From: an uncultured Eubacterium sp. | GTDB lineage: Bacteria > Bacillota > Clostridia > Lachnospirales > Lachnospiraceae | Direction of reading: 5' to 3' | Assembly: GCA_947564835.1 (NCBI GenBank) | Contig: CANOET010000001.1 | Coordinates: 8,667 to 72,666 of the forward strand | Length of the DNA: 64,000 nucleotides | Shown: positions 1 through 64,000 of the stretch, piece by piece | How positions within the stretch are numbered: position 1 is the stretch's first letter | How the letters are laid out: the number at the start of each line of letters is the position of its first letter | Position numbers and translations under genes: made by a program | Notes under the pieces: generated by a model | Told to the model about the DNA's origin: nothing | The model's input: the letters and a program-made list of their open reading frames with translations, nothing else | Database searches by the model: none

Positions 1-55
1 CCTTTCCCCTCATCTGGCGTCCGCATCTCCAATCAAAAACGCAACACAATGTCAA
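1..55. repeat. Partial copy (right end) of the dispersed palindromic element also seen at 51851-52125
   Basis: ccctcatctggcgtccgcatctccaatcaaaaacgcaacacaatgtcaa closely matches ccctcatccggcgtccgcatagccaacaaaaaaacgcaacataatatcaa at ~52078-52127. Confidence 0.7.
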
Positions 56-71
56 TTCCTGCCGCCCAGAA

Positions 72-434
72 TCAAAAAATCTCCTTCACAGCCTCCTTCA
101 CCTTTTTCAGCATTGGAAGCAGCTGATTTTCCAATGCATCGGCAATCTGCCGGTCTTCCTGACTACGCAAAGCATCCGCCAGTTTCATAACGGCATCATT
201 AATTTCACTCTTACTTAGTTTTTCCTCTTCCTCATTGATCAGGGATAAAGTACCGTTCAGCACCCCCATCTCCCAGTTTACTGCATCCGTAACACTTTTC
301 AACAATTGGTCCGTATCTTCTTTTTTTAAAGTAGTCAGTTCATCGATCAAAATTTCTGTATTTGCGATAAATTTCTCCTGAAAATCCGCCAATACTTTTA
401 CTGCTTCCAATTGTTCTTTTCTGTTGTTTTCCAT
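72..434 (-). CDS. Small helical protein of flagellin glycosylation islands, unknown function
   Basis: 120-aa ORF with AGGGAGG RBS, last gene of the leg operon; C-terminal D-x-x-I-A-D-A-L-E-x-x-L motif resembles the protein at 14398-14736. Confidence 0.7.
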   Translation of the reverse strand: MENNRKEQLEAVKVLADFQEKFIANTEILIDELTTLKKEDTDQLLKSVTDAVNWEMGVLNGTLSLINEEEEKLSKSEINDAVMKLADALRSQEDRQIADALENQLLPMLKKVKEAVKEIF

Positions 435-451
435 AGTATCCTCCCTGATTT

Positions 452-1066
452 TTATATCATATCAACAAAATCCCTCAAATCCCGGCAGACGAAATCAGCA
501 GTTACTTTCTGTTCCAGCCGCCGCGTACCATACCCGCTTTCCAGCAGCACCGTTTTTAATCCGGCATTCTGCCCGCAGATCACATCAGACGCCCGGTCTC
601 CGACGAGATAGGATCGCGCCATATCGATCGGAAACTGCTCCTGCGCCTGCCGCAGCATACCCGTCCGCGGTTTCCGGCAGCCGCACTGCTTCCGGTAAGA
701 ACCTGTTCCGTCAGGATGATGCGGGCAATAATAAATAGCATCCAGCCCCGTCTGCTGCTTTAGGTACGCATGGATTTCCTGCAGCGTTCCCTCGCTCATC
801 ATGCCGCGCGCGACAGCTGACTGATTTGTAATACAGACCGCAAGATAGCCTTTTTGGTGCAGCAAACTGATACAATCTTTTGTGTAAGGAAAGATTTCCA
901 ACTCTTCTGCTTGGGTAACATAGCTTTTTTCCACGCACAATACACCATCTCTGTCTAAAAATACTGCCGGCCTTTTTTTGTTATCTCTCTTATAACTGTT
1001 ATCCTTTTCCATGATTTTTTGCACCAACATCAGCCTTTTATTTTTTCTGCACTTTTTCCCTTTCAA
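452..1066 (-). CDS. gmhB: HAD-IIIA phosphatase (GmhB / heptose-1,7-bisphosphate phosphatase-like)
   Basis: FLDRDGV motif I, TNQS motif II, CPHHP...CxCRKP zinc motif, GDRASD motif; true start may be the ATG at 1012. Confidence 0.85.
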   Translation of the reverse strand: MKGKKCRKNKRLMLVQKIMEKDNSYKRDNKKRPAVFLDRDGVLCVEKSYVTQAEELEIFPYTKDCISLLHQKGYLAVCITNQSAVARGMMSEGTLQEIHAYLKQQTGLDAIYYCPHHPDGTGSYRKQCGCRKPRTGMLRQAQEQFPIDMARSYLVGDRASDVICGQNAGLKTVLLESGYGTRRLEQKVTADFVCRDLRDFVDMI

Positions 1067-1313
1067 ATGGCATTATAGTCTTAACAATTATATCATATTT
1101 CCATCCGCTTGCAAAGCAATAAAAAAATGAATTGCTTTATACGTACAATGTGGTTACAGTTCGCAGCTGTCCTGCTTTTGGGACAAGTGTGAACGGTAAC
1201 GATTTTTATTCTACACCGCTGTCTTGCACATAGATTGGTATAGCGCCTGGAAATATTTTGTGATATACTAATGGCATAACAAGAATACTATTTAAGTGAA
1301 CGGAGGTAATAAT

Positions 1314-1490
1314 ATGCCAAATAATGAAAAAGAATACAACGGATATCTTTTAGATCAGCTTGAACTAATCGAAAGGCTCGAAATGGCAATAGAAGATAAT
1401 AACATTGAGACGGTAAAAAAACAACTAGCACTTGAAAAAAAATTTGTTGAGCGTAAGTTGTACCAAAAACCACCGTTAAAAAGTGAATAA
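1314..1490 (+). CDS. 58-aa acidic/coiled-coil small protein, antisense to the operon
   Basis: GGAGGT RBS at 1302-1307, ATG 1314, TG-x-TATACT extended -10 near 1259-1269; AT-rich. Confidence 0.65.
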   Translation: MPNNEKEYNGYLLDQLELIERLEMAIEDNNIETVKKQLALEKKFVERKLYQKPPLKSE

Positions 1491-1567
1491 TATAGTTAAA
1501 TAGGATGTTAAGCGGCATCCTTTTTATCGTTAAAACAGACAGAATATCTGTTACTTTTCACGGGTCA

Positions 1568-1592
1568 GGAACGCGCACTAGCTGCGCGTTCC
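1568..1592. repeat. GC-rich perfect hairpin (REP-like or bidirectional terminator) between convergent genes
   Basis: GGAACGCGCA-ctagc-TGCGCGTTCC, 10-bp stem. Confidence 0.6.
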
Positions 1593-1649
1593 GTAAGAAC
1601 ATGATTCAGGAGTCCGGGGCATTTTTGCGAAGCCTTGAACCATAGGCAG

Positions 1650-2729
1650 CTATTCAGCCTTTAGATTAAGCTTCTGTTCCATCCGGCGCATTTCTTCAAA
1701 TTCACCCATATCTAAAAAAGAATCCTCGCTAATCGGATACATCCCGACCTGCATTCCCTTCTTTAACAAATCATCCGCAAGATCTGTCATATGATAAAAC
1801 GTATCTTTCGGAATACAGTCCAATAATTCCGGATTCAGAATATACATGCCCGTATTTACAAAATACGACATCTTCGGCTTTTCTTCCATGGAATTGACAA
1901 TCGCATTCTCCTTTGCATGAATGACCCCATACGGCACCACAATATTTTTCAGCGCTGTTACAATCGTCATCATATTCCCAGACTTGCAGTGATGCCGGTA
2001 AATATCGGCATAATCAGCGTCAATCAGGATATCGCAGTTCGTCACGATAAACGGCCTGCCAAATCCCGTTTCAATCAGCTTTAAGCTTCCCGCCGTACCA
2101 AGCGGCTTGGACTCTTCCACATAATCCATATGATAATTCGTCATTAAATCTGCAAAATAGGACTTAATCATCGTTTTGCGGTAATTCAGCGTCGCAATAA
2201 AATGCTTCACCCCATAATCGCAAAACCGTCCGATAATACGCTCCATAATCGGAACATCCCCGATCGGAATCAGCGGCTTTGGCAGAACCTTCGTATAAGG
2301 GTACAAACGTGTCCCCTTCCCGCCCGCCATAATAACAACATCTACATCCTGCAGTAAATGTTTTGCGAGGACTGGTATTTGCACACTGCCGCTTCCATCC
2401 CTGACAGCAATATCTACTACTTTGCCAGCCGGATTCAATACAGGCAGAACATTGATCTGCATCCGTTCCATATATTCTGATGCTGTGTGGATTTCCTTTA
2501 GACATATATATTTTGGAGATTTGTTCATCATCTCCGATATACGCTGCTGGAGATTCGCTGTTTTAATGATCCACCGGCGGATATCACCATCTGTAACGAC
2601 CCCTTCAAGCCTGCATCCTTCATCTACGATAAATAAGATCCCTTTTGCATTCGCATCAATTTTCTGCATGGCTTCTACGACAGTAATATTTCCCGCTGAT
2701 AAAAAACCTTTCAACTGCTCACTATTCAT
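1650..2729 (-). CDS. CBS-domain nucleotidyltransferase (PtmE/LegX-like sugar-phosphate guanylyltransferase)
   Basis: Two CBS domains (VVTDGDIRR) followed by MAGGKGTRLYPYT-KPL NTP-transferase motif; start set at MNSEQ (2729) with GGAGG upstream. Confidence 0.9.
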   Translation of the reverse strand: MNSEQLKGFLSAGNITVVEAMQKIDANAKGILFIVDEGCRLEGVVTDGDIRRWIIKTANLQQRISEMMNKSPKYICLKEIHTASEYMERMQINVLPVLNPAGKVVDIAVRDGSGSVQIPVLAKHLLQDVDVVIMAGGKGTRLYPYTKVLPKPLIPIGDVPIMERIIGRFCDYGVKHFIATLNYRKTMIKSYFADLMTNYHMDYVEESKPLGTAGSLKLIETGFGRPFIVTNCDILIDADYADIYRHHCKSGNMMTIVTALKNIVVPYGVIHAKENAIVNSMEEKPKMSYFVNTGMYILNPELLDCIPKDTFYHMTDLADDLLKKGMQVGMYPISEDSFLDMGEFEEMRRMEQKLNLKAE

Positions 2730-2929
2730 TTCTCCATCGTCCTCCCTGACTTCCTTCGCAAAACAGGGCATTCTCAATCCCTGCAGTCTTCCTGACTTCC
2801 TTTCGCTGTATAGAAAATTCCGATTATTTTCTATCGTCTTCCTGACTTCTTCTATAGATCTGTTTATACTAACTTGCACATGTAACTTTATACACACGCG
2901 GTATCTTTCATTAAAACGATCATGAGATT

Positions 2930-4111
2930 TTATTTACGCATATCTGTTATCGTTTCCATAACTTCCTTTGCCACATACCGGATTTCATCCTCCGTAATCT
3001 GTGTACTGCAAGGAAGGTTTAAAATACGTCTGCTATAATACTGCGCTCGCTCAATCTGATAAGCGATTGCCTGCTGATAAGGCTTTTGCTCATGGATCAG
3101 CCCCCAGATCGGCCGTGTCTGTATACCCTTCTCCTGTAGACGGCTGATCAGGTCAAACAGATCCCCTTTCAGTTCCCCAATCTCAATATCCAGCGAATAA
3201 AACCATTGATTTGAGCTTGTCCCTTCACGGAACGGCAGCAGCTGCCCCAAAGGAAACCCTTCAAACAGTTCCTGATAAAGCTGATAATTGCGCTGCTTTC
3301 TTTGAATAAACTCCGGCAATTCCTCCATCTGTGCCACGCCAAGCGCTGCCTGCAGATTTGTCATCCGGTAATTATATCCCACTTCATGATGAATATAGTT
3401 ATGCGGATCATCCTTGGCCTGTGTGGACAAATAACGCATATGCTCTACATCCTCCGCTCTCCGCGCAGTAACGGCGCCTCCGCCGCCAGTTGTAATAATT
3501 TTATTGCCGTTAAAAGAAAATGCCCCAAAATCCCCGATCGCACCGGCATATTTTCCGGCATACCTGCCTTTGGTATATTTCGTGCCAAGCGCCTCCGTTG
3601 CATCCTCAATCACCCATAAGCCATATGTATCCGCAATCTGCATGATCGCTTCAAGATCTGCCAGATTGCCAAAGACATGCACTACAATCAGTGCCTTTAC
3701 CCTTTTCCCTGTATCTTTATGCACGAGCCCGCCATCCGCCTTTACACATTCCTCCCGACAGAACCGCTCCAGCTTCACCGGATCCATACACAAGCTGTCA
3801 TCACAGTCCATAAAAACCGGATCCGCAAACTGGTATCTGACCGGATTAACTGCTGCAATAAACGTCAATGCCGGCACAACCACCAGATCCCCCGGCTGAA
3901 CACCGCATTTAATCAACGACAAATGCAATGCCGCAGTGCCGCTCTGGCAGGCCGCCGTCTGTTCCGTATGCAGAAAATCAGACATACGCCCCTCCAGTTC
4001 CCGGATATAAGCACCGCCGGTAGACACCCATCCCTGGCTGAGTGCATCATTCACATATTTCGCTTCATTTCCTTCAAAATTCGGAATGGATAATGGTATC
4101 ATAGTATTCAT
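2930..4111 (-). CDS. legC: LegC-family PLP aminotransferase (DegT/DnrJ/EryC1/StrS)
   Basis: SGTAALHL, EDATEALG, FSFNGNKIITTGGGG, GYNYRMTN motifs; adjacent to legB. Confidence 0.9.
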   Translation of the reverse strand: MNTMIPLSIPNFEGNEAKYVNDALSQGWVSTGGAYIRELEGRMSDFLHTEQTAACQSGTAALHLSLIKCGVQPGDLVVVPALTFIAAVNPVRYQFADPVFMDCDDSLCMDPVKLERFCREECVKADGGLVHKDTGKRVKALIVVHVFGNLADLEAIMQIADTYGLWVIEDATEALGTKYTKGRYAGKYAGAIGDFGAFSFNGNKIITTGGGGAVTARRAEDVEHMRYLSTQAKDDPHNYIHHEVGYNYRMTNLQAALGVAQMEELPEFIQRKQRNYQLYQELFEGFPLGQLLPFREGTSSNQWFYSLDIEIGELKGDLFDLISRLQEKGIQTRPIWGLIHEQKPYQQAIAYQIERAQYYSRRILNLPCSTQITEDEIRYVAKEVMETITDMRK

Positions 4112-4163
4112 CGATCAGCCTCCCGCTGCACATTCTTCCTTTTATATTTCGGACAAATTCCGG

Positions 4164-5144
4164 CTAAATATTATAGATATCCGTTTTATAATGATCCATA
4201 TGTTCCCTGAGCCATGCAATCGTTTCCTGAATCCCCTGTGCAAAAGTATATTGCTGCTTCCAGTCTGTGAGCGCTTTTATTTTCTCATTAGAACCAAGCA
4301 GGCGGTTAACCTCGCTTTTCTCCGGACGCAGACGCTGTTCTTCACATACAATGCTGGCATTAGGGTTAATCTGGGAAATAATCTCCTTTGCCAGATCACC
4401 GATCGAAATCTCCTGCTGCGTTGCGATATTAATTTCTTCCCCAACCGTCCGGTCTGATTCCGCAATAGCGATAAAGCCTGCCGCCGTATCTTTTACATAA
4501 TTGAAATCTCTGGTCGGCGTCAGGGAACCTAATTTGATCTCCTCTTTACCTGCCAGCAGCTGCGTAATAATTGTCGGAATCACTGCCCTGGCTGACTGTC
4601 TTGGGCCATAGGTGTTGAACGGACGCACAATAGATACCGGAAGCCCGAAGCTGCGGTAAAAGCTCTCCGCCAGGCGGTCTGCTCCGATTTTCGTTGCGGA
4701 GTATGGAGACTGGCCCTGGAATGGATGATGTTCATCGATCGGAACATATTGTGCGGTACCGTAGACTTCTGAGGTGGATGTTACAAGTACACGCTGCAGA
4801 TCCAGATCCCTGGCCGCCTGCAGGACATTTAACGTGCCTTTGATATTGGTATCCACATAGGAATCCGGGGAATGGTAGCTGAATGGGATGGCTATAAGAG
4901 CTGCCAGATGGAAAACAGCATCTGTGCCTTTTAGCGCCGTGCGTACGCCGTTCGGGTCGCGGATATCTCCGGTAAATACTTCGATCTGGTCCAGCTTTTC
5001 CTTTGGAAGCGTGTCCAGCCAGCCCCAGGTGTTGAAGGAATTGTAGTAGGCAAATGCCTTTACTTCGTAACCTTTTGCCAAAAGGCTTTCTGTGAGGTGG
5101 CTTCCGATGAAGCCGTCGGCTCCGGTAACTAATACTTTTTTCAT
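4164..5144 (-). CDS. legB: NAD-dependent nucleotide-sugar 4,6-dehydratase (LegB)
   Basis: TGADGFIGSH Rossmann motif, HLAALIAIPFSY, YSATK, RPFNTYGPRQS typical of LegB. Confidence 0.9.
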   Translation of the reverse strand: MKKVLVTGADGFIGSHLTESLLAKGYEVKAFAYYNSFNTWGWLDTLPKEKLDQIEVFTGDIRDPNGVRTALKGTDAVFHLAALIAIPFSYHSPDSYVDTNIKGTLNVLQAARDLDLQRVLVTSTSEVYGTAQYVPIDEHHPFQGQSPYSATKIGADRLAESFYRSFGLPVSIVRPFNTYGPRQSARAVIPTIITQLLAGKEEIKLGSLTPTRDFNYVKDTAAGFIAIAESDRTVGEEINIATQQEISIGDLAKEIISQINPNASIVCEEQRLRPEKSEVNRLLGSNEKIKALTDWKQQYTFAQGIQETIAWLREHMDHYKTDIYNI

Positions 5145-5303
5145 GGGAATATTGTCTCCTCTTTCTTATCATTTTCTTATACTATAACATGTTTCCTGAA
5201 TGCTGCATACTACTTTTTGATTCAATTATATTTCGTTTGCTTTTTTAATGATTGTATGTTATACTTAATTACAATCTTATTTTTAGAAGGAAGCTGTACA
5301 ATT

Positions 5304-6797
5304 ATGGACTTATTATACGATATTGATAAATGCATCAATGAGGCAAAAAATATCTTTGATCTTGTAGCAAACTGTTTTGACCTCCTATGCAGTCATATTA
5401 CCAATCATGCATTGTTCATCAGCCAATACATAGATCAGGGACAAGGTGATATAACGAACCCTAATATAGAAAATTTAAATGATTTTTCTGAAAAGGTTAT
5501 TAGAATATTAGATCATTATGCCCCGTCCAAATATTTTGATGTACAAAAAGAAATCATGCATCTTATAAATAATTTTAATTTAATCCAATTTCTGAATGAT
5601 CAGGAGAATCATTATACAATTATTTATTGTATACTATGTGCTATAGACGCCGCAGCAATGGAGTGGGACAGAAAATGGCTTACCTCTTCTTTCGGGCCAT
5701 TAAACAAGCAATCCAACGCAAGATACCGGGTCTACTTCCATACACACCGGACAATACATTCTGATTATATAGACCAGATTCATCGAAATCGGACTCACCC
5801 AAGTACATTTTTTGAACAGTTTCAAAGTTTCAGATTTATCGATTCCAGCCGGTGGAAAGAAAATATAAATGTACCGTATATAAAGTATTTGCCAGGAAAC
5901 TATATAAAAAAGAAACCTGAGGATATGCTAAACCCAGAGTTAAAATTAAAAATAGCCGTTATTCCTGTATCCTGTAATCAGAATTTTGACTTTAAACCTG
6001 TGATCGGAAGTGCGTTTCGGGTAGACTATTCAAAGAATGATCAATCAGCAGCAACAGAAGCTATTATAAAATCTATCGAAAAAGCGCTTCTTGCCGAATG
6101 TAATATTATTGTTCTTCCAGAATATACAATTAGCCCCGTAATCCACGAAGCTATACAAAAAACATTAAGAAAACATTCTTTTCAGAACTGCAACGGAAAT
6201 AAACTTTTTGCAGTATTTGAAGGCACAACCTGGACAGATGATGATAACAATATCATGCGCATATTAGATCCATTCGGTGATGAAATCGGAAGATATTATA
6301 AATACAGTCAATTCACAAAACCTAACACCGCAAAACATGGCTTTCACCACGTAGAAAGACTTACCAATCCCGGAAAACAATGCGACATGCTGGCACTTGA
6401 AGGAATTGGACTATTTCTACCGGCTATATGCAGAGATGTAATTGACGGTGAATATACCGCAGAAATTGCCAAAGCACTTTTTCCTGCATTTACAGTAATT
6501 TCTGCCTGGAGCCCTTCTGTAGCTTCCTTTGAAAGCCGGGAAAAAGAATTAGCCAATAAATATTTTACATCTTCCATTTTTGCAAATGCATGCAGTTCGG
6601 TCGACAAAAACTCGCATACGATTTGTAATGGATGTATTGTGAATAAAGAAAATACAATAGCAGGCGCATGGATCCGTAATCTTGACAGAAACAATTGCAT
6701 CGCAACTTGTACGAAAGAAGCGTGTGTTTTTATTATGGAATATGATTTTACTTTTGGATCAGGCCATAATACTTGCATAACAGCACAAAAAATATAA
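5304..6797 (+). CDS. Protein with C-terminal carbon-nitrogen hydrolase (nitrilase-fold) domain and unknown N-terminal half
   Basis: KIAVIP, IIVLPEY (Glu), RYYKYS (Lys), PAICRD (Cys) triad pattern; AT-rich, antisense to the operon. Confidence 0.7.
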   Translation: MDLLYDIDKCINEAKNIFDLVANCFDLLCSHITNHALFISQYIDQGQGDITNPNIENLNDFSEKVIRILDHYAPSKYFDVQKEIMHLINNFNLIQFLNDQENHYTIIYCILCAIDAAAMEWDRKWLTSSFGPLNKQSNARYRVYFHTHRTIHSDYIDQIHRNRTHPSTFFEQFQSFRFIDSSRWKENINVPYIKYLPGNYIKKKPEDMLNPELKLKIAVIPVSCNQNFDFKPVIGSAFRVDYSKNDQSAATEAIIKSIEKALLAECNIIVLPEYTISPVIHEAIQKTLRKHSFQNCNGNKLFAVFEGTTWTDDDNNIMRILDPFGDEIGRYYKYSQFTKPNTAKHGFHHVERLTNPGKQCDMLALEGIGLFLPAICRDVIDGEYTAEIAKALFPAFTVISAWSPSVASFESREKELANKYFTSSIFANACSSVDKNSHTICNGCIVNKENTIAGAWIRNLDRNNCIATCTKEACVFIMEYDFTFGSGHNTCITAQKI

Positions 6798-6889
6798 TAT
6801 CTACACAATGAATGATATCATTATTGTTGAAAAATTTGTCATCACATGATAAACTATTTATAAATAATATAGAAAAGAGATGCATCAAT

Positions 6890-7735
6890 ATGAAGCAGCT
6901 AATTACTATTATATCTAATTATATATCAAAAAGAGAAATTATACCGGATGAATATCTATACGAATTTTCTACTGAAATTACATCCGCAATTGAATCTAGT
7001 GATACAGAACGCATTCCTGATGAATTTTGGCAATTAGCAAATTATGTAGAACTGTACTGGAGAGGCCAAAAATATACTTGCGATGATAGTCCGGAAAGGA
7101 TATATCAAATGGGCCAGTTACTGTCTTTTACTAAAATGATCGATATCTGGTTTGATCGAATAGAAACGAGTACTTCATTAACCGAATATGCGATCATCAT
7201 GAATAGCAAATACTCCTTCTTCAAAAGCATTCATGACGAATCCGGCATTACCCACAAAGAATTGGCCAGCAGGATGCATACAAGTGTATCTTCTTTATCG
7301 CAATTTGTCAATAAAATACAAGGGAACGGATTCTTTATTTCCCGTCCTATGGGCAGGGAAAAGCATTACTATTTAACACAAAAAGGCGAGAAAATTTATG
7401 AACTGATAACAAAAAGGCAATACGCTGCTGTATCAAAAAATTCGACTACAGTATATGGGAGTATATTATATGGGGGTATATTTAGCAGCCAGAACAAACA
7501 ACAATATTATTCTAGTCCACATAAACTTTTAAATTCCAGATACAATTACAATACAGAAAATGTTAGCATAGATTTTACTGAAAATCCTCGAATTATTAAT
7601 CTAATAACATCTAATGTTAGCATTGATATTACTGAAAATCCAGGTATTATAAAACTAATAACATCTAATTATAGAAGTGAGGTAAGAGAATGGAGCAAAA
7701 ACAATTTACTGAAAAAGATAGAATTCAACTGCTGA
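6890..7735 (+). CDS. MarR-like winged-helix protein with low-complexity C-terminal tail
   Basis: GITHKELASRMHTSVSSLSQFVNKI...GREKHYYLTQKG wHTH pattern. Confidence 0.7.
   Translation: MKQLITIISNYISKREIIPDEYLYEFSTEITSAIESSDTERIPDEFWQLANYVELYWRGQKYTCDDSPERIYQMGQLLSFTKMIDIWFDRIETSTSLTEYAIIMNSKYSFFKSIHDESGITHKELASRMHTSVSSLSQFVNKIQGNGFFISRPMGREKHYYLTQKGEKIYELITKRQYAAVSKNSTTVYGSILYGGIFSSQNKQQYYSSPHKLLNSRYNYNTENVSIDFTENPRIINLITSNVSIDITENPGIIKLITSNYRSEVREWSKNNLLKKIEFNC
7559..7666 (+). repeat. 54-bp tandem duplication (2 copies) in the tail of the MarR-like gene
   Basis: NVSIDFTENPRIINLITS / NVSIDITENPGIIKLITS. Confidence 0.85.
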
Positions 7736-8388
7736 TCACAGAACTTCTGCAAACTTCATCCGGAGACCAGACAGATCTAGCCTATGCAGTTTATGAGCTA
7801 ATTGAACAATCCGAACATTTTAAACCAGAATTATTCATGTTTTTTATTGAAACTTCAGAAGATCTTGATACCAGCGAAGAAAAACGTATTGAAAAAATAT
7901 TTTCTGAAGAAGAAAAATACCAATACGCCAGAGATTATGGCAAAATTATTGATGGGACATTAGAAGCGCTATTAAAAAAACATTATGAAAAAGAAAAATT
8001 CTATCAGGAACTTTGGAATTTCATAGAAGAAAACCCTTTGCTTGACACGAAAAAGCTCAAAGCCTTTGCACTTTTTTATATTTGGGTAGATATTAGACTG
8101 CCTTATTATGTACTCGATGATGGTATCAAAATGTCTGATGACGATTACCAGGATATCTGTCAGAAGCTTTCAGAAGACATCAAAAAAGCCCGATTTATTT
8201 TACACGTACCTACCGAGCAAAAAACAGAACGTGCTTCCAGAATCGTAAAATTACTGGAAAGCTTACAGGATGACAAAGAAAAGGCTGTCCTTATGGCACA
8301 TATTTTAAAATTAAGCGACCATTCTGATATGATTTTAAATCGCTTAGCAATCAGAGCAGAAAAACTATCTAAAAATGAAATTTCTTAA
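7690..8388 (+). CDS. Acidic all-helical hypothetical protein, third gene of the AT-rich cassette
   Basis: 232-aa ORF with GAGGT RBS, overlaps upstream gene by 46 nt. Confidence 0.75.
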   Translation: MEQKQFTEKDRIQLLITELLQTSSGDQTDLAYAVYELIEQSEHFKPELFMFFIETSEDLDTSEEKRIEKIFSEEEKYQYARDYGKIIDGTLEALLKKHYEKEKFYQELWNFIEENPLLDTKKLKAFALFYIWVDIRLPYYVLDDGIKMSDDDYQDICQKLSEDIKKARFILHVPTEQKTERASRIVKLLESLQDDKEKAVLMAHILKLSDHSDMILNRLAIRAEKLSKNEIS

Positions 8389-8484
8389 CAGGTTAAATTG
8401 CGTCCCTGACTATTTATGATACAATATACTGGAATAATCCTTTCCAATATATTGTATCATATTGCAGCCGTTGGCTCCAAAACT

Positions 8485-9177
8485 TCAACTTGTTTTATAA
8501 TTTTTCATATATGTTTCTATCAGCAGAAAATCAATTATAGTATCAATATCCACAGACCGTTCATTTGGCATAATATAAGCATAAGAATCTTTATCATACA
8601 AATTTCCATGCTTCATCAAAAATTCCACATTCACCAGATAAATTGCCCCATTAATCCTATAATTCGTAGGCAGCTGCTGCCTTGGCAGCTCATATTCCGG
8701 ACACTGAAACGCCTTCATATTTCCATCCTCCGATAATGTATTGCACCATAACGGTGTATGCTCCATCTCACATACACCAATTACTGCCTCTGCATTTTTT
8801 TCCTCTATCAAAGAAAATGCATTTTGAATATCCCCTGCCGTACGCAAGGGGGAGGTCGGCTGCAAGAGCATCACACGATCAAATTTCTGCCCCATTTTTT
8901 CATATTTGCATAGCACATCCCGCACCGCATCCCAACAATCGGCTGAGTCTGATGCCAATTCTTCCTCTCTTAAAAACGGTACCTCTGCTCCATATTCTTT
9001 TGCAATCTGTGCATATTCTTCACTATCCGTAGAAACATGGATACAGTCAAAGCATTCTGACATGTGTGCCGCTTCTATGGAATATGCCATTAATGGTTTT
9101 CCGTGTAATCGTTTTATATTTTTATCCTTTAATCCCTTAGATCCGCTTCTGGCTGTTATAACTGCTATATTCCTCAT
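8485..9177 (-). CDS. neuA: CMP-nonulosonate synthetase (acylneuraminate cytidylyltransferase), copy 1
   Basis: ARSGSKGLKDKN, LQPTSPLR, NGAIY, SVDID motifs. Confidence 0.93.
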   Translation of the reverse strand: MRNIAVITARSGSKGLKDKNIKRLHGKPLMAYSIEAAHMSECFDCIHVSTDSEEYAQIAKEYGAEVPFLREEELASDSADCWDAVRDVLCKYEKMGQKFDRVMLLQPTSPLRTAGDIQNAFSLIEEKNAEAVIGVCEMEHTPLWCNTLSEDGNMKAFQCPEYELPRQQLPTNYRINGAIYLVNVEFLMKHGNLYDKDSYAYIMPNERSVDIDTIIDFLLIETYMKNYKTS

Positions 9178-9257
9178 TTCGACACCTACTTTGCATAATC
9201 AAATTTTATACTATATTAGCATATTTTTGAACAATCAGCAATCACCTGGCTAAAATA
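8500..9257. repeat. Direct repeat A: neuA plus 3' remnant of the GT-D gene
   Basis: Matches ~10656-11414 (offset ~2156); ~8735-9153 appears identical by eye; includes tatttttgaa-aatcagcaat-acctggctaaaata from the GT-D 3' end. Confidence 0.9.
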
Positions 9258-9292
9258 GGGTGCAGATAGAAATAGTAAATAATATGTAAAAA

Positions 9293-9339
9293 AGTTTCCT
9301 TTGCACATCTACCTATAAAGGCAAAACAAAGGAAACTTC
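9293..9339 (-). terminator. Probable terminator after the SecB-like gene
   Basis: aagtttcctttg ... caaaggaaactt 12-bp inverted repeat, followed by a U-run on the minus strand. Confidence 0.5.
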
Positions 9340-9349
9340 TTTCTTTGTA

Positions 9350-9730
9350 TCAACGATTTAATTTTGCCGTATTAATTGGCGGCAAAACAATTGGCATCAT
9401 TCCTGGTTGTGTTGTCATTAATGAAACCTGACTCCTAATAAATGGAAACATAATCGCTATTGTATTATTATTCACAATGCTCTCTTCACGTTCATAATCA
9501 TCCGCTTCATATATGAATACTGCTTCTGCTTTTAAAAATAGTTCAAAATCAACTTTACTAATCGTTAATTCAGCTTCAACATTATAATTATGATTACCCA
9601 AATTAATGATTTTTCTTTCAAAATTAGCATTGTACTCACCATCTGCTATTTTTTGTTCTCTCTTAAAAGCACATTTACTGAAAAACAAATTTTCCATTTT
9701 AAGACTTGATTCTAATTTTTTTATGTCCAT
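9350..9730 (-). CDS. SecB-like chaperone (TAC-type)
   Basis: 126 aa; NNTIAIMFPFIRSQVSLMTTQPGMMPIVLPPIN matches the SecB C-terminal signature (FPY/F-R...T...P...LP-IN). Confidence 0.85.
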   Translation of the reverse strand: MDIKKLESSLKMENLFFSKCAFKREQKIADGEYNANFERKIINLGNHNYNVEAELTISKVDFELFLKAEAVFIYEADDYEREESIVNNNTIAIMFPFIRSQVSLMTTQPGMMPIVLPPINTAKLNR

Positions 9731-9742
9731 ACATTCCCTCCC

Positions 9743-10009
9743 TTATGCAGCAAGCTCTAACTCAGCTGTTACATTACACTCAACAATATCCATGTAACTA
9801 TCTGCTGCAAAACTTGTCACATAATTGTTATATTCCAATCGTTCATCAGAATACCAATCTGGAATCGTATGCTGATCCGCCTCCTGCAAGAAACTACCGC
9901 CAAAAATTTTTTCAAATGAATCTGGAGCATCCGATTCTGAAACTGTCACATTCACACCAAAACTCTCCTTTGCAAACGCAATAAAGTCCTGTAACATTTT
10001 TTCCATCAT
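9743..10009 (-). CDS. Putative antitoxin with aromatic/acidic chaperone-addiction-like tail ending in LAA
   Basis: 88-aa acidic ORF between toxin-like and SecB-like genes; GGAGG RBS; C-terminus ...AELELAA. Confidence 0.65.
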   Translation of the reverse strand: MMEKMLQDFIAFAKESFGVNVTVSESDAPDSFEKIFGGSFLQEADQHTIPDWYSDERLEYNNYVTSFAADSYMDIVECNVTAELELAA

Positions 10010-10024
10010 GAAAGACCTCCTTTT

Positions 10025-10594
10025 TCATCTTATATTTTCTAATATAGTATTATCTTTGACACAATATATTGTTTCTATTCCAAAAACCATATCTAATTTT
10101 TGAGCAAACTCAATTGCATGTTCGTATAATGGCTGAACTCTTTGTCTAAAATGTCCAATCACGAGTTTCTTTTGAAATGTTTGAGTATAATATGCTATAA
10201 ACATTGCCCTCAACTGTATAATTCTTTCGTGTTCATCATTAATATCCTGAATGTGAACCTCTTTCCCAGATAAAATCCGAGAAACAAATTCTTCAAAATT
10301 ACAAAGATCTTTATGTACGCGCATATCAAATATTTTTTCTTTATCAATATCTATAATATCAGCAAAAATAACTGCAGATTGTATCTTTTTTCCCGTCATC
10401 TCCTTTATTTGCCTGCACTTTCTGTCCGCCGCCCACCATGCCTTTGCTTTTATATCATAAAAATACACTCCTTCTCCACACCAATTCCCATCAGCCTTAC
10501 TCAAAACAAACCCATTTTTCTTTATTTTATTAGCAGAAATCACATCTGTTCCATGACACAGATCCCTAAATGTCTCTGTATACATCTTTAGCAT
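10025..10594 (-). CDS. ADP-ribosyltransferase-like toxin (CmdT-like)
   Basis: CHGTD...GF...WCGEGVYFY pattern of H-Y clade ARTs; start may be ATG 10585. Confidence 0.7.
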   Translation of the reverse strand: MLKMYTETFRDLCHGTDVISANKIKKNGFVLSKADGNWCGEGVYFYDIKAKAWWAADRKCRQIKEMTGKKIQSAVIFADIIDIDKEKIFDMRVHKDLCNFEEFVSRILSGKEVHIQDINDEHERIIQLRAMFIAYYTQTFQKKLVIGHFRQRVQPLYEHAIEFAQKLDMVFGIETIYCVKDNTILENIR

Positions 10595-10643
10595 CTCCTG
10601 TTGTCTTTTGCTGTTCTATGATTAATCAAATTACCGACTTTTG

Positions 10644-11333
10644 TTATCCCTTAATTTGATTCATATACGTCTCTACCATTAAAAAATCAACCATATTATC
10701 AATATCCACAGAACGTTCATTCGGCATTATATAAGCATAGGAATCTTTATCATACAAATTTCCATGTTTCATCAGAAATGCCACATTTACCAAATAAATC
10801 GCCCCATTAATCCTATAATAAACAGGCAGCTGCTGTCTTGGCCGTTCATATTCCGGACTCTGAAATGCCTTCATATTTCCATCCTCCGGTAATGTATTGC
10901 ACCATAACGGTGTATGCTCCATCTCACATACACCAATTACTGCCTCTGCATTTTTTTCCTCTATCAAAGAAAATGCATTTTGAATATCCCCTGCCGTACG
11001 CAAGGGGGAGGTCGGCTGCAAGAGCATCACACGATCAAATTTCTGCCCCATTTTTTCATATTTGCATAGCACATCCCGCACCGCATCCCAACAATCGGCT
11101 GAGTCTGATGCCAATTCTTCCTCTCTTAAAAACGGTACCTCTGCTCCATATTCTTTTGCAATCTGTGCATATTCTTCACTATCCGTAGAAACATGGATAC
11201 AGTCAAAGCATTCTGACATGTGTGCCGCTTCTATGGAATATGCCATTAATGGTTTTCCGTGTAATCGTTTTATATTTTTATCCTTTAATCCCTTAGATCC
11301 GCTTCTGGCAGTTATAACTGCTATGTTCTTCAT
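10644..11333 (-). CDS. neuA: CMP-nonulosonate synthetase, copy 2
   Basis: Near-identical to 8485-9177; same motifs. Confidence 0.93.
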   Translation of the reverse strand: MKNIAVITARSGSKGLKDKNIKRLHGKPLMAYSIEAAHMSECFDCIHVSTDSEEYAQIAKEYGAEVPFLREEELASDSADCWDAVRDVLCKYEKMGQKFDRVMLLQPTSPLRTAGDIQNAFSLIEEKNAEAVIGVCEMEHTPLWCNTLPEDGNMKAFQSPEYERPRQQLPVYYRINGAIYLVNVAFLMKHGNLYDKDSYAYIMPNERSVDIDNMVDFLMVETYMNQIKG

Positions 11334-11414
11334 TTCAACACCTACTTTACATGATCACCTTCCGAGACTATATTATCATATTTTTGAAAAATCAGCAATA
11401 ACCTGGCTAAAATA
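10656..11414. repeat. Direct repeat B: neuA plus 3' end of the intact GT-D gene
   Basis: Partner of 8500-9257. Confidence 0.9.
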
Positions 11415-12434
11415 TTCTTTATCTTCGATTGCTTTCGGATTTTCTCCCCCTGCAATCTCATTATTATATTTTCCCTCAACAGCTGTCCGCCGCCCTTCTC
11501 CTTTTAAAAACCACTCATATTCCAAATCAATATGCCCAATATCAACGGCCTGGAAACCTGCCTGAAACAGATCATAGGCAAGCACTGAAGCCGTAGGACC
11601 CAAGGCCAGCAAAAACAATCTGTCTTTTGGCTGTTTCAAAGAAAAATCCAGGATCTGATTGTATCTGAAAAATGCATTCTCTGCTGGCGCCAATATACGT
11701 TGAATCGATTTTGCATTCATAAATAACTGGTTTCCAACACCCATCCCTGTCTTGCTGCCTTCTACAAAAATACAATCCCTGCCATCCCATATCTGCCTGA
11801 TTTGCTGAAACCGTTCTGCGGGAGCATTCGTCTGATGATCAGCATACATGACATAAGGGCGCGTAATATATGCATGATAATAAATTCGTTCTTTCTTTAA
11901 TAGATTTAAATGCTCTCTGCGCACACCCCTTGTCATATAATGCCGAATTTCTCTTTTTGCCTGTGCTGTATATTGTTCCAGACTGCCATAATTATCAGCA
12001 ATTGCAATCAGCATGTTCTCCTCATTAGAATCTAATACTGCCTTTAACCGCTTTGCTAGCTGTTCATCATTTACCGTTTGGAACTTGTGGCGGATGCGGC
12101 CCTGGATTGCTGCAAATTCTCCGTCACCAAACCGGGCAATTGACGCATGGTTAAGAAGCAGCCGATGCATTGTTTCTTCTCTTGATACAATCTGTGGATA
12201 CCAAAATTCTTCTGGCTCCTTGATATTTCGGTAATCCATAATCTCGAAATATATATTATCTCTATAATGTTCTATATCATCCAGCGTATCATCCATCCAT
12301 TCTGTAAACTTCCTCTGCGACTTTACTAAAATCTGATTTGCTTTCTCTAATGAAATGATACGCTGTTGCATATTTTCTGAAATTGCTGCTAATTGTAAAA
12401 ATTGGTTGTACAATTGCTGTTCCTGCTCATTCAT
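11376..12434 (-). CDS. GT-D fold (DUF1792) glycosyltransferase with N-terminal coiled coil
   Basis: SIARFGDGEF, LALGPTASVLAYDL, DIGHIDLEYEW motifs. Confidence 0.85.
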   Translation of the reverse strand: MNEQEQQLYNQFLQLAAISENMQQRIISLEKANQILVKSQRKFTEWMDDTLDDIEHYRDNIYFEIMDYRNIKEPEEFWYPQIVSREETMHRLLLNHASIARFGDGEFAAIQGRIRHKFQTVNDEQLAKRLKAVLDSNEENMLIAIADNYGSLEQYTAQAKREIRHYMTRGVRREHLNLLKKERIYYHAYITRPYVMYADHQTNAPAERFQQIRQIWDGRDCIFVEGSKTGMGVGNQLFMNAKSIQRILAPAENAFFRYNQILDFSLKQPKDRLFLLALGPTASVLAYDLFQAGFQAVDIGHIDLEYEWFLKGEGRRTAVEGKYNNEIAGGENPKAIEDKEYFSQVIADFSKI

Positions 12435-12527
12435 TTGCTATCTCCAACTATGTATTACGATTCTTACAGACATTCTCCATCCCGCTCTTAATCAAAATCG
12501 ATCTTATTTTTAACCTCCAGAAATATG

Positions 12528-14411
12528 TTACTCATTGATTGACTCCCTTTTACTAAATATTTCAGTTGCATACTCTTCAAATGCATCAGAAAGCTTCTTA
12601 ACATTTTCCATATAAATTATGCCTTTTCTTGCAATCTCCTTACCTTCCTTCTGCAATGTATCCTCTGACAGGAACTGTTCATTACTTAATATATAGTTAG
12701 CGTTTGACATTGTCATATTCACAAGCTGGTATACGTCCATCTGTGTGATTTCCTTAATTCCTTTTCTTAACTTTTTCATAACTGACAAATATTCCTGCTG
12801 ATTGATATTTTTTTTCGAGCATAATCGATTTAATTTATGATATTGCTTTTTCATTTTATTCGCCCGCAAAGATAATGTATGAAAATCCTCAGATAGATTC
12901 AGCAAATAATTTTCCGCCCACTTGTATTCTTCTTCTGATAACATTGGCTTCAAATCTTTGATACGTTTTGCAATATCAGCTTCTTTTGTACATACCTTAT
13001 GAATCGCGTCCTTTAAAGTCATGATCTCGGTTCCCTTTATTTTGGCGCCACCCTCGGTAGCATTAATAACGCAAAACTGTTCTCCTCTGTTTTTCTTATG
13101 TTCCGTACATCCCTGAATATATTGCTCATACCATTTAATAAATATTTGAAAGGAATAAGGAGCTGGAACTTTATCTTCGCAATTTCCCTCAACCATGATA
13201 TAATTGCTTGTATCACATTCTTCCATTACTTCCTGAAAGGTACCGTCCGCATGCGATCTGTTATTTGTAAAAGCAAGATCCTGCCCTACTAATATAATTG
13301 TTGTAATACCTATCATATACATAAAAGAAAAAGCGCTTGTTGCCACAGACCCTCCTGTTGCAACTCCTCCTATTATCTGACCGGATTTCTGGAAAATCCT
13401 GTCAGCAAACTGATAACCTTGATTATAAAAAATTTTCATGCCTGTATGATAATCTAATACCTCACTCGCTGCGCTTAAAGATGTAAGCAAAGGTATCTCT
13501 TTTACACCTTCAGCTTCAAATAGGCTTAACGGTTTCATCCCATCAATCATCGCTATCATATGCGGCACGATACCTTCTCGCAATAAAGGCTTCACCGCCG
13601 TATCAACTGCTATTATAAACGACTTTCCCTGCGCTTCTTTAAGATCCTTGATATTTTTATTGAGTGAAGGTCCTGCCGCCACTAATATTCCAGGCACATC
13701 CTTTGGTACAAGATTAATTAATTGTGTTGTTTTATATCCTTTGCACAAATATCTCGCATTAGATAATAAGTTCTTCACCATCACTTTTGAAAAAATGATA
13801 TTCGTATTATATTGTACCGCTTCTTCTGCGGCAGCATCGCGGCAGATACGCATAAAATCAACCGCTTCCTTCTCAAATAGAATTTCATAATTCGGTAAAA
13901 TGAAATACTTCACATATACAAGCATCTCATAAATCAATGTTTTTTTTATCACTGGCTGCAATTTTTGCAGTCCCATTTCCTCTAATCCATTCACCCAAAA
14001 TATAATTAAATGTTTTTCCATCCATCGCTCCAAATCTGCCATTTCTAAAAATTTCAAGAATATCTGTAAGGATGGTTCATATACTATAATAGTAATTTTA
14101 TTTTCTGTCTGTTCCGCAAGCTCTTTTAAATAGGAAGGATTTCCTGTTCCCATCATAATAATGGGAGTATTCTGCTGCAGTTCACCCAATGCATCTCTCC
14201 AAAGCAAAGCCGATTCTTTACTGTTGCGTTTTCCATTTAAATAATACATCTTTCCATTTTGCCGTATTCTTAGAATACGGCCTCCATCGTCTGCTGTTTC
14301 TTCTATAATTTCAAAATCTGGCTTAAGTTCTTTTCTCCCTTTTTCAATTAATTCATCAAACTTATCATAATATTTTGAAAGTACCTTTAAGTTTTTCTCA
14401 TATTGCGTCAC
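12528..14411 (-). CDS. maf: Motility-associated factor (Maf/DUF115, MptE-like) flagellin glycosyltransferase
   Basis: LVAAGPSLNKN, IAVDTA, GGSVA, LVGQDLAF, INATEGGAKIKG motifs; immediately downstream of flagellin. Confidence 0.88.
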   Translation of the reverse strand: MTQYEKNLKVLSKYYDKFDELIEKGRKELKPDFEIIEETADDGGRILRIRQNGKMYYLNGKRNSKESALLWRDALGELQQNTPIIMMGTGNPSYLKELAEQTENKITIIVYEPSLQIFLKFLEMADLERWMEKHLIIFWVNGLEEMGLQKLQPVIKKTLIYEMLVYVKYFILPNYEILFEKEAVDFMRICRDAAAEEAVQYNTNIIFSKVMVKNLLSNARYLCKGYKTTQLINLVPKDVPGILVAAGPSLNKNIKDLKEAQGKSFIIAVDTAVKPLLREGIVPHMIAMIDGMKPLSLFEAEGVKEIPLLTSLSAASEVLDYHTGMKIFYNQGYQFADRIFQKSGQIIGGVATGGSVATSAFSFMYMIGITTIILVGQDLAFTNNRSHADGTFQEVMEECDTSNYIMVEGNCEDKVPAPYSFQIFIKWYEQYIQGCTEHKKNRGEQFCVINATEGGAKIKGTEIMTLKDAIHKVCTKEADIAKRIKDLKPMLSEEEYKWAENYLLNLSEDFHTLSLRANKMKKQYHKLNRLCSKKNINQQEYLSVMKKLRKGIKEITQMDVYQLVNMTMSNANYILSNEQFLSEDTLQKEGKEIARKGIIYMENVKKLSDAFEEYATEIFSKRESINE

Positions 14412-14736
14412 TTTCCTTCTCCTCCTCTTCCGGACTACAAAACATTTTCAAATACTCCAAAATACCATATGCCAATGCATCGTTCATCAGTACCATATCA
14501 TTCTGTTCCGCTGCTTCCAGCATATCCTTTAAACTATTCAACAAGTCTCTGCACATCATCACATATACTTCTTCTTCTATGCCTAACGGATTTTTTTTCA
14601 GAAACCATGTTACAAACTCCTGGATTGCAGCTATATTTTTATAGGTCTTTTTTATAATGCTCCGATCTTGATAGATCATAAATGCTGCTGTATCATTTCT
14701 CAACGTTTTATATAATTCCTTAATCTTAGTATCCAC
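14398..14736 (-). CDS. Small helical protein coupled to maf, unknown function
   Basis: 112 aa, GTG start with AGGAG RBS, overlaps maf start; NDMVLMNDALAYGIL motif. Confidence 0.7.
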   Translation of the reverse strand: MDTKIKELYKTLRNDTAAFMIYQDRSIIKKTYKNIAAIQEFVTWFLKKNPLGIEEEVYVMMCRDLLNSLKDMLEAAEQNDMVLMNDALAYGILEYLKMFCSPEEEEKESDAI

Positions 14737-14760
14737 ACTTCTCTCCTAATTTAATTTATA

Positions 14761-14789
14761 AAAAAGAGCTGGCATTGCCAGCTCTTTTT
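14761..14789. terminator. Intrinsic terminator of the flagellin gene (symmetric)
   Basis: aaaaagagctggca-t-tgccagctcttttt perfect inverted repeat with T-runs. Confidence 0.85.
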
Positions 14790-14828
14790 ATAAATAATGA
14801 TCTGTACGAAGTACAGCTTAACATCATC

Positions 14829-16040
14829 TTACTGCAGTAACGATAATACACCCTGCGTAGATTGATTTGACTGTGCAAGCATAGATTGCCCTGCCTGTGC
14901 AAGAATATTATTCTTACTGTACTCAACCATTTCAGAAGCCATATCTGTATCACGAATACGAGACTCTGCTGACTGTGTATTTTCTGCTACATTATCCAAA
15001 TTAGCAATTGTATGCTCTAATCTATTCTGTAAAGCACCAAGTGCGGAACGCTGTGATGAAACTTTGTTAATCGCATTCTGTACAGCAGTAATTGTTGCAT
15101 TTGCTTCCGCATAACTATTTACTTCCGGTTTTGCTAATGTAAAACTCTCACCACTTGTTGCAACTGTTGGACTCTTGCCTGTAACCTCTGTCGTCTCGGC
15201 GTAAGTAATGAAGCTAGATAGAGTACCTAAATCAGTAGACACATTGCTTTTTGCAGCCGAAACATCTGCTGCCATAGCTTGAGAAGCTGTTGAATATTGA
15301 GAGCCTGCTGCATCTATAAAGAAAATACTTGTACCAGAAATCTGCTGTGCATAGTCATCCTCTGATGCCTGCTTATCAATAGAATCCTTAATCTGAGCTA
15401 TCGCTGCATCCTGATTCGCTGATAATGCCTTCGAGTCATCATACTGATAAGTATGCCCATTATAAGTCACTGTAGAAATTTCTTTACCTTTCTGAACATC
15501 GCCCTGCTTCATACCCTTAATGCTTCTTAAACCTAATGTCGCAGCATCCATATTATTAATACTGATCGTAATCTTCTGATTTGCATTTGCTCCAACCTGG
15601 AGATTCTTGCTGTCAAAAGTACCGTCTAACAGATTCTGTTTATTGAACTGTGTAGTAGTAGAAATTCTGTCAAGCTCCTGTGTCAAAGCATCTAACTCTT
15701 CATTAATCGCATCACGGTCAATGTTTTCATTTGTATCGTTAGCGCCCTGAACTGCTAATTCATTCATTCTCTGAAGGATGGAATGAGCTTCATTTAAAGC
15801 ACCTTCTGCTGTCTGAATAAGAGATACGCCGTCCTGTGCATTTGTTGAAGCTTTATTTAAGCCACGAACCTGACTTCTCATTTTTTCAGAAATCTTTAAA
15901 CCAGCAGCATCATCGCCTGCACGATTGATTCTGTAACCAGAAGATAATTTTTCTGAAGATTTAGACTGTGCGCCTGTTGTAACGCCTAACTGACGGTTAG
16001 CATTCATTGCTGTAAGATTATGCTGTACTACCATTGCCAT
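14829..16040 (-). CDS. fliC: Flagellin (major)
   Basis: MAMVVQHNLTAMNANR...LSSGYRINRAGDDAAGL N-terminus; ESRIRDTDMASEMVEYSKNNIL...VLSLLQ C-terminus; AAGGAGG RBS. Confidence 0.97.
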   Translation of the reverse strand: MAMVVQHNLTAMNANRQLGVTTGAQSKSSEKLSSGYRINRAGDDAAGLKISEKMRSQVRGLNKASTNAQDGVSLIQTAEGALNEAHSILQRMNELAVQGANDTNENIDRDAINEELDALTQELDRISTTTQFNKQNLLDGTFDSKNLQVGANANQKITISINNMDAATLGLRSIKGMKQGDVQKGKEISTVTYNGHTYQYDDSKALSANQDAAIAQIKDSIDKQASEDDYAQQISGTSIFFIDAAGSQYSTASQAMAADVSAAKSNVSTDLGTLSSFITYAETTEVTGKSPTVATSGESFTLAKPEVNSYAEANATITAVQNAINKVSSQRSALGALQNRLEHTIANLDNVAENTQSAESRIRDTDMASEMVEYSKNNILAQAGQSMLAQSNQSTQGVLSLLQ

Positions 16041-16063
16041 AATAATTTCCTCCTTGAATATAC

Positions 16064-16081
16064 TGCATCTTCCATGATGCA
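16064..16081 (-). promoter_or_regulatory. CsrA-binding hairpin in the flagellin 5' UTR
   Basis: mRNA UGCAUC-AUGGAA-GAUGCA: 6-bp stem with ANGGA loop, just upstream of the SD; csrA and fliW are in the window. Confidence 0.75.
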
Positions 16082-16177
16082 AACGATAATTTTTATGTTG
16101 CTGACAGAATCTCTATCGGCCGTACGCTCCTAATGGAAACCCTGCCCTTTTAAGTAATGTTGCTTTACTTGTATTAT

Positions 16178-16204
16178 ATATCGGATGAACATTTGGATAC
16201 TTTA
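16178..16204 (-). promoter_or_regulatory. sigma28 (FliA/SigD) promoter of flagellin
   Basis: TAAA-N15-TCCGATAT on the minus strand. Confidence 0.85.
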
Positions 16205-16247
16205 TAGCCATTTTTAAAATTTTTCATCTCTTTCATCTCGGAGGCAT

Positions 16248-17646
16248 TTAAGTCTGACGGAATCCGCGGAACGCCGTATTTCTGTTAAAATACAGGTCTG
16301 CACATACTGCCTCCATATTTTTTGACTGCACTTCCTGATATTTCTTAATCAGCTTCATATTCGTCCGATAGAGGGCGCGATATACCTCATCATCGGTATG
16401 CCGCGTAAAATTCACAGCTATCAGGTCAGAATTCAGATGTTTATTCTCATAAAAATCTTCCACACCTTCCAGCAGATGATGCTCCACCGCATAATCAAAC
16501 AATTCGCTTCCAGGATACGGCGTCACCGGACGAATCGTTCTCAGCTGTGCATGGTTATCATATTTCAGTAAAAATTCTACAGCATCATCCAATGCACTAA
16601 GTGGTTCATTAATGTTTCCAAAGATAATATTCAGCCCCGGGCTAATACCTACTTCTAAGGTATTTTCTACACCCCGGATAATCATATCACGGTTTAATCC
16701 TTTATGCATCACTCTTAACGTATCATTATCCAATGATTCTATACCATAATTAACAAACACGCATCCTGCATCTTTCATTTTTTGCAGCACTTCTATATCC
16801 GCAAAATTGAGTCTGCCATTACAGTCCCATTTCACATCTAAATCCGCATCTATAAATGCCTGACAGAGCTCCAAGGTACGATCCTTTGAGCTCATCAACA
16901 ATTCATCTGAAAAAGTGATAAACTTAATATTATATTCTTTTTTTAAAAATTGTATTTCGTCTATAATACTCTGCGCACTTCTCGGACGAAATCCTTTGTC
17001 CAAGCGATAACAAAAATTACACCTAAAAATACATCCTCTCCCCGAAAGAACAGGCATCCAACGCTCACGATTCGTTATATGTGGTACACGCAGCAATGGA
17101 TAAAAAGTCATATCAAATAAATCATACGCAGGCCATGAAATCTGATCAATATTTTTAATTAGTTCTCTTGGTTTTGTCCTGATATAATTTCCGTCTGAAT
17201 CTAAAAATGCAATTCCATCAACTGATTCAAGCGCACCCCCCCCTCTTAAAAGCGTCCAACAGTTCAACAAACGTAATCTCGCCTTCACCAATCCCGACAA
17301 CATCTGCTCCGGTTTTCCTCAAAAAATACTCCGGCGCCGCAGCCGGACCATGTCCGCCAATTGTATATTTAAAATTCTTTCTGTTTTTAGAAGCATTAAT
17401 CGCTTCTGACAAAGATAACAATTTCCGATATTGATAATACCCTCCGATAATACTGATCTCAACCACATCAAAATCATGATTGTCCAGGTATTCCGTTAAA
17501 TGACAATCCGGCCAATGATAAATATCCTGCTGATAAACACAGACCTCATGCCCTGCATCTCTGGCCGCAGCGGCTAAATAAGCAAGCCCTTGCGGAAACC
17601 ATGCTATGTAGGAATCATTGTCATAAACCACCATCAATATTTTCAT
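16248..17646 (-). pseudogene. B12-binding radical SAM enzyme split by a frameshift in a G8 tract (phase-variable OFF, or sequencing error)
   Basis: N-part (PQGLAYLAA, GGHGP, GEGE) and C-part (SGRGCIFRCNFC, GIES) in different frames; junction at C8 run 17236-17243; G7 gives a continuous ...DAFKRGGALESVDG... Confidence 0.85.
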
Positions 17647-17697
17647 ATATTCTTCCTTCCTTTCTTTCATAAACTGACGTAATCAGCAAAGAAGGCT

Positions 17698-18366
17698 TTA
17701 AAGTTCTATTTCCTTCAGCACACGGAATGCTTCTGCATACTCCACATTGCATGCTGCCGCCCGATACTTTGCCAACCCACGGATCGCCTGCTCGTTCCTC
17801 GGGAAAGGCGATTCCTTAATTTCATTCTTATACTCTTTCATAATTGCAATCTTTTCTTCCAGGTAACCACTGATATCTACATAATAATTTGGAACGTACC
17901 CCCCCCCACACATTTCCGGAGCATAATCTGTTTCCGAGATAATTTCCATACACAAAATTTTTGTCACACTCGGATAACGGAATGACTTCGTGCTTGAATA
18001 TGCAGCTTCAAATACGATCTTATGGTCAGAATGCACGTCATTCGAATAAGGCAGAATTACAATATCAGGCTGAATCCTTCTTACTTCGCCTGAAAACATT
18101 TGCACCAATTCAGACGTTCTATATCGGTCAAGCCCCGCTGGTTCCAGCTGCAGATCTATGTATTCTTTCATCCGATACCTTGCGGCAACTCTTTCTATTT
18201 CTTCTCTGCCCTGACTTTCCTCCTCTTTCGTATACCCGTACTCTTCTTTTACATTCGTCACATTCAGCCAGTACAGTTCATCGCCTGCATCTGCATGTTT
18301 TAACAAAAACCCTCCCGCTCCCAATGTTTCATCATCTGTGTGCGGAGAAACAACCAGTATTTTCAT
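17698..18366 (-). CDS. PIG-L/LmbE-family N-deacetylase with in-frame G9 tract
   Basis: SPHTDDETLG, DVHSDH motifs; C9 run at 17899-17907 encodes GGG. Confidence 0.88.
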   Translation of the reverse strand: MKILVVSPHTDDETLGAGGFLLKHADAGDELYWLNVTNVKEEYGYTKEEESQGREEIERVAARYRMKEYIDLQLEPAGLDRYRTSELVQMFSGEVRRIQPDIVILPYSNDVHSDHKIVFEAAYSSTKSFRYPSVTKILCMEIISETDYAPEMCGGGYVPNYYVDISGYLEEKIAIMKEYKNEIKESPFPRNEQAIRGLAKYRAAACNVEYAEAFRVLKEIEL

Positions 18367-19268
18367 GATAAATATTCTCCTTCCGTTAGAACAATCCGGT
18401 CACAATCTGTAATATGCACTAATTCATCATACGCTTTGACATAAAAATCTGTCTCTGAAACTACTTTTATCACCTTGCCCGGTTCTATATGTTGATATTT
18501 CTGCCCATCTAACCTTTCTGTACGCCACACTTTATATATTCTGTCTTTATGAGTAAAATGCGCACCTATATAGGGATGACTTAATGCTCTGACCAGATTA
18601 TAAATAGCTGCTCCCGACATTCGCCAATCAATTAAGCCATCTTTCTCCCCCCTCTTTCGCCAGGCATTCCCAGCTGCCGCCTCCTGTTTTCTCTTTACAC
18701 AAGATCCTTGCTCAAGAGCAGAAGTAAATTCCAAAATCTGCTCACATTCAGCTTTTGTAATCTTATCGTACAGATCCCTTGCATAATCCGTATCTTCAAT
18801 TTTAATCGTTCTCTGTGAAATAATGTCGCCCGTATCAGCATTTTCATCCATAACAAAAAAAGTAGATGCTGTATATTTCAGCCCCAATACCAAAGCCCAT
18901 ATAATTGGATGTCTGCCCCGATTGTATGGCAGCTCAGACGGATGTGTGCCTATTACACCCAGCGGCGGAATATCCAGGATTTCTTTTTTGATTAGCTGAG
19001 ACCATCCAAAACAATAGATCACATCTGGCCGACAATTCCTCACATATTCAACTGTATCCGCATCATTTATATTCTTCGTGTATTTACAGCTAATCCTATA
19101 CTGATCCGCCAGCGGTTTTAAATCCACAAAATCTGCATTAAATTTTGAGGCTTCTTTCGTAACAACTCCTACAACATCCTTTTTATGTTCCAGCAATAAC
19201 TTTAATTCCAGATAAGATGATTCTACGCACCCCACAAATATGATCCGCATATGATCTACCTCTTCCAT
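18363..19268 (-). CDS. N-formyltransferase (Fmt-like, sugar/amine formyltransferase)
   Basis: GTHPSELPYNRGRHP, DENADTGDII motifs plus Fmt C-terminal domain. Confidence 0.85.
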   Translation of the reverse strand: MEEVDHMRIIFVGCVESSYLELKLLLEHKKDVVGVVTKEASKFNADFVDLKPLADQYRISCKYTKNINDADTVEYVRNCRPDVIYCFGWSQLIKKEILDIPPLGVIGTHPSELPYNRGRHPIIWALVLGLKYTASTFFVMDENADTGDIISQRTIKIEDTDYARDLYDKITKAECEQILEFTSALEQGSCVKRKQEAAAGNAWRKRGEKDGLIDWRMSGAAIYNLVRALSHPYIGAHFTHKDRIYKVWRTERLDGQKYQHIEPGKVIKVVSETDFYVKAYDELVHITDCDRIVLTEGEYLS

Positions 19269-19295
19269 ATCTTTCTCTCTATAACATGTCCTGCA

Positions 19296-19973
19296 TTACA
19301 ATTTATCTGCATATGCTATAAACAACTCCACGGTAATTCCTCTGTCTGTATACAAATCATAATCTATCTGCACATTTTGGAATCCACTATCCAACAGCAT
19401 TTTTTCCAATGCCTCTTTATCAAAATAATGCGTAATCCCTCTGCCAACCAATGCCCCCTCTGTCATATTCACAAAAGTATCCTTCTCCAACACTTCTCCA
19501 GATCCATATCCATCTGTCTTTTTCCCAAAACACGTTGTGAAAAATTTGCCGCCAGATTTTAGCATTTTATACACATTTTGATACATGACCTGAATATTAG
19601 TTAATAAATTGCTATAGATACATACATTATCTATAACTGCATCAAAAAAGTTATCCGGATAACCTAAATCCAAAGCATCCGACACTTGGAAATGTGCCTC
19701 TAAATGTTCTTTTTCCAGCCGTTGCGTTGCTTTCCTTACAGCACTTTTGGAACCGTCAAAAGCATAAACATCAAATCCTTCCCTGGCTAAATACCATGCA
19801 TGGGCTCCTTCACCACAGCCAAAATCTAAAATCCTAGTTTTTCCCCTATCTAATTTATAATAATTACGTGCAACAAACCGAATCACATGTTCAGTCGGAT
19901 AAATTCCCCATTCCTGTGTACTATGTACATATTCCCATTCTTCATGAAATGACTTCGTAAAACATCCATTCAT
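19296..19973 (-). CDS. Class I SAM-dependent methyltransferase
   Basis: ILDFGCGEG motif I, FDGSKSAV, FDAVID. Confidence 0.88.
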   Translation of the reverse strand: MNGCFTKSFHEEWEYVHSTQEWGIYPTEHVIRFVARNYYKLDRGKTRILDFGCGEGAHAWYLAREGFDVYAFDGSKSAVRKATQRLEKEHLEAHFQVSDALDLGYPDNFFDAVIDNVCIYSNLLTNIQVMYQNVYKMLKSGGKFFTTCFGKKTDGYGSGEVLEKDTFVNMTEGALVGRGITHYFDKEALEKMLLDSGFQNVQIDYDLYTDRGITVELFIAYADKL

Positions 19974-19992
19974 TTCTTAGTTCTCCTTCTTA

Positions 19993-21075
19993 TCAATACC
20001 GATACTGAATATAAAATGAATTATTCTCATTAAAGCCGCTGTCTGTCTCTGCTCTTACCCTCATTAACTGAGCATATTTCTCTTCATCAAAAATACTCCT
20101 CCCTATATAAAACGGAAGCATCCCTGTCTTGTTAAACTTCTTTTTATATCGAAACAAAGAATCCTGATCTGATAATCCTCCGCCAAGATGAAGCTTCTGT
20201 ATTCCATGCTCATTTGCCCATTTCGCAGCTTCTACCATAATAAGATTTTCAAACGGTACATTGGGTGCATTCACATCCCTGCCGCCCAAATGAAAATGCA
20301 TATACCGCTGATCATACAAATATAAAGATGCGCCTACAGCCTTATCGTCCAAATACGCATAAAAAAGAATCAGATGCTCCTGAAAATGGCAGATCAGATA
20401 TTCATAGTATTCTTTTGAAAAAAAATAAAAATCATCTGCCTGATGCATTTCCATGGTAGCATTATATAGACGTATAAAATCATCTATTCTCTCGCCCTGG
20501 TCTGTTACTATCTTTACTCCCGCCTCAGCAGCTTTCCTAATCTTTCTTCTGTATTGTGAATCCAATTGCGCGGTAACCCTGTCTTTATCAGATGTATCCA
20601 TATAAATCGTATTCTTATGCATACCTATTCTGTCAGCAATCAGTGTACTTCTTTTTTCAAACATCAAAGGATAAAAACGTATAAACTGTGTAATAATTCC
20701 TTCATTTCTGCATAGCTTTTTCAAACTGCTTCGAAAATCAGCCATTATTGCTTCTGTCACCTCAAAATCTCCATAAAACAAAGGCCCACCATATCCATAA
20801 GGAGATTCCGCATCATAAAATATTCCATTCGGAATCACTCCCTGAAACTTTTGATGCAAAGCTATATCCTGTATAATAAGCGCATAAATTAACCCACTAT
20901 CATCACTCCCATAATTGATCAAAACCGGCACACCATTTAAATAATTTGAAATCGAGAATACATATTCATATTGATAATATACATCTGTAATGTCCTTATT
21001 TCTTAAAAATTCTTTCCATTTTTTTTGTTCTTTAATAAACCACAACTGATATTTACACATGACATTTCTCTCCAT
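19993..21075 (-). CDS. GNAT/FemAB-like acyl- or aminoacyl-transferase
   Basis: DAESPYGYGGP, FIRFYP, RRKIRKA, LHLGGG, LFRYKKKF typical of FemAB-like GNATs in glycan clusters. Confidence 0.8.
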   Translation of the reverse strand: MERNVMCKYQLWFIKEQKKWKEFLRNKDITDVYYQYEYVFSISNYLNGVPVLINYGSDDSGLIYALIIQDIALHQKFQGVIPNGIFYDAESPYGYGGPLFYGDFEVTEAIMADFRSSLKKLCRNEGIITQFIRFYPLMFEKRSTLIADRIGMHKNTIYMDTSDKDRVTAQLDSQYRRKIRKAAEAGVKIVTDQGERIDDFIRLYNATMEMHQADDFYFFSKEYYEYLICHFQEHLILFYAYLDDKAVGASLYLYDQRYMHFHLGGRDVNAPNVPFENLIMVEAAKWANEHGIQKLHLGGGLSDQDSLFRYKKKFNKTGMLPFYIGRSIFDEEKYAQLMRVRAETDSGFNENNSFYIQYRY

Positions 21076-21568
21076 ATGCTACGAACTGTTCTATATCATT
21101 CCCCTGATCCGAATACCGGATATGATCTATCTTACACTCTTGAAAACCGCATTTTGTCAGTGTTAGACACAATTCATCCGTTGTTGTAAAATGAATCCGT
21201 CCTACCCCGGATAAATTTACTCTGGTAATACCTTCAAAGGTTCCTGTTTCTCTTTCTTTTCCTAATCCATAGCCAGTTGTTGCATAGCCAAATCCACTAG
21301 ACAGTAGTCTCCCCTCCCCTTAAGAATTTGATGTATCTTTTTATACATCTTTACACAGTCCTCATATTTATTGCAACATATACAGCCCACATCAATAACC
21401 GCATCAAAAAAGTTATCCTCATAAGGCAAATTTAATGCGTCATATACACCTAAATTCGCTGAAAGTCCTTTTCTATTTAGCTTTTGTTCTGTCTTCTTCA
21501 CAGCATCTACTGTCCCACTCAACAGTGCTATGCAGCTCATTCCACCTGGAATCCATCGATTGTTCCAT
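21053..21568 (-). pseudogene. Degraded paralog of the methyltransferase at 19296-19973
   Basis: Three frames align to the intact paralog: MEQSMDSRWNELHSTVEW, then GTVDAVKK...FDAVIDVGCI..., then GRLLSSGFGYATTGYG...FVAYGEK; SAM motif I deleted; second frameshift at GGGGAGGGG (~21311-21320). Confidence 0.8.
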
Positions 21569-21782
21569 TATTTTATCTCCTTTATCCTTTTACATTTCAG
21601 GTTCTGTATTCGATCAAATACAAAGATTCCCTCTGTTCATATTGTTGTTCTTTTCTCTCTAAATTTAATCAGACTCTGATCAGCCTCCCTATCAAATATT
21701 ATCTTTCCAATGCAAAGATTCAGCAGCCCTTTCCAGGTAAAATGCTGTTTGAATGGCAGCAGGCTCTTCTTAAACTTATTGA

Positions 21783-22790
21783 TCAGACATCTTCCCACAA
21801 AATCTTCTCTTCAACAGCAATATCCCGCTTTAACTCCCTGCCAACTAATATCTCCGCATATTCCGGCCATATACCATCTCCAGGACGCTTATAACAAAAC
21901 ATCTCTTTTGACAAAATTGTCCCCCGCTTTAAATCCTGGTTCGCTAAAATACTGCGGCGAACCTGGTTCATAATATCCTTTTCATGCTCCGTCGGCTTTT
22001 TCCTGCCATCTCCCAAAAGCAGCTCCGCATTTCGTATATGCCTCACATATTCGAGGAACTCTTCCGGCGGCATAGAAGCTTTGTGATCCGGGCCTGGCAG
22101 ATCCCGGTCGAGAGTGATATGCTTTTCTATTACAACTGCACCCATAGCTACTGCGGCAACTGCAGCTTCAAAACCAAGCGTATGATCCGAATAGCCGACT
22201 GGCACATGAAACGCATGCTTTAAAGTCAGCATCGCATTCAGATTCACATTTTCAATCGCCGTAGGGTAATCCGTAGTACAATGCATCAATGTAACATTCA
22301 GATTACCTGTTTTATATATAGTATCAAGCGCTTTCTCAACCTCTCCCAGCGTACTCATTCCCGTAGACAGAATCACTGGCTTGCCAGATTCCGCAATTTC
22401 TTTTAAAAAGGGGGCATTTGTTACCTCTGTGGATCCTATTTTAATCAACGGAACATTTAGCTTCAGCAAATACTGCAGGCTTTCTGTTCCATCCGGTGTG
22501 GAAATAAAATCTATTTCCTTCTCATTACAGTATTTTTGTAATTCCGCAAAATCCTCAAACGGCAGTTCCAGCTTGCGTATCATCTCCAATTGTGTTTCCT
22601 GGGTAGGATCGTTATTTTTTTGGTATGAGGCTTTCTCTGCATGTCTTCCGGTACTCTCTTCCGCTTTAAACGTCTGGAACTTTACCGCATCAGCCCCTGC
22701 ATCCTTTGCCATATCGATCAGCTGTTTCGCAAGCCTGATATCTCCATTATGATTCACACCTGCTTCTGCAATAATATAAGTCTTTTTCAT
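21783..22790 (-). CDS. neuB: Nonulosonic acid synthase (NeuB/LegI)
   Basis: IIAEAGVNHNG, KFQTF, GYSDHT, EKHITLD...GPDH, C-terminal SAF domain. Confidence 0.95.
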   Translation of the reverse strand: MKKTYIIAEAGVNHNGDIRLAKQLIDMAKDAGADAVKFQTFKAEESTGRHAEKASYQKNNDPTQETQLEMIRKLELPFEDFAELQKYCNEKEIDFISTPDGTESLQYLLKLNVPLIKIGSTEVTNAPFLKEIAESGKPVILSTGMSTLGEVEKALDTIYKTGNLNVTLMHCTTDYPTAIENVNLNAMLTLKHAFHVPVGYSDHTLGFEAAVAAVAMGAVVIEKHITLDRDLPGPDHKASMPPEEFLEYVRHIRNAELLLGDGRKKPTEHEKDIMNQVRRSILANQDLKRGTILSKEMFCYKRPGDGIWPEYAEILVGRELKRDIAVEEKILWEDV

Positions 22791-23938
22791 ATCGCTTCTA
22801 CCTTTACTTTATTTTTGTCAATAAACTGTTCGTGCAATATCTCTCGTATTCTCTGCGATGTCCTTCCATCACCCCAATAATACAAATCACCATCAGGCAC
22901 GTCCAACTGTATTGCTTCCAAAACTGCCTTTTGAATACTGTCATAGGTTTCCGTACATGAAATAACATTCGCACACTTATACCTTCCGGACTGCCTGTCT
23001 CCAATATCTACAACAGGCACCTTAAGCATAGGCGCCTCTATAATACCGCTGCTGGAGTTGCCAAGCACAAAACCCACTTGCTTCATATAGCTCAAATACC
23101 TCTGGCTCCCAAGAGAAGCAATCACCTTTATTTTAGACGGATGATCTTTCGCAATCTGCTCAAGCATCTCATTAATATACCTCCCCCCAAAGTCCGCATT
23201 CGCATAGGTGGCAACTACCTGAACCCCTTCCAATTCCAAAAGAACCTTCAAACAATTTTCTACTGCTGCCAAATTAGATGTAAGGCTGTTCAATGTTACT
23301 GCATGATAAGTAAACAAAGCCCACTTTAAATGACAGTCCAGCCCCAGCATGTCCGCCAGCTCCTGCCTGGTATAAAGTGCTTCTCTAAAATATGCATCTA
23401 ACCCGGGTTCACCAACCGTCCAGACATTTTTATCAGAGCCGCGCATACGCACAATATTATCCCTACTTGCCTTTGTTCCCGGAAAATGATAATCTGCCAG
23501 CATCGTAACGGCATTTCTTACTCCATTATCAATCAACCCTTCCGTAACATCGCCGCCTGATAAATGAATAATCGGAATCCTCATAATAAATGCTGTACTG
23601 CAAATTGACAAAAGTTCATAGCGATCCCCCAGAATGACCAAATAATCAGGTTTCAATTTTTCCAAAGCATCTGCAAGTGACTCTGCCATACGGCCCATAG
23701 ATGCTGCTATTGCTGCTTCTGATTTTGTGTCCAACTGCGCATCAACAACCGTATCAATTTGAAATCCATCTTTTATGATCTGGTCTATCGTATGTCCCTG
23801 CTCTTCCAGTAAATGACCTCCTGTTACAATTAATTGAAGTTTAAAATCAGAGCTTTTGGAAATATCATACATCAGCCATTTTAACAGTCCGTATTCAGAT
23901 CTTGCAGCTGTAACAAAACATAATTTTTTCATCTGCAC
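22787..23938 (-). CDS. neuC: Hydrolysing UDP/GDP-GlcNAc 2-epimerase (NeuC/LegG)
   Basis: TAARSEYG, LGDRYE, HLSGGD, GNSSSGIIEAP, IGDRQ motifs. Confidence 0.93.
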   Translation of the reverse strand: MQMKKLCFVTAARSEYGLLKWLMYDISKSSDFKLQLIVTGGHLLEEQGHTIDQIIKDGFQIDTVVDAQLDTKSEAAIAASMGRMAESLADALEKLKPDYLVILGDRYELLSICSTAFIMRIPIIHLSGGDVTEGLIDNGVRNAVTMLADYHFPGTKASRDNIVRMRGSDKNVWTVGEPGLDAYFREALYTRQELADMLGLDCHLKWALFTYHAVTLNSLTSNLAAVENCLKVLLELEGVQVVATYANADFGGRYINEMLEQIAKDHPSKIKVIASLGSQRYLSYMKQVGFVLGNSSSGIIEAPMLKVPVVDIGDRQSGRYKCANVISCTETYDSIQKAVLEAIQLDVPDGDLYYWGDGRTSQRIREILHEQFIDKNKVKVEAI

Positions 23939-24030
23939 TCCTATATGATATATTTTTAAATTGTTTGTAAGCGGGATTCTTTGCTGTATATATCAAAATC
24001 CCGCCCAACCCACTCCATTGGACATTTATA

Positions 24031-27000
24031 TCAGAGTCCCTGCAAAAGCTCTAAAACTTGATCCTTATCCCGTTTTCTTTGCGACAGCATAGCCTCAGCC
24101 ACCTGCGTCAGTATAGAAGCAGCCGCATAATCTACTGCTTCTTTCGCCATATCCGCATCACGGATACGGCTCTCAGCAGCTGCCAGATTCTCAGCTGTCT
24201 GGCCCAGGTTTTGTATAATATGCTCTAAACGATTTTGATAAGCCCCATAGGAAGCGCGGATTCTTGAGACTTTTGTAACAGCATTCTGGATCACTGTTAT
24301 CGCATCTCCCGCATTTTCCTCTGTAGAAATATTCAGGCCCTGCATTTCCAAAGCCTTAAGAGAAAAATAAAACCTCGGTATTTCCAGCTTTACTCCAGCA
24401 GTTGCACCGACCTGCAGGATAATTCCTCCATATTTCTTCTTGTCATAACTATTATTCGAATCACCTGGATTTGGTTTCGTAATATATTCCGGCTTTTCCG
24501 CTGGTTTCGGTTTATCCTGCTGCGCAACACGGAATACACCCGCATCTGGATAGAACTTCAAATCAAGCACAGTAGATCCCTGATGGGTTACGCCTGTATC
24601 ATCCGTATAGTCATAAGTAATCGTAAGCTTTTGCTCGTTGTTAGAATTTCCTGTTGGAAGCCAGATAAAAACGTAATTCTCATCTAACGGCTCATGCCGC
24701 AAGTCTGGCGTCCATGGCCCCACCCCACTCTGATCAGATGAAATCTGGATATTACTAATCTTGTCTTTGCTGACACCTGATATCATATCCAATGGCAGCA
24801 GTCCAAAGTTTTCCAGCTGTTTACCTGCATCAAGCACTGCATTGTCTTTAAATAAGTAAACTGGATAAGCATAAACTGGATTGCCATTTTGGTCTTTGGA
24901 ACCAGAAGTACTATACAATCCTTCGCCCGAACTGCCAGGACGCAATGTCGTACCATTTCCAGTTACTGTTATCGTACCCGCGCTATCATCACTATGTGAT
25001 TTGTCTGTATAAGAAAGGATATTGCCTCCATTATGCGTCATGCCGCCAATTGCCGTAACAATTACCTTATTCTCCGGATTATTTATATCTCCAATCGTAA
25101 TATTTCCGCTTGTAGAGCCGCGTCCTGACCCGATACCGGTAGAATCTGTCTTACCTTGGGCTAAAACCGTTCCTTTCTTGATATCGATATCCCCGGTGGA
25201 AGATACCATATCCGTTTCACCACTGTAACCGGATCCGATCCCGACGCCATTCTCTCCGCCGTAAGCCTTAACTTCCCCATTCGTATCGATCACAATATTG
25301 CCAACATGACTGTCATCGTTTCCGGAACCAATACCAGCGCCACTATCACCGCCTCTGGCCTCATCAATAACAGCGTCTCCTGATATTTCAATATCTCCGC
25401 ACTCACCAAGCCAGGAAGCCCCAATCCCGGCTCCATCATCGCCGCCTTTTGCACTGATAATATGTGCATCACCGTTAATCGTAATTTTCCCGCTATTGCC
25501 CTGACATCCCGCACCGATACCGGTTCCATGCATCGTACTGGATGCAGTAATATCCCCGCCGGATATGGTAATCGTTCCGTTCGTGGCTGTCGATGTCCAG
25601 CCGCCTCCGATACCTGCTCCGTGTTCATTGCTGGATGCATCTACCGTACCATCGGTGATCAAAATATCGCCAACCTTTGCACCATATGCACCACCGATAC
25701 CTGCGCCGCCGGAACCGCCTTTTGCTGTGATGTTTCCTCCTGAAATGTTTATATCGCCAAACTCCGCCCGATTTCCGGCGCCGATACCAGCTCCATATCT
25801 CCCGCCGGTCGCCTTGATTTCCCCGCTCCTGATTTCTATACTGCTATTTGCCGCATTACTATTATTACTGCAGCCAATACCTGCACCATTTGTCCCACCG
25901 GTCGCTTCCAGCTTGCCTGACCCTAATAAGCCATATTCATTTTCCACAACCAGGCTGGTATTCTCCCCGACACGTATCCCGGCAGCATTATTGCCGCTTT
26001 GAAACTGATTATTTTGTCCGTCTTTCAGCTGTAAAGTAACCTGATTCCCGTTTCCAAGATCCAATGCGCATCCTGACGCAGGCTTGCATGTTACCCCATC
26101 CAGCAAAATATTCACATCTGCTCCCAGCTGATCATCCAGCCTGATGCTGCCATTGATATCGCCGCCATTCACTCCTGAAATCGTGCCGCCGGATATCGTG
26201 TAATTCCCTGCCTGCTTGATCACTAATTTTTCGCCTTCATAGACATAGTCCGTCCCCTCCTGTGCGGCAGCTCCATTCTTTAGCACCTGAAACGGGCCAA
26301 CCCACTCAAAGCCAGGATTCGCTGCTGTAGGATCAAATTTCGCCAGCAAGGTCTGGGATACACCGTCAGCGTCTGTAACCGTAACCTTATGCAGCGTTGA
26401 CTGCGAAGAGAGCGCATCTGCCGTCATCCACAATGTCGCCTTCTCACCATTGCCGATAACCATATCAGACTTCACACCATCAAAACTGATCGATACAACA
26501 TCAGCTGTTAATCCGCCAAGCTTATCCGTCCAAGGCAGATCAATCGCATACAAAGCCTCACCTGAAGAATTTTTCTGCGGTGCCGGCAAGTCAGCTGTAA
26601 CAGAGGCATTGTCTATTTCGATATCTGATGCAACTATCTGCCCGCTGCCATTTGTTCCGACCGAAACAGCCCCTCCATGAAACCGGACCGTATTTGTTTG
26701 ATCACTTGTAAAATCTCCCGTCTCCAGCCTGCCAGTACCGTTAAATGTAACATCCGTACCATTGTCCAGTGTAATGCCTCCCAGTTCGCTAACCCCGGTA
26801 TATGTAATCTCTGTATCCGTCTTTACAGTAAGCGCATCTGCTGCATCAAGATTTAAGTTATTTAATGTAACCTTTCCGGTACCCTGCAATACGATTTTGC
26901 CGTTTGACGGTGAAGTCAGCCCATCTTTTAATGAGATCTGCACATCACTGTTTCCGCTGACCGTCAGTGTTTGAGTAACCGCATCGTAGGTGACATCGCC

Positions 27001-28782
27001 GCTTGCCGCTCCTTTCACTACAAAGTCCCCATACTCAGTTCCCCCGGTCTGTCCAGGATTATATCCGGTTGGCGGCGTTCCTGATGTACTCGCTGCACCG
27101 CCTGAATAGACTTTATACCCATCCGGGTAAAGATTCTTAACACCCGTATGATCCGGATCCAGCTGAAATAAATGAACCGTAGTCCCCGGACTGCTGTCAG
27201 GCGTCAGATCCGCAGCTTTTAAATCGCCGGAAACGATTCCTCCCCTTCCCGAACCTGTCGCCGCAAGTAATTCGCGGGTAAAAGCTGCCGCATCCTGCAA
27301 TCCTGCATCAAACTTTGTTTGAAAATCTGCGCAGCTTTGAAATGTTCCATTTGTCAGCTTATTAATTGCCGCATCCAATGATTCTCCGCCGATTACCTGA
27401 TTCAATAATTTCGAAAGTCCGTCTGAAATGGTCGCAGCACTCACTACTGAAGAACGGGTACCGCCTCCTTCAATGACAGCTCCCAGATACATACATGCCA
27501 GATAACCTGTCCCATATTCGCTGGCAGTAGTTCCTGAACCAAGCTGATTTCTCTGGATTGCAGCCTGAATCTGCGAATCCGTCGACTGGTCTGTGATCTG
27601 GAAAGTAGAAGATGCCAGCCAGTTTCCAGGGCCGGATGCCGTCTGTGCCATCCCTTCTACAAACCACTTAGGAAATCCATCCACATTCTGTGTCAGGCTC
27701 CCGCCCGTAGAACTTTCCATTTTGCCAAACATGCCTGCCGTAGTAGCCTCATCCATAAAAGCATGAATCATCTCATGAGCAATCGTAGCCTCTAATTCAT
27801 CCAAATCAGCCCTGTTTTGAATATTTTGCAGAACACTTGTATTTACACCAAGTGTATATGTAATATAATCGTCCCTGCTTACAACTGCACCAGAAGAATC
27901 CACACTTCCTGAAGACCTGACCTGGCCCTTAACATAAGCAAGCGTTGTTGTCCCGCCAGACGAACCGCTGGAAAAATACTCCAGGCCAATACCAATATTG
28001 GATCCCTTCAGATAAGAAAATGCCGGATAATGTTCGAGAATATTGTTGACCGTATTCGGTATAATCTCTGTTTTCAAAATCTGGCTGAGTGTTTTTCCTT
28101 CAATCATAATATCATTGCCTGCAAGCGTACTGCTGCCTTCAGGTGTCTGTGTCGCGCTAACAGCTTGATCCACCCGCTCTGCTGTTGTATAAATAATATT
28201 AATCTCATTATCCGGAGGATTAGCAACGAATCCATTCAGCGTTTCAGACAGGTCCACCTTCGTGTCCATCGCCTGCTGGCTGCTTCGTACATCCATCTGC
28301 TCCGCCTGAGAATACGCTGAATAATCCCCATAAGTACATTCATATTCATAACCATCATCCTGAAAAAGCGATATCCTGTTATAATTCGTCGTCTTCGCGA
28401 TCCGTTCAATTTCACTGCAGATATGCTCTAACTCATCCTGCATCCCGTCACGGTCACCATTTACATAAGTCCCATTTGCTGACTGAATCGAAAGCTCTGA
28501 TAAGCGGTGCAGCATATCATGCACCTCATTCAATGCCCCGTCTCCAATCTGAATCAAACTGATTCCCTCCTGTGCATTTAACGCTGCACGGTTCATCCCG
28601 CGCACCATTGCACGCACCTTTTCTGAAATAGCAAGGCTTGCCGCATCATCCGCAGCTGTATTGACCCGATAGCCGCTTGACATGCGTTCTGTTGTATTCT
28701 CTTTTTCCTTTTTCTTGATATTGATTTGTCTTTGTGAATTTAATGCAGCCAGATTATGTGCGATAATCACTGATAGGAACAC
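24031..28782 (-). CDS. Giant flagellin with gluzincin metallopeptidase (flagellinolysin-like) domain and glycine-rich beta-helix repeats
   Basis: Flagellin N (HNLAALN...SSGYRVN) and C (ESRIRDADMA) termini; AHEMIH at 27763-27777 followed by WFVEGMAQ; many GAGIG(A/G/S)G repeats ~25100-25900; start may be GTG 28770. Confidence 0.9.
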   Translation of the reverse strand: MFLSVIIAHNLAALNSQRQINIKKKEKENTTERMSSGYRVNTAADDAASLAISEKVRAMVRGMNRAALNAQEGISLIQIGDGALNEVHDMLHRLSELSIQSANGTYVNGDRDGMQDELEHICSEIERIAKTTNYNRISLFQDDGYEYECTYGDYSAYSQAEQMDVRSSQQAMDTKVDLSETLNGFVANPPDNEINIIYTTAERVDQAVSATQTPEGSSTLAGNDIMIEGKTLSQILKTEIIPNTVNNILEHYPAFSYLKGSNIGIGLEYFSSGSSGGTTTLAYVKGQVRSSGSVDSSGAVVSRDDYITYTLGVNTSVLQNIQNRADLDELEATIAHEMIHAFMDEATTAGMFGKMESSTGGSLTQNVDGFPKWFVEGMAQTASGPGNWLASSTFQITDQSTDSQIQAAIQRNQLGSGTTASEYGTGYLACMYLGAVIEGGGTRSSVVSAATISDGLSKLLNQVIGGESLDAAINKLTNGTFQSCADFQTKFDAGLQDAAAFTRELLAATGSGRGGIVSGDLKAADLTPDSSPGTTVHLFQLDPDHTGVKNLYPDGYKVYSGGAASTSGTPPTGYNPGQTGGTEYGDFVVKGAASGDVTYDAVTQTLTVSGNSDVQISLKDGLTSPSNGKIVLQGTGKVTLNNLNLDAADALTVKTDTEITYTGVSELGGITLDNGTDVTFNGTGRLETGDFTSDQTNTVRFHGGAVSVGTNGSGQIVASDIEIDNASVTADLPAPQKNSSGEALYAIDLPWTDKLGGLTADVVSISFDGVKSDMVIGNGEKATLWMTADALSSQSTLHKVTVTDADGVSQTLLAKFDPTAANPGFEWVGPFQVLKNGAAAQEGTDYVYEGEKLVIKQAGNYTISGGTISGVNGGDINGSIRLDDQLGADVNILLDGVTCKPASGCALDLGNGNQVTLQLKDGQNNQFQSGNNAAGIRVGENTSLVVENEYGLLGSGKLEATGGTNGAGIGCSNNSNAANSSIEIRSGEIKATGGRYGAGIGAGNRAEFGDINISGGNITAKGGSGGAGIGGAYGAKVGDILITDGTVDASSNEHGAGIGGGWTSTATNGTITISGGDITASSTMHGTGIGAGCQGNSGKITINGDAHIISAKGGDDGAGIGASWLGECGDIEISGDAVIDEARGGDSGAGIGSGNDDSHVGNIVIDTNGEVKAYGGENGVGIGSGYSGETDMVSSTGDIDIKKGTVLAQGKTDSTGIGSGRGSTSGNITIGDINNPENKVIVTAIGGMTHNGGNILSYTDKSHSDDSAGTITVTGNGTTLRPGSSGEGLYSTSGSKDQNGNPVYAYPVYLFKDNAVLDAGKQLENFGLLPLDMISGVSKDKISNIQISSDQSGVGPWTPDLRHEPLDENYVFIWLPTGNSNNEQKLTITYDYTDDTGVTHQGSTVLDLKFYPDAGVFRVAQQDKPKPAEKPEYITKPNPGDSNNSYDKKKYGGIILQVGATAGVKLEIPRFYFSLKALEMQGLNISTEENAGDAITVIQNAVTKVSRIRASYGAYQNRLEHIIQNLGQTAENLAAAESRIRDADMAKEAVDYAAASILTQVAEAMLSQRKRDKDQVLELLQGL

Positions 28783-28871
28783 TCCCCTCCATGGTTTTCT
28801 CCTGTGATACGGTCAGGCATTTTCAGCCTGACCCAGGTACATGCAAATCCATTGCATTCTAAAATTGTTCT

Positions 28872-29246
28872 TCAATCCCATCGTCCAATCAGATCCAAAG
28901 TGATCCTCTCCTTACACTTCGGACACGAAACCTCTCTTGCATCCCGCGGAACCGGTGTAACCGGGCTGCTGCAATCCGGGCAGACACCCCAGATATGCAT
29001 TTCCTGTCCGTTTTCTGTCTGCTGATATGTTACATCTGTAGCAACAACCAGCTTTTTACACCTGATGCAGAACGCGGCATTGCGTTTGATCTGAAACCAT
29101 TCGCTTGCTTTAACTGCAGCTGCCTCTTTTTCATTGTGTACGGCAGCTATTGCCGTCTCCCGTTCACAGTCCGCCAGTCCTCCGCCGATAAATAATTCTG
29201 TATGGTAGCCGCACTTCGGACACAAGGCCTTAATGATTGATCCCAT
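28872..29246 (-). CDS. Double zinc-ribbon protein (four CxxC), upstream of the giant flagellin
   Basis: CPKC, CIRC, CPDC, CPKC pairs; AGGAG RBS; directly behind a sigma28 promoter. Confidence 0.75.
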   Translation of the reverse strand: MGSIIKALCPKCGYHTELFIGGGLADCERETAIAAVHNEKEAAAVKASEWFQIKRNAAFCIRCKKLVVATDVTYQQTENGQEMHIWGVCPDCSSPVTPVPRDAREVSCPKCKERITLDLIGRWD

Positions 29247-29307
29247 ATTTTACTCCTAATATTTTTTAATCTATCTTTGTACTTGTATTTAACTATAATA
29301 TACAGAT

Positions 29308-29334
29308 ATATCGGTAAAAAATAAGATAACTTTA
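29308..29334 (-). promoter_or_regulatory. sigma28 promoter for the zinc-ribbon/giant flagellin operon
   Basis: TAAA-N15-ACCGATAT on the minus strand. Confidence 0.8.
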
Positions 29335-29451
29335 GAACTTTTATTTAGCTTTATACCCTTTTGCGCCAATCGTTTTATTGTATATAATATATAGTTTTGC
29401 AAATACTAAAAAACAATTATTTAGTATTTATATCCAATTTTTTCTTTTATG

Positions 29452-29480
29452 TTGACAAAATGCAAAAAAGAAGATATAAT
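29452..29480 (+). promoter_or_regulatory. Consensus sigma70/SigA promoter
   Basis: TTGACA-N17-TATAAT. Confidence 0.8.
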
Positions 29481-29564
29481 ATCTGAAAGTCTTAGACTAC
29501 AGTTATATAAATATGTTTTTGTATAGCTGTGTTAATAAAAATATTGAAACGGAGAAGGGGAATA

Positions 29565-29759
29565 ATGGAAGGTTTAGAATGGAAAACAGAAGGTTTAGAC
29601 CTGGATGTAAAAAAAGTTGTGCAAGGTACTTTGCAGTTCGGAAAAACAGATTCGAGTGCATTTTTATGTATGAAAGAAAATCAGGTTTGTTCAAATACTC
29701 TCCCCAGTCGTCCAGCCGATCGACACTTTCATGTGGATCTAGACGAAATTGATTTTTAA
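29565..29759 (+). CDS. 64-aa small protein, unknown function
   Basis: GGAGAAGGGG RBS before ATG 29565; lies between the consensus promoter and a hairpin. Confidence 0.6.
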   Translation: MEGLEWKTEGLDLDVKKVVQGTLQFGKTDSSAFLCMKENQVCSNTLPSRPADRHFHVDLDEIDF

Positions 29760-29814
29760 TTTGCCGCCAAGACAGGATAACATCGTATTTATATATTTGC
29801 ATTTTATATGTGAT

Positions 29815-29846
29815 AAAATCTGTCTTCTTTTCAGAAGACAGATTTT
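29815..29846 (+). terminator. Intrinsic terminator-like hairpin between the small ORF and the 914-aa gene
   Basis: aaaatctgtcttct-tttc-agaagacagatttt followed by atttt. Confidence 0.7.
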
Positions 29847-29892
29847 ATTTTACTTAAATTAACTACATACGAAAAACAGGGGAGATTTAGTT

Positions 29893-32637
29893 ATGGAAGT
29901 GGATATTTGCAGACAGTTTGTATTACATAATGATTTTATTCCTCCAACAAGTGATATACATAGTTGGGATTACCTTGCATTTGGTTATATAGACGGTATT
30001 TCAATAGCTGAGAGAAACCTTTTATCAGCCAGTAAAAAGCCACTAAAATACTTATGGGAAAACAATGCAGCTACAAAAGGAGAACTATTAAAACGTGAAT
30101 CAAGGCAAGTCGTATACGGATTTAGAACAGAAAATGAAGCAGCCAACGAAGATACATTATTTTGGGAGAATATTCAGCACAGCTTTGATTATCCTTTTTT
30201 ATTCTTTATCATGATACAATTTGAGGATCAAGGGCGAAAGAATCTTTCCAAACTATTAGAAAGCCGTGAATTAGTTGAACGAAAATTTAATCAGGAAAAT
30301 GTAAAAGGAATTACTTATCTAACTTTAGATAACAGTAACTTACTTTTGATATTAAAAAGTCGCTTTTATGAAGACGGAGCCGAAATTATAGACCAGATTC
30401 ACCGCAAAGAACCATTTTTTTCAGATTCAGAAAACATCTGGAAAGTAAAATACAGTTTTACCATACCTGCTGTAAGTAAAGAATATTTAAATGATTCTAA
30501 CTTTGAGACACTTAATAATAAGAAGATGTACCAGGCATATATTTATGCAATGGAATTGTCATTAGGAAGTATTCAAGCATTTTATAAAAAACTGTTCTTT
30601 GAAATAAAGAAGGATTTAAAGCTGAATGATGAAAATGAACTAGCGAATCATATTTGCAAACAGTCTATTCTTGGATATAATGATGAATTAATTATCCTTA
30701 AGGACATTCCTTGGAAAACTTTTTTAACATTTTTTAAAGATTCCACTGGCTTATTAAATCATTCAAATAATACATATCAGAAATATATTTCTTGCTTAAC
30801 AACTATTATCGGATTACGCCAGAATGCCGAAACATGCAACTTTGGATATCAATCCGGCATGTCTGAAACGCAGCGTAAATTTTTTATTTTTTTGCAAAAA
30901 AGATTAGAGGGTTTCGTTTCTAAGTATGAGAATAATTCATACAGTGACAGTATGTTTCTGTCTATTTACCATTTACTAAATTCTCTTTCTAAGTTTGAAA
31001 AAGACAATATTAGTGAAAATATGTTTCTGCCCTCTGCACTTTCTATATTTTTACTAGTAGAAATCCTGATCGATACTTATGACAATAAAGTGATTTTTAA
31101 TATCAATAATATTTACAGAGAATATAGAGCCTTTTTAAACGGATTAAATTCATATGCGCAAAATCCTATACGATCAGACAGACAGATTACGCAAATAATT
31201 GAGTTAAATGTAAGAACATATAATTTACCAATTAAGCTAAATGCTTTTTACAATGCATTTATTTATTTAGTACGGGATTTTTTAAATGAAACAGAAGGTG
31301 AAACCGAACACTTTTACGAGTTTTTGACATGTCCAGGGGTTTCGCTGCATGTATATACTAAAGAATTATTTGAAGGGTATTCATCAAACAAACGATTATG
31401 TCTGGTAAATATTCCCGAAAGCCAAGTCTATAACCTGGAACAAATGATGATTATTCTTGGTCATGAAATTGGACATTATGTAGGTGGACAGATAAGAAAT
31501 CGTTCTGCAAGAGTTATTTGTTTATTTAAGGCACTTTCCCGCATGATAATAATCTATTATAAAAATAAATTAACCCTAGACCAGGATATATCTATTGATC
31601 TTTGGAATGAATTAGAAAAAACTCTTTGCGGGCATATAGAAAAAGACTATCAAGATTATTATGATATTAATTATATTAGACAGAGATTTACTGATAATGA
31701 AGGAAGATCAAGTAGTAAGTACTGTAACAACCCAGAGGAGCTTGCTCATTTTCGTAAACAGCATCAAGATCATGGTATTATTTTAAAAAATGCATTTTTA
31801 GATTCATCGATACATTCCATAAGAGAAAATGAAGATAAGCTTTTTCAGAAGTTTTTGTATGATATTTATATGGAAAGTTACAAAAAATCGGATTTTAACA
31901 AAAAAGTAGCTCAAAGCAACCGAAAAAAATTAGAGAATGAAATAGCAAGAGCTTCGCGCCGTTTATTTCAGATATCATCATACGGTACTGACAATATAAA
32001 TATTGAAAGTTTGATAAGTACACTTTTGTCTCTTTGTAAAGAATGTTTGTCAGATATCATTGTTATTATGACTTTAGAATTACGTGTGGAACAATATATG
32101 GAAACATTCCTTGATAATGCAAAGGAACAAGGTCAGCTCGAACAACTAATGGCCAATCCACTTAATACAACTTTGATCCGGTTATCTTTAGTGTTTATTT
32201 GTATGATGATTACTAGTAAAAAACGAAATTTAGGTTACGGATGGAAACAAGATTATACGCTATCCATCAGTTCATCTGACGATATGGTTCGTCTACAAAC
32301 CGATATTAATTTATTTATTAACAAATATTATGTAAATAATTGTTCCAACAATTTTGAACCTATAGGATACATAGTGAATCCAGATTTTTGCTTAGATTAC
32401 TATGTTTTAAATGAAATTCTAAAATACCTTTTAAAATGTAGAAAATGTTGTGCAGATTTAATTCACAGAAAAAAAGATAAGCAAAAAAAGATTCTAGATA
32501 TTTTCGGAGTATGCAATACTGAAAATATAGAAACAGCCATGCTGCAAATAGAAAACTTTGTTGGTGAGTATCGGGAACAAGTTTTACAAAAAATGGACAA
32601 TATCGTTAATATCACAAATATGGAGAGATCAAAATGA
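29893..32637 (+). CDS. Large hypothetical protein with zincin metallopeptidase motif
   Basis: 914 aa; LGHEIGH at 31462-31476 and downstream ECLSD (E-x-x-A/S-D) ligand motif; AT-rich. Confidence 0.7.
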   Translation: MEVDICRQFVLHNDFIPPTSDIHSWDYLAFGYIDGISIAERNLLSASKKPLKYLWENNAATKGELLKRESRQVVYGFRTENEAANEDTLFWENIQHSFDYPFLFFIMIQFEDQGRKNLSKLLESRELVERKFNQENVKGITYLTLDNSNLLLILKSRFYEDGAEIIDQIHRKEPFFSDSENIWKVKYSFTIPAVSKEYLNDSNFETLNNKKMYQAYIYAMELSLGSIQAFYKKLFFEIKKDLKLNDENELANHICKQSILGYNDELIILKDIPWKTFLTFFKDSTGLLNHSNNTYQKYISCLTTIIGLRQNAETCNFGYQSGMSETQRKFFIFLQKRLEGFVSKYENNSYSDSMFLSIYHLLNSLSKFEKDNISENMFLPSALSIFLLVEILIDTYDNKVIFNINNIYREYRAFLNGLNSYAQNPIRSDRQITQIIELNVRTYNLPIKLNAFYNAFIYLVRDFLNETEGETEHFYEFLTCPGVSLHVYTKELFEGYSSNKRLCLVNIPESQVYNLEQMMIILGHEIGHYVGGQIRNRSARVICLFKALSRMIIIYYKNKLTLDQDISIDLWNELEKTLCGHIEKDYQDYYDINYIRQRFTDNEGRSSSKYCNNPEELAHFRKQHQDHGIILKNAFLDSSIHSIRENEDKLFQKFLYDIYMESYKKSDFNKKVAQSNRKKLENEIARASRRLFQISSYGTDNINIESLISTLLSLCKECLSDIIVIMTLELRVEQYMETFLDNAKEQGQLEQLMANPLNTTLIRLSLVFICMMITSKKRNLGYGWKQDYTLSISSSDDMVRLQTDINLFINKYYVNNCSNNFEPIGYIVNPDFCLDYYVLNEILKYLLKCRKCCADLIHRKKDKQKKILDIFGVCNTENIETAMLQIENFVGEYREQVLQKMDNIVNITNMERSK

Positions 32638-34076
32638 GCAGCCAATCAGCAATAAATCAACGATTTCATACTATATTGAAAGAACTTTTTAAAGAAATAT
32701 ATGAAAACTTCAAATTAGAAATTTTCTATGTCATTACGCAGAAAGAAAATAATAATTTACGCTATAATGTGATAGAGAATGTGGAAGATATTGCAGCATA
32801 TAAACTTCACACTAAGTTTGAACAGAAAATGGATAAACCCTGGAATAAATATAAGACAGATAAGGAGGATAAATACTCTCTATACTGGGAAATATATGTC
32901 CTTAACGATTTTTATTTCATAAATAATAACGATTTACATAATCAAGTTATTGAAGAATTTTTTGAGATTTTTCTTGAAAATCTTGTGGAAGGTTTTGTTG
33001 ACTATGAAATGTTTACAACATTGAACCAAAATAACGATACGGAAAATGAAGTTGTATTGAAACATCTTTTCTCATGTGTAAACGATCCGATACTGCTTCT
33101 TAATATGTTTGTAGATAAAATTTTAAAAATGAAGTTTCTCCCAGAAAAAAATGAAATAATACAACTGTCGGCACAAATGTATGAAAAGCGCCCAATACAT
33201 GGAAGTATTTGTTTCGTCCCAGATCAAACATGTAAGAAACTGTTTCATACACCTATTCCAGGAACTTGTCTGGATTTAAAGTTTTTGCCACCTACATTCC
33301 GTACTATAGAAACAAATAACCTCCGGGGACTACGAAAACTCTTAGAATTAAACACAGACGAAACCACTATGATCGCTGTTAATAAATCAGAAAAAGATAC
33401 TACAGAAAGTATATTTGCAGGAATTATAGCTTATACAGATACTATAAAGAGCTCCCTGGAAAAATATCCACAAATTAAATTCAATGGATACTTAAATTGG
33501 CAGCTTTCCATCAATAATACGGAATGGTTCTCTTATAATAATGGAACTTACAAAATTTGTTATGAGAGCAGAGAAAATCTATGGAAAAGAACACTAGACC
33601 CTCTAGATTTAGACCCACAAAAAACTACTGATTTATTAGAGATTATAACACTCCTTTCCAAAGAGTCACATGGTACATCTGTCATATTTATTGATAAAGA
33701 TATTTTGACCAGTATAGATGATAAACAAGGTGAAGTTGACAGACTTAATAATAAAAACCGGTGTATAAAAATCTATGATGCAGAAGGCAATCCATCTTGC
33801 ACTATGAATTTAATAGATTACCTACACAACATCAAAGGAATCACATCCATTGATGGTGCGATCATTGCAGACCTGGACGGAAACATACATGCAATTGGCG
33901 CCATACTGGACGGAGAAGCTAAAAAAATTGGAGATGTGAGTAAAGGAGCCAGACATAATTCTGTAAACAATTATCTTTCTGTTATTAAAAGTAAATATAC
34001 AGGATCCAATATGTTTGGTGTCATCGTCTCTGAAGATGGAAATATAGAACCGGTAATACCATCTTCCCAGGCCTGA
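32634..34076 (+). CDS. DisA_N/DAC diadenylate-cyclase-domain protein with N-terminal sensor-like domains (DACNG/DACNH-type architecture)
   Basis: HGTSV, SIDGAII, GAILDG, KGARHNS, VIVSEDG motifs of the DAC fold; ATGA overlap with upstream gene. Confidence 0.82.
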   Translation: MSSQSAINQRFHTILKELFKEIYENFKLEIFYVITQKENNNLRYNVIENVEDIAAYKLHTKFEQKMDKPWNKYKTDKEDKYSLYWEIYVLNDFYFINNNDLHNQVIEEFFEIFLENLVEGFVDYEMFTTLNQNNDTENEVVLKHLFSCVNDPILLLNMFVDKILKMKFLPEKNEIIQLSAQMYEKRPIHGSICFVPDQTCKKLFHTPIPGTCLDLKFLPPTFRTIETNNLRGLRKLLELNTDETTMIAVNKSEKDTTESIFAGIIAYTDTIKSSLEKYPQIKFNGYLNWQLSINNTEWFSYNNGTYKICYESRENLWKRTLDPLDLDPQKTTDLLEIITLLSKESHGTSVIFIDKDILTSIDDKQGEVDRLNNKNRCIKIYDAEGNPSCTMNLIDYLHNIKGITSIDGAIIADLDGNIHAIGAILDGEAKKIGDVSKGARHNSVNNYLSVIKSKYTGSNMFGVIVSEDGNIEPVIPSSQA

Positions 34077-34087
34077 ATCTCCATTCC

Positions 34088-34117
34088 TGGACCAGCCAAA
34101 TGCCTTTGGCTGGTCCA
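34088..34117. terminator. 13-bp perfect hairpin after the DAC gene, between convergent operons
   Basis: tggaccagccaaa-tgcc-tttggctggtcca; no clear U-tract. Confidence 0.55.
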
Positions 34118-34337
34118 CAGGCAGACTCTAATGAATCATCAAATAGGTATTACCAGTACGGTTCACCATAATATTCGATCCCATCCCATGTTGCAGTATA
34201 AGCAAAGGTAGTATCTGTTATTTTAATGAATTGCAGATTTTAAAGGATACATTTTACGGCAGAAACAGATAGCGCGCCGATCATTCTCAGCAAACCCATT
34301 AAAACCGTCACCTGCCCTATCTGATCAAATCATTTTT

Positions 34338-35189
34338 CTATGCATTCTTCTTCTCCCGAATCAAATTCCGCAGCGCCATAAACTTCCGATCCAACGCCGC
34401 ATCCTTATACCTGGAATCCATACTTGATCCAAAACTGCTGCCGCTCATATACAGCCCAAAGCTCTCGCTCATCGTATTCACATATTTCTTCTTCCTGATA
34501 TGGAACACTTTACGGATCACCTGGCGAAACTGCGTTGCCTCAATGTCCTGATAAAAACATTCTGAAGTAGATTCTCTGTAAATCATTCCTGTAGAAATAT
34601 CCACATCCCCAACATACAGCAAAATCTCTTCCTCTGTCATATAGTAAATAGATACTTCTATCAAAAGTGAACGCAATATTTCATCAGACCCTATCATATA
34701 CGCTTCCTTAGGATCGTATTCCTTCGCTTCCTTATGCAGCAGCACTTTCATCCATGTGATAAAATATTTCACGACACCCATTCTGCGCATGGCATTCATT
34801 TTAGCCAGTTGAAAACTATCACTCGGCCTGGCTCCGGAACCAATCAACATAATCGGCTCTATTAAAGCCACCTGCTCCTTAACCAGATTCAGCTTCTCCA
34901 TTCCATGCGGCCCCAACGCTTTTACAATTTCAACTCTTGCTTTATCTACCTCTTTTTCACCTTTAAATTGGTCCTCCAGCAGCCAGCTGATTCCAAGTCC
35001 GCCCAGCAGCATTCCAAACAGCATAAAATAAGTCCCGCTTTTATAATAACTGATCAGTCCGCCTAATGCCATTGGAGTTCCTAACAGCAGCAGCACTACC
35101 GCACTCAGAACACTATGCTTCTCCTTAAAATACTTTCGAATTTTTTTCGTCTCCGCCGGATCAACCGGTACGATTATGTATTTTTCCAT
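34338..35189 (-). CDS. Membrane protein (2 N-terminal TM helices), unknown function
   Basis: 283 aa, hydrophobic segments at ~26-70; GAGGAG RBS; last gene of the SPFH operon. Confidence 0.75.
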   Translation of the reverse strand: MEKYIIVPVDPAETKKIRKYFKEKHSVLSAVVLLLLGTPMALGGLISYYKSGTYFMLFGMLLGGLGISWLLEDQFKGEKEVDKARVEIVKALGPHGMEKLNLVKEQVALIEPIMLIGSGARPSDSFQLAKMNAMRRMGVVKYFITWMKVLLHKEAKEYDPKEAYMIGSDEILRSLLIEVSIYYMTEEEILLYVGDVDISTGMIYRESTSECFYQDIEATQFRQVIRKVFHIRKKKYVNTMSESFGLYMSGSSFGSSMDSRYKDAALDRKFMALRNLIREKKNA

Positions 35190-35219
35190 AACTCCCTCCT
35201 CTGTTTCCCCTGCTGAAGA

Positions 35220-35813
35220 TTATAAGCCTGACGCATATTCTAACGGCACAAATTCAGATAATTTTGTAATGTCCTGTCTGTTCAGCCCTGCTTCTGCCGC
35301 AATCCTCATCACTTCCTGAGAAGTCGGTGAGGTGCGGAAGCATTTTTTCTCATAAAAATCTTTCTTGATATATGCCAGAAAGTAATAATAGATTCCCTTC
35401 GGTTCCATTTCAGTCGCTGCAGAAACATATTCTTCAATTTTAGCAATCACGGATTTTTGTACTAAAAACGGCCGCTTGCCATGCAGCATAGCTACTCCTG
35501 CATAGAAATATGCTTCCGCATACTCTGTATCATCTTCAATGGCTTTTTCAAAATATGGCAATGCCTTATCATACAGCTTTAGTTTCAAAAAACAGAATGC
35601 CATTGTGAGGTTTAACTCCGGCTGATCCGGATGGCTGGATAATACTTTGCTGTATTTATTTGCATATTTTCTGGCATCCTCGTCTGCCATGGACGCAGCG
35701 CTGTCAGAGTTAGTAATCACAATCTGCCGGTAACACTGCGGACATTGTTTCGTATTGGTTGTTACATGATAGCCGCACCCTGGGCATTCTAAATCGATTA
35801 CTTCATAAGACAT
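35220..35813 (-). CDS. Zinc-ribbon + TPR protein
   Basis: CPGC...CPQC then TPR-like AFCFLKLKLYDKALPYFEKAIE...AEAYFYAG. Confidence 0.8.
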   Translation of the reverse strand: MSYEVIDLECPGCGYHVTTNTKQCPQCYRQIVITNSDSAASMADEDARKYANKYSKVLSSHPDQPELNLTMAFCFLKLKLYDKALPYFEKAIEDDTEYAEAYFYAGVAMLHGKRPFLVQKSVIAKIEEYVSAATEMEPKGIYYYFLAYIKKDFYEKKCFRTSPTSQEVMRIAAEAGLNRQDITKLSEFVPLEYASGL

Positions 35814-35826
35814 CTTACTTTCCTCC

Positions 35827-36732
35827 CTATTTTTTCATTTGTTCTGCCCGGATCTTTAACTGCATAGATATTTCCTGACAGGACTTCAGCATACGTGCAG
35901 CCGCAGGTGCCCTGTCTGTGTTTGGATCTGATGAAAAATCAGACATTTCCTTCGCTAGTTTTTCAAACTCCTGATGAATCAAACGCTCGCAGGATAACAC
36001 CTGGGGTCCTCTCTCGCCAAAACTGCTTTCATTTCTCAGAAAACCGGTTATTTTTTTCAATTCATACACTACTTTTTTTAATACTGGGTCATGTTCACTT
36101 TTCGCTTTTTCTAAAAGCTGTTCAAAGTATAGATATACATCCGTTTTCTCTTTCGTATTTTCATTGATATTATTTAATTGAAATATGTTCTCATGCAAAT
36201 GTGTATTTAGAACATCGTCTTTATGATCTATTTTATTGCTTTTCACCAGTTTTTTTTCCGATGCATGCAATCCATAATGTCTTTCATCAGAAAATCCCTC
36301 TAAACATGGTTCAATGATCTTATCCGTGCATACTTCTTTTATTGCCACATCCCAATCGTTCCTTTTGTACATCAGAACAGACTGAATCATATCCAGCCGC
36401 ATTTCAAATCCGTATGTAAGCTTTGCCTGCTCAATATATAGAAGAATGCATTTTTTCTTTATCTTCAGCATATAGTTTAACTCCATCCTGCAAAAGTCTG
36501 ATTTCATATATGCATTGGATAAAAAAGCAATTCCTACCTCTGCCTGCCTTAAATGTTCCGCAATAACTTCCGGAAATTCGCTGCCGATCGGGATTGCGGC
36601 ATCATACCAAAATCTGCATCCGTATCCCGTCATCCATGTCATAATTTTGAACACGGTTCCTTCATCTTCATGACAATAGCTAATAAAACAATATTTTTCG
36701 TTTCCTTCATATGCTGTTGGTTTGTTGGCCAT
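35827..36732 (-). CDS. TIR-domain protein with C-terminal helical bundle
   Basis: AYEGNEKYCFISYCHED, FWYDAAI, FLSNAYMKSDFCRMEL (catalytic-type Glu). Confidence 0.88.
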   Translation of the reverse strand: MANKPTAYEGNEKYCFISYCHEDEGTVFKIMTWMTGYGCRFWYDAAIPIGSEFPEVIAEHLRQAEVGIAFLSNAYMKSDFCRMELNYMLKIKKKCILLYIEQAKLTYGFEMRLDMIQSVLMYKRNDWDVAIKEVCTDKIIEPCLEGFSDERHYGLHASEKKLVKSNKIDHKDDVLNTHLHENIFQLNNINENTKEKTDVYLYFEQLLEKAKSEHDPVLKKVVYELKKITGFLRNESSFGERGPQVLSCERLIHQEFEKLAKEMSDFSSDPNTDRAPAAARMLKSCQEISMQLKIRAEQMKK

Positions 36733-36833
36733 CGATTCATCTCCACATTTGTTCTTCTTTTTCCTGATCTGAGGAACCGGAAATAACTTGTTTTACAGTT
36801 CCTTTGCTTGAAATCTCTTCCTCTAATATATCC

Positions 36834-38009
36834 CTAGATTTGAAAACTGTTTAGCTTCAGTGTTGAACCATCCAGCAAGTAAACAAATGCCGCGGTGTTA
36901 TTTCCATTGTAGCTTTGATTCGTTACTTCTCCGTCCCAATGAGTTACTTCATACAATTCGCTGTAATCATAATTTAGGTTTATATGAATGTAAACCGTGC
37001 CATCATCATTATAATAAGAAGCCTCCGGCTGTATTTCCCCCACCGCCAGGCTGAGTTTCCTTCCGGACTGGATTTGTTGTGCCAGATATAAATAATTACT
37101 TATGACATCTTCTTCAGACTCTGGCAAAATAGAGATTCCTTGTAATCCGGATTCATCTTTATTTTGAAATGCAGCCTTATAGATCTTTTTTAGATCGTCA
37201 GCTGCCTGGGTAACTGCTTCCTGCATGGCTTCCGGCTTTAATTTCATTGCATCTGCACTGCAAGATCCCTCCGACGTATCTACGAGCATCGTAAGGTCTT
37301 CCATGTTCTCTTTTGAGACCGTTACTTCATAGTAACCCTTAAAAATTTGCGGAATCACATATCTTGCATTGCCATACTCTCCTTCCTGTAAATACTCTGC
37401 CTGCAAGTTCACTCCGTCTACCGTTACAGCCGCTCCTTTCGGTACATTTATAATAAAATCTTTGACAATATAATCACTCAGATCCGGCTTCCAGTCATGG
37501 AACAAAAGCAATTTTTTAGAACTGCCCAGATTCACCTGCACCCCATTACGATGGGTTCCGCCTTCCTGATCCGTCAAATGGATCGAAATATAACTGCTGC
37601 CTCTGTCCCGATTGGCAGCTGCTTTGCCAACAAACACTTTATGGTAAAAACCGTCCTCAGAAGAAGGCTCTTCTACCTGATATTCTTTGTAACTCTTTGT
37701 CTGCATTCTCTGCTGGACATTTACAAATGCCTCTTTGCTCATAAATGCATCAACATCACCGGAAAGATCCAGGTCATCATAAATACTGTCATAATCGGCA
37801 TTGATCAGCTTTACGGCATACGCCTTTGCTTCCCGTTCCGGGCTGTACCTTACATAACCTGTATAGATAAACAGGCGCGCAGCCAGAAATGCCAATACCA
37901 TTTGTACAATACAAAGTCTGGCCTTTGATTCCCGGATATATCCCCATACTCTGTTTATAAACCGTTGGATTACTGCCATAACAAATCCTCTCTTCCCATG
38001 TCTATTCAT
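36834..38009 (-). CDS. Membrane-anchored extracytoplasmic protein (TcaA/YvbJ-like, PEGA-like domain)
   Basis: Single N-terminal TM, NVPKGAAVTVDGV...IFKGYYEVTV; likely start 37979. Confidence 0.65.
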   Translation of the reverse strand: MNRHGKRGFVMAVIQRFINRVWGYIRESKARLCIVQMVLAFLAARLFIYTGYVRYSPEREAKAYAVKLINADYDSIYDDLDLSGDVDAFMSKEAFVNVQQRMQTKSYKEYQVEEPSSEDGFYHKVFVGKAAANRDRGSSYISIHLTDQEGGTHRNGVQVNLGSSKKLLLFHDWKPDLSDYIVKDFIINVPKGAAVTVDGVNLQAEYLQEGEYGNARYVIPQIFKGYYEVTVSKENMEDLTMLVDTSEGSCSADAMKLKPEAMQEAVTQAADDLKKIYKAAFQNKDESGLQGISILPESEEDVISNYLYLAQQIQSGRKLSLAVGEIQPEASYYNDDGTVYIHINLNYDYSELYEVTHWDGEVTNQSYNGNNTAAFVYLLDGSTLKLNSFQI

Positions 38010-38637
38010 TTAATTCATTCCGGCGCTGTGCCAGAAGTTCGATATTATCATGCTGCAGTTCTGTCATATAATTTAATGGATTTTCATTCATTTCATCCAC
38101 ATAATATCTGCCTTCGTACCAGTCGAATTGTTCATAGTACGCCCTTTTTTCATCATCACGGAACATACATCCTGTTCGTGCATAAATATAGTTGATCGCA
38201 TCCTGCACTTCTGCCTTCGTTGTCAGGCTTCTGACATCTGCGGCTGTTAATCTTTCTTTGTAGCTGTTCGGAAAAGCAAATTCATCGGCATCCGCTGTAT
38301 TCTCTTCATCCGTACTTTCATCATCTAAAATTTCTTCATCCGTATTTTCTCCATACGAAGCTGTCTGGGTGCTGCCTTTTTTCGTATTATCTGCACTGAC
38401 TTTAAATCCTTTGATCGCAGAATATGTCTGTCCCTCATCTTCGAATCTGGACTCCATTTCGTTTTCCAGCCCCAGATCAGCAGCGCTTTCTATCTGCTTC
38501 CCTTTTGCAGCATTTACCCTTTTCCAAGGCGGTGCTGTCGTAATCCACACGTAGACTGTCAGGAGTACAAACAATGCAATGATAACCGGTAATATTTTAT
38601 TTGCCGTCTCCAATATTTTTTCTTTTTGTTTTTTCAT
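38002..38637 (-). CDS. Membrane-anchored YARHG-domain protein
   Basis: N-terminal TM, acidic linker, AINYIYARTGCMF (YARHG variant). Confidence 0.8.
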   Translation of the reverse strand: MKKQKEKILETANKILPVIIALFVLLTVYVWITTAPPWKRVNAAKGKQIESAADLGLENEMESRFEDEGQTYSAIKGFKVSADNTKKGSTQTASYGENTDEEILDDESTDEENTADADEFAFPNSYKERLTAADVRSLTTKAEVQDAINYIYARTGCMFRDDEKRAYYEQFDWYEGRYYVDEMNENPLNYMTELQHDNIELLAQRRNELNE

Positions 38638-38709
38638 AATTCTCTCCCATATCCTTTCCTTGCAGTAACGATTCATTGCTATACAAAACACACCCATCAA
38701 TCTGCCAAG

Positions 38710-39606
38710 CTACAGTTTTGCTCCGCAATTGCTGCAGAATCTTTGGCCTGGCGCGCAGATAGCATTACAATTGCCGCATATTTTTGAGCCATTGCTTTCT
38801 AATTGACTGCTGCGCAGCATCCGGAGCCCTTTTCCTGCATCCTCAAAGCTTGCATTTTCAGACCGTTTTGCAATCTCTTCAAAAACGGTATAAGAACGGT
38901 TCGTTTCGTAAAAACTGCTCCCCAAAGCCATTTCCTGCTTATACTTTTGAAGCAGCTGGTACTCTTCCTTCGGAGGTGTAATAGACGCTATGTAAAAGTT
39001 CTGTATTTCTACACCAAACCGTTCAAATTCATCGGAAATGGCATCCTGGCATTGTTCCGATAATTCATCCAGCCAGGCGGTAACTTCTAAAAACGATATT
39101 TGTTTCCGTATCATAAATTTAGAAATAACCGTTTTTATTTTCGTTGTAAGCAGCGCACTGAAATAGGTGGCAATCATCGTATAATCAATCGCCGCTCCCT
39201 TTTGCATTGTCCCTGTCAGTTCAGAAACAAACATTTTTGCATTCTGGATTCTCAGACCGTATTTTCCATACGAACGGATGGATAGAATCAGGCCGTATTT
39301 AGGATCTTCTAATTGAAAGGGCGTCTGTGTTCCCCAGTTCATATCTAATTTTGAAGTGATGTTTACAAAATAGATTTCTGCTGAAAACATCTCACCTGTT
39401 CCGGCAGATGTATGATTTGAATAAAGTACATGCGTCCCAGATTGATAGACCTCACAGTTTTTCCTGCCCTGAAATATAAGCACTTCCTGTCCCTGCTTTA
39501 CAACAAGGCGGGTGCCTGGCACAAACTGCTCACCCGGATATTTATAAATAAGCCATGGTTCTCCGTTTTGATTTCCATCAAATTTAATTGTTGTCACATA
39601 TGTCAT
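38710..39606 (-). CDS. SPFH/band-7 (YdjI-like) protein with C-terminal zinc ribbon
   Basis: LVVKQGQEVLIF, AEIYFVN, WGTQTP...DPKY; CGNC...FCSNCG tail. Confidence 0.85.
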   Translation of the reverse strand: MTYVTTIKFDGNQNGEPWLIYKYPGEQFVPGTRLVVKQGQEVLIFQGRKNCEVYQSGTHVLYSNHTSAGTGEMFSAEIYFVNITSKLDMNWGTQTPFQLEDPKYGLILSIRSYGKYGLRIQNAKMFVSELTGTMQKGAAIDYTMIATYFSALLTTKIKTVISKFMIRKQISFLEVTAWLDELSEQCQDAISDEFERFGVEIQNFYIASITPPKEEYQLLQKYKQEMALGSSFYETNRSYTVFEEIAKRSENASFEDAGKGLRMLRSSQLESNGSKICGNCNAICAPGQRFCSNCGAKL

Positions 39607-39891
39607 AATTCCTGCTCCATATAATTATAATAAGATACATGCTATGATAAAAATACTATCCTATACATTCTACTATATGTGCCGACATTTTTCAACAATA
39701 AATTTCATTTATTTTCATATTATAACCATTATTACAACAAAAAAAGCTTGCACACCTATCTGAAATAAATCTCCGGAAGTTCCCTGCAAAAATCCTCAGC
39801 ATAATCCGTGATACCCCTGATTTCTACAAGCTGCTTCCGAAAACCCATTCCCATTAAAATGTACAAGCTATTTCTATTAAAATGATTCCCT

Positions 39892-41637
39892 TTAAAACAC
39901 CGCTTCAAATTTCCTCGAAGTCTCTTTCAAAAACTCCACAAATTCCAAAAATTTAAAGTTCTTCGATTTATGAATATACCAATAAATCAAACTCTTATTC
40001 CTATTCTCATATTCAATCATCTTATATACTTTTGAAACCTTACTTATATCTTTATCTTCCTTTAACCGTTCAAACCGAATCTGAAGCCCCTGGCTGCTCA
40101 ATTCATTAATCTTACTTTGAAAAGTCTTTGCCTTCTTATTATACATCTCAAATTTCATACCACGCTGGCCAAAATAGCTCTCCAATTCTTTCAGCCAGAA
40201 TAGCTGCTTTTGCAGTATCCGAATATGATTATCCCTATCCTCCTCATTCATATCCTGATCCCTTTGATTGTTTTCTATTTCTTGCTCAATCTCTTCGATG
40301 CGTTTACTGTTTAATTCGTTGCCGATACTTGTGCCGTTGATCTCTTCGTTATTCGCTCCGAAAATATAATGAAAGCTATCCTGCTGTGACTGCGGGAGCT
40401 GGTCCATTATCATGCGGAATTCTTCTTCGGACTTCCAGATCGGCTGCTTGCGTTTTTTACGTTCTAAGTATTCTTCTACACATCCGTTCGTTTCACTATG
40501 ATCTAACTGTTTCATCAGAAAAAGGCAGTCACCGTCATTCAGCAATTTGATATGCAATCCGTTCGCCGTCCGTACGCCCTGCTGCCCTAATGCATCTCTT
40601 TGAAAGATCCCCTGCTGGCTTTGATCAATTTTAAAATGCTTTTCTATCGCGGCCAGACATTGCTCTACCAGATAAGAATCATAAATAACTACAGGATGCG
40701 CCTGTATCCATCTGCGTTCTGCATCGTAAGACAGGATCACATTATCTATTGTGCTCAATGCGTTTTTCTTATAAGCCAGCGAGTAATTTCCATCTTTCTT
40801 TTTAATAATTGTAACACTCTCCAGCAGTCTTTCTACATCGATTGTTGTGTTGTCAAATCCGGACATTTGCGTATCCCTTATGATGTAATCCAACCGGTCT
40901 ACATCTATAATACTGGAATTAAGCAATTGTATCAATGCATTGCGTACACCTTTTGAAGATACCGATTTTTTCTGATATGTAATTCCTAAGATCGCTCTTG
41001 CAAACAAATCAATATCTACCTGCAGTTCTTTCATAAATGAGATATAGACACTGATTGCAACAATCACGCTCATAATTTCATGCGGTTTTGCCACAACTGC
41101 TTTTCCATCATAATTAACGCTGCCTGAAACTGTATAGGAAAAATCCGTTAAAAAAGCTTCAAACGCTTTTTTATCCAGCATTTCCTGCATGGTCTCAAGC
41201 AGTTGATTATATAACACCTCTATCTCAGGCTGGCTTGTCTGCCCCAATGCTTTCTTCATGATATGGAATGTATCTGCTTCCTTTTGGGTCAGCAAAAAAT
41301 CTTCTCCGCTGTGCGAAAACGGGGTATGTCCAACGTCATGCAATAAACAGGCAATATCAAATGTATTTTGCAAATGACTCCAGGCTGTGTCATCCATTCC
41401 GTGAAAAAGATCGGATGCATTCTTCTTTAGTGCCTTAAACGCTTTATGCCCCAAATAATATACGCCCAGGGAATGTATAAATCGATTATGGCTGGAACCA
41501 GGATATAAACTGTCGTAACTTGTCTGGCGTATATTTCTCAACCGTTGGAACTCAGAAGAGTCCACAATGTTTTTAATATAGGAATCCTTTAACTTGATAT
41601 ACCCATGAACCGGATCTTTTATCAGCTTTGTATCCAT
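39892..41637 (-). CDS. HD-domain phosphohydrolase of the dNTP triphosphohydrolase (SAMHD1/EF1143-like) family
   Basis: IKDPVHG, FQRLRNIRQ, HNRFIHSLG, LLHDVGHTPFSH, DVDRLDYIIRD motifs. Confidence 0.9.
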   Translation of the reverse strand: MDTKLIKDPVHGYIKLKDSYIKNIVDSSEFQRLRNIRQTSYDSLYPGSSHNRFIHSLGVYYLGHKAFKALKKNASDLFHGMDDTAWSHLQNTFDIACLLHDVGHTPFSHSGEDFLLTQKEADTFHIMKKALGQTSQPEIEVLYNQLLETMQEMLDKKAFEAFLTDFSYTVSGSVNYDGKAVVAKPHEIMSVIVAISVYISFMKELQVDIDLFARAILGITYQKKSVSSKGVRNALIQLLNSSIIDVDRLDYIIRDTQMSGFDNTTIDVERLLESVTIIKKKDGNYSLAYKKNALSTIDNVILSYDAERRWIQAHPVVIYDSYLVEQCLAAIEKHFKIDQSQQGIFQRDALGQQGVRTANGLHIKLLNDGDCLFLMKQLDHSETNGCVEEYLERKKRKQPIWKSEEEFRMIMDQLPQSQQDSFHYIFGANNEEINGTSIGNELNSKRIEEIEQEIENNQRDQDMNEEDRDNHIRILQKQLFWLKELESYFGQRGMKFEMYNKKAKTFQSKINELSSQGLQIRFERLKEDKDISKVSKVYKMIEYENRNKSLIYWYIHKSKNFKFLEFVEFLKETSRKFEAVF

Positions 41638-41655
41638 CTCAACATCCTGCTCCTA

Positions 41656-42012
41656 CTATAGGCTTATAACTGTCTTTACACTTACGCGGTTAAAAACTTT
41701 CAGCATCGCATAGGAAAGCGTCCATCGGAATTGTTCTTTTAATTTCCGTATGTCAACATTATCTTTCAGGCAGATATACTTTTGATCTTTTTCTTTGATG
41801 TCAAAGTAATCTGAATAATTGATTACCATTCCCTGAATGTCTTCCGGATTGAAAATCAGCACCGCCTCGGTTTTGTTTTCCCTATTATATTGCTCCACTA
41901 CTGACAAACCAAAGTCTGCAAGCTGGGAAAAACTAATTTCCTGAATGCCGTCTTCGTATAATTCGATCAAGGCATTTGCTGCTATACATTCCACTCCGAT
42001 AAAAGTCCGCAT
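41656..42012 (-). CDS. 118-aa hypothetical protein coupled to the HD gene
   Basis: Tight spacing (4 nt after rSAM, 18 nt before HD); IGVECIAANALIE motif. Confidence 0.75.
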   Translation of the reverse strand: MRTFIGVECIAANALIELYEDGIQEISFSQLADFGLSVVEQYNRENKTEAVLIFNPEDIQGMVINYSDYFDIKEKDQKYICLKDNVDIRKLKEQFRWTLSYAMLKVFNRVSVKTVISL

Positions 42013-42016
42013 TTTG

Positions 42017-42910
42017 TTACTCCTCCTTGTTTTCCGTTATTAATTGCCCACAATTCATATGGTCGTTCTTCTTTGCATAGAATACATAACTATTCATACC
42101 TTCCTTCTGCAAAAACTGGTGGAATTTCTCCATTACTTCAATTTCTGCAGGATACAAATGGTTCCTTTTAGAAGCTTCTGTTTCATTTAATTTAGAAATG
42201 CGAATAATGACCTTATCTTTAATATCTTCCATCTTACGTGCAAAATTTTTAAAATCCTGCTGGTCATCATTGATCCCCTTCATTAAGATATAATTAAACC
42301 GGTAATAAGCCTGATGGGATTCTTTCATAAATGCAATCACTTCATCTAATAGATATTCTTTTTGTCGGTAAATCGGTATGATCTCAGACCGCCTTTCATC
42401 AGAGTCTGTAATATATGTTAACTGGACATTTCTAATACGGATCTGGCTGCTTAATAACTCCACTTTCCGCAATAATTCTGCATTCCATAATACAGAAGAC
42501 AACGTTACGCTTACATTCGTATAATCCTTTAATCCTAATAAAAAACGCTCGACATTGTCATAATTGTAGAAAATGTCCCCCATCCCGGTCATTGTTAACA
42601 ATACATATTTATGATCCTTTAAGGTATTTTCTGTGTAAAGATATTCAAATAACTGCATTAATATATCTGCGGTAAAAATATAAAAATTCTTTATTCCGGA
42701 GGTTGCACAAAAACCGCATTTGCTGGGACAGCCATAGCTTTGCGGCAGTTCCAGAACAGATTTGACCAATGTTCCATCCTTATAATGCTCAAAGTAACCC
42801 GCTTCTACATTCCGGCCATCCAGATCTAAAATATATTTCGTTGTTTTTTCAAAATCCCAATTACTTCCTGCATAATCATTCTCTACACAAATTTTTTTAA
42901 TTAATCTCAT
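42017..42910 (-). CDS. RlmN/Cfr-like (class A) radical SAM enzyme lacking the N-terminal domain
   Basis: SYGCPSKCGFC cluster motif, MTGMGD (cf. MGMGE), C-terminal NCGQL (cf. ACGQL). Confidence 0.82.
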   Translation of the reverse strand: MRLIKKICVENDYAGSNWDFEKTTKYILDLDGRNVEAGYFEHYKDGTLVKSVLELPQSYGCPSKCGFCATSGIKNFYIFTADILMQLFEYLYTENTLKDHKYVLLTMTGMGDIFYNYDNVERFLLGLKDYTNVSVTLSSVLWNAELLRKVELLSSQIRIRNVQLTYITDSDERRSEIIPIYRQKEYLLDEVIAFMKESHQAYYRFNYILMKGINDDQQDFKNFARKMEDIKDKVIIRISKLNETEASKRNHLYPAEIEVMEKFHQFLQKEGMNSYVFYAKKNDHMNCGQLITENKEE

Positions 42911-43746
42911 AAACCATCCTCCAGATTTACTGGTTTACAAATATTTTCGTTCTCAATCATTTCTGAGAAATCATTGTCAAAACATCTGGAATAATCTACG
43001 CCTGTTTCCAATTCCAATAAAAAACTGTTTGAGCTGTTTGTCGTACTATAAATATATGGAGAAATAAAACACTTGTGATCTGTTCTTATGTACATATAAG
43101 ATACCTGTTTTAAATCCGTATAAAACACCCGCAGCCTTTTTCTTTTATCTCTGGGCACGCCGCGAAGAATGATCCTCATTTCGTAACAGGTTCTTTCAAC
43201 TTTATTTAAATTCCGTTTCTGATCTTCGTTGCGTTCTGCTGCTTTAATTTTTGAAATATCTGGCTCTTCACCAGATAATATAATTCGTACTGCGTTTCCT
43301 CTTTTTAGTAATTCAGTCACTTTTCCTACAAACAGTGTTCTATATTCGTCGTCAAACCAATTGCTGATAGCATGCCCTATTAAATCTAATTTATTCGACG
43401 ATGATAATAATATATCTTTCCAGAATTTACCATCCCTGTCATAATATGATTTTTTTCGGATACTAACAATTCCGCTGTCATATAGTTCATTTTGAATCCG
43501 CAGCTTTTCATTCATTTCTTTTAAGCGATCTACAATGTCCTTTTGTTCATTCGAGCTAATAGAAAGCTGCAGCACACTGTACAAAATAGATGCAATGATG
43601 GAGCAGAGCACACTAAGTCCGATATTCTGTAATAACCCTGTCATATCAGGCTCGTTTTTATTCAGTTCGTTGGATATTAAAACAAACACAAAAAATCCAC
43701 TAATCCCCAAAAAGACAATATAGCCCCAAATGTATTTCTTTTTCAT
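42907..43746 (-). CDS. 2-TM protein with C-terminal PLD-like (DUF5919-type) domain lacking HKD
   Basis: Two hydrophobic helices, coiled coil, then KLDLIGHAIS...VRIILS...YIRTDHKCFISPY; AGAGGA RBS before ATG 43746 (ORF open to 43830). Confidence 0.65.
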   Translation of the reverse strand: MKKKYIWGYIVFLGISGFFVFVLISNELNKNEPDMTGLLQNIGLSVLCSIIASILYSVLQLSISSNEQKDIVDRLKEMNEKLRIQNELYDSGIVSIRKKSYYDRDGKFWKDILLSSSNKLDLIGHAISNWFDDEYRTLFVGKVTELLKRGNAVRIILSGEEPDISKIKAAERNEDQKRNLNKVERTCYEMRIILRGVPRDKRKRLRVFYTDLKQVSYMYIRTDHKCFISPYIYSTTNSSNSFLLELETGVDYSRCFDNDFSEMIENENICKPVNLEDGL

Positions 43747-43829
43747 TCGTTTTCCTCTAAATCCTTTTTGTGAAATAAAATCTACGTACAAATGACTGTA
43801 ATCCGATCGTTTCAATGTACTGGCCGACA

Positions 43830-43853
43830 TATTTTACAAGCCCTTGTAAAATA
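43830..43853. promoter_or_regulatory. Perfect 11-bp inverted repeat in the leader of the four-gene operon
   Basis: TATTTTACAAG-cc-CTTGTAAAATA. Confidence 0.5.
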
Positions 43854-43895
43854 CAAGAAGAAAGATACAGAAAACCTCTTTGATTTATTGAGATT

Positions 43896-43924
43896 ATTAT
43901 AAAACTCTGCCTATTCTTTGTCAA
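43896..43924 (-). promoter_or_regulatory. Consensus sigma70/SigA promoter of the TM-rSAM-HD operon
   Basis: TTGACA-N17-TATAAT on the minus strand. Confidence 0.8.
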
Positions 43925-44259
43925 TCCAGTTTTTGTATTTTACTCAGTACGATTTGTATAGAAAAGAACAACTGCATTCAGGATGTTTTATCTTTCGTAA
44001 GTATCCGCTCTCATTTGACATCCCGCATGCAATTGTTCCTTGAAGATTATTATACATGATTATACAATTTTTGACAAGCAAAAATTTATTTTTTTCGCCA
44101 AAGCTTATCCGCATAAAAAGAGGAAAGGATCAAATTCATGGCATTTATCATTTGTTATCCCCGTAATAATCCCCGCCCCGAAATTGATTCTTTCCATCTA
44201 TTACTCTATCACATTCTGCAAATTTTGACAAGTAAAATTTGCATATTTTTCAAAAAAGC

Positions 44260-46326
44260 CTAACTGATTGACGTCCCATTTGGTACGCATTCATCCACAA
44301 ACAGCAGCTCGCAGCCGCAGATACTATTCGTTGCCGCAAGCAGCATCCCATTCGACGTTACGCCGTTGATGCGCGCCGGCTCCAGATTGACAATGACGAC
44401 AATCTTGCGGCCGATCAGCTCTTCCGGTTCGTATTCATCCTTAATGGAAGATACGATCACCCTTTCGCCAAGCCCGTCGTCCAGCGTGATTTTATAGCAA
44501 TGGTTCGACTTGCGGATTTCCTGGCATTTGATGATTTCGCATACGCGCAGATCCATTTTCCGGAACAGCTCAAGCGAAATCTGCTCTTTCAGCGGCTGCA
44601 CCGGATCTGCTTCTTTGCCTTCACAGATTTTTGCTTTATGGACTTTCTTTTTCGCCTTTTCAGCTTCCAGTTCTTCTGCGGCTTTTTTTGCCTCTGCTTC
44701 AAACCGGATTTCTTCTTCTGTCTTCGGATATGAGAAATCCAGCAGCGGCAGATACTGATCCTTTTCAATCGCATACAGGAACAAATACAGCCTCGGGCCT
44801 TTTTCCTTGCCGATTAAAAGCTTGTACACATTTTGGAAAAATGTCCCCTGCAGCTTTTTACGCTCTTTCCCGGTATCTTCCAGCTTGTAAACGTCTACCG
44901 GAATTGCGTAAATCTTCTGGTTTAATTCTTCCAGGTTATAATTTCCTTCCAGAAGATAATCATAAAGATTCTTAATCTCGATTTTTTCTTCCTCAGTAAA
45001 TGTCTCGTAAACATCCCAGTTTCTGTGCTGGCATAAGCGGTTTACATTTTCCGGGCTGCACAGCTCCAGCCAGTTTTGGGCCAGCTCCAGACGGTCCGCA
45101 AAATCCTGTTCTTTATATGGAGTCCCGATCTTTTCGAATACAGTCTCCAGCACCTGCGGATTAAAGTTCACTACGGAACCCAGCTGCACAAGCAGCCCCA
45201 TCGGAACCGTTGATACCGTATGGCCTGCAACCTGGCAATTGTACATAATGGAATTTGTCCTGTCATCCGCATCAGAGGACATAAACTGGTCATACATTTT
45301 ATCAAATTCAAAATACTGCTTTAAGATGCCGTCGTCAAAGCAAAAATCGAAGGAACGGGTCGGTTCTGCTCTGGAATACAGCCAAAGGATTACTTCCGGC
45401 TGATAGATCTTTAACAGTGTTTCCGGCGTCAGATTCAGGCCGGTTGACCCTGACATTTTTCCAGTCGCGCCGCGGAGCCCGATAAATTCATACGCCTGAA
45501 ATACCGGAGGCTCATGGTGGAAAATTTCTCTTGAAATCACGCTGGAAGTATCATAGCTGCCGCCCGGCGCCGCGTGGTCTTTGCCGCCTGGTTCAAAGTC
45601 TACATCTTCATACAGCCACCGCATCGGCCAGTCGATTTTCCATGCCAGCTTGCAGTTATAGTTTGTATTAAAATCAAAGTGGTCTTTATGGCCGCAAGTA
45701 CATTCGTATTCCGCGGTCATATCTTCTTCCCGGAAAGAAATAATCTTTGTCGTGTCCTTTCCGCATTTGGAACAATAGATGGAGACCGGGTAGTAGTTCT
45801 CACGCTCGCCCGGCTTTGCTTCCTGTGTGCGGAAAGAGTCCAGGATATCAAAAATCTTGTGGCGCTCTTTTAACGCCTGCTTGATATACGCAGTATATTT
45901 TCCGGAGCGGTACATGGCAGCCTGATAGCGGTAATCAATCTCGATGCCGAACTTTTGTATGGACTGCATAAATTCCTGTTCAAAATGCTGTGCGTAGGAG
46001 GATTCGCTGTCGCTTGTGAATGGATCTGGTACATCTACATATGGATATCCGATATATTTTTCCATATCCGGGTTTACGTTTGCCACGTTGACCGGTATTT
46101 TGCGCAGACGGTCTAATTCATCCCAGCTATGCATTAACCTGGCTTTTTTCCCGAGCTTGCGTAACGCCAGTACAACAAAATAACTGGTCGCGATATCCCG
46201 GAAGTTGCCGATATGAATAGAACCGGACGGGCTGATTCCGGTTGCACAGACGTATTCTTCTTTGTCCGGCTTTTGTTCGATTATTTTTCTTGCTATCTCT
46301 TCTGACCAATGCATTTTTTTACACAT
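44260..46326 (-). CDS. lysS: Class I lysyl-tRNA synthetase fused to a C-terminal tRNA-binding OB (Trbp111/MetRS-C-like) domain
   Basis: GISPSGSIHIGN, EPGGKDH, GKMSGS motifs; tail MDLRVCEI...NLEPARINGVTSNGMLLAA. Confidence 0.92.
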   Translation of the reverse strand: MCKKMHWSEEIARKIIEQKPDKEEYVCATGISPSGSIHIGNFRDIATSYFVVLALRKLGKKARLMHSWDELDRLRKIPVNVANVNPDMEKYIGYPYVDVPDPFTSDSESSYAQHFEQEFMQSIQKFGIEIDYRYQAAMYRSGKYTAYIKQALKERHKIFDILDSFRTQEAKPGERENYYPVSIYCSKCGKDTTKIISFREEDMTAEYECTCGHKDHFDFNTNYNCKLAWKIDWPMRWLYEDVDFEPGGKDHAAPGGSYDTSSVISREIFHHEPPVFQAYEFIGLRGATGKMSGSTGLNLTPETLLKIYQPEVILWLYSRAEPTRSFDFCFDDGILKQYFEFDKMYDQFMSSDADDRTNSIMYNCQVAGHTVSTVPMGLLVQLGSVVNFNPQVLETVFEKIGTPYKEQDFADRLELAQNWLELCSPENVNRLCQHRNWDVYETFTEEEKIEIKNLYDYLLEGNYNLEELNQKIYAIPVDVYKLEDTGKERKKLQGTFFQNVYKLLIGKEKGPRLYLFLYAIEKDQYLPLLDFSYPKTEEEIRFEAEAKKAAEELEAEKAKKKVHKAKICEGKEADPVQPLKEQISLELFRKMDLRVCEIIKCQEIRKSNHCYKITLDDGLGERVIVSSIKDEYEPEELIGRKIVVIVNLEPARINGVTSNGMLLAATNSICGCELLFVDECVPNGTSIS

Positions 46327-46429
46327 CCTATCTATTTCTTTTTTCTAATTTTTTTCTTGTATTTGTTAACCATGCGGGAAGCGCTGATGGTTCTGGTTCC
46401 TTCTTGTGAAATCTTGTACAATGCGTATT

Positions 46430-46458
46430 ATTATACCATTTATACTATAAAAATACAA
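46430..46458 (-). promoter_or_regulatory. sigma70 promoter of class I lysS
   Basis: TTGTAT-N17-TATAAT with TG extension. Confidence 0.6.
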
Positions 46459-46459
46459 G

Positions 46460-48400
46460 CTAAAAATTTGTCTCATAGGATTGAAAGGACATAGTATCTG
46501 AAAACCTGCCTCCCATCCCTCTTCCCATAGAACCCATATCTGAAATGGTAATGTCCGACGCATCAATCAGCGCTTCACTATTCTGCGCCTGCCCTCCGGA
46601 TGTGGACGGAACCGTGCCGTCCAGCTGGCCCTGAATACTTTCTGCACGAAGCAGGCAAAATTGCTTTAACGCCGCGGTACCTGTTTCAAATTGTTCGTAG
46701 GTGCAGAATTTTGTCGGATCTTTTTCTACATATGGCGCAATCATGTCTGAGACAGAATCGATCAATTGTGTAAAGTAGCCGCTTGTAAAATAACTGGAAA
46801 TAAATTCTGCAAAATACTGATGATAAAGTTCCGTATATGATTCATTGTTCAGAATCCATGCCAGCATCGGCCGGGAGTCTGTATCCCCTCCGGAAACCGG
46901 TGTATCGATTGGATAGTTGACCAGCCCTGTTGCGTCTGACTGCGGCTGGAAGCCGCCGAATGCAAGATTGTAATCCCACGGAATCATGGACATCCGGCCG
47001 TTTTCTTCATATAGATAATAATTATGAATCACGCTTCCTGTGTAGCTGTCAAAATTACATACAAAATTATGCACAACAAAGTAGCGGATCACCTGGTCGG
47101 TGTCAACTGTATTTTCCAGATCTGTGCCTTCGTTCATTGCTTTGAGTGATTGGATCAGACGGTCTTTATCAGCGTCCGTAATATCTGTTTTGGCATTTTC
47201 AAAAATATTGCTGTAGCTGTCATATTTATCATCTGTATAAATCAGCGAAACATCGTCGCTTTTCCTGCCGTCTTTTCCATTTCCCGGAAAACCTCCCGGT
47301 TTGTGCCTGTCTTTTCCCTGTTCCGGAAAACCATCTGATTGTCCGCCGTCTTCTGCTTTTTGTGCTGTATCCGGCATTTCTGCATTTTCCGAATCCTGCA
47401 TCGCCCCCGGAACTTCTCCATTTCCTGCTTCTGGCATTGCTCCCGGTATTTCTCTATTTTCTGCATCTGGCATTGCTCCCGATATTTCTCCATTTCCTGC
47501 ATCTGGCATTGCTCCCGGTATTTCTCCATTTCCTGCATCTGGCATTGCTTCTGGAACTTCTCCACTTTCTGGATCTGGCATCGCTTCCGGCATTTTTCCA
47601 TCTCCGGCGTCTGGTATTGTTTGCGGCATTCCATCCGGTATTTCACGATCTCCTGACGCTGGAAGGTCTGGCGGTTCTGCATCGGAAGATGAGTTTTCCG
47701 ACTGTCCGCTGTTTTGCGTATCACGTTCCTGCTGGAATTTCTCCGGATCGAATCCTCCGCCGTTTCCGCGGCCGCCGCCCATATCCATTTGATCGGGTTT
47801 ATACAGTTCTCCGTAGCTGTTTCCGTAATTTCTCTGCAAAAAGCTTTCCTCTACCCCTTCTACGGCAAGGTACAGCCCCCAGTCTTCTCCATTGATGGTT
47901 AAGTATGCATAACTGCACAGCGGCGCGCTGACACCGAAATCTCCCATCATCTGGTAGGAAAGAAAATCTTTCATATACGTATTGTCCTGGATAATGTTGT
48001 TCAGGCTCAGTTTATCCAGTCCGTAATACGTTTTTGTGCTGTCATAATGGTCAAATTCGATCTTAAAGCTGTACCGGTTATTTCCATACTGGGATACCAT
48101 ACTGAGGGAGGTATTTCCTTTTGCACGGATTCCTACATTATTATATGCCTCCTGATCGATGACTACGGAACATAACTCATATTCTTCATTTTCACAAGTT
48201 TCCAGAAAACCTTCCCAGTCATCCATTACAAGATCAATCGTATGCACTTTTTCACTGTTGAACAGCCTTTGTTCATAACCTGTGCCGGCAGATACGGTTA
48301 TTACGCCAAACTGCCCCGCATGGATAAATACTGCTGTCAGAATCACTACAAATGCAAGCACAATACAACAGATTTTATCAATATGTTTACTTGTTGACAT
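46460..48400 (-). CDS. CotH kinase family protein with N-terminal TM and internal repeat insert
   Basis: RAKGNTS, RYSFKIEF, VEGVEESF, LYKP, HNYYLY, IPWDYNLAFG. Confidence 0.9.
   Translation of the reverse strand: MSTSKHIDKICCIVLAFVVILTAVFIHAGQFGVITVSAGTGYEQRLFNSEKVHTIDLVMDDWEGFLETCENEEYELCSVVIDQEAYNNVGIRAKGNTSLSMVSQYGNNRYSFKIEFDHYDSTKTYYGLDKLSLNNIIQDNTYMKDFLSYQMMGDFGVSAPLCSYAYLTINGEDWGLYLAVEGVEESFLQRNYGNSYGELYKPDQMDMGGGRGNGGGFDPEKFQQERDTQNSGQSENSSSDAEPPDLPASGDREIPDGMPQTIPDAGDGKMPEAMPDPESGEVPEAMPDAGNGEIPGAMPDAGNGEISGAMPDAENREIPGAMPEAGNGEVPGAMQDSENAEMPDTAQKAEDGGQSDGFPEQGKDRHKPGGFPGNGKDGRKSDDVSLIYTDDKYDSYSNIFENAKTDITDADKDRLIQSLKAMNEGTDLENTVDTDQVIRYFVVHNFVCNFDSYTGSVIHNYYLYEENGRMSMIPWDYNLAFGGFQPQSDATGLVNYPIDTPVSGGDTDSRPMLAWILNNESYTELYHQYFAEFISSYFTSGYFTQLIDSVSDMIAPYVEKDPTKFCTYEQFETGTAALKQFCLLRAESIQGQLDGTVPSTSGGQAQNSEALIDASDITISDMGSMGRGMGGRFSDTMSFQSYETNF
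47390..47640. repeat. 36-bp coding tandem repeat (~6-7 degenerate copies, GEIPGAMPDAGN)
   Basis: tctccatttcctgcatctggcattgctcccggtatt units at 36-nt period. Confidence 0.85.
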
Positions 48401-48429
48401 ATCCCTTCACCTGCCTTTTCCAAACGGCG

Positions 48430-49101
48430 CTAGCCCATGTATTCCCCGTTATAGCTTACAAGGACCGCACTGTTAATTCCGTTCATTTCCGATAAGATAT
48501 TGATAAAATCCGTATTGTCTTCGCGCATCCGGATCTCCATATTCAGCTCTATCGCACCCTTTTGTGCAGATTTGCTCTTTACAACGCACCGCTGTACCTG
48601 CTTGTTTAAAAATTCCTTTGCCATGCATTCACTTTCATAATCGCGGCAGCTGAGTACAACGATATAAGGATTCAGATAGGTTTTTTTATTTACAAACAGA
48701 AGCAATACCATTCCAATCACAATGCTCCCCGCTACCGCCAAAAGAATCATGCCCGCTGCCAGCGTAATACCGGCTGTTAAGGACCAGAATAAAAACGCAA
48801 TATCCAACGGCTCTTTAATCGCAGTCCGAAACCGCACAATCGACAGCGCACCGACCATGCCGAGTGACAGCACGACATTCGACGTCACTGCCAGGATCAC
48901 AACTGTCGTAATCATTGTCATCGCAATTAGTGTGACGCCGAAACTGGATGAATACATAACACCTGTAAAAGTCTTTTTATACACAAAAAAGATAAATAAC
49001 CCAAGCCCAAACGCCAGCAGCAGCGCAATCGCCATATCAATCAGGCTGACGCTGGCCACATTTTCCAAAAAACTGGATTTAAAGATATCCTGAAATGTCA
49101 T
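48430..49101 (-). CDS. DUF4956 membrane protein
   Basis: SLGMVGALSIVRFRTAIKEP signature. Confidence 0.92.
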   Translation of the reverse strand: MTFQDIFKSSFLENVASVSLIDMAIALLLAFGLGLFIFFVYKKTFTGVMYSSSFGVTLIAMTMITTVVILAVTSNVVLSLGMVGALSIVRFRTAIKEPLDIAFLFWSLTAGITLAAGMILLAVAGSIVIGMVLLLFVNKKTYLNPYIVVLSCRDYESECMAKEFLNKQVQRCVVKSKSAQKGAIELNMEIRMREDNTDFINILSEMNGINSAVLVSYNGEYMG

Positions 49102-49125
49102 AATTTTTCTCCTTTACTGTCTTGC

Positions 49126-49797
49126 TTACCCATACATCCGGCAAATCTGGTATTTGGAAAATGAAGAAGTCCGTCTTCCTTGCAGCTGCACTAGATCTTT
49201 GATAATATCCGGTAAAAACGCATCCCATTTCACTTCCAAAACAGCAGTCTGATCTCCTGCCGGAATCATGATACAATCGGGATTCAGAAAATCTGTGCTT
49301 TGCAAACCGGTACGTATATGGTAGTCCAGCGTTACCCTGACATTTCCGGGCCCATAGACAAACGGCTCTCTTGTATAATCTACAATAGTTTTTGCCCGAA
49401 GCCCCTGTGACAGAAGTTTTGTATACAATTCCCGTATCAGCTCGCTGCCGCTTTTGATCATCCAGTCCCAATCGCCATGTACGATTGCCAGTGCCTGCTG
49501 ACTGGTCAATACCTCGCTCTGTTTTGTGCCGAGCCCGTCGTACTTGCTCTTTTTTTCTAACCATATCCTGGACGTATCAAAGTTATAATAACGAATACGG
49601 AATTTTTCCCGGCATTTGATCCCGTTCGCCTTTTCCAGCAAGACTTTATCTTCGGCATTGTCAAAATACAGGCTCCGCACTTTATATTTTCCCTGAACCG
49701 CATGCGGGTCTGTCTGCAAAACCGCCCGCAGCCGCTGACGGAGCAGCAGCAGATCTGCGGCGTTGATCTCATGCTTCCATTCATGGCGCATAACCAT
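49126..49797 (-). CDS. VTC/polyphosphate polymerase domain protein
   Basis: RHEWKH, RSLYFD, REKFRIRYY, LEKKSK, RVTLD, LEVKW, FSKY. Confidence 0.92.
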   Translation of the reverse strand: MVMRHEWKHEINAADLLLLRQRLRAVLQTDPHAVQGKYKVRSLYFDNAEDKVLLEKANGIKCREKFRIRYYNFDTSRIWLEKKSKYDGLGTKQSEVLTSQQALAIVHGDWDWMIKSGSELIRELYTKLLSQGLRAKTIVDYTREPFVYGPGNVRVTLDYHIRTGLQSTDFLNPDCIMIPAGDQTAVLEVKWDAFLPDIIKDLVQLQGRRTSSFSKYQICRMYG

Positions 49798-49928
49798 AAT
49801 CTGTTCCTCCTTTCTGAACTAGTACTGCATTTTGCAATTAATGGTGAATACAGCGCCTGCCTTTTGCTCCAGCACTGTATATAATTGAAAATTACAATAC
49901 TGTGTTTTCTGTATCTGGATTTTACATG

Positions 49929-49950
49929 ATGAAACTTAGATGAGCCTTAG
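49929..49950 (-). promoter_or_regulatory. 11-bp-period direct repeat, OmpR-family box upstream of the VTC operon
   Basis: CTAAGGCTCAT CTAAGTTTCAT on the minus strand. Confidence 0.5.
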
Positions 49951-50052
49951 AAAAGAACGCTGGTTTTGTGAAAAATGTGTGTAACCATTGAAAGTAATCT
50001 CGCAACAGCTGCAAATGTGCATATTATTTTAGGCCATATCCTCTGTTTACAC

Positions 50053-50097
50053 TTGACAAAATGGAAGCCATGTAATATAGTATACTTAGTAATACTA
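50053..50097 (+). promoter_or_regulatory. sigma70 promoter with overlapping palindromic operator for the PadR gene
   Basis: TTGACA-N17-TATAGT; TAGTAT-N8-ATACTA at 50078-50097. Confidence 0.65.
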
Positions 50098-50115
50098 AAT
50101 AGCAAGGAAAAGAAT

Positions 50116-50457
50116 ATGAATGATAAATACATACGTCAAATGAAAAAAGGCGTCTTAGACATGCTTGTCTTAAAATTATTAGAGACAGAGCAAAAATATG
50201 GTTATCAGCTGATCAGTGAATTAAAAGAAAAAAGCGGGGAATTGTTTATCTTAAAGGAGGGCACGCTGTATCCGATTTTATACCGCCTGGAAGATGACGG
50301 ATTGGTGGAAAGCTGCTGGAGCAGCCCAAAGGGAAAGCAGATGGCCAGAAAATATTATCAGATTACAGAGCAGGGCAGGACTGCGCTGGAAGAGATCGGA
50401 CAGCTTTGGATACAGATGTGCGACGGAATCCGGCAGATTATGGAGGGAAAACAATGA
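50116..50457 (+). CDS. PadR-family transcriptional regulator
   Basis: QMKKGVLDMLVL, YGYQLI, EGTLYPILYRLE, RKYYQITEQG. Confidence 0.93.
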   Translation: MNDKYIRQMKKGVLDMLVLKLLETEQKYGYQLISELKEKSGELFILKEGTLYPILYRLEDDGLVESCWSSPKGKQMARKYYQITEQGRTALEEIGQLWIQMCDGIRQIMEGKQ

Positions 50458-51101
50458 CAGCACAGGTTTATGTCAATCAGATTGCAAAGAAAGTAAAATG
50501 CTCCAAAACAAAACGGAAAGAAATCTGCCGGCAGCTGTTGGCAGACATTCAGGCCGAGGCAGATCAGGGCGTGCCGTTTGACGTGATTATGCTGCGCATG
50601 GGAGAACCGGCCGCGATTGCGGAAGAATTTAACCAGAACCTGCCGCAGCAGGAGTACAAAAAATATAAACGAAGCTTTTTTATAAAACTGGCAGCTGGCA
50701 TTGCGGCTGTACTGGCGGTCATTGTGATTGCAGCAGCATGGTTTTTGCCTGTAAGTCTGCGATTCGGCAGCAGCGGTCTGTATACACAGGCAGAAGTTGA
50801 GGCACGCAGCAAGGAAATCATCCGGCTGCTGGACGCTGAAGACTATGAGTCTTTGCAGGCAGCCATGGCTGACAATGTACAGGATATTCTGACGGAAGAA
50901 ATCATCCGATCAGCGAAAGACCAGGCAGGTGCGGACTGGGGATCATTCCGGGAATTTGGAAAATGTTATATGTCAGAACAAAGGATCCGCGGAAAGACAC
51001 GAGCGGTGGCACAGATAAATGCCGCTTATGAAAATATTGGGGTTACGTATACGTTGTTTTTTAATGATGATCTGAAATTGTCGGGGCTATATATTAAGTA
51101 A
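50454..51101 (+). CDS. PadR-associated membrane protein (HAAS-like N-terminus, DUF3887-like C-terminus)
   Basis: RMGEPAAIAEEF, single TM, KLSGLYIK end; ATGA overlap with padR. Confidence 0.75.
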   Translation: MTAQVYVNQIAKKVKCSKTKRKEICRQLLADIQAEADQGVPFDVIMLRMGEPAAIAEEFNQNLPQQEYKKYKRSFFIKLAAGIAAVLAVIVIAAAWFLPVSLRFGSSGLYTQAEVEARSKEIIRLLDAEDYESLQAAMADNVQDILTEEIIRSAKDQAGADWGSFREFGKCYMSEQRIRGKTRAVAQINAAYENIGVTYTLFFNDDLKLSGLYIK

Positions 51102-51132
51102 CCGTTTTTATACCGTCAGCGGATGGATTGCC

Positions 51133-51214
51133 TGTAATTCTGCAGCCGACGAATAGGATTGGAGAACTTAATGTGTAATTGTGCAGCCGATGGACAGCAT
51201 TAGAGAACTCAATG
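51133..51214 (+). repeat. 41-bp intergenic tandem duplication
   Basis: tgtaattctgcagccgacgaataggattggagaacttaatg / tgtaattgtgcagccgatggacagcattagagaactcaatg. Confidence 0.7.
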
Positions 51215-51242
51215 TATAATTATGAAGAAGGGAGGGATTTGT

Positions 51243-51560
51243 ATGATGTTTATATTATGTATATGGCTTATGGCCAGCGGATTGTTCGCAGTTATCGGAA
51301 TTGCGGCATGGAATGCAAAGAAGGCAGTCAGTTTTTGGAACCTGACGCAGCCAGTCCGGGTGTATGATGTGAAAAACTATAACCGGGCAGTGGCAAAAAT
51401 GTGGTTTGTTTTTGCCGGACTTTTTGCTGTAACGGGGCTTCCGCTGCTTGGAGGCCAAAATTCAGCCTGGATCGTATACAGCATATTAGGCTGTATGGCT
51501 TTATCAATAGGATTGATGGTGGTTTATATGCGTATCGAAAAAAAGTATCGGATCTATTGA
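51243..51560 (+). CDS. Small 3-TM membrane protein
   Basis: GGGAGG RBS; YNRAVAKMWFVF pattern shared with DUF3784-like proteins. Confidence 0.7.
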   Translation: MMFILCIWLMASGLFAVIGIAAWNAKKAVSFWNLTQPVRVYDVKNYNRAVAKMWFVFAGLFAVTGLPLLGGQNSAWIVYSILGCMALSIGLMVVYMRIEKKYRIY

Positions 51561-51850
51561 TAGATAGATGCGAAATGCGGCAGGTATTTGGTACTTAAAA
51601 ATGATTTCTTGCACTATACGTATAAAATTGCGAACATTTATGGGAGAATAGACCATTCAAAGTTACTAAAATCTCATAGATACTTCGAAATAAAATGTGA
51701 AGCATACTATCTGAAATACTTATGAAGGCCAGCTGATATCCCATACGCCACCATGATATCTGACCAGAAAGATCTTAGAACCTATATAGTAACCAGACTG
51801 CCGCTTAGCTATATTGTTCGGTACGATCTTCGTAAAGCCAGTGAAAACCA

Positions 51851-52125
51851 GCCGGATGAGGGGGCGGGGGACTGGATTTCAGCGACGTTGGAAGAATGTT
51901 TAGAAGCCCTTAGTATTCTGCCCAATAAATCAGGGGCGAAGCCCAGCGGCGCCTTTAGCTTCTGGCGTTTAGCCAGGGCGAACTAGGCGACGCGCCCGGA
52001 CGGTGCCACTGTGTAAATGCAGAATACTTAGGGATTCTTAACATTCTGGAATAGGAGCCGAAATCCAGTCCCCCGCCCCCTCATCCGGCGTCCGCATAGC
52101 CAACAAAAAAACGCAACATAATATC
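51851..52125. mobile_element. Non-coding long-palindrome element (REPIN/MITE-like)
   Basis: Perfect 30-bp inverted repeats 51851-51880 / 52060-52089, a further ~29-bp imperfect arm pair inside, and a second copy at the window start. Confidence 0.6.
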
Positions 52126-52192
52126 AAAAATGTTTCTTATCCAAGCAAAGATTATTGCATTTGCAATCAAATAAACGAAAGGTATAATAACC

Positions 52193-52546
52193 ATGAATAT
52201 AGGCACATCAATTGTTGGTTTGATCTCCTGTTTATTATGCGCGCTTCCTTTTCTTATTATGGGTATGAATAAGGAAAGCCAAACACCGATTCCTTTCTGG
52301 TCCGGAGACCAGACATTAAAGGATAAGGTTACCGATTTAAAAACATATAATGCAAGAATGGCAAAGTTATATCAAACAGCAGGAATCGGATTTTGCATTA
52401 ACGGACTGTGCTGTATCATTTCCATTGTGCTTGGGATACTGGGGCTGGTCTTATTATGTACCGTTGGATTTTATCTTTTTTTCAGAAGCTACAAAAAAAT
52501 ATTAAAAGCATGTTCAAAAAAAGCACAGGCAGATCCGGAATCCTGA
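52193..52546 (+). CDS. Small 3-TM membrane protein (DUF3784-like)
   Basis: PIPFWSG...YNARMAKLY pattern; AAAGG RBS. Confidence 0.7.
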   Translation: MNIGTSIVGLISCLLCALPFLIMGMNKESQTPIPFWSGDQTLKDKVTDLKTYNARMAKLYQTAGIGFCINGLCCIISIVLGILGLVLLCTVGFYLFFRSYKKILKACSKKAQADPES

Positions 52547-52620
52547 CGAAAATGGAGCGACAGATATCGCAGCTGTGCGGACGGCAAATATACAACGCAC
52601 AAAATGAGGGAGATGAAAAA

Positions 52621-53010
52621 ATGTGGTTTTGGGTATTTATGCTTATCAATAATATGGCCCTTCCAGTGCTTATGATTGTGTTCGGCCAGATATTTTTGAA
52701 ACATCCTCCTGGCCAAATCAACGGCTTCTACGGCTATCGGACAAAAATGTCCAGGCTGAATATGGATACATGGCAATATGCACACCGGTATTTCGGAAGG
52801 TTATGGCTGCGTACGGGATGGACGCTGCTGCCATTTTCTGTATTCGGCATGGTCTGCGTATATGGGAAAAATGAAAACCGGATTGGGATTGTCGGCGCAG
52901 CAGTTCTTGTCGTGCAGGTGACTGTGCTTCTGATTCCGATTGCGCGGACGGAAAAGGAATTGAAGAAAATATTTGAAGCGGATGGGACGCGGAAGCAATC
53001 ATACAAGTGA
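52621..53010 (+). CDS. SdpI/YfhL-family membrane immunity protein
   Basis: PPGQINGFYGYRTKMS...WQYAHRY signature. Confidence 0.85.
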   Translation: MWFWVFMLINNMALPVLMIVFGQIFLKHPPGQINGFYGYRTKMSRLNMDTWQYAHRYFGRLWLRTGWTLLPFSVFGMVCVYGKNENRIGIVGAAVLVVQVTVLLIPIARTEKELKKIFEADGTRKQSYK

Positions 53011-53102
53011 AAGTAAGGCACAGACACTGGCAGAAGCTGCAGGCAGGAAACAGCCGAAAACAGGAAGCAGCTGAAAACAGAAAGCAGGAGGCAGGCAGAT
53101 AT

Positions 53103-53792
53103 ATGAAATTATTATATGCTGAGGATGAAGCAGCGATGTCAGAGGCAGTTACGGATATTTTAACGTACCATAAATATATCGTAGATACGGTATCAGACGG
53201 CGAGGAAGCGCTGGCATATGCGCAGGCGGAAAAATATGACGGCATAATTCTGGATATTATGATGCCGAAGCTAAGCGGGCTGGAAGTGCTGCAGCGGCTG
53301 CGTAAAACGGGTTGCCGTACCCCGGTGCTGCTGCTGACCGCAAAGGCGGAAGTGGAAGACCGGATTGAAGGATTGGATCTGGGCGCAGACGATTATCTGC
53401 CTAAGCCGTTTGCAATGGGTGAGCTGTTGGCGCGGGTCCGTGCTATGTTAAGGCGGCGGGAGGAATTTACACCTGATATTTTATCGTGCGGCGATATTTC
53501 CCTGAACAGGAACAGCTATGAGTTAAAAGGCAGCAGGCAGGCTTTTGTTCTTCCCAAGCTGGAATACCGCCTGATGGAAGCGCTTATGCTGCACCAGGGC
53601 ATGTATTTGTCCTCCGAAGAGTTGTTAGTAAAAGTATGGGGATATGATACCGAAGCCGAAATCGGCGCAGTATGGGTGTATATTTCCTATTTACGCAAAC
53701 GGCTGGCAGCGCTGGGCAACCGGGTGACGATCCGGGCAAAGCGGAATATTGGCTATACATTAATCGAAGATAAGGAACCGTTCGCAGAATGA
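53103..53792 (+). CDS. OmpR/PhoB-family response regulator
   Basis: AEDE, LDIMMP, LLTAK, DDYLPKPF, VWVYISYLRK. Confidence 0.95.
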   Translation: MKLLYAEDEAAMSEAVTDILTYHKYIVDTVSDGEEALAYAQAEKYDGIILDIMMPKLSGLEVLQRLRKTGCRTPVLLLTAKAEVEDRIEGLDLGADDYLPKPFAMGELLARVRAMLRRREEFTPDILSCGDISLNRNSYELKGSRQAFVLPKLEYRLMEALMLHQGMYLSSEELLVKVWGYDTEAEIGAVWVYISYLRKRLAALGNRVTIRAKRNIGYTLIEDKEPFAE

Positions 53793-55138
53793 TCAGATTA
53801 TTACAAAAGAAATTTATTCTGACGGCACAGGCAGCAGTTTCCGTACTGCTGCTTGTCCTGATTTGTGCGATCAACGGCGCAAACATCTGGGTTACCGTCA
53901 GACAAACGGATCAGCAGCTGGAAATGCTGGCAGATACCGAACTGCAGATCAGCAGGCAGGAAACAGGAACCGACGGGTATACGCCCGGAGAGGAACGCTT
54001 TTCCGGGCCGCTCCCCTTTCCTAAAAATGAAAAAAAAGGCGGTTTGATGCGCCCACCGATGGACAAAGACCTTGCAATGTCTCTGCGTTTTTTTACCGTC
54101 AGTCTGGATCATAACGGGCAGATCATCCGCAGTGATCTCAGCAGGATTTCATCTGTCAGCGAAACAGAAGCCCAGACGTATGCGCAGCTGGCAGTTCGAA
54201 AGGAACAATCATCCGGGTATCTGGAACAGTTTAAATATAAGGTCCTGTCATCAGGCAAAACTGAAAACAAACAGAATAATAAATACAAACAGGATAATGA
54301 AATCATACAAGATGATGAAACGATCCTTCTATTTCTGGATGTGTCGGGGCAGTTTCATTCTATATGGACCATTCTGGTCTTATCGGCTGGCATTGCGGCC
54401 GGCTGCTGGCTGTGTATGCTGCTGTTTGTAGTGCTCCTGTCGCAGAAAGCGATCCGGCCGATTGCCCGGAATATCCAGAAGCAAAAGCAGTTTGTCACAG
54501 ACGCCGGACATGAAATCAAGACGCCGTTAGCCATTATCCAGGCGAATTTGGATGCCATGGAACTGATCAGCGGGGAAAACAAATGGAGCCGCAATATCCG
54601 CAGCCAGACCGTACGCCTTCACGGACTGATGCAAAATCTGCTGACCCTGGCCAAAATGGAAGAAGATATGCAGCAGCTACCAATGGAACATTTTTCATTC
54701 AGCGAATTGCTGGAGGAATCCATTCAACCATTTTACGAGGCCGCCGCATTAAAAGGAATCCTGATCGAAACAAAGATCTGTGCAGACACCGGGATCTATG
54801 CTAACCGGGAATATATGCAGCGCTTATTGTCGATCTTATTCGATAATGCGGTAAAATATACCGATTCTGACGGCAGCATGATTGTGTCACTGAAAAAAAC
54901 AGAACATAAAGTGATTTTAAAAGTGAAAAATACCTGCAGTGAACTGCCGCAGCAGGATGCAGAAAAGCTGTTTGACCGTTTTTACAGGGGCGACAGCGCA
55001 AGGACGCAGAAAAACGGCGGATATGGGATTGGGCTGTCAGCGGCTTACGCGATTGTCAAAGCGCATAAAGGCGAGATTTCCGCAGCGTATGCAGATGGGA
55101 ATGCGATCGAATTTACTGTAAAAATAGACGGGCATTGA
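53789..55138 (+). CDS. Sensor histidine kinase
   Basis: Two TMs, DAGHEIKTPL H-box, DNAVKY, FDRFYR, GYGIGL. Confidence 0.95.
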   Translation: MIRLLQKKFILTAQAAVSVLLLVLICAINGANIWVTVRQTDQQLEMLADTELQISRQETGTDGYTPGEERFSGPLPFPKNEKKGGLMRPPMDKDLAMSLRFFTVSLDHNGQIIRSDLSRISSVSETEAQTYAQLAVRKEQSSGYLEQFKYKVLSSGKTENKQNNKYKQDNEIIQDDETILLFLDVSGQFHSIWTILVLSAGIAAGCWLCMLLFVVLLSQKAIRPIARNIQKQKQFVTDAGHEIKTPLAIIQANLDAMELISGENKWSRNIRSQTVRLHGLMQNLLTLAKMEEDMQQLPMEHFSFSELLEESIQPFYEAAALKGILIETKICADTGIYANREYMQRLLSILFDNAVKYTDSDGSMIVSLKKTEHKVILKVKNTCSELPQQDAEKLFDRFYRGDSARTQKNGGYGIGLSAAYAIVKAHKGEISAAYADGNAIEFTVKIDGH

Positions 55139-55162
55139 ACTGTATTCCCGGTTTTGAAAATT

Positions 55163-55209
55163 AAAAATCTGCTATATTAAGGATTACGTCCTTTATATAG
55201 CAGATTTTT
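55163..55209. terminator. Bidirectional terminator between the kinase and the CAP-domain gene
   Basis: aaaaatctgctatat ... atatagcagattttt inverted repeat. Confidence 0.7.
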
Positions 55210-55294
55210 TGTAACAGTTCAATGGGTTATCTAAACTGTTATGATTTTTATCTACAGCTTTCCAAGCGGCAGCCGCACAGATCCTTCCTGTCAA

Positions 55295-57313
55295 TTATGC
55301 AATCTTTACCCCTCTGGATGCACTATATTTTCCATAAATTTTGCGCTCCATAGAATCAACCTTATACGCGCGTACCCTGATATAATAAATAGATCCCCGT
55401 TTCAGGTTTTTCAGCGTTTTTGTGGTGTAATAAGTCGACACTTTCTTTACATTCGATGCAAAATCCTTATTCGTAGAATAGCAGATCTCAAATCCTTCCG
55501 CACCGCTGATAGCGTCTATTTTTACTTTCAGCTGTCCGTTTTCATTTGCAGCAAAAGACGGCGCTGCTGCCTGTTTCGGCTTGGTGATTCTGACCCACTG
55601 GGCATACAGGACACACTCTTCATTCGGGATCGTTGTCCTGCTGACCTTGCGGCCGCCGGATGCTTTGGTATACCAGCCTTTGAATCTGTAATTCGCACGT
55701 TCTACCGTTGGCAGTGCGTCCAGCTCGTCTCCCTTTGCCAGGGATATTTTCTGATAATTCAGATTCTGCCCGCCGTTCGGATGGAAGAAGATTTCATAAA
55801 ACTGCGCGTCTTCATCCGGCGCCGGATCTGGTTTCTGCACATCATTTCCGGACGATGTGCCTACGGTGACATTTACTGTCTTCGACATGCCGTTATATGT
55901 AACAACAATGGTGTTCTGTCCGTTCGTCAGTGTGCGCTGGGAAACTGCGAAGCTGTATACGCGTTCAGACGTGCCGTTCGCATAATTCGCATGTACGACC
56001 ATCCCGTCAGATACATTTGCACCTGCATATTTTAAACCGTTATATACTGCCGTAATGCCCGTTAATGCCTTGCTTTCGCCCCAATAAGCATAATATGTCT
56101 GATTTTTGCTGATCGGCGTGGTTTCTGTCAGCCTGGTTCCCTGGCCGTTTTGCATCGTATACCAGCCTAAAAATTCCGCGTTTGCTTTTACCGGTACCGG
56201 AAGCGGTGAAATCGTGCCTAATTCGTTGACGATCACCGGCGATACCGCATTTCCGCCCTGGCTGTTAAAGGATACGGTATAGGTTATTTTCGGCAGCCCC
56301 AGATTGAAGAAATCTACGTTATAAGAGATATTTGTGCCTGCTCCGGTGATCGTTACCTGGAACGTGTCGCCGCTTTTGATGCTTCCGATGCTCTGCAGGG
56401 ACGGACGGAAGATGATGCATCCGGTCTGCCCGTAAGAATTATTATTCACATAAAAGTCTCCGTCTGCGGACGCATAAGAAAAATGCCAGGTTTTATAATC
56501 CCTGTATCTGGTCAGTGTTACCTGAATGTCATTTGCATTCACGGTATAGCCCAGGCTGTAGCTCCACGGATATCCTGCTTCAAAATATTCGACTGGCATT
56601 GTACGCGCCGGCCATGCAATGCCGGTCTCATAAGCCAGTGAATTGGTCGTATCTGCTACATACGCACTGCTGAAGGTACCTTTTAAGCCGCTTACCACGC
56701 CAAAGCCTGTCTGCTTCATCTGCGGATTTAACAGCCATCTGCGCTGTTCGAGCGTTGCCAGATCCGTGCCGTCCGGATTGCCCATCCACGCCTGGACGAT
56801 CGTTTCATTCAGGCTGCGGCTGCCCCAGGATGCGAAGGAATTGTTGCAGTAGGTAGCGCCCATCTGCGCTGTCTGGTACAGCGTATTGCCCATAGAATAC
56901 GGCCTGTCCGGATTATGGGACACCTGCCCGTTCAGATAATTGATAAATGCCGCCGCCTGCGCATATTCACAATACTGGCTGGAAATGGTGACATTGTCGG
57001 AAATACCCGCAATGTAACGGATCTGGTTCAGCATATTCACAGCGGACTGCTGTGTTGCTTCTGAGAGCCTGCCCGGATTGTACGGCAGTTCTACAAACGG
57101 ATCTGTCGCAAATACAAAGTTATCTTTCAAATCCGCACGGTTTGCCGCTACATAGCTGCGTATTTCCTGTTGGGTGCGGTACCTGGCATTAATCCCCTGC
57201 GACGCTGCGTGTGCTTGTATCTGGTTTTTGCCCATAAAACCTGCTATGCCCATTACAAAAAACAGAACCACTGTCAGGATGTAAGAATGCCTTTTTTTGA
57301 ATTGTAAGTTCAT
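55295..57313 (-). CDS. Secreted CAP/SCP-domain protein with InlB B-type repeats, Ig-like and FN3 domains
   Basis: Signal peptide (AHA), NQIRYIAG...QRRWLLNP..GFG, VSFNSQGG/FHPNGG...FxGWYT repeats, YYIRVRAYK tail. Confidence 0.8.
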   Translation of the reverse strand: MNLQFKKRHSYILTVVLFFVMGIAGFMGKNQIQAHAASQGINARYRTQQEIRSYVAANRADLKDNFVFATDPFVELPYNPGRLSEATQQSAVNMLNQIRYIAGISDNVTISSQYCEYAQAAAFINYLNGQVSHNPDRPYSMGNTLYQTAQMGATYCNNSFASWGSRSLNETIVQAWMGNPDGTDLATLEQRRWLLNPQMKQTGFGVVSGLKGTFSSAYVADTTNSLAYETGIAWPARTMPVEYFEAGYPWSYSLGYTVNANDIQVTLTRYRDYKTWHFSYASADGDFYVNNNSYGQTGCIIFRPSLQSIGSIKSGDTFQVTITGAGTNISYNVDFFNLGLPKITYTVSFNSQGGNAVSPVIVNELGTISPLPVPVKANAEFLGWYTMQNGQGTRLTETTPISKNQTYYAYWGESKALTGITAVYNGLKYAGANVSDGMVVHANYANGTSERVYSFAVSQRTLTNGQNTIVVTYNGMSKTVNVTVGTSSGNDVQKPDPAPDEDAQFYEIFFHPNGGQNLNYQKISLAKGDELDALPTVERANYRFKGWYTKASGGRKVSRTTIPNEECVLYAQWVRITKPKQAAAPSFAANENGQLKVKIDAISGAEGFEICYSTNKDFASNVKKVSTYYTTKTLKNLKRGSIYYIRVRAYKVDSMERKIYGKYSASRGVKIA

Positions 57314-57470
57314 GTTGTCTCCTTTCTGGATATGACCGCTTTTTATAATTTATTTTTATCTTGTTCACATCATGTTTCTATAACGTTCCTATCATATTTC
57401 CCTGATACTTTTCTCACATTTCTATCCTATTTTTTCTATTTGTATGATACAATGAACTGCCAGATAACTG

Positions 57471-59273
57471 CTAGCTGACCTTCTTTGCAACAATGACCAG
57501 ACGGCCATTCGGACGTGAATATTCGCAGGTCGACAGCATCACCAGCTGGTCGCCGTACTCCAGATCCACACCTGTGTCATACAGCTGGTTCTCTTTGATA
57601 AAATCCGCGCAATCCTGAAATTCCTGCCGGGTATCATAATGATAGAACCGGTAATAACGGAACCCTTCTTCATCCTGATATAAAATCCTGGTAATCAGGA
57701 CTGCGGCAATCTGGTAAGATCCGGTCTCATAAATCGTATCATACGTCAGCTTGGGATGCTTGTAATAAAAATCCGCGTCCTTATACTGCTCCAGGATCCC
57801 GAAATTATGTCCGTTGCTCATGTTATGCCCATAAATGACCGTATTGGAATCCTGCGGAAAACAGCTGCTTTTCTGCTCTACAAATAAAGAACCTGCTTCT
57901 GTTTTCTTTCCAGTATAATCCCTGTGCAAATAAAAATACCGTTCGCCCCGCGCTTCATCATCGGACTGCATCACCGGATGGTCAATTTCCGTCCCCGGAA
58001 TTTTCAGCCAGCCGAACAGGTCTGGATATTTCTGGTGAAAAGAAGCATACTGCGGCAGGATTTCGGGCAATTGTGCGGTCTGTTGTTCATTGACTGCCGC
58101 ACTGCCGTCCTCTTCCGCTCCTGTCCCCGCTGCGGCTGCATCTAATCCCGTCTCTTTTGTATTTCCAGCATCCGCATTGCCTGTATCCATATGGGATAAA
58201 TTATCTGGACGGCCCTCTGCTGGATCCGCTCCATACATACTTGCTGTCTGACTGCCCTGCAGATCCGCTGCATACAAATCTGCTGACTGGCCTTCGTTTA
58301 GATCTGCAATACTCGAATCTGCTATTTGGCCTTTCTGCGAATCTGCCGTCTGGCCTTCCCGTGGATCTGCTGTACTAAAATCTGCTGTCTGGCCGTTTTG
58401 CACATCTGCTGCATTGGAATCCGCTGGCTGGCCGTTCTGTGTATCCGCCGCATACTGCTGTGATGTCTGATTTCCCTGCAGCTTCTGCCCCGGTGTAACA
58501 TCTGTCACAGATCTTGCCCCGGAAAAGATCTTCTGCAGCTTTTCCCTGCCTCGTCCGCCGTCTGACTGCAGAAACAGCAGCAGGCAGATCACGCCGATCA
58601 GAATGCAGGCAGACAGTGTCAGAATGATCTTTCTCCTGACGGAAGGTTTTTGTACAGCTGGTACTTCCGGCGGTTCAATGAAATCTGCCTCCTCCTCTTC
58701 CTCCTTTTTCCCGTATCGCTCTTGCAGCACATTAATAAAAGCATCCCCCAGCCAGCTGGAAAAGTAATATTTTTCATCCTGCGTAAGGAGCTGAAGCGCT
58801 TTTTCCGCCTTCTTTTCGTCATCCCAATTACAGGTGGAACAGATCCTTTGGATCTTTGCGATATCATGCTGCAGCATCCTTTGTTCTTCGCTGATACCCA
58901 ATTCCAGCTTCACCGCAAGCTGCTCTGTAAATGCCCTGCCGAACTCTGTACCGAAATAAGCTTTCGGGTGTACTGACAGTTCCTGGTACTGGCTTTTCCA
59001 ATAAACATCGTGCTGGGCCTGTCCGTCCCGGATCAGTTCCTGCATTAAGTGAATATCTTTCTGCAGCTTTGACCAGTCGGGCGCTTTCCCGGTATCAATC
59101 GATTTTTGCAGAAATTCCAGAAAACGGATGCCAAGATCTCCGGCGAATACCAGTTCCTGCTGTTTTGACAGCTTCTGTACGTATTTTTCTAACTGATGCC
59201 CGCCCATGCGCCAGCATTCTGCTACCATATGTTCCATATTCTGCAGGTCAACCCATTCTATATTCCACTTCAT
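57471..59273 (-). CDS. srtB: Class B sortase with long N-terminal cytoplasmic domain and repeat-rich stalk
   Basis: WLKIPGTEIDHPVMQ, IYGHNM, YDTIYE, MLSTCEY...GRLVIVAK. Confidence 0.88.
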   Translation of the reverse strand: MKWNIEWVDLQNMEHMVAECWRMGGHQLEKYVQKLSKQQELVFAGDLGIRFLEFLQKSIDTGKAPDWSKLQKDIHLMQELIRDGQAQHDVYWKSQYQELSVHPKAYFGTEFGRAFTEQLAVKLELGISEEQRMLQHDIAKIQRICSTCNWDDEKKAEKALQLLTQDEKYYFSSWLGDAFINVLQERYGKKEEEEEADFIEPPEVPAVQKPSVRRKIILTLSACILIGVICLLLFLQSDGGRGREKLQKIFSGARSVTDVTPGQKLQGNQTSQQYAADTQNGQPADSNAADVQNGQTADFSTADPREGQTADSQKGQIADSSIADLNEGQSADLYAADLQGSQTASMYGADPAEGRPDNLSHMDTGNADAGNTKETGLDAAAAGTGAEEDGSAAVNEQQTAQLPEILPQYASFHQKYPDLFGWLKIPGTEIDHPVMQSDDEARGERYFYLHRDYTGKKTEAGSLFVEQKSSCFPQDSNTVIYGHNMSNGHNFGILEQYKDADFYYKHPKLTYDTIYETGSYQIAAVLITRILYQDEEGFRYYRFYHYDTRQEFQDCADFIKENQLYDTGVDLEYGDQLVMLSTCEYSRPNGRLVIVAKKVS

Positions 59274-59509
59274 AACGATCCTTTGCTTTTTATTTTGCAT
59301 ATCGGCAATTTGCATATTAATGTTTACTGCTATCTTAATTATAGCAATATTATGAACAGAACTCAAGTGTTTCCATCAATTCCAATATATGGAAAAAGTG
59401 TTTCCATCAATTTCTATAGATGGAAAAAAGCAGATTACCGAAAGATAACCTGCCCTTTGCGTTTCTTAATTCTATTTAAATTCTCCGCTTTCCTCAGCGG
59501 ATCAATGAT

Positions 59510-59989
59510 TTACTTCTTATTATCCATAAACTGCGCATCAATAAAATTCACCTTCGTCATATTCCGGTAATACTGCTGCACTGCATTCTGGCTGGCTTTT
59601 ACTTCGCGGATCTGCTTTTTGATATCACTGAATTTGCGCTGCGCCAGCTGATAGTTGCGCTGTTCTTCTGCCTGGATACTGTTGCTTTCTGCTGTAATAC
59701 TGCGGATCAGCTCCTGAAGCTTTTGAATCTGTTCCTGATACTGGTCTTTATGTGCATTGAGTTCCTCCCGAACGCGCTCATAGATTTGGTCAAATCCTTC
59801 GTCCAGCATTTCCAGGTTCTCTACCAGCTTTCCTTTACTTTCGATATTTTTTTCAAATTCATCCGGGCCAAGATTTTCGTCTAACAGCATTACCCGCTGT
59901 TCTTCATTTTTTTTCCGGATATCCCCCAGCACTGACAGCTTTTTGGTCAGGCTCTGGATTAATATTTCAAGATAATCATGTTCCTGCAT
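59510..59989 (-). CDS. flgN: Flagellar export chaperone FlgN-like
   Basis: Helical protein downstream of fliS; LQSLTKKL...EGFDQIYERV pattern of Lachnospiraceae FlgN-annotated proteins. Confidence 0.7.
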   Translation of the reverse strand: MQEHDYLEILIQSLTKKLSVLGDIRKKNEEQRVMLLDENLGPDEFEKNIESKGKLVENLEMLDEGFDQIYERVREELNAHKDQYQEQIQKLQELIRSITAESNSIQAEEQRNYQLAQRKFSDIKKQIREVKASQNAVQQYYRNMTKVNFIDAQFMDNKK

Positions 59990-60006
59990 GCGATACTCCT
60001 CGGTGT

Positions 60007-60390
60007 TTATGATTGTTGTGTGTTGGCAAGACGCATGACTTCTTTCCATGTATCCCGCATCGTACGCAAATGCCCCAATACTTCTTCTAAGATTTCTTTG
60101 TCTTTTTTCATATTTGCCTGAATCAGGCGGTCACGCAGATAGTTGTATACATTGTCAAAATCTTTTGCCACCTCGTATTTATGATTTAAGGTAGCCTGAA
60201 ATTCTTCGATGATTTTTTCTGCTTTGACGATGTTCGTATGGGCTTTTTCAATGTCTTTGTCTTCGATCGCTTTGACCGCTATATTACAGAACTTAATCGC
60301 ACCTTCGTAGAGCATGAGTGTCAGCTCCGCTGGTGTCGCTGTCAGTATTTTGTTTGTCGCATATGCGGTATATGCATTATTTTTTAACAT
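60007..60390 (-). CDS. fliS: Flagellin export chaperone FliS
   Basis: TATPAELTLMLYEGAIKF, LRDTWKEV-like end. Confidence 0.95.
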   Translation of the reverse strand: MLKNNAYTAYATNKILTATPAELTLMLYEGAIKFCNIAVKAIEDKDIEKAHTNIVKAEKIIEEFQATLNHKYEVAKDFDNVYNYLRDRLIQANMKKDKEILEEVLGHLRTMRDTWKEVMRLANTQQS

Positions 60391-60504
60391 CCCGAATCCT
60401 CCCTGATATTCCGACATGAAAGAAGGTTTGGATACATAAAGTATTCAAACCCGTGTCACAGGGCAGCCAAACTGTCCTGTGACTTTAAAATCCTGTATGG
60501 TACT

Positions 60505-62010
60505 TTAACCAAGCATACTTGTGAAGGAAGACATCTGGCTCTGCAGCTTGCCCAATGCTACTTCCATTGCGGAGAACTTCTTGTAATAAGAATCCTCGAT
60601 TTCTGCTACTTTCTTATTCCAATCTTTGATCTTAGTCGTATAGTCGCTGTAGCTCTTCGCCATCTCTTTATCGTTATATACGGTATAAGCGCTCTTGAGT
60701 GTCGTGGAGCCTTTAAGCTTATCATCCAGGTTTTTGTACAGCTTGGATGCTACTCCTTTGATAATTTCATTCACTGCTTCCGGATCGGAGTTGAGCATTG
60801 CCATTAATTTATCAGCATTTTCTGAAGAACTGCTGTCATCGCTGTCCCCGTCAATATGCAGTGCGTTTTTCTCATTCTTGGAGCTAGTGAAATATCCCAA
60901 GGTCTTAATGCCGAGATTCGCAAGTCCGAAATTCTTTCCGTTCACAGATACGGTTGAAGACATCGCTGTCGACATAGCGCTTATAATGCCGCCTAACGTG
61001 TTGTCCCTGCGCAGCAACGCGCCTTTTACTTTCTTTTCCCATTCTGCTACTTCGGAATCGGACATCGCTTCTTTTTCTTCGGAGGTCAGCGGTTCATAGC
61101 CTTTTGCAGAATCGGCGTTATAATAAGAGGACAGTTCATTGATCAGGTCATTGTAGCTGGTAATGAACTCCTTAATATTATCATACATTCCCTGCGTATC
61201 GGTGTCTGTGGTAATCGTCAGTTTTTCGTCCGCTCCGGTCACTGCGTTCGCCTGAATGGTCAGCCCGTTTACATTAAATGTATTTGTGGAAGATGTGTAA
61301 ACCGCTCCGTTTAATTCAATTTTCGCATCTTCCCCTTTGATTCTTCTGGCATCGTCTTCCGGAACATCCAGCCCGAGACTCTTAATCGCCGCGGTATCCC
61401 CTTCCAGCTTAATGTCTGTGCCTTCGCCTGTTTTTGTAGAAGAAAGGAAAATCCTCTGATTCTCTGCGTCAAAGGATGCTTTTACCCCTGTGCCGGATTC
61501 GTTGATCTGCTTGATCACGTCTTTAATCGTAGTGGAGGATGTTACATCAATCTCCAGATCCTTGCTGCCTTCTACCGATTCCAGCCCTTTGAGGGTAATC
61601 TTTCCGGAACCGCTGTATCCAAGGCTGCCGAGTGTATCGTCTGATGATACTTTACCATCCGCATCTGCCTTCTTTAATTCATCGCCTGTGATATAGCCGC
61701 CTGTCGCCAGGTTTTTAATCTTTAAGGACTGTGTCCCGCTTACAGCATTGCTGCCGGCGGTTACCGTTGCTTTTGTCGGATCGGATACCGTTGTTTTTTT
61801 CTTTACGGAAGTACCCAGACGAAGTTTATCCAGGCTCTTATAAAAATTAAAAATCTTCGTATTCAACGACTTCCAAAGATCCTGTGTCCAGGAAAGCTTG
61901 GTCTGCGACTTTACATACTTGTCGCCCTTTGCCTTATATGCAGAAACCAGTTCTGTAATAATCGCGTCTGTATCCAGACCCGAATTCATACCTGTTATTC
62001 TGATTGTCAT
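60505..62010 (-). CDS. fliD: Flagellar filament cap protein FliD
   Basis: RITGMNSGLDTDAII, SSTNTF, YYKKFSAMEVAL. Confidence 0.95.
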   Translation of the reverse strand: MTIRITGMNSGLDTDAIITELVSAYKAKGDKYVKSQTKLSWTQDLWKSLNTKIFNFYKSLDKLRLGTSVKKKTTVSDPTKATVTAGSNAVSGTQSLKIKNLATGGYITGDELKKADADGKVSSDDTLGSLGYSGSGKITLKGLESVEGSKDLEIDVTSSTTIKDVIKQINESGTGVKASFDAENQRIFLSSTKTGEGTDIKLEGDTAAIKSLGLDVPEDDARRIKGEDAKIELNGAVYTSSTNTFNVNGLTIQANAVTGADEKLTITTDTDTQGMYDNIKEFITSYNDLINELSSYYNADSAKGYEPLTSEEKEAMSDSEVAEWEKKVKGALLRRDNTLGGIISAMSTAMSSTVSVNGKNFGLANLGIKTLGYFTSSKNEKNALHIDGDSDDSSSSENADKLMAMLNSDPEAVNEIIKGVASKLYKNLDDKLKGSTTLKSAYTVYNDKEMAKSYSDYTTKIKDWNKKVAEIEDSYYKKFSAMEVALGKLQSQMSSFTSMLG

Positions 62011-62021
62011 ATCGTTACCTC

Positions 62022-62462
62022 CTATAATTTCTCATCTACCATAATACCTGCCATTTCCCACACTTTCTGTATCATATCCAGTGTCTGCTCCGGCGGATAT
62101 TCTTTTAAAATATCTTTTGATTCTTTGTCTACAATTTTAATCGTCACACGGTTTGTACCCTCGTGAATACCAAATACTGCTTCTGTCTGATGGTTGACGC
62201 TTTTTTTAAACTTTTCGATGGCCTGTTCCAGCTGCTTGTTGCCCTTCTGGCTGCCTCCCTGATAATCCCTGTTTTCTCTCTGTCCTTCCCTTGCGGGTTC
62301 AAATAGCTTTAGATCAGAGCCAGAGTCAACCGTTTCTTCCGGCTTCTCGGCTGTTGTTTCCGATACGGCCGGCTTGACAGCCGCTTTGCTTTTCGGATTT
62401 GCTGCGTTTGACACACGTCCCTGATACGTCGCGGCAGCTGCGTTCATTGCTTCTATTGCCAT
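62022..62462 (-). CDS. flaG: FlaG protein
   Basis: FGIHEGTNRVTIKIVDK...KEYPPEQTLDMI...GIMVDEKL. Confidence 0.92.
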   Translation of the reverse strand: MAIEAMNAAAATYQGRVSNAANPKSKAAVKPAVSETTAEKPEETVDSGSDLKLFEPAREGQRENRDYQGGSQKGNKQLEQAIEKFKKSVNHQTEAVFGIHEGTNRVTIKIVDKESKDILKEYPPEQTLDMIQKVWEMAGIMVDEKL

Positions 62463-62517
62463 ACATTATCACCTCCCTGCGAATGCTCTGGCTTGCCCAC
62501 TACTCCTATTGCTTTTT

Positions 62518-62544
62518 ATATCGGTAAAAAGAGTAAAAATGTTA
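62518..62544 (-). promoter_or_regulatory. sigma28-like promoter of flaG-fliD-fliS-flgN
   Basis: TAAC-N15-ACCGATAT on the minus strand. Confidence 0.65.
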
Positions 62545-62547
62545 ATA

Positions 62548-62763
62548 TCAAAACATATTTTTCAAGAGTTCCATATTGTCCGCGTTGGAAGCTTCTTCGT
62601 TTTCTTTCTGGATCTGGAGATAGACTTCCTTACGGTAGATTGGCACTTCTTTCGGAGCAGATACGCCGATCTTCACCTGATCGCCTCGGATTTCTAATAT
62701 TGTTACTTCAATATTATTGTTTAACACCAGTGCTTCGCCTTTTTTTCTGGTTAACGCCAACAT
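62548..62763 (-). CDS. csrA: Carbon storage regulator CsrA
   Basis: MLALTRKKGE...QVKIGVSAPKEVPIYRKE. Confidence 0.97.
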   Translation of the reverse strand: MLALTRKKGEALVLNNNIEVTILEIRGDQVKIGVSAPKEVPIYRKEVYLQIQKENEEASNADNMELLKNMF

Positions 62764-62767
62764 ATCC

Positions 62768-63223
62768 TTATTCACCTGCTTTCTTCTTATTTAAAATGTC
62801 ATAGATCATGTATTTGACTGGATAATCGTCTTCCACGATCAGCTGAACGCCGTGTAAGTTTTCCATGTTTATGATAAACGGAGCTTTCAGGTTGACTGAC
62901 ATTTTTTCGATTTCTTTCGGCACGGTGATCGTAACCAGTACAAATGTGCTTTCTTCTGGCATTTCACCCAATGATTTCAGCCCTTCTTCACTGACAGTCG
63001 GCCGGTAATCCGGTTTTACATCGAGCGGATTGAGCACAGGCATCGCAAATTCCGGATCGTCCATAGACTGCAGCCATTTTACACCACCCTTTCCTTCTTT
63101 TTCTTCATCATAGATCAGTGTGAAATTCTGTAAATCCGGGAATCCGATAATGCCTTCTTTTAATTTGATGATCTTATCATCCTGGATCTCAATCTCGCCA
63201 AATAATCTCGTATTTGCCTTCAT
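62768..63223 (-). CDS. fliW: Flagellar assembly factor FliW (CsrA antagonist)
   Basis: TRLFGEI, GIIGF, WLQS, NLKAPFIIN. Confidence 0.95.
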   Translation of the reverse strand: MKANTRLFGEIEIQDDKIIKLKEGIIGFPDLQNFTLIYDEEKEGKGGVKWLQSMDDPEFAMPVLNPLDVKPDYRPTVSEEGLKSLGEMPEESTFVLVTITVPKEIEKMSVNLKAPFIINMENLHGVQLIVEDDYPVKYMIYDILNKKKAGE

Positions 63224-63358
63224 TTCATACTCCTTTTGCCTTCCCATAAATTAGGGACGCCAAAAACAATATGCTGTTCCTGACGTCCGTGTCTTATCCT
63301 ATTCTATTATGCAGGCTGCTGTTTCAGTACCGTGTACGCTGAAGCACTCCCTGCAGTA

Positions 63359-64000
63359 TTAAATAAAGTCTAACAGTGTCATCTTGCCGATCTTTGCCGC
63401 TGCCTGCAAAGCTGCCTGATAGGCTACGGATGCTGCTGTATAATTGATGACCAGATCGGATAAATCCATATCTTCGTTGATCGATTTAAGTTCTTTAAAG
63501 GTGGACTGCTGCACGCTCATACGGCTTTTTGTCATTTCCACACGTTCCCCGCGTCCGCCCAGGTCAGTGATCTCCAGGTTCACGGTGTCGAGATAGCCCT
63601 GGAATCTGGAAATGTAACCGCTGTAGGTGTCATGCATATTCTGGTTGGCATAATCCAGCTGTTTTTTAGCTGCATCATACCATTTGTTCAGGTTTTCCAA
63701 CTCCGTGCCCGAATAATTGCCGGATTCTATTTTTTTCTTAATCTCGTCAACAGTCGTCTGCGCGGTCATCGCCATGCTTACAACGTCGATCAGTTCATCG
63801 ATATCCCGGCGGATATCAGAGCTGAACACTTCCCTTGCTTCGGTATTGATCTGCATCTGCTGGCCGCCTGCGATATTGTAATAGATCGCCTGTGTTTTCC
63901 AATTGCCCTTTTCATCAAAATTTTCATATACGATATCGTCGCGCTCCGTCATGTACCGGGTGCAGTCGAAGTAATTTTCCGGACGCAGCTCTCCCTCTTC
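63359..64000 (-). CDS. flgL: Hook-associated protein FlgL, 3' part (runs off the window)
   Basis: Flagellin-like C-terminus EDMDLSDLVINY...YQAALQAAAKI..TLLDFI; upstream of fliW. Confidence 0.85.
   Translation of the reverse strand, partial: EEGELRPENYFDCTRYMTERDDIVYENFDEKGNWKTQAIYYNIAGGQQMQINTEAREVFSSDIRRDIDELIDVVSMAMTAQTTVDEIKKKIESGNYSGTELENLNKWYDAAKKQLDYANQNMHDTYSGYISRFQGYLDTVNLEITDLGGRGERVEMTKSRMSVQQSTFKELKSINEDMDLSDLVINYTAASVAYQAALQAAAKIGKMTLLDFI

Follow-up and report, generated by a model that had tools for sequence, protein, structure and literature searches.

The locus and its boundaries

The window, a 64,000-nucleotide stretch of DNA from an uncultured Eubacterium sp. of the Lachnospiraceae, carries at positions 5304-8388 a cassette of three tightly spaced genes, here called A, B and C, all on the plus strand. 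The cassette lies inverted within a legionaminic-acid (leg) operon, a flagellin-sugar locus of this gut bacterium, and its GC content of 0.33 compares with 0.41 for the window, 0.46 for the upstream leg genes and 0.41-0.46 for the flanks. These coordinates, the base composition and the minus-strand neighbors agree with the first-pass annotation, which had described three AT-rich reading frames set backwards between a neuA-like gene and legB. A SecB-type TAC (CmdTAC-like) module is also found within the window, no more than about four genes from the cassette, and a search for non-coding RNA and tRNA at the cassette found none. The features are as follows.

Flank, one side, minus strand: LegB and LegC; LegB is identified by TIGR04180 at 523 bits, which exceeds the cut-off of that model
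5174-5303, plus strand: the cassette's own upstream region, from direct reading of the sequence and an inverted-repeat search
5183-5190 and 5256-5263: short inverted repeats TATAACAT / ATGTTATA
5237-5265, plus strand: possible extended -10 promoter (TTGCTT at 5237-5242, TG at 5257-5258, TATACT at 5260-5265)
Ahead of the ATG at 5304, plus strand: ribosome-binding site of gene A, GAAGGAAG
5304-6797, plus strand: gene A, 497 aa, 57 kDa; residues 1 to about 215 form a family-specific domain of six helices and a small beta part, and residues from about 216 to 497 a nitrilase-superfamily C-N hydrolase domain
6890-7735, plus strand: gene B, 281 aa, start ATG 6890; residues about 1-100 form an acidic helical N-terminal domain (pI 4.3), residues about 105-180 a MarR/ArsR-type winged helix-turn-helix (wHTH; pI 9.8), followed by a variable, basic C-terminal tail with a 54-bp tandem duplication at 7559-7666
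7690-8388, plus strand: gene C, 232 aa, pI 4.9, all-helical, ten helices
8415-8461: strong hairpin (-30 kcal/mol by RNA folding, z -5.1) in the gap that separates C from the convergent neuA-like gene
Flank, other side, minus strand: PseF/NeuA-type cytidylyltransferase

The start of B was set at 6890, rather than at 6812, which gives a 307-aa reading, from an alignment of homologues and from the genes called on the identical contigs L013-L015. Judged from its motifs, a promoter upstream of gene A is possible; a consensus promoter scan did not list the extended -10 candidate at 5237-5265, and each homologous cassette has a promoter-like upstream region of its own. The inverted repeats could serve as an operator. 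A contig from rat-gut RNA-Seq begins at 5174; read depth is flat on both strands, so that DNA carry-over is possible and the RNA evidence is weak. At the other end, none of 200 shuffled sequences folds as well as the hairpin at 8415-8461, which is probably a terminator shared by C and the neuA-like gene and marks where the cassette block ends on the right; the strains X18 and X19 from metagenomes are homologous to the window exactly up to 8461, beyond which they carry a different neuA allele. An empty-site allele was not found, as the trio is present on all 23 contigs with an identical LegB, and no contig that skips the cassette was seen in four metagenomes.

The position of the cassette could suggest a role in modifying or controlling the surrounding surface-glycan or flagellin locus, for example by amide or amidino hydrolysis on a nonulosonic acid, with regulation of glycosylation genes through B. 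This would fit the legionaminic-acid setting of the window copy and the retention by a close relative of C beside neuA in another nonulosonate locus, as well as one copy that adjoins csrA and flagellin genes (L035) and one within a glycosyltransferase/GtrA locus (L005). However, glycan genes are absent from about 20 other contexts, and the cassette, AT-rich and inverted, is a self-contained unit. Loci of this kind are known hot spots of recombination, which explains the coincidence, and such a role is very improbable.

The three proteins

Searches of Pfam, NCBIfam, PADLOC and PHROGs gave no above-threshold match for A: Pfam CN_hydrolase (PF00795) scores 14.6 bits (E 0.02), below its gathering cut-off of 23.2, and PADLOC-DB 2.0 returned nothing at E<=1. 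A few homologues of A carry a precomputed weak PF00795 match. The AlphaFold2 (AF2) model of A (pLDDT 90.3, pTM 0.90), together with Foldseek, reveals the four-layer alpha-beta-beta-alpha sandwich of the nitrilase superfamily. Nit2, AmiF and the glutaminase domain of NAD synthetase are the top PDB matches (E 3e-9, probability 1.00), and among 163 matches at E<=1e-3 the best 50 all belong to the superfamily, with TM (target) of 0.4-0.6. E273 (in PE), K333 and C376 (in C-R-D) align to the PE, K and C-x-D motifs of yeast Nit3. With E351 they form a tetrad, E273-K333-E351-C376, that is invariant in 41 homologues of A and retained by 123-124 of 124 diverse representatives of less than 50% mutual identity, and retention at such divergence indicates an enzyme under selection. 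A set of cysteines, C430, C465, C469 and C474, is conserved as well. The E-K-C triad read from the letters in the first-pass annotation is therefore genuine, and the unknown domain that was noted ahead of the nitrilase part, then put at about 240 aa, spans about 215 residues and has no relatives; a PDB profile search with it returned noise only (RpiR, E 0.1; RanBP2). By fold and catalytic residues, A is a divergent member of the nitrilase superfamily that falls in no named branch, and a cytoplasmic, very divergent C-N hydrolase that is predicted to be catalytically competent.

For B, a profile of 20 homologues matched SlyA (1lj9; E 7.7e-6), SmtB (E 8e-5) and further MarR/ArsR chains in the PDB, and the wHTH DNA-binding core of the MarR family is present. 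The Pfam MarR match falls below threshold (E 1e-3, 19.5 bits where 24.6 is required) and is confined to residues 138-174 in the 307-aa version of B; a whole MarR domain, with dimerisation helices flanking the wHTH and an above-threshold score, was not found. The sole PADLOC match is to the generic wHTH end of CARF3 models (E 1e-6). These comparisons identify B, called MarR-like from the outset, as a winged-helix protein predicted to bind DNA.

The product of C, likewise annotated from the start as an acidic helical protein, has an all-helical AF2 model (pLDDT 94.4, pTM 0.80) whose fold is unmatched in the PDB (best E 1.2) and in BFVD (best E 0.09), and its sequence gave no match in PDB, Pfam, NCBIfam, PADLOC or PHROGs. 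The first 46 nt of C are shared with the end of B, the GAGG ribosome-binding site of C lies inside B, and the two genes overlap in 17 of the 21 intact loci described below, which points to production of C being coupled to that of B. No domain is common to A, B and C (hhalign probabilities <1%).

Co-conservation, mobility and loss of gene A

The order and strand of A, B and C are identical in all 21 intact related loci, which come from different species and comprise every locus long enough to show all three genes, at identities as low as 24-28%; co-conservation of homologous trios, which the first-pass annotation had named as a check, is thus borne out. The pairwise identities of the three proteins correlate (r 0.70-0.81), as in co-divergence, and the most distant homologue of B again has A and C adjacent to it. 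When grouped at 50% identity, the family of A has at least 185 clusters with E<=1e-30 and 1021 with E<=1e-3; it is mostly from gut Lachnospiraceae and is without annotation. Cultured carriers include Lachnospiraceae bacterium JLR.KK009 (chromosome CP143549) and Lacrimispora sp. 210928-DFI.3.58, which makes experiments feasible. The insertion site differs in nearly every species: A, B and C are always inherited together and move among unrelated chromosomal sites, islands and a prophage.

A known defence or toxin-antitoxin (TA) gene lies within about four genes of the cassette in 7 of about 25 distinct contexts, a raw count from a small sample for which PADLOC coverage of gut Clostridia may be incomplete, and integrase, relaxase or prophage genes adjoin 6 further contexts. 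The neighbors at this distance include Gabija GajA/GajB (E 3e-209 / 5e-169), an SMC-like mad3/LmuB ATPase and a type I restriction-modification (RM) methylase (E 0); IetA (E 1e-128; IetAS) with an S8 protease; AbiH; ParE/RelB; and integrases, a relaxase and a polymorphic-toxin locus. Ten more large neighbor proteins gave no PADLOC match. One copy resides in an IMG/VR viral contig, flanked by antirepressor genes and a phage integrase, and none was found among INPHARED phages or PLSDB plasmids. Defence-island screens use a criterion of roughly 65% association, and 7 of about 25 falls below it. The proposal of a candidate novel defence or TA module stands in part: the trio is co-conserved, has no fixed metabolic context and corresponds to no PADLOC model, whereas its association with defence genes is moderate. 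It is the best reading of the data, partly supported, and not a finding.

Many loci are surrounded by genes for tRNA synthetases, sugar uptake or nitrogen metabolism, which counts against a conflict role. A rival view is that the cassette is an accessory catabolic or detoxifying amidase/nitrilase operon under transcriptional control, in which B would be a ligand-responsive MarR-like repressor, A would act on a gut-derived amide or nitrile and C would be an accessory or chaperone subunit. The nearest folds to A are indeed those of small-molecule amidases (Nit2 omega-amidase, formamidase AmiF, carbamoylases), MarR-type regulators frequently control such enzymes, and some surroundings are metabolic, with FmdA/AmdA and glutamate synthase adjoining L007, L026 and L027 and sugar-uptake operons enclosing L018. 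However, the trio is not accompanied by any conserved transporter or further pathway enzyme, and the metabolic neighbors change at every site. A recurrent link to glutamate synthase was considered and rejected, as the 1520-aa neighbor in L024 is unrelated to the GltB of L026, and L026 and L027 represent a single insertion site common to two sister species. The obligatory orphan C, the island and prophage sites and the repeated pseudogenisation also fit a catabolic role poorly, and such a role seems unlikely. A is not tied to any fixed metabolic context, and the clustering with housekeeping amidases that had been raised as a ground for doubt was not observed.

In four loci, A is broken or lost while partner genes survive: it is frameshifted in L021 and L024 (the L024 fragment on 13 contigs), truncated in L033 at the same site as the intact L037, and replaced together with most of B in L039, where the partner gene persists. 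Recurrent loss of A with its partners kept is as expected for a costly effector. It is also the usual path of TA erosion, and the data may be read as a tripartite TA or addiction module that has no dedicated anti-phage role, with A as toxin, C (or B and C) as antitoxin and B as autoregulator, such that loss of the module kills the cell. Co-conservation, autonomy, mobility and the coupling of B and C fit this scenario equally, and other TA modules adjoin some cassettes. On the other hand, A, at 57 kDa and with an extra domain of 215 residues, is far bigger than usual type II toxins, no plasmid copy was found in PLSDB, and no known toxin or antitoxin family matches A, B or C. We regard a pure addiction role as improbable, about on a par with the catabolic one, although TA and defence roles overlap and are for that reason hard to separate. 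Effector swapping, or modularity, is typical of defence families, and, as a point against the defence reading, exchange of A for another effector beside a conserved B-C pair was not seen in the inspected loci.

A tentative model and comparison with known systems

Taken together, the present data are most plausibly, if somewhat short of probably, explained by A-B-C being an autonomous, horizontally transferred operon and a conflict system, most probably anti-phage and of the abortive-infection type. Autonomy and mobility are suggested by its own promoter-like region, the terminal hairpin, the GC contrast, the inversion within the leg operon and the varied insertion sites. The model proposes that B, alone or together with C, shuts down the cassette promoter, keeps A inactive, or does both, and that C, or the acidic N-terminal domain of B, may sense a phage protein, a disturbed cell state or a similar trigger. 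Once freed, A would cleave an amide or nitrile bond of some essential metabolite or protein, for which NAD+, glutamine/asparagine, or a protein side chain or N-terminus are candidates, and infected cells would consequently stop growing. Domain type and gene overlap are the sole grounds for the parts assigned here to B and C.

Nitrilase domains act as effectors in DRT1/UG1 and UG5 (PMC13275509; PMC9122126; PMC13436386), all known defence nitrilases are fused to reverse transcriptases (RTs), and nitrilase-fold effectors form a recent and poorly understood part of bacterial immunity whose substrate is not known (PMC13275509). Pfam, NCBIfam and PADLOC returned no RT family for any of the three proteins, and the neighbors are leg and neuA genes, in keeping with the initial remark that the cassette lacks an RT; the literature yielded no paper on a nitrilase-wHTH system. 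A bolder form of the anti-phage reading, which we consider rather doubtful, is that this would be the first RT-free nitrilase immune system, in which B and the new-fold C silence A until phage infection, whereupon A destroys an essential metabolite that bears an amide, for instance NAD+ or glutamine, or deamidates a key protein and so aborts the infection. If true, such a simple three-protein system, widespread in gut Lachnospiraceae, would offer a tractable route to the substrate class of DRT1-type effectors. More broadly, a defence or addiction system would add a new arrangement of effector and sensor and provide a simple model in which to identify the targets of such hydrolases, and a catabolic operon would still constitute a new branch of nitrilases, unusual in its two obligatory partners. 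In each case, the analysis defines a large unannotated family in which an enzyme with an intact nitrilase tetrad is tied to two partners and the unit is mobile in abundant gut Clostridia.

The earlier statement that the trio matches no recognised system holds against PADLOC-DB 2.0, as A and C have no PADLOC family and the cassette contains no signature protein of any system. The class 3 UG/Abi RT systems (DRT1/UG1, and UG5 "Rst_RT-nitrilase-Tm") resemble the cassette in their intact nitrilase tetrad, presumed effector role and mobile, island-borne character (PMC13275509; PMC9122126; PMC13436386). However, an RT fused to or beside the nitrilase, which defines DRT class 3, is absent from the cassette, and where DRT1 and UG5 have an RT, alpha-repeat or transmembrane partner, the cassette has wHTH and orphan-fold proteins; their host range is Proteobacteria, whereas the cassette belongs to gut Clostridia. 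The Nit2 (2w1v/4hg3), AmiF (2e2k/5g3o) and Nit3 (1f89) branches have the alpha-beta-beta-alpha fold and the E-K-E-C tetrad at positions equivalent to those in A, but identity to the Nit/omega-amidase, formamidase and carbamoylase branches is only 10-15%, and A differs from the Nit and AmiF branches in its extra N-terminal domain, its C430/C465/C469/C474 cluster and its obligatory association with B and C. In the wHTH region, B resembles MarR/SlyA, ArsR/SmtB and Csa3-type (CARF3) regulators; unlike MarR and CARF3 regulators, it has no detectable MarR dimerisation helices or CARF domain, and possesses its own acidic helical N-terminal domain and variable basic tail. The omega-epsilon-zeta and paaR-paaA-parE operons combine an enzyme, a neutralising partner and a DNA-binding regulator in three genes on mobile DNA. 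The cassette would resemble them in this three-gene logic, with no relation in sequence or fold, and differs from such three-component TA operons in that the enzyme is encoded first and exceeds typical toxins about 5-fold in size.

Layout of the cassette and its locus

Three plus-strand open reading frames, here called A, B and C and together the trio, occupy window positions 5304-8388, and all adjoining genes in the stretch lie on the minus strand.

Features of the cassette
5304-6797, plus strand: gene A, nitrilase-superfamily protein, 497 aa; GAAGGAAG precedes the start
6890 (ATG; first listed from 6812), plus strand: start of gene B, winged-helix protein, 281 aa; start set by homologue alignment and gene calls on identical contigs
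7690-8388, plus strand: gene C, acidic helical protein, 232 aa
8415-8461, downstream of C: hairpin, 47 nt, -30 kcal/mol, z -5.1

The first 46 nt of C coincide with the end of B, and the GAGG ribosome-binding site of C lies inside B. The GC content of the cassette is 0.33, as against 0.41 for the whole window and 0.46 for the upstream leg (legionaminic-acid-type) genes. LegB (TIGR04180, 523 bits, exceeding the cut-off), LegC and a CBS-nucleotidyltransferase form the left flank and a PseF/NeuA-type cytidylyltransferase the right; these are part of a flagellin glycosylation island that also contains flagellin, a GT-D protein and a Maf-like protein. The first-pass annotation, which described an AT-rich three-gene cassette placed backwards between neuA and legB, was therefore correct as to reading frames, strands, composition and flanks.

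The trio is present on every contig with an identical LegB, that is, in the species of the window, and no metagenome contig of this locus was seen to skip it. In two metagenomes, homology to the window ends exactly at 8461 and gives way to a different neuA allele with the SecB-type toxin-antitoxin-chaperone (TAC) module absent, which places the right edge of the block at the hairpin. The neuA-like gene is directly duplicated in the window (8504-9257 and 10660-11414, about 90-94% identity over the parts found), with a SecB-like 126-aa gene and a 189-aa gene between the copies (9350-10594), and this whole segment is missing from the same two metagenomes. Copy 1, on the minus strand, holds a T7 tract at 8793-8799 (A7 on the coding strand), of which several metagenome and RNA-Seq contigs carry a 1-nt deletion allele, and on two contigs (L013, L014) the copy is called as two pieces of 131 and 76/77 aa; slippage at this tract may switch the cytidylyltransferase on and off.

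Three rat-gut runs labelled RNA-Seq yield contigs over the cassette whose depth equals that of the neighbouring genes; one spans the A-B junction (6764-7479), one starts at 5174 and one stops at 8452. Coverage is flat on either strand, which makes DNA carry-over possible, and these contigs suggest an A-B co-transcript only weakly.

A nitrilase-fold enzyme with two partners

Protein A is barely visible to sequence profiles (Pfam CN_hydrolase, E 0.02, below threshold). Its AlphaFold model, built with 41 homologues as input (pLDDT 90.3, pTM 0.90), matches only nitrilase-superfamily structures in Foldseek (best E 3e-9, probability 1.00, 10-15% identity), including Nit2, formamidase AmiF, carbamoylases and the glutaminase domain of NAD synthetase. 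Yeast Nit3 aligns with the family profile at the PE, K and C-x-D motifs, in agreement with the E-K-C triad read earlier from the sequence, and E273, K333, E351 and C376 do not vary among the 41 homologues. Across 124 full-length representatives of less than 50% mutual identity, E273 is kept in 123 and the other three residues in all; selection therefore acts strictly on the enzyme chemistry of A. Four cysteines besides C376, namely C430 (122 of 124), C465 (91), C469 (107) and C474 (111), are largely conserved and on that ground may form a structural metal site. The region from residue 1 to about 215 has six helices, a small beta part and the conserved motifs NPN, GPLN and Y-x-V-Y, and sequence searches of Pfam and PDB revealed no relatives of it. 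A thus belongs to the nitrilase superfamily by fold and tetrad, but to no named branch.

In protein B, a helical, acidic N-terminal domain (pI 4.3) is followed by a basic winged helix and then by a variable tail. For the winged helix, matches came from SlyA (E 7.7e-6), SmtB (E 8e-5) and, in PADLOC, the wHTH end of the CARF3 models (E 1e-6), so that the proposed wHTH protein is borne out as MarR/ArsR-like, not as a canonical MarR. The tail contains a 54-bp tandem duplication (7559-7666, copies 87% identical, products NVSIDFTENPRIINLITS and NVSIDITENPGIIKLITS) that is missing from homologues. Protein C, also anticipated as acidic and helical, has a pI of 4.9 and a confident ten-helix model (pLDDT 94.4), which found no match in PDB (best E 1.2) or BFVD (best E 0.09); its sequence matched nothing in any library searched. 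Mutual comparison of A, B and C found no common domain, and none has a hydrophobic stretch suggestive of export.

Co-inheritance, mobility and loss

Full-length homologues of A number 73 in a 90%-clustered collection, none with a name, and among 1.84 billion representatives searched by profile, 1021 matched at E<=1e-3, of which 574 reached E<=1e-10 and 185 reached E<=1e-30; the best 150 are nearly all about 490-590 aa and align end to end. About 25 distinct genomic contexts were inspected, with the trio found by local profile searches. Wherever the contig reached far enough, A, B and C occurred together in the same order and strand (21 of 21 intact loci, including that of the most distant B homologue found, at 24% identity), which upholds the trio as a co-conserved unit. 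Their pairwise identities correlate (r 0.70-0.81, 210 locus pairs), and B and C overlap in 17 of the 21. Most carriers belong to the Lachnospiraceae (Acetatifactor, Mediterraneibacter, Roseburia, Lacrimispora and one cultured strain with a complete chromosome); there are Oscillospiraceae too, and two MAGs with the labels Bacteroidales and Chloroflexi.

A cassette that tailors the glycan, as its place in the glycosylation island might suggest, is very improbable. Almost every species has the cassette inserted at a site of its own. A promoter-like upstream region accompanies each cassette and may hold its promoter and operator. Defence or toxin-antitoxin genes of known type lie within about four genes of the trio in 7 of the roughly 25 contexts, and mobile-element genes occur in 6 more.

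Neighbours of the trio (defence or toxin-antitoxin genes from L030 to the window; mobile-element genes from L010 to L041)
L030: Gabija GajA/GajB
L022: type I RM methylase
L025: SMC-like mad3/LmuB ATPase
L004: IetA and S8 protease
L005: AbiH
L001/L016: ParE/RelB
Window: SecB-type TAC module, flanked by two neuA copies
L010: integrase and HTH genes
L003/L020: MobA/MobL relaxase
L034: YD-shell polymorphic-toxin region with integrase
L035 (11500-17542): integrase fragment next to csrA and flagellin genes (541 aa; a giant one, at least 1612 aa)
L039: Rep/methylase element
L041 (IMG/VR viral contig, UViG of 90.8 kb; 5300-12400): two Bro-N antirepressor genes (one with KilAC), NUMOD3 protein, phage integrase

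L041 holds the sole trio on a viral contig, between the antirepressor genes, the NUMOD3 protein and the phage integrase, which is the place of accessory genes or morons in a prophage. On L042 (1-5300), a distant trio is preceded by a Response_reg-PNP_UDP_1 fusion, an 8xMP membrane protein, a 463-aa PNP_UDP_1 protein and three genes of no assigned kind, a set resembling a separate conflict system in its own right. In the other contexts the genes are housekeeping or metabolic, as might be expected of a regulated catabolic amidase operon, a reading we hold to be unlikely; across the contexts inspected, the link of the trio with defence and mobile DNA appears real, if only of moderate strength.

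Gene A is frameshifted at two loci (the 343-aa fragment from one, L024, occurs on 13 contigs) and truncated at a third, L033, where C is lost too, at the same chromosomal site as an intact cassette (L037). In L039, from a close relative, a block (1-6500) stands in place of A and most of B, while the B tail, C and neuA remain, at 80% nucleotide identity. The block carries small minus-strand genes, including an HTH_38 protein, a faint REP_ORF2-G2P match and an N6_N4 methylase; it resembles a small mobile element or phage that has integrated. Loss falls preferentially on the enzyme gene, which fits a costly or dangerous effector. A pure addiction or toxin-antitoxin module could also house such an effector, and ParE/RelB is among the neighbours; we give this reading a low probability.

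A model and its relation to known systems

With its strictly conserved enzyme, a partner that binds DNA, a coupled partner of orphan fold, horizontal mobility and effector decay, the trio has the anatomy of a self-contained conflict module. An anti-phage system of the abortive-infection type is our tentative reading, at somewhat less than an even chance; the small weight left by this and the three rival readings above goes to something unforeseen. In such a system, B and C would sense the trigger and regulate or restrain A, which might hydrolyse a C-N bond of a metabolite or protein essential to the cell. Observation covers the fold, the catalytic residues, the wHTH, co-inheritance, mobility, contexts and decay; all functional roles, the metal site, the promoter and operator, and the substrate are proposed. 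The earlier proposal of a candidate novel defence or toxin-antitoxin module is partly supported: the trio is mobile and co-inherited, full-text literature searches found no published description of a nitrilase-wHTH-orphan trio, and its apparent association with defence is moderate. Nitrilase domains in defence have been described only within class 3 UG/Abi reverse transcriptases, namely DRT1 and the UG5 'RT-nitrilase-Tm' (PMC13275509; PMC9122126; PMC9226505; PMC13436386). In contrast, the cassette has no reverse transcriptase, as first noted, and A matches none of the PADLOC DRT models. The trio is a candidate conflict system in which a known effector fold is set in a new architecture.

Follow-up and report, generated by a model that had tools for sequence, protein, structure and literature searches.

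Organization of the neuA region

We analysed a stretch of 64,000 nucleotides, referred to here as the window. It contains a flagellin glycosylation island with flagellin, Maf, GT-D, neuA, legB-like and aminotransferase genes, along with many glycan-tailoring genes. Two copies of neuA are present, and these, the three genes of a toxin-antitoxin-chaperone (TAC) module between them and the GT-D gene all lie on the minus strand. The relevant features, in window coordinates, are the following.

4164-5144, minus strand: legB/pseB-like NAD-dependent sugar 4,6-dehydratase (Pfam GDP_Man_Dehyd, 2.1e-75)
5217-8388, plus strand: second cargo, three genes (526, 307 and 232 aa), open reading frames with weak wHTH-type matches only
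8415-8461: 47-nt palindrome between the convergent neuA_A and trio (self reverse match), a probable bidirectional terminator
8485-9177, minus strand: neuA_A, 230-aa cytidylyltransferase with R2 and the tail ...KNYKTS (Pfam CTP_transf_3, 6.5e-26; PseF, 177.8 bits)
8498-9257: direct repeat, copy A
9210-9257, minus strand: relic of the GT-D 3' end (repeat family D3, 94% identity to 11367-11414)
9290-9342, minus strand: predicted intrinsic terminator, a hairpin with a U run after it, at the end of the TAC module (-28.7 kcal/mol, z -5.5)
9350-9730, minus strand: SecB-like (CmdC-like) chaperone (Pfam SecB, 28.4 bits against a cut-off of 26; PADLOC PD-T4-9_C, 1.3e-12)
9743-10009, minus strand: candidate antitoxin, 88 aa, acidic, ending ...ELELAA, assigned by its position between toxin and chaperone
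10025-10585, minus strand: CmdT-like ADP-ribosyltransferase toxin, 186 aa from M4, in a frame open from 10594 (PADLOC PD-T4-9_A, 8.3e-5)
10644-11333, minus strand: neuA_B, 229-aa CMP-nonulosonate cytidylyltransferase with K2 and the tail ...NQIKG (Pfam CTP_transf_3, 7.1e-26; PseF TIGR03584, 174.8 bits)
10654-11414: direct repeat, copy B, consisting of the GT-D 3' end, the intergenic spacer and neuA_B minus its last few codons
10890-11309: 420-bp core of copy B, identical to 8734-9153
11376-12434, minus strand: GT-D glycosyltransferase, whose last ~40-48 nt open copy B (Pfam GT-D, 1.1e-83; repeat family D3)
12528-14411, minus strand: Maf/PseD-like flagellin glycosylation protein, upstream in the operon (Pfam MptE-like, 7.5e-39; NCBIfam FlagModPseD domain)
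14829-16082: flagellin gene

Both neuA frames are intact and keep the motifs of the catalytic region, and the CTP_transf_3 domain spans the whole length of both proteins. This domain, together with the nonulosonate and flagellin glycosylation context, places them among the CMP-nonulosonate (NeuA/LegF/PseF) cytidylyltransferases. PseF is their best family match, but both scores are below the NCBIfam equivalog cut-off of 205.7 bits. Therefore, neuA serves here as a family-level name for a specificity that may be Pse, Leg or Neu.

The preliminary description of this DNA held that each neuA 3' tail is followed by different cargo, and this is what we find, with acquired genes in both places, the TAC module after the B tail and a plus-strand trio after the A tail. 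The trio is an insert that runs backwards, with neuA_A on one side and the legB-like gene on the other. Its reported label, nitrilase, could not be confirmed, as Pfam, NCBIfam and PDB sequence searches all came back empty; with the 526-aa protein, the PDB search gave noise only. It is also rare, occurring in the same three-gene order in one of 300 family genomes (G306), where no neuA is nearby. As for transcription signals, none of 200 shuffles of the hairpin at 9290-9342 folded as stably. Consensus scans found promoters and terminators no more often than in shuffled sequence (37 versus 35.1 and 4 versus 4.3).

A CmdTAC-like module between the copies

The 1.4-kb module between the repeats consists of three adjacent, co-oriented genes, toxin (10585-10025), antitoxin (10009-9743) and chaperone (9730-9350), separated by 13-15 nt. 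Nine homologous loci have the identical order and keep the antitoxin slot between toxin and chaperone (27-51% identity). Profile searches returned no family match for the candidate antitoxin. Gene order, a toxin of the CmdT family and a SecB-like chaperone are likewise those of CmdTAC (PD-T4-9), a toxin-antitoxin-chaperone anti-phage system of E. coli ECOR22 (PMC11618068, PMC9519451). By profile and predicted fold, the module is thus CmdTAC-like.

The window toxin itself matches PD-T4-9_A weakly, and the link comes through its family, 71 of whose 101 members match that profile (PADLOC, best 6.6e-12). In the 101-sequence alignment, H11, T13 and Y41 are invariant; E171 is a candidate for the third residue of the H-Y-[E/D/Q] triad. 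The AF2 model from this alignment has a pLDDT of 96.4, replacing an earlier, unusable one from 9 sequences (pLDDT 55), and its top Foldseek matches are PARP1, MbcT and exotoxin A. A PDB sequence search with the toxin gave noise only, and a scan of IMG/VR with it gave no match. In protein-cluster records the 186-aa form is present on 41 contigs.

Toxin size (~186 aa), ADP-ribosyltransferase fold and conserved H and Y all agree with CmdT, whose published catalytic tyrosine has the same position number, Y41 (PMC11618068). The small antitoxin also appears to share an acidic, degron-like tail. Unlike E. coli, however, the host is a Gram-positive gut Lachnospiraceae, and the antitoxin matches no profile. 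CmdTAC has an antitoxin with N-terminal helices and a disordered C-terminus for chaperone addiction, and abortive defence set off by a phage capsid protein and mRNA ADP-ribosylation belong to it as well, whereas the window module is known from its sequence and predicted fold. By analogy, it most likely acts as CmdTAC does: the chaperone would protect the antitoxin until titrated in phage infection, whereupon the antitoxin would be degraded and the toxin freed.

Other Lachnospiraceae and Clostridia have homologous modules (40-69% identity), and these lack neuA neighbours. We considered whether the neuA 3' tail always accompanies its cargo in distant homologues as well. This was rejected, since homologues of the TAC and the trio (34-69% identity) do not adjoin neuA. 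Their lack of linkage to neuA elsewhere is an observation against stacking of neuA-cargo alleles.

Anatomy and divergence of the repeat

A repeat search, a MAFFT alignment and a base-by-base walk confirm the ~760-bp direct repeat of neuA and the GT-D 3' end that was said to bracket the TAC. Copy A lies at ~8498-9257 and copy B at ~10654-11414, with a spacing of 2156/2157. The reported pattern of an identical 5' part and diverged 3' ends also stands. The copies are identical over exactly 420 bp (8734-9153 = 10890-11309), a run that, because the genes are on the minus strand, corresponds to the 5' two-thirds of neuA. In the 3' part of the gene (8505-8733), 29 of 229 nt are mismatched (12.7%), and upstream of the core (9154-9257) 15 of 104 nt differ, GT-D relic included. 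With flanks ~13% diverged, we calculate the chance of a 420-nt identical run as ~0.87^420, or ~4e-26; the identity is therefore not due to chance.

At the codon level, the copies show zero changes at 86 synonymous sites over codons 9-148. Over codons 149-224, dS is 0.52, dN 0.07 and dN/dS 0.135, and 37% of synonymous sites in the 3' third differ (pS). The non-coding GT-D relic, in contrast, differs at 3 of 48 nt, versus ~30% in the neighbouring intergenic spacer. Because the 3' third is this diverged under apparent constraint while the relic is still 94% identical, the comparison supports two long-diverged working alleles, not a fresh in-situ duplicate. A barely changed relic beside such a spacer thus fits two orthologous alleles constrained until recently. 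Homology to 11367-11414 begins abruptly at 9257, leaving a sharp non-homologous junction at 9257/9258 that is, as read from its sequence, illegitimate.

Inverted repeats of 30 nt or longer are absent from 6000-16000, and profile searches found no recombinase in the insert, only its three ORFs. Given the absence of a recombinase and of terminal inverted repeats, we reject an integrase, integron or IS origin. A long target-site duplication by an IS1634-like element was rejected as well, given that no transposase lies between the repeats. An IS1634-like element does adjoin the TAC of one other locus, L048.

Relatives and conspecific alleles

Four other species of the genus (G003, G004, G005 and G009) have a single neuA followed by a legB-like gene, a conserved neighbour at 90-92% amino acid identity. 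The gap between the two genes holds variable inserts, with different cargo per species, and measures 73 bp, 4 kb, 385 bp and 1.2 kb, respectively. TAC is absent from 21 other genomes of the genus, and no congener examined has duplicated neuA. A JGI metagenome scan with neuA returned relatives of 27-52% identity only.

Conspecific evidence comes from protein-cluster records, in which co-location means equal size of the longest contig. The exact copy A protein is on 7 contigs and the copy B protein on 8, and both full-length copies occur in at least two conspecific lineages from several sources, on 5-8 contigs. In the second lineage (P0002/P0009) both copies carry D44E and D83N, neither of which is in lineage 1, although repeat collapse may affect these assembled proteins. 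In P0011 and P0013 the core boundary has moved by one site. P0004 and P0012 are the hybrids predicted for deletion and for a circle or amplification, on contigs of 1292 and 1014 nt that may be assembler traversals. C-terminal fragments that start at M154 and are 77 and 76 aa long occur on 21 and 18 contigs; they fit k=31 contigs breaking at the 3' edge of the core, and therefore both tails branch from one core there.

The A and B tails also occur on different bodies, P0205 and P0333, respectively. The longest P0333 contig (20,020 nt) equals in size that of the TAC variants P0017, P0027 and P0029; judged by these matching sizes only, another lineage may carry a B-type tail together with a TAC variant. 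An allele with single neuA and single cargo was not directly seen in the records. One ENA contig with TAC variants is 2233 nt, which by our arithmetic is 2156+77.

Discussion

The preliminary description proposed that two neuA-cargo alleles were stacked by homologous recombination. Single neuA genes with variable inserts in congeners and the diverged tails agree with two alleles, but homologous recombination alone cannot stack them because of the sharp non-homologous junction at 9257/9258. We therefore favour, at a probability of roughly 60%, two long-diverged alleles stacked by one homologous and one illegitimate join, followed by gene conversion of the core. The region just downstream of neuA varies among lineages inside the glycosylation island. 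One allele would have carried the B-type tail and then the CmdTAC-like module with its own terminator, and the other the A-type tail and then the backwards three-gene cassette. Long separate as working genes, they would have become joined head to tail by one homologous exchange together with an illegitimate join, seen at 9257/9258 and 48 nt short of the end of a GT-D gene. The fragment may have been linear and joined by homology-facilitated illegitimate recombination, or circularized and integrated in the Campbell manner. The scar looks the same whichever allele was the donor. The identical core seems better explained by later, perhaps ongoing, RecA-type gene conversion that made the central 420 bp uniform. 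Through this core, the 2156-bp unit (neuA hybrid and TAC) could now be deleted or amplified.

The same features can be read as a ~760-bp tandem duplication that arose long ago in situ, with TAC inserted later at the joint, the flanks diverging in place and conversion keeping the core. The exact placement of TAC between the copies, the homogenized core and the insertions that the stretch after neuA takes in congeners would all follow. However, two independent events would be needed at one joint, and a long history should have eroded a functionless relic changed at only 3 of 48 nt when pS in the 3' third is 37%. No congener is duplicated, and the tails on other bodies are as expected of pre-existing allele lineages, which makes this origin unlikely. 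The emphasis could also be placed on the enzymes, both copies being kept since their differing C-terminal thirds give different sugar specificities or partners, with TAC incidental. Intact frames with their motifs, the low dN/dS of the divergent third, retention of both copies in two lineages and an island rich in glycan-tailoring genes are in its favour. But the purifying signal may date wholly from before the stacking, and the copies share identical N-terminal two-thirds. Copy A is also preceded by a strong terminator, and one copy suffices in congeners; we find this reading quite improbable.

A third concern is the assembly itself. G000 is a short-read MAG of 385 contigs (N50 13.7 kb) in which no further internal repeat of 250 bp or more is resolved, and the exact 420-bp core is not phasable from sequence alone, leaving the graph X-R-Y-R-Z ambiguous. 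The chromosome might thus have one neuA, the 2156-bp unit having been threaded in through the core from a second strain or from a separate circular or tandem molecule, as the hybrids P0004 and P0012 and the 2233-nt contig could suggest. Identical cores and the apparent concerted change in the second lineage could likewise be due in part to near-identical repeats having been collapsed during assembly. However, each of the four junctions has a unique sequence, so a single linear chromosome using all four has the assembled order, possibly with extra repeat-plus-module units. The junctions from TAC through terminator and relic to the neuA 5' end, and from the neuA_B tail to TAC, put the neuA 3' end, TAC and the neuA 5' end on one molecule. 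A 2.2-kb circle without a replication gene must be regenerated from a chromosomal tandem copy, and both full-length copies recur on 5-8 contigs of two lineages from several sources. Searching the genome itself, we found no contig with an alternative junction. We find an artefact very unlikely.

Stacking by one homologous and one illegitimate join has precedents in homology-facilitated illegitimate recombination and merodiploid formation during transformation or conjugation, where foreign DNA enters by one homologous anchor and one illegitimate join, and part of the anchor region can end up duplicated (PMC3240628, PMC3784515). Those are laboratory cases in competent species, whereas the arrangement here is natural and apparently long retained, its mechanism being read from the scar only.

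Concerted evolution of duplicated genes is well known, for example in tufA/tufB. Among the S. aureus lpl tandem paralogues, each unit of evolution takes in the 3' part of a gene, the spacer behind it and the 5' part of the neighbouring gene (PMC2568036). As in both of these, a homogenized central block has variable ends, and recombination in the block reshuffles the content between copies; here, however, there are two copies only, with an unrelated defence module between the cores. Integrase-free cargo varying at a fixed site between conserved genes (neuA to legB) also resembles the minimal mobile elements and defence hotspots (Neisseria) that lie between conserved flanking genes and are exchanged by homologous recombination (mentioned in PMC3787668). 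There the cargo is replaced on exchange, whereas in the window two cargos coexist because one flank is duplicated.

Excision of the TAC by RecA between the repeats, as proposed in the preliminary description, is plausible from the sequence. So, by analogy, is its suggestion that toxin addiction opposes this loss: chromosomal toxin-antitoxin loci are said to oppose deletions between direct repeats (Szekeres et al. 2007, as cited in PMC3827094), and a module of this type between long direct repeats could penalize deleting segregants. Addiction is nevertheless uncertain here because E. coli CmdT alone is reported non-toxic and needs CmdA to fold (PMC11618068). Going further, the 2156-bp unit might be an integrase-free, homology-borne mobile defence cassette that forms a RecA circle via the core, amplifies in tandem or re-enters any related strain by a single crossover in the conserved neuA; its promoter may lie within the travelling neuA tail and its toxin may penalize loss. 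We regard this as a doubtful extension.

The arrangement looks like a neat instance of a known process rather than a new mechanism. It illustrates how defence modules that are small and lack a recombinase can build up within a surface-glycan locus: a duplicated conserved flanking gene allows a second cargo to be added instead of replacing the first, and would provide a built-in substrate through which cargo could be lost, amplified or transferred. K-mer assemblies break at exact internal repeats of this kind, and such cargo therefore easily goes missing from metagenome bins. The module itself would place a CmdTAC-type ADP-ribosyltransferase system in gut Lachnospiraceae.

A neuA-containing direct repeat in a flagellin glycosylation island

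By gene content, this locus represents a flagellin glycosylation island. Its order runs flagellin, Maf/PseD-like protein, the glycosyltransferase GT-D, the cytidylyltransferase neuA_B, a three-gene insert (TAC), a second cytidylyltransferase neuA_A, a trio of genes, a legB/pseB-like dehydratase and a DegT-type aminotransferase.

Features of the island
2930-4111, DegT-type aminotransferase
4164-5144, legB/pseB-like dehydratase
5217-8388, plus strand, trio of three genes
8485-9177, minus strand, neuA_A, complete ORF of 230 aa
9210-9257, GT-D relic in repeat copy A, 48 nt
10644-11333, minus strand, neuA_B, complete ORF of 229 aa
11376-12434, minus strand, GT-D gene, with its true 3' end in the upstream stretch of repeat copy B
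12528-14411, Maf/PseD-like protein
14829-16082, flagellin

PseF is the best NCBIfam match for both neuA copies, but the scores (177.8 and 174.8 bits) fall below the cut-off of 205.7, so neuA is a family-level name here and implies no particular sugar.

The preliminary description placed a direct repeat of ~760 bp containing neuA around TAC, and pairwise alignment of the copies confirmed it. Repeat search, alignment and base-by-base comparison put copy A at ~8498-9257 and copy B at ~10654-11414, spaced by 2156/2157 bp. The repeat genes all lie on the minus strand, and both copies extend ~80 nt upstream of the cytidylyltransferase ORF. A 420-bp core (8734-9153 = 10890-11309) has zero differences, while the gene-3' part carries 29 mismatches in 229 nt and the upstream part 15 in 104 nt; by our own arithmetic, an identical run of 420 nt at ~13% flank divergence has a chance near 4e-26. 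Homology starts abruptly at 9257/9258, marking the left border as an apparent illegitimate junction. At the other end it fades over the last few codons, where congeners differ freely too, so the right border is a plain gene end beyond which the cargos differ.

Between neuA_A and neuA_B, none of the 86 synonymous sites in codons 9-148 has changed, and codons 149-224 give dS 0.52, dN 0.07 and dN/dS 0.135. The copies thus look like two orthologous alleles that were constrained in separate lineages and united fairly recently. In an old in-situ duplicate the functionless GT-D relic should have been lost, yet just 3 of its 48 nt differ, next to an intergenic spacer that is ~30% different.

A pure assembly artefact also has to be weighed. 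The genome is a short-read MAG (385 contigs, N50 13.7 kb, no Ns), and the core cannot be phased from sequence alone. However, all four junction sequences are unique, and the one running from TAC through its terminator and the relic into the neuA 5' end places a neuA 3' end, TAC and a neuA 5' end on one molecule. A free 2.2-kb circle, in turn, would lack any replication function. On both counts we consider a pure artefact quite improbable. In the same assembly, contig C185 matches parts of contigs C5 and C84 at ~98% identity over 0.9-3.4 kb, suggesting that the bin is heterogeneous at strain level or includes a second, closely related strain.

The insert resembles CmdTAC

Profile matches identify the three-gene insert as a CmdTAC-like module, a new member of that family. 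The chaperone, encoded by the third gene, scores above the Pfam SecB cut-off and matches PADLOC PD-T4-9_C at 1.3e-12. The first gene, for the toxin, has a weak match to PD-T4-9_A (8.3e-5). A profile of its homologues recovers 555 representative proteins; 71 of 101 full-length family members match PD-T4-9_A (best 6.6e-12), and H11, T13 and Y41 are invariant in the family alignment. An AlphaFold2 model built from this alignment (pLDDT 96.4) retrieved with Foldseek, at modest E-values of 2e-3 to 3e-2, top solved structures that all have the ADP-ribosyltransferase fold: the PARP1 catalytic domain, MbcT and exotoxin A, including 1AER. The same fold comparison is drawn for CmdT, with an H-Y-[E/D/Q] triad and catalytic Y41 (PMC11618068). 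The middle gene encodes a candidate antitoxin of 88 aa, acidic and ending in ELELAA; family searches gave zero matches, and its position is kept across nine homologous loci.

The toxin start is likely M4, at 10585; 41 public contigs encode the resulting form of 186 aa. Behind the chaperone gene, a stable hairpin and U run form the predicted terminator of the module (9290-9342; -28.7 kcal/mol, z -5.5). The promoter scan overall gave no excess of sites over shuffles. A promoter-like ATGATA-16-TATAAT sits within the neuA_B tail (10726-10753, minus strand), ~140 nt ahead of where the toxin gene starts; its -10 hexamer is perfect in copy B only, through a synonymous ATA versus ATT at I202. It could be a TAC promoter carried within the neuA tail. 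Upstream of neuA_A (9202-9231, minus strand), six inter-copy differences cluster within 8 nt and give TTCAAA-17-TAAAAT in copy A only, directly behind the TAC terminator, a putative promoter that may keep copy A expressed.

Relatives and the second cargo

In four congeneric species, a single neuA is followed by the legB-like gene (90-92% aa identity). G003 leaves 73 bp between the two genes, G005 385 bp, G009 1.2 kb and G004 4 kb, and the G009 and G004 inserts start with a methyltransferase gene; these differences mark the stretch after neuA as a variable site. In two congeners (L038:8572-9612 and L041:7330-8391) neuA is immediately followed by a gene for a Methyltransf_24 protein of 346 aa or 353 aa, and G004 has two further genes (497 and 199 aa) with zero Pfam or PADLOC matches.

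TAC was not found among 21 other genomes of the genus. Homologues of all three proteins (40-69% identity) are present in Lachnoanaerobaculum and among Clostridia MAGs from rumen and gut; at the loci examined, none adjoins neuA or lies between large repeats. Beside one homologue, in Lachnoanaerobaculum gingivalis, lies an insert of 2.1 kb (L048:3632-5958) with a gene for a DDE transposase of 620 aa, bordered by a perfect 121-bp direct duplication of the GH31 gene end and the spacer upstream of TAC, and absent from sister genomes L045 and L046. We take it to resemble an IS1634-type element, a family with long target duplications.

The trio is rare, present in 1 of 300 sampled family genomes, and there neuA is absent from its vicinity. 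Its 526-aa protein had no match in Pfam, NCBIfam or a PDB sequence search, so the label of divergent nitrilase is a tentative one. The 307-aa gene holds a tandem 54-nt repeat (7559-7666; 2 copies, 87% identical), and public variants of its protein have 197, 223, 263, 281 and 307 aa.

Hints from public protein clusters

Population data are at the protein level only, with co-location judged from equal longest-contig sizes, and assemblers can collapse near-identical repeats, which applies to every hint here. Proteins identical to copy A turn up on 7 contigs and those identical to copy B on 8. In a second lineage (P0002, P0009) both copies share D44E and D83N, suggesting concerted evolution. The tails of P0011 and P0013 are B-type except for an A-type residue at the first divergent position, so the edge of the identical tract shifts. 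With K2 and the A tail, P0004 corresponds to the predicted deletion product; P0012, with R2 and the B tail, corresponds to the junction predicted for a circle or an amplification. A single short contig encodes each of these two. C-terminal neuA fragments from M154, on 21 and 18 contigs, fit k=31 assemblies that break within the core, 30 nt from its 3' edge, and thus both tails leave one common core in those samples.

TAC proteins are found on 32-50 contigs, in line with GT-D (39), the trio (41) and legB (34), so TAC looks near-fixed among sampled conspecifics. Two more distant alleles with different bodies have an A-type tail (P0205) and a B-type tail (P0333). For P0333 the longest contig has 20,020 nt, the same length as for TAC variants P0017, P0027 and P0029, which hints that the B tail and TAC travel together. 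The ENA contig behind P0026 and P0031, with TAC variants, has 2233 nt, 77 more than the 2156-bp repeat unit; this excess may be a k=77 assembler overlap on a circular path, reflecting a circular or amplified unit, or coincidence. In P0003 and P0008 both neuA tails occur only as fragments of 77 and 76 aa, apparently on the same 87,894-nt contig, which also seems to carry GT-D, TAC, the trio and legB. Scaffold gaps at both cores, or a common disruption of both, are possible.

A proposed history of the locus

The preliminary description had two neuA-cargo alleles stacked by homologous recombination. That account is largely sensible and the feature is real, but the junction at 9257/9258 and the identical core call for an added illegitimate join and a conversion step. 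Most likely, stacking the alleles took a homologous exchange plus a single illegitimate join, after which the core would have been homogenised by gene conversion. A linear fragment may have entered by homology-facilitated illegitimate recombination, or a circularised one by Campbell-type integration; comparison cases exist for these routes (PMC3240628, PMC3784515). Either allele may have been the resident one.

Through the 420-bp core, the 2156-bp unit should be open to deletion or amplification in a RecA-dependent manner. A toxin penalising loss was reportedly described by Szekeres et al. in 2007. Whether such a penalty, also proposed earlier for this locus, applies to the unit is uncertain because CmdT alone was reported non-toxic in E. 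coli (PMC11618068). The locus is a fresh example of processes that are already known, and its insert adds one more member to the CmdTAC family.

Follow-up and report, generated by a model that had tools for sequence, protein, structure and literature searches.

Does a run of G residues switch a B12-binding-domain radical-SAM gene on and off beside a flagellin gene, or is the gene simply broken? The question arises in the window, by which we mean the whole stretch of 64,000 nucleotides analysed here, from an uncultured Eubacterium sp. of the Lachnospiraceae. The gene and its parts are as follows.

16248 to 17646, minus strand: B12-binding-domain radical-SAM gene, 465 aa with G7, frameshifted in the window.
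17236 to 17243, minus strand: poly-G tract at the OFF length of G8, with G on the coding strand, codons 135-138; G7 or G10 is in frame.
17227 to 17646, minus strand: N-terminal fragment with G8, 139 aa, B12-binding-like domain only, identical to P0133 (31 contigs).
16248 to 17235, minus strand: C-terminal part, the radical-SAM core with CxxxCxxC, in the +1 frame relative to the start.

At the tract the minus strand reads ...GCTTTTAAGA-GGGGGGGG-TGCGCTTGAA..., which is C8 on the plus strand at window positions 17236-17243. From the ATG at 17646 the frame runs for 139 codons to a stop at 17227-17229, about two codons past the tract, and beyond this stop the protein resumes in the +1 frame down to 16248. 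Removal of one G (G7) gave a single frame of 465 aa, and G10 a frame of 466 aa. The G7 translation is letter-for-letter the public protein P0123, carried by 16 public contigs, and its alignment to more than 100 homologues, mostly of 465 aa, covers the full length. The first-pass annotation had claimed that G8 splits the gene, that G7 restores a protein of about 466 aa and that there is no other lesion, and this was borne out with a length of 465 aa: the G7 frame is fully open, the tract is the sole lesion in the gene, and G7 versus G8 alone toggles between full-length and truncated product.

On the G7 protein, Pfam placed a B12-binding domain (PF02310) at residues 16-130 with 58 bits (cut-off 32) and a Radical_SAM domain (PF04055) at residues 201-359 with 72 bits. 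All three cysteines of the CxxxCxxC cluster motif (C205, C209, C212) are present, and they were invariant in 50 homologues. In the protein, the tract falls within an interdomain loop that varies across the family and follows the final helix of the N-terminal Rossmann/B12-like domain. G8 is predicted to truncate the product after this domain, leaving the catalytic radical-SAM core untranslated. Gene callers open a C-terminal ORF at an in-frame TTG or ATG (P0121, 340 aa; P0124, 346 aa), without support for real initiation at these codons.

The position of the gene beside flagellin, also claimed at first pass, was confirmed, and the flagellin itself lies within a nonulosonic-acid/Maf island with the following members.

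4164 to 5144, minus strand: LegB-type NAD-dependent 4,6-dehydratase (TIGR04180, 523 bits vs 475 cut-off).
10644 to 11333, minus strand: CMP-nonulosonic acid synthetase (cytidylyltransferase; CTP_transf_3, 92 bits), with a second copy at 8485-9177.
11376 to 12434, minus strand: GT-D fold glycosyltransferase (domain match).
12528 to 14411, minus strand: Maf-type (MptE-like) flagellin nonulosonic-acid glycosyltransferase (PF01973, 134 bits; PseD domain below the NCBIfam cut-off).
14829 to 16040, minus strand: flagellin, 403 aa, 208 bp downstream of the radical-SAM gene, the presumed glycan acceptor.
18363 to 19268, minus strand: formyltransferase, N- and C-terminal domains (domain match).
19296 to 19973, minus strand: class I SAM methyltransferase (domain match).
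19993 to 21075, minus strand: FemAB-like / GNAT (Acetyltransf_6) protein, probably an aminoacyl or acyl transferase.
21783 to 22790, minus strand: NeuB/LegI-type nonulosonic acid synthase (TIGR03569, NeuB_NnaB, 455 bits vs 400 cut-off).
22787 to 23938, minus strand: NeuC/LegG-type hydrolysing 2-epimerase (TIGR03568, NeuC_NnaA, 382 bits vs 236 cut-off).

By gene content the core nonulosonic-acid pathway is complete (4,6-dehydratase, 2-epimerase, synthase and CMP-synthetase), and the LegB match marks it as legionaminic-acid type. The predicted function of the locus is thus that of a Maf-dependent, legionaminic-acid-type flagellin glycosylation island. Here the radical-SAM product would modify either the nonulosonic acid or the nucleotide sugar that precedes it, Maf would then place the sugar on flagellin Ser/Thr residues, and switching would be expected to alter the flagellar glycoform, not to abolish flagella.

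The tract was then compared among public assemblies, together with a second tract in the gene next to it.

17698 to 18366, minus strand: PIG-L family de-N-acetylase, 222 aa, intact in the window.
17899 to 17907, minus strand: poly-G tract of G9 (ON in the window), encoding GGG, residues 153-155 of the PIG-L protein.

Ten independent metagenome contigs, which stem from at least four studies, could be aligned to the window over 4.8-7.4 kb, and against the window they show only eight variable columns, namely one in the radical-SAM tract, three in the PIG-L tract and four flagellin SNPs. The radical-SAM tract is G7 in six of these loci (L081-L086), and G8 in the other four (L087-L090) as well as in the window. 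Tract-length invariance, which the first-pass annotation had named as the finding that would speak against its proposal, is therefore not what we observed, since G7 and G8 both occur in independent assemblies on otherwise identical DNA. The intact protein P0123 is found on 16 public contigs and the split form (P0121/P0133) on 23-31. In the PIG-L gene the tract is G7, G8, G9 or G10 among other assemblies, and G7, G8 or G10 cuts the product to 162-179 aa. The two tracts vary independently, and all four ON/OFF combinations of both genes were found; as sequenced, the window state is radical-SAM OFF and deacetylase ON.

As read from these alignments, the polymorphism is real ON/OFF slippage, and the radical-SAM tract is probably a contingency locus. 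We consider it likely that the G tract serves as a slipped-strand ON/OFF switch in a radical-SAM gene that tailors a legionaminic-acid-type flagellin sugar. In replication, DNA polymerase would slip on the G run and add or drop one G, so that both forms arise and clonal populations would always be mixed, and one form may then be enriched by selection through host antibody or TLR5 recognition, phage, or a motility cost. In Campylobacter, G7/G8 lies at the low end of the lengths that switch efficiently, and the radical-SAM tract probably switches more slowly than the G9-G10 tracts of the genome.

Plain loss of function is the alternative with most in its favour, and we regard it as unlikely. Here, one +1 slippage would have become fixed in one host cohort, and the gene would be a dispensable accessory gene in decay, not a selected switch. 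The distribution of tract lengths by study fits a single fixed event equally well: G8 was confined to the ERZ134104xx series, with the genome that came out of this series, and G7 to ERZ12802917 and Logan runs. Only the two lengths were seen, both as assembly consensus, and an exact-flank scan of JGI metagenome contigs gave zero matches to further tract lengths. The gene is also accessory, being present in one of the 22 species of the genus, the source genome alone. The PIG-L tract and those of a control locus (contig C5, see below) do vary inside the ERZ134104xx series, where the radical-SAM tract is G8, which implies that the latter mutates less readily or is kept OFF by selection. Against decay stands the gene itself, which carries no second accumulated lesion, and next to it a gene with a demonstrably varying tract, as is also the case for dozens of other glycan genes.

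The history of the tract further argues against simple decay. A sister strain (87% nucleotide identity) has the radical-SAM gene without a tract, with SGNRT in place of KRGGA, and relative to this allele the tract needed many substitutions across five codons. The sister strain nevertheless keeps the PIG-L tract, at G7/G8/G9, and the same site is G10 in L004. Orthologues for tract comparison were taken from other Lachnospiraceae MAGs, outside the genus, and the same gene family had gained poly-G at two other sites in these lineages: G9 near residue 92 in L001 and L002, and G10 (L010) or G13 (L014) near residue 150. Poly-G at three sites in one gene family suggests at least three independent origins, and hence convergent evolution.

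The genome as a whole points in the same direction. Outside repeat elements we counted 2489 G/C runs of length 5, 134 of length 6, 7 of length 7, 8 of length 8 and 29 of length 9; this spectrum is bimodal with a mode at 9, whereas A/T runs drop monotonically. G9 makes up 29 of the 54 non-repeat tracts of length 7 or more (54%). A GC-rich, REP-like intergenic repeat family, which also breaks the assembly, accounted for 56 of 107 runs of at least 7 and was removed, and the bimodality survived this removal. Thirty of the 54 tracts lie inside ORFs; in 24 of these the coding strand carries the G run, with 15 in the ON and 9 in the OFF state, and the tract-bearing genes encode mostly glycan-tailoring enzymes, plus a type IIG restriction-modification enzyme. 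A dinucleotide shuffle of the window gave no significant excess (three overlapping G8 matches against a mean of 1.02, with 14 of 100 shuffles reaching three), and the genome run-length spectrum is the stronger test against chance. The spectrum indicates selection for G9-type tracts, which speaks against plain loss of function. Contig C5 supplied a control locus with three variable tracts (G7-G10, G7/G8 and G9-G11), and all their combinations occur among samples of one study with only four SNPs in 8.9 kb.

If the tract is a switch, as we favour, its OFF state could still be leaky. RNA polymerase slippage or ribosomal frameshifting on G8 might partly restore the frame, so that G8 would stand for a low level of expression instead of OFF. 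RNA polymerase can slip on long homopolymers, and with the stop only about two codons past the tract the full protein would be recovered by a frame change at the run. However, efficient transcriptional slippage is best documented at runs of nine or more A/T, and nothing in our data requires slippage or frameshifting; we find this reading improbable. A sequencing or assembly artefact, with a true length of G7 everywhere and G8 as a homopolymer miscall, is very improbable. Homopolymers are error-prone and the source genome is a fragmented assembly of 385 contigs, but G8 recurred in at least 23 contigs that had been assembled separately, with coverage of up to about 80x (NODE_453 cov 81.7, NODE_344 cov 79.5) and G7 in 16 others (about 18x), with G7 reported by SPAdes-style (ENA) and Logan assemblies alike and thus no split by pipeline. 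That an active enzyme is assembled from a 139-aa B12-like domain and a 340-aa radical-SAM core produced apart from each other, as the two overlapping ORFs predicted by gene callers might imply, is scarcely credible, given that the downstream ORF begins at an arbitrary in-frame TTG/ATG overlapping the upstream ORF, that the break point is a homopolymer of varying length and that more than 100 homologues are all single chains of about 465 aa.

The likeness to Campylobacter, proposed at first pass for this gene, extends genome-wide to the tract-length mode of 9, the coding-strand G and the glycan and restriction-modification targets (PMC6321876). In the Campylobacter phasome (PhasomeIt) the mode of 9 comprises 53% of tracts (PMC6321876), against 54% here. 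Both systems have coding-strand intragenic poly-G in a sugar-tailoring gene that belongs to a nonulosonic-acid island for flagellin glycosylation, and several tract genes side by side; both target surface glycans and restriction-modification genes, and homologues in related strains may be tract-free. The differences lie in the host, a Gram-positive Lachnospiraceae commensal and not an epsilonproteobacterial pathogen, in the presence of MutS and MutL, in the sugar pathway, which by the LegB match is legionaminic-type and not pseudaminic, and in the switched gene, a B12-domain radical-SAM enzyme. To our knowledge, no such gene is found among Campylobacter contingency genes. The C. jejuni gene Cj1295 is a poly-G contingency gene in the flagellin glycosylation locus for which both the switching and the glycan change were shown experimentally (Hitchen et al. 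2010, PMC3068675), whereas here they are predictions from sequence.

In Bifidobacterium breve, intragenic G-tract slippage switches sortase-dependent pili, as shown through deep sequencing with error correction and through enrichment in vivo (Penno et al. 2022, PMC9187656). This is likewise a Gram-positive gut commensal with an intragenic G tract as ON/OFF switch of a surface appendage, but it belongs to the Actinomycetota and the gene is a pilus structural/assembly gene, as compared to a glycan-tailoring gene and between-sample consensus differences only in our case. Within the Clostridia, phase variation of flagellum-related traits is known from Clostridioides difficile, where an invertible DNA element lies upstream of the flagellar operon and its site-specific inversion switches both flagella and toxin expression. 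The Lachnospiraceae locus instead has a homopolymer frameshift inside a glycan-tailoring gene, and our literature search found no report of a poly-G contingency locus in this family.

Enrichment for G9 extends across the genus. G9 matches numbered 7-382 in each of the 21 congeneric species genomes, as compared to five or fewer in 17 of 19 genomes from other genera. Mismatch-repair loss as the cause of the tracts, after the model of Campylobacter, was ruled out, since MutS (1047 bits) and MutL are present in the source genome and in nearly all relatives. Two congeners (G001, G014) have split mutS/mutL genes, and phase-variable mutator genes were rejected as a candidate here, as there is no homopolymer at the break and one has a transposase-like insertion.

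Homopolymer switches are a hallmark of Campylobacter, Helicobacter, Neisseria and Haemophilus, and the discussion of phase variation in gut Clostridia has so far centred on DNA inversion. This picture is widened by a genus of Gram-positive commensals that is proficient in mismatch repair and has dozens of poly-G tracts of varying length in its glycan genes. More speculatively, and with considerable doubt, this Lachnospiraceae genus and related lineages may, even with mismatch repair intact, possess a poly-G phasome like that of Campylobacter and use it to switch surface and flagellar glycans in combination, with a part in which the B12 radical-SAM family performs a new C-methylation or deoxygenation of legionaminic-type sugars and its ON/OFF state alters how TLR5, anti-flagellin IgA/IgG or flagellotropic phages see the flagella. 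In the gut, Lachnospiraceae flagellins are of major importance both as commensal antigens and as ligands of TLR5. If true, a stochastic sugar-coat switch would make antigenically mixed populations and could affect immune recognition, phage adsorption and colonisation. For annotation, such 'pseudogenes' in MAGs should not be thrown out as errors.

As for the reaction, cobalamin-dependent C-methylation or an AprD4-like radical dehydration/deoxygenation may be envisaged, methylation being one option only for the predicted enzyme, whose nearest solved relative is a radical-SAM sugar diol dehydratase. This relative, AprD4 (PDB 6fd2), ranked first both in sequence (E 3e-21) and in fold (TM 0.70-0.75), at about 19-20% identity; it serves in apramycin biosynthesis as a radical-SAM 1,2-diol dehydratase, and its substrate is an amino sugar. 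Next by fold came the cobalamin methylases TsrM (6wtf), OxsB (5ul4), MgmA (9ccb), CysS (9n1d) and TokK (7kdy), and AprD4 and the cobalamin radical-SAM methylases share the two-domain plan of the G7 protein, with a Rossmann/B12-like N-terminus and a CxxxCxxC radical-SAM barrel. All matches to the curated NCBIfam B12/radical-SAM subfamilies (HpnJ, BchE, HpnR, PhpK, AprD4 and others) fell below cut-off, with HpnJ the best (121 bits vs 578) and the AprD4 family at 82 vs 500. We found no paper linking nonulosonic acid with radical SAM or describing what the family does, nor one combining flagellin glycosylation with B12 radical SAM; the G7 and G8 forms that occur in nature could serve as isogenic material in the search for the product of the family. 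The genomic partners differ from those of AprD4 and the methylases, being nonulosonic-acid genes and not aminoglycoside or RiPP clusters. The family is phylogenetically very wide, from Bacillota to Omnitrophota and archaea, and lies beside nonulosonic-acid genes: among 80 ortholog-bearing genomes of many phyla, a CMP-nonulosonic acid synthetase was found within 4 kb in 42, NeuC in 40, NeuB in 30 and LegB in 20.

The B12-binding/radical-SAM gene reads GCTTTTAAGA-G8-TGCGCTTGAA on the minus strand, and translation from its ATG at 17646, which is preceded by AAAGGAAGGAAG, runs for 139 codons to a TGA two codons beyond the tract. The rest of the protein lies in the +1 frame, down to 16248. Loss of one G (G7) gives one open frame of 465 aa and G10 one of 466 aa; the first-pass annotation had described this split gene and its position correctly. 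The features concerned are:

14829-16040, minus strand: flagellin gene
16248-17646, minus strand: radical-SAM gene (B12-binding domain at residues 16-130 and Radical_SAM domain at residues 201-359, both Pfam)
17236-17243, C8 on the plus strand: tract in the radical-SAM gene
17698-18366, minus strand: PIG-L de-N-acetylase gene, with a second poly-G tract at 17899-17907 (G9)

The cluster motif C205-x3-C209-x2-C212 is undamaged and is the same in 50 homologues, with no exceptions. Residues 135-138, which the tract encodes, belong to a loop that follows the final helix of the N-terminal domain in an AlphaFold model (pLDDT 87.5). This stretch is variable across the family (consensus at the site A-G-K-R-S), and an extra glycine should be tolerated there.

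Tract length was compared via public assemblies (consensus contigs) from ENA and Logan. The G7 product has exactly the sequence of the public proteins P0123 (16 contigs read) and P0127, and split products were found on 23-31 contigs, P0121/P0124 being the C-terminal and P0133/P0134 the N-terminal part. Ten near-identical contigs differed from window positions 13001-21100 in only eight variable columns: one in the radical-SAM tract (six loci read G7, and the window shares G8 with the other four), three in the PIG-L tract (G7, G8, G9 or G10) and four that are flagellin-gene SNPs. All four combinations of ON and OFF states of the two genes were found. In a look-up by the neighbouring formyltransferase, the radical-SAM gene was split in 22 of 23 contigs and the PIG-L product was 222, 178, 162 or 179 aa long. 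As near-clonal contigs differ at the tracts and PIG-L product lengths vary, indels are far commoner than base substitutions in this DNA.

Tract length is therefore not invariant among public assemblies, invariance being one of the outcomes that would have spoken against a switch. The other, a homopolymer error, is very unlikely, since G8 contigs are covered up to about 80x and G7 contigs about 18x, and G7 was seen in a SPAdes-style assembly from ENA as well as in Logan assemblies. Very probably, then, the radical-SAM tract is a genuine ON/OFF polymorphism produced by slippage. The main rival is a single inactivation that has become fixed in one cohort; it is in keeping with all G8 contigs found coming from one metagenome assembly series (ERZ134104xx) or a genome derived from it and all G7 contigs from other studies, and we regard it as unlikely. 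That the tract switches reversibly at contingency-locus rates is favoured by a modest degree, the lengths being consensus values sorted by study.

As an independent control we used a polysaccharide locus on contig C5, traced by look-up of one of its proteins in nine contigs and this genome. Its tracts (GT2 G7-G10, acyltransferase G7/G8, sulfotransferase G9-G11) occurred in all combinations of length, even inside the single ERZ134104xx series, and with four SNPs in 8.9 kb. In the whole 4.12-Mb assembly, A/T run counts drop monotonically with length, and G/C runs number 3083 (length 5), 211 (6), 23 (7), 21 (8), 43 (9) and 13 (10). Of the 107 G/C runs that are at least 7 long, 56 fall in a GC-rich REP-like intergenic repeat family; with these repeats removed the spectrum is still bimodal (2489, 134, 7, 8, 29, 6, 2, 1 and 1 for lengths 5 to 13). 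Of the 54 remaining tracts of 7 or more, 30 lie within ORFs of 180 aa or more, a few of which may be spurious, and in 24 of these 30 the G is on the coding strand (15 in frame, 9 out of frame). The tract genes encode two more radical-SAM proteins, FkbM, TylF and class I methyltransferases, GT2 and GT8 glycosyltransferases, acyl-modifying enzymes (Acyl_transf_3, MBOAT, AlgX/DHHW, GDSL), a sulfotransferase, a GH26 surface enzyme and an Eco57I/MmeI-type restriction-modification enzyme. G9 matches number 7-382 per genome in each of the 21 other species of the genus; among 19 genomes outside the genus but within the family and order, 17 have five or fewer. The radical-SAM tract thus belongs to a genome-wide system, and an origin of the tracts as a by-product of lost mismatch repair is ruled out by the presence of MutS and MutL.

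Within the gene family the tract is not confined to one site. The sister allele P0122, 93% identical in amino acids and 87% in nucleotides, lacks a poly-G tract at the site, reading TCT GGA AAC CGG ACG (SGNRT) versus AAG AGG GGG GGT GCG (KRGGA) in the window; its PIG-L gene has a tract at the same site as here (G9, G9, G8 and G7 in four samples), and locus L004 has G10 there. Radical-SAM orthologues in other Lachnospiraceae MAGs carry G9 near residue 92 (NRKRGGVKY; L001 and L002), or G10 (DKTGGGYIK; L010) and G13 (KYGGGGELF; L014) near residue 150. Poly-G at three different places within the same gene family argues for repeated selection of the gene's ability to switch.

The radical-SAM gene closes a run of closely spaced minus-strand genes, in the following order:

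Before it, minus strand: NeuC/LegG-like 2-epimerase, NeuB/LegI-like synthase, FemAB-like protein, methyltransferase, formyltransferase, PIG-L deacetylase
After it: flagellin, 112-aa ORF, Maf-type (MptE-like) transferase, GT-D glycosyltransferase, CMP-sugar synthetase genes
Farther along: LegB dehydratase

LegB, NeuC_NnaA and NeuB_NnaB all score above their curated cut-offs, and by gene content the region is a predicted legionaminic-acid-type, Maf-dependent flagellin glycosylation island. The radical-SAM protein itself reached the cut-off of no curated family (HpnJ 121 bits vs 578, AprD4 family 82 vs 500). The nearest solved structure by sequence and fold is AprD4 (E 3e-21, TM 0.70-0.75), a radical-SAM 1,2-diol dehydratase whose substrate is an aminoglycoside sugar, followed by the cobalamin-dependent methylases TsrM, OxsB, MgmA, CysS and TokK. 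Eighty genomes, spread over many bacterial phyla and some archaea, carry orthologues (56-82% identity), with CMP-NulO synthetase (in 42), NeuC (40), NeuB (30), LegB (20), Maf (10) and flagellin (8) genes within 4 kb. We infer that the enzyme's conserved role is to tailor a legionaminic-type nonulosonic acid or a precursor of it; the reaction could be either a C-methylation or a radical dehydration/deoxygenation. That switching of the tract alters the flagellin glycan is moderately probable, and a slippage contingency switch in a radical-SAM gene tailoring the flagellar legionaminic-type sugar is, as a whole, the likely explanation.

The mechanism is that of a classical homopolymer contingency locus. 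The first-pass annotation had noted a resemblance to Campylobacter contingency loci, and the closest precedent is the flagellin glycosylation locus of C. jejuni, where the state of poly-G genes such as Cj1295 alters the pseudaminic-acid glycoform (PMC3068675); G9 makes up 54% of non-repeat tracts of 7 or more here and 53% in Campylobacter (PMC6321876). A Gram-positive commensal precedent is the pilus G tract of B. breve (PMC9187656). Our literature search turned up neither an account of such switches in Lachnospiraceae or this radical-SAM family nor a paper joining 'nonulosonic acid' with 'radical SAM'.

Several further observations were made. Radical-SAM family members (L001-L080) nearly always adjoin nonulosonic-acid biosynthesis genes and are 56-65% identical between very distant phyla (Omnitrophota, Nitrospirota, Desulfobacterota, Planctomycetota, archaeal MAGs). 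The family looks to be a sugar-tailoring enzyme, uncharacterised and widely transferred. The flagellin SNPs (15244, 15293, 15398 and 15428) are the sole substitutions in 5-7 kb among the near-clonal assemblies, and all four are nonsynonymous (A205P, A215T, S250A, N266S) in the central, surface-exposed part of the protein. Three of the four gain or lose a Ser/Thr, a possible O-glycosylation site, a hint of diversifying selection or of exchange with flagellin paralogues. At 24031-28782 (minus strand) lies a giant flagellin-like protein of 1583 aa, with normal flagellin N- and C-terminal segments and a very large Gly-rich, repeat-rich central insert with a zinc-protease-like HExxH segment (AHEMIH).

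Two copies of the CMP-nonulosonic-acid synthetase gene (8485-9177 and 10644-11333) lie 2156 bp apart, with direct repeats at 8504-8803/10660-10959 (90%) and 9210-9257/11367-11414 and two small unrelated ORFs (9350-9730 and 10025-10594) between the copies; the arrangement suggests either a recombination scar or an insertion that duplicated its target. A 92-aa methyltransferase remnant between the NeuB and FemAB-like genes (21262-21540, minus strand; weak Methyltransf_11/25/31 matches in precomputed annotation) is probably a decayed tailoring gene. Two AT-rich (30-34% GC) opposite-strand cassettes, at 5217-8388 and 29893-32637, break up the glycosylation/flagellin region and look foreign by composition.

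Elsewhere in the genome, REP-like repeat units resemble GGCTAACCGGACGACTCTGCGGGCTG, often preceded by a G7-G12 run (e.g. C10:149, C21:14236-14280, C54:17382-17453), and lie about 100 bp from many contig ends; the assembly is fragmented because of this family. In two congeners mutS and/or mutL appear split: in G014 (C1:1557000-1563100, locus L092) a transposase-like insertion of about 1.4 kb interrupts mutS and mutL is frameshifted; in G001 (C35, locus L091) mutS is frameshifted. No homopolymer was found at these breaks, and they may represent mutator lineages or assembly errors. A C9/G9 tract (C50:17454-17462) at the start of the Eco57I/MmeI-type (type IIG) gene of roughly 1000 aa, or just upstream of it, makes this a candidate phase-variable, phasevarion-like restriction-modification system. 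Finally, the 3.3-kb contig C351 has four G9 tracts (at 47, 965, 1530 and 2119), each N-terminal (xGGGTKELE) in paralogous Ala/Asn-rich proteins with no Pfam match; these may form a phase-variable surface-protein or tail-fibre-like family.

What the first reader, a model, noticed from the sequence alone, without database searches (positions are those of the whole stretch)
24031..28782. 1583-aa flagellin carrying a protease plus a beta-helix module
The HEMIH...EG gluzincin motif marks a flagellinolysin (a known class), but it is followed by ~900 further residues with repeated GAGIGxG / I-x-I-x-GG-x-I-x-A turns resembling Cthe_2159-type polysaccharide-lyase-like beta-helices. A bifunctional protease/glycan-binding flagellin of this size is beyond the flagellinolysins I know. 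Inference: a minor filament subunit that degrades or binds mucin glycoproteins.
Basis: partly seen in the sequence, partly recalled or inferred. Interest (0 to 1): 0.75.

Follow-up and report, generated by a model that had tools for sequence, protein, structure and literature searches.

The report
Giant protease-and-beta-helix flagellin with partner
A rodent-gut Clostridia bacterium encodes, and transcribes in vivo, a roughly 1580-residue flagellin whose exposed middle carries a flagellinolysin-type zinc protease followed by a long beta-helix rod, always paired with a small uncharacterised zinc-ribbon gene; the architecture is undescribed in the papers searched but common in gut metagenomes.

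Summary
ORF 24031-28782(-) is intact, though the real start is probably GTG 28770 (1579 aa). It has canonical flagellin N- and C-terminal domains. Between them lies a zincin protease domain homologous to the characterised flagellinolysin FliA(H); H336, E337, H340, E376 and A379 are invariant in 62 relatives. About 860 all-beta residues follow: two beta-helix segments with GxGIG rungs and two beta-sandwich domains.

New findings:
- A 124-aa four-CxxC zinc-ribbon gene (28872-29246) sits directly upstream. It is syntenic with protease flagellins in 45 of 80 related genomes.
- A sigma-D/sigma-28-type promoter lies upstream of the zinc-ribbon gene. Mouse-gut metatranscriptome contigs start just downstream of it and span both genes.
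- The beta-helix module is a promiscuous extracellular module, found in thousands of dockerin, SLH and Big_2 proteins.

The architecture occurs in dozens of Lachnospiraceae and Oscillospiraceae genomes from rodent and ruminant guts, all annotated as hypothetical, and no paper found describes it.

Best reading: a late-flagellar, filament-displayed "protease on a stalk". Mucin specificity, minor-subunit status and glycan binding remain untested. I rate it a new variant of a known kind.

The parts
24031..28782 (-). Giant flagellin ORF (1583 aa from the first GTG). The probable CDS is 24031-28770 (1579 aa).
   Evidence: The 1579-aa form is identical to P0240. The RBS GGAGGGGAG abuts the first GTG.
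28357..28770 (-). N-terminal D0/D1 helices (aa 5-142).
   Evidence: Pfam Flagellin_N 115.9 bits. 46% identical to the neighbouring conventional flagellin and 49% to FliA(H).
28171..28356 (-). N-side linker (aa 143-204), largely disordered in the model.
   Evidence: Model A has pLDDT below 50 for segment residues 1-35.
27103..28170 (-). Flagellinolysin-type zincin metalloprotease domain (aa about 205-560).
   Evidence: NF033876 gives 162.5 bits, E 1.9e-47. hhalign against the FliA(H) HVR gives probability 96.2%. The AF2 model has pLDDT 85, with a beta-sheet, an active-site helix and a glutamate helix.
27763..27777 (-). HEMIH zinc-binding/catalytic motif (H336, E337, H340).
   Evidence: Invariant in 62 of 62 aligned relatives and 50 of 50. 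Aligns with FliA(H) HEMTH.
27646..27657 (-). E376-G377-M378-A379: third zinc ligand Glu and 'basement' Ala.
   Evidence: E, G and A are invariant. They align with FliA(H) WFIEGTAEA, that is E262/A265.
26533..27015 (-). Beta-helix segment I (aa 590-750).
   Evidence: Model B has short regular strands and pLDDT about 90.
26278..26499 (-). Inserted beta-sandwich domain (aa 762-835).
   Evidence: Model B strands E173-246. No Pfam match.
24913..26247 (-). Beta-helix segment II with GxGIG rungs (aa 846-1290). The conserved rungs are NEHGAGIGGGW and TMHGTGIGAGC.
   Evidence: Pfam Cthe_2159 aa 850-1111 and Beta_helix_3. Rungs listed. pLDDT 95-99. Conservation shown. The top, weak Foldseek hits are beta-helix proteins.
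24523..24879 (-). C-terminal beta-sandwich domain (aa 1302-1420), with conserved W1357, H1363, W1374 and R1418.
   Evidence: Model B strands E713-830. Invariant columns.
24418..24522 (-). Pro/Lys-rich return linker (aa 1421-1455).
   Evidence: pLDDT below 50. Pro-rich in relatives, with a conserved P.PP.A.KP.Y motif.
24034..24417 (-). C-terminal D1/D0 helices (aa 1456-1583).
   Evidence: Pfam Flagellin_C 71.4 bits. 53% identical to the conventional flagellin.
28872..29246 (-). 124-aa zinc-ribbon partner gene with four CxxC motifs and a C-terminal GxWD.
   Evidence: Syntenic homologue next to the protease flagellin in 45 of 80 loci. M1, G2, the 8 Cys, G121, W123 and D124 are invariant. No family match.
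29308..29334 (-). Sigma-D/sigma-28-type promoter TAAA-N16-CCGATAT.
   Evidence: The pattern has 3 hits in the window against 0.55 expected. RNA contig ends at 29268-29280 lie just downstream.
28811..28833 (-). Stable hairpin in the zinc-ribbon/flagellin intergenic region.
   Evidence: The 116-nt region folds at -34.9 kcal/mol, z -2.67. Function untested.
14829..16040 (-). Conventional 403-aa flagellin, the probable co-polymerising partner.
   Evidence: Pfam Flagellin_N and Flagellin_C. ATG at 16040 after AAGGAGG. Sigma-D-type motif at 16179-16204.

Best explanation
The gene encodes a late-flagellar (sigma-D class) giant flagellin paralogue of the flagellinolysin family.

Shown:
- Its D0/D1 helices are canonical.
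- Its roughly 1310-residue hypervariable insert consists, in order, of a flexible linker, a zincin protease domain with an intact HExxH...E...A active site, a long predicted parallel beta-helix in two segments with one beta-sandwich inserted, a terminal beta-sandwich, and a Pro-rich return linker.
- It is co-transcribed with a conserved 124-aa zinc-ribbon gene from a TAAA-N16-CCGATAT promoter.
- It is transcribed in mouse gut.

Inferred:
- The protein is exported unfolded by the flagellar type III system.
- It polymerises through D0/D1 into the filament, probably together with the nearby 403-aa flagellin, as shown for FliA(H) in Clostridium haemolyticum.
- It then displays many copies of an active metalloprotease attached to a rigid rod. 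The rod length is about 7-10 nm, estimated from rung count times 4.8 A.
- The rod and its sandwich domains act as a spacer and/or a binding platform for a polymeric substrate. This resembles, by analogy only, serine-protease autotransporters, where a protease sits on a beta-helix stalk.
- The zinc-ribbon protein is most likely a dedicated cytoplasmic partner (holdase, inhibitor or regulator) for protease-bearing flagellins. It tracks the protease domain, not the beta-helix.
For: - Flagellin core.
- Protease homology and invariant catalytic residues. Gluzincin-like secondary-structure order in a pLDDT-85 model.
- All-beta rod model with pLDDT 90 and pTM 0.83. Cthe_2159 and Beta_helix_3 matches. 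The top-ranked, though weak, Foldseek hits are all beta-helix proteins, including IgA1 protease, EspP, Pet and Cthe_2159.
- Family conservation over 34-97% identity with intact ORFs.
- Sigma-D-type promoter.
- A single RNA contig, 27702-29280, spans the zinc-ribbon gene and 1.08 kb of the flagellin gene with 0 differences. Contig 5' ends lie at 29268-29280 in three runs.
- In the mouse metatranscriptome X27, the gene is covered at 98% identity or more while the adjacent glycosylation genes have depth 0.
- Zinc-ribbon synteny and invariant cysteines.
- FlaG, FliD, FliS, a conventional flagellin and a Maf/nonulosonic-acid glycosylation island are in the same window.
- Filament incorporation and activity of FliA(H): PMC5595980.
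Against: - There is no protein-level evidence for export, polymerisation or activity.
- The NCBIfam flagellinolysin score (162.5) is below the curated equivalog cut-off (205).
- Identity to FliA(H) in the protease domain is only 21%.
- Foldseek finds no significant solved relative for either model. In particular it finds no M9 collagenase, the template used for FliA(H).
- The beta-helix assignment to a carbohydrate-binding family is marginal.
- A strict sigma-D motif is found upstream of the zinc-ribbon gene in only 5-11 of 45 related loci.
- Contig depths cannot rank expression against the conventional flagellin.
- Which end of the rod points outward is unresolved. Both linkers lengthen with insert size.
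Confidence: 0.6

Rival explanations
1. Export vehicle only. The flagellin termini serve as a type III secretion signal and chaperone-binding site. The protein is released as a soluble or loosely attached exoenzyme/adhesin rather than built into the filament.
For: - The insert is very large, about 1310 aa.
- The D0/D1 domains score lower against Pfam than the neighbouring flagellin (115.9 and 71.4 bits against 145.6 and 92.4).
- The C-terminal D0 is unusually charged (SQRKRDKDQVLELLQGL).
Against: - D0/D1 are full-length and 46-53% identical to the conventional flagellin over their whole length.
- They are conserved across the family.
- The characterised relative FliA(H) is in filaments.
- Flagellins over 1000 aa do form filaments (PMC6248924).
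Confidence: 0.15
2. Mainly structural giant flagellin. It is a major subunit that builds thick or sheath-like filaments, as a mechanical adaptation to viscous gut contents. The beta-helix is bulk or inter-subunit packing, and the protease is secondary.
For: - Giant flagellins give thick filaments in Oceanospirillales.
- In the X27 metatranscriptome the giant gene is detected at 98% identity or more, whereas this strain's conventional flagellin is not.
Against: - Catalytic residues are invariant in all full-length relatives.
- The same protease domain, with the same zinc-ribbon partner, occurs in 640-780-aa flagellins without any rod.
- A conventional flagellin with its own sigma-D-type promoter is adjacent.
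Confidence: 0.13
3. True bifunctional enzyme. The beta-helix is a catalytic polysaccharide lyase or glycosidase (as in pectate lyases and phage tailspikes), so the flagellum degrades both protein and glycan, for example mucin or plant cell wall.
For: - Weak Foldseek hits to pectate lyases Pel3 and PelI and to phage beta-helix proteins.
- Near-invariant His, Asp and Glu residues precede the GxGIG turn on consecutive rungs (H1054, H1085, DD/DS/EN).
- The module co-occurs with dockerins in cellulosomal-type proteins.
Against: - No lyase or hydrolase Pfam family reaches E 0.1 or better.
- All structural matches have E of 0.01 or more and TM of 0.26 or less.
- To my knowledge, Cthe_2159 itself is described as lyase-like but binding only.
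- Conserved positions are mostly Gly and Ile, which are structural.
Confidence: 0.1

Closest known systems
Flagellinolysin FliA(H) of Clostridium haemolyticum and the 'proteolytic flagellin' family (Eckhard et al. 2017, PMC5595980; Hylemonella gracilis, PMC7643111)
   Same: - A flagellin N/C core with a central HExxH...E...A zincin domain.
- The motifs align residue for residue.
- NCBIfam NF033876 is the best non-core match.
- A conventional flagellin is encoded in the same genome.
   Different: - 1579 aa against 561 aa.
- Only 21% identity in the protease domain, and below the NF033876 cut-off.
- H-to-E ligand spacing is 36 residues against 25.
- About 860 extra residues of beta-helix and beta-sandwich.
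- A conserved zinc-ribbon partner gene is not mentioned in that work.
- Activity and location are untested here.
Giant flagellins (over 1000 aa; Thomson et al. 2018, PMC6248924)
   Same: The length class is the same. Firmicutes examples from gut isolates are already listed there by length (E. plexicaudatum ASF492 at 1278 aa, Butyrivibrio sp. CAG:318 at 1623 aa).
   Different: The studied Oceanospirillales giants were characterised for filament thickness. That paper's text does not mention peptidases or beta-helices. Whether its listed Firmicutes entries share this architecture was not checked.
Cthe_2159 (PF14262; PDB 4phb) and the Beta_helix_3 (PF18889) extracellular modules
   Same: GxGIG-type rungs. 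The Pfam gathering score is met for aa 850-1111. 4phb is among the top Foldseek hits. The same module occurs in more than 6000 extracellular proteins of gut bacteria.
   Different: Here it is inserted inside a flagellin and is far longer. The structural match is not significant (E 0.56). Carbohydrate or Ca2+ binding is untested.
Serine-protease autotransporters and IgA1 protease (PDB 3h09, 3sze, 4om9)
   Same: The overall design is an N-terminal protease domain followed by a beta-helix stalk of about 10 nm. These are the top-ranked Foldseek hits over 840-960 columns.
   Different: This is analogy only. The protease class differs (serine against zinc). There is no beta-barrel translocator and the secretion route differs. 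E-values are 0.03-1.1 and TM about 0.1-0.15.

Membership tests
Bacterial flagellin (FliC/Hag) | N-terminal (PF00669) and C-terminal (PF00700) helical domains at the two ends of the protein. | tested here: met
   115.9 and 71.4 bits, both above cut-off. Both ends match 60 or more solved flagellins.
Bacterial flagellin (FliC/Hag) | Assembly into the flagellar filament. | not testable with these tools
   Context only: FlaG/FliD/FliS and a second flagellin in the window, and a sigma-D-type promoter.
Flagellinolysin (NCBIfam NF033876) | HExxH plus a downstream Glu ligand and a basement Ala inside the hypervariable region. | tested here: met
   H336/E337/H340/E376/A379 are invariant. They align to FliA(H) H233/E234/H237/E262/A265.
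Flagellinolysin (NCBIfam NF033876) | Score at or above the curated equivalog cut-off (205 bits). | tested here: not met
   162.5 bits, E 1.9e-47: a homologue, but outside the curated equivalog.
Flagellinolysin (NCBIfam NF033876) | Thermolysin/collagenase-like (M9-like) gluzincin fold. | tested here: inconclusive
   The secondary-structure order fits: a sheet, the HExxH helix, then the Glu helix. Foldseek against the PDB finds nothing at E 0.4 or better. The PDB profile search gives no peptidase beyond SprT at E about 1. Pfam M9 matches only 3 of 50 members, below threshold.
Flagellinolysin (NCBIfam NF033876) | Zn-dependent peptidase activity, and display on filaments. | not testable with these tools
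   Needs an enzyme assay and immuno-EM.
Cthe_2159 carbohydrate-binding beta-helix (PF14262) | Pfam gathering score. | tested here: met
   29.4 bits against 25.8, aa 850-1111. The margin is small.
Cthe_2159 carbohydrate-binding beta-helix (PF14262) | Right-handed parallel beta-helix fold resembling 4phb. | tested here: inconclusive
   The model is all-beta with pLDDT 90 and regular rungs of about 30 aa. 4phb ranks 5th but with E 0.56 and TM 0.24.
Cthe_2159 carbohydrate-binding beta-helix (PF14262) | Binding of polysaccharide and Ca2+. | not testable with these tools
   Needs binding assays.
Polysaccharide lyases (pectate-lyase-type beta-helix enzymes) | Match to a lyase family model. | tested here: not met
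   No such Pfam or NCBIfam family at E 0.1 or better.
Giant flagellins (Thomson 2018) | A flagellin longer than 1000 aa. | tested here: met
   1579-1583 aa.
Giant flagellins (Thomson 2018) | Thick filaments. | not testable with these tools
   Needs EM.

The most novel reading that the evidence does not exclude
Protease-bearing flagellins of gut Clostridia form a two-gene system. A dedicated zinc-ribbon protein keeps the enzyme-loaded flagellin export-competent or inactive in the cytoplasm. In the giant branch, the filament becomes a rotating brush of metalloproteases mounted on beta-helix stalks about 10 nm long, tipped by a binding domain. This would be a flagellum-borne functional analogue of protease autotransporters, used to attach to and digest host or dietary glycoprotein matrices.
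Probability: 0.3. Interest if true: 0.75.

Novelty: new variant of a known kind. Interest (0 to 1): 0.58.

Why it matters
Flagellinolysins are the only flagellins shown to be enzymes, and only small single-domain examples have been studied. This locus shows three things:
- In gut Lachnospiraceae and Oscillospiraceae the same protease has been fused to a long beta-helix/beta-sandwich rod taken from the pool of extracellular (cellulosomal and cell-wall) modules.
- The gene is transcribed in vivo.
- The gene travels with an unstudied zinc-ribbon partner.

If the protein is in the filament, the flagella of abundant commensals would be large multivalent enzymatic and adhesive surfaces. That bears on mucus or fibre colonisation, on how flagellin antigens are presented to the host, and on how type III export handles cargo of about 160 kDa (rough size estimate). 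The zinc-ribbon partner offers a concrete handle on how bacteria avoid premature folding or activity of an enzyme embedded in a flagellin.

Tried and rejected
- **Foldseek, protease model against the PDB.** No meaningful hit. The collagenase-like fold could be neither confirmed nor excluded.
- **Foldseek, rod model against the PDB and BFVD.** Only weak hits at the level of fold class.
- **phmmer and profile searches of the protease domain against PDB sequences.** Nothing specific.
- **Pfam on 50 protease domains.** Only sub-threshold zincin families (SprT-like, M76, M1, M9).
- **Orientation of the rod.** I tested whether the Pro-rich return linker scales with rod length, which would have fixed the orientation. 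Both linkers scale (Spearman 0.58 and 0.73) and the sequences are not independent, so the question stays open.
- **Sigma-D motif in relatives.** Found in only 5 strict and about 11 loose cases out of 45, so promoter conservation is not established.
- **Word-index homologue search for the zinc-ribbon protein.** It found only 3 close relatives. tblastn in the fetched loci was more sensitive.
- **Profile of the zinc-ribbon family against the PDB.** Only generic CxxC zinc-ribbon and zinc-finger hits.
- **Tandem Repeats Finder on the gene.** No repeats, so the rungs are old at the DNA level.
- **Source species.** It could not be named. The closest GTDB representatives are uncultured Lachnospiraceae and Eubacterium MAGs at 69-72% identity, and run labels are coded.
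- **Eubacterium plexicaudatum ASF492 as the source.** Considered and dropped: its listed giant flagellin is 1278 aa.
- **Glycosylation-island adjacency.** It is not conserved in relatives, so it was not made part of the system.

Full report
**1. Observation**

The ORF 24031..28782 on the minus strand is real and uninterrupted, at 1583 aa from the first in-frame GTG. The Shine-Dalgarno-like GGAGGGGAG directly abuts that first GTG. The second GTG (28770) gives MIIAHNLAALNS, the usual flagellin N-terminus; FliA(H) begins MIINHNINAMNA. It also reproduces exactly the 1579-aa protein called on at least 23 public contigs (P0240). The CDS is therefore most likely 24031-28770.

HEMIH lies at aa 336-340 and WFVEGMAQ (E376) follows. 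Eight strict GxGIG rungs spaced 29-31 aa apart lie at aa 966-1183, and a further degenerate rung (TGIGSG, about aa 1215) can be read from the sequence.

**2. Domain anatomy**

- Pfam finds Flagellin_N (aa 7-142, 1.9e-33), Flagellin_C (aa 1495-1580, 8.1e-20), Cthe_2159 (aa 850-1111, 29.4 bits against a cut-off of 25.8) and Beta_helix_3 repeats.
- NCBIfam's best non-core match is flagellinolysin NF033876 (aa 230-526, 162.5 bits, E 1.9e-47). This is below the curated equivalog cut-off of 205.
- PDB sequence searches match only the D0/D1 helices.

Two AlphaFold2 models were built on family alignments.

- Residues 143-600 gave pLDDT 85.4 and pTM 0.82. The model has a disordered first 35 residues, then a three-stranded sheet, a long helix carrying HEMIH, and a second helix carrying E376. 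That is the order expected of a gluzincin.
- Residues 590-1462 gave pLDDT 90.2 and pTM 0.83, and the model is essentially all-beta.

From the strand pattern I parse the second model as follows:
- beta-helix I, aa 590-750;
- an inserted beta-sandwich, aa 762-835;
- beta-helix II, aa 846-1290;
- a C-terminal beta-sandwich, aa 1302-1420;
- a disordered Pro/Lys-rich linker, aa 1421-1455, leading back to D1.

Foldseek found no significant solved or viral relative for either model. For the rod, however, the top-ranked weak hits are all right-handed beta-helix proteins. They include H. influenzae IgA1 protease, pectate lyases Pel3 and PelI, the autotransporters EspP and Pet, Cthe_2159 (4phb) and EtpA. 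The fold class is therefore supported, but family membership beyond the marginal Pfam score is not.

**3. Is the protease a flagellinolysin?**

The supplement of Eckhard et al. 2017 prints the FliA(H) sequence, so a direct comparison was possible.

- BLASTP aligns the two cores at 49% (N) and 41% (C) identity. The protease regions align at 21% over 234 columns (E 2e-4). HEMIH pairs with HEMTH, WFVEGMAQTA with WFIEGTAEAM, and YGTGYL with YAAGYL.
- A 50-sequence profile of the domain against the FliA(H) hypervariable region gives hhalign probability 96.2%, E 2.4e-9.
- H336, E337, H340, E376, G377 and A379 are invariant in 62 relatives and in an independent set of 50 genome-derived domains.
- Every full-length relative among the 120 listed keeps an HExxH at the equivalent position.

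It is thus a distant but genuine member of the proteolytic-flagellin lineage, with an apparently intact active site. Enzymatic activity itself is inferred.

**4. How common is it, and where?**

The full-length search returned 244 relatives. Of the 120 listed, nearly all are over 950 aa and most are 1200-2600 aa. They are essentially all unnamed or 'hypothetical', and come from Firmicutes, Oscillospiraceae, Ruminococcus and Ruminiclostridium MAGs.

An exhaustive HMMER search with the protease domain alone finds 390 clusters at 50% identity (88 at E 1e-30 or better). They fall into two main length classes, about 640-780 aa and about 1200-1900 aa.

In GTDB species representatives, 122 loci encode the domain. 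Among the best 80, about 20 are giants with GxGIG rungs (Lachnospiraceae, Oscillospiraceae, Ruminiclostridium, Ruminococcus, from mouse, goat, deer, sheep and cattle guts). The rest are ordinary-sized protease flagellins. The nearest representatives are only 69-72% identical, so the source species is not among them.

The exact DNA occurs in mouse and rat gut metagenomes.

The beta-helix segment alone hits more than 6000 proteins. Most are not flagellins, and they carry dockerin, SLH, Big_2, Listeria-Bacteroides repeat, LysM, PLAT or fn3 domains. The rod is therefore a widely shuffled extracellular module, not something specific to flagella or to mucin.

**5. Context and regulation**

The window holds FlaG, FliD and FliS (60007-62462). 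It also holds a conventional 403-aa flagellin (14829-16040) and a nonulosonic-acid glycosylation island. That island includes NeuC-like, NeuB, Maf, GT-D, CMP-sugar synthetases, a dehydratase and an aminotransferase.

The pattern TAAA-N15-17-CCGATA, which to my knowledge is the consensus of Bacillus sigma-D promoters, occurs three times against 0.55 expected; 1 of 100 shuffles reached that count. The three sites are:
- upstream of the conventional flagellin;
- at 59300-59326;
- at 29309-29334, which is 63 nt upstream of a 124-aa ORF (28872-29246) that directly precedes the giant gene.

RNA evidence:
- In mouse metatranscriptome X31, a single 1581-nt contig with no differences runs from 29280 through that ORF, across the intergenic region, and 1.08 kb into the flagellin gene.
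- Contigs from X30 and X32 end at 29279 and 29268.
- In the rRNA-depleted mouse metatranscriptome X27, contigs at least 98% identical cover 24603-28373. The glycosylation genes next door have depth 0, which argues for RNA rather than contaminating DNA.

The two genes are therefore co-transcribed in vivo from a start just downstream of the predicted promoter. Contig depth is too crude to say whether the giant is a minor or a major flagellin.

**6. The partner gene**

tblastn with the 124-aa protein finds a homologue (23-61% identity, about 125-135 aa) adjacent to the protease flagellin in 45 of 80 loci. It lies immediately upstream on the same strand in most of them, and downstream in a few. 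It is present in every giant locus examined among L001-L017 and L036, and in many short protease flagellins.

Alignment shows M1, G2, four CxxC pairs (C9/12, C60/63, C89/92, C108/111), G121, W123 and D124 to be invariant. No Pfam, NCBIfam or PDB family matches beyond generic zinc ribbons.

Because it follows the protease domain irrespective of the rod, I infer a role tied to carrying an enzyme inside a flagellin. It could be a holdase, an inhibitor or a regulator. This is inference only.

**7. Mechanism**

Shown: the architecture, the conserved active site, flagellar-type regulation and in vivo transcription.

Inferred from the FliA(H) precedent and from the finding that flagellins over 1000 aa form filaments: type III export, co-polymerisation with the conventional flagellin, and surface display of many protease copies on rigid rods.

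The rod has roughly 15 rungs in helix II and 5-6 in helix I. At 4.8 A per rung (general beta-helix geometry) that gives about 7-10 nm.

Because the insert must leave and re-enter D1 at the same place, one of the two flexible linkers has to run the length of the rod. Candidates are aa 143-204 and the Pro-rich aa 1421-1455, which carries the conserved P.PP.A.KP.Y motif. Which one does so, and hence whether the protease or the terminal sandwich sits at the tip, could not be resolved.

**8. Comparison and novelty**

Flagellinolysins and giant flagellins are both known. The papers found do not describe a protease-plus-beta-helix flagellin or the zinc-ribbon partner. Thomson et al. list Firmicutes giants only by length.

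The finding is therefore a new variant of a known kind. It is widespread in databases but unannotated. The mucin, glycan-binding and minor-subunit inferences remain untested, and the mucin idea is weakened by the module's distribution.

Noticed in passing
window 28872-29246 (-); homologues in L001-L017, L036 and many others: A 124-aa protein with four CxxC motifs and a C-terminal GxWD is encoded adjacent to the protease-flagellin gene, directly upstream in most loci. It is present in 45 of 80 related loci, next to both giant and short forms, and matches no known family.
   Followed up: yes
window 59300-59326 (-), 57471-59366 (-), 55295-57313 (-): A third sigma-D-type promoter motif lies inside the 5' part of a 631-aa ORF with a class B sortase domain. 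Downstream of that ORF is a 672-aa protein with CAP and Listeria-Bacteroides repeat domains. Together they could be a flagellar-regulon surface-protein pair.
   Followed up: no
window 29893-34076 (+), GC about 30%: A low-GC insertion sits between the flagellar genes. It encodes a 914-aa protein with an HEIGH motif and no family match. It also encodes a 480-aa protein with a DACNH sensor domain and a sub-threshold match to an NCBIfam 'anti-phage protein' model (92 bits against a cut-off of 630). This is probably a defence island.
   Followed up: partly
window 35827-41637 (-): A cluster encoding a TIR-domain protein (weak ThsB/PDC-S66 matches), a TPR protein, a YARHG protein, an SPFH/zinc-ribbon protein and an HD/dGTPase-like protein. 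These are further candidate defence genes.
   Followed up: partly
window 8485-9177 and 10644-11333 (-): Two cytidylyltransferase (CTP_transf_3) genes, presumably CMP-nonulosonate synthetases, 2156 bp apart, share a 300-nt stretch at 90% identity. This is a recent duplication inside the flagellin glycosylation island.
   Followed up: partly
window 1650-23938 (-): A large flagellin glycosylation island flanks the conventional flagellin and abuts the giant gene. It includes a CBS-nucleotidyltransferase, an aminotransferase, a dehydratase, GT-D, Maf, a radical SAM enzyme, PIG-L, a formyltransferase, a methyltransferase, a FemAB-like protein, NeuB and a NeuC-like protein. The adjacency is not conserved in relatives.
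   Followed up: partly
window 28811-28833 (-): A stable GGUCAGGC/GCCUGACC hairpin lies between the zinc-ribbon gene and the flagellin start. It is followed by AGGA and GGAGG motifs. It could modulate translation or the relative expression of the two genes.
   Followed up: partly
window about 28700-28716 (-): An A-rich stretch in the flagellin mRNA appears to prime oligo-dT libraries: X30 shows a loose poly-T end at 28702. This inflates depth over the 5' region in polyA metatranscriptomes.
   Followed up: no
P0311, P0312, P0318, P0342, P0352: In some relatives of 1245-1900 aa the protease domain sits at the extreme C- or N-terminal end. These may represent a different domain order or non-flagellin contexts.
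   Followed up: no
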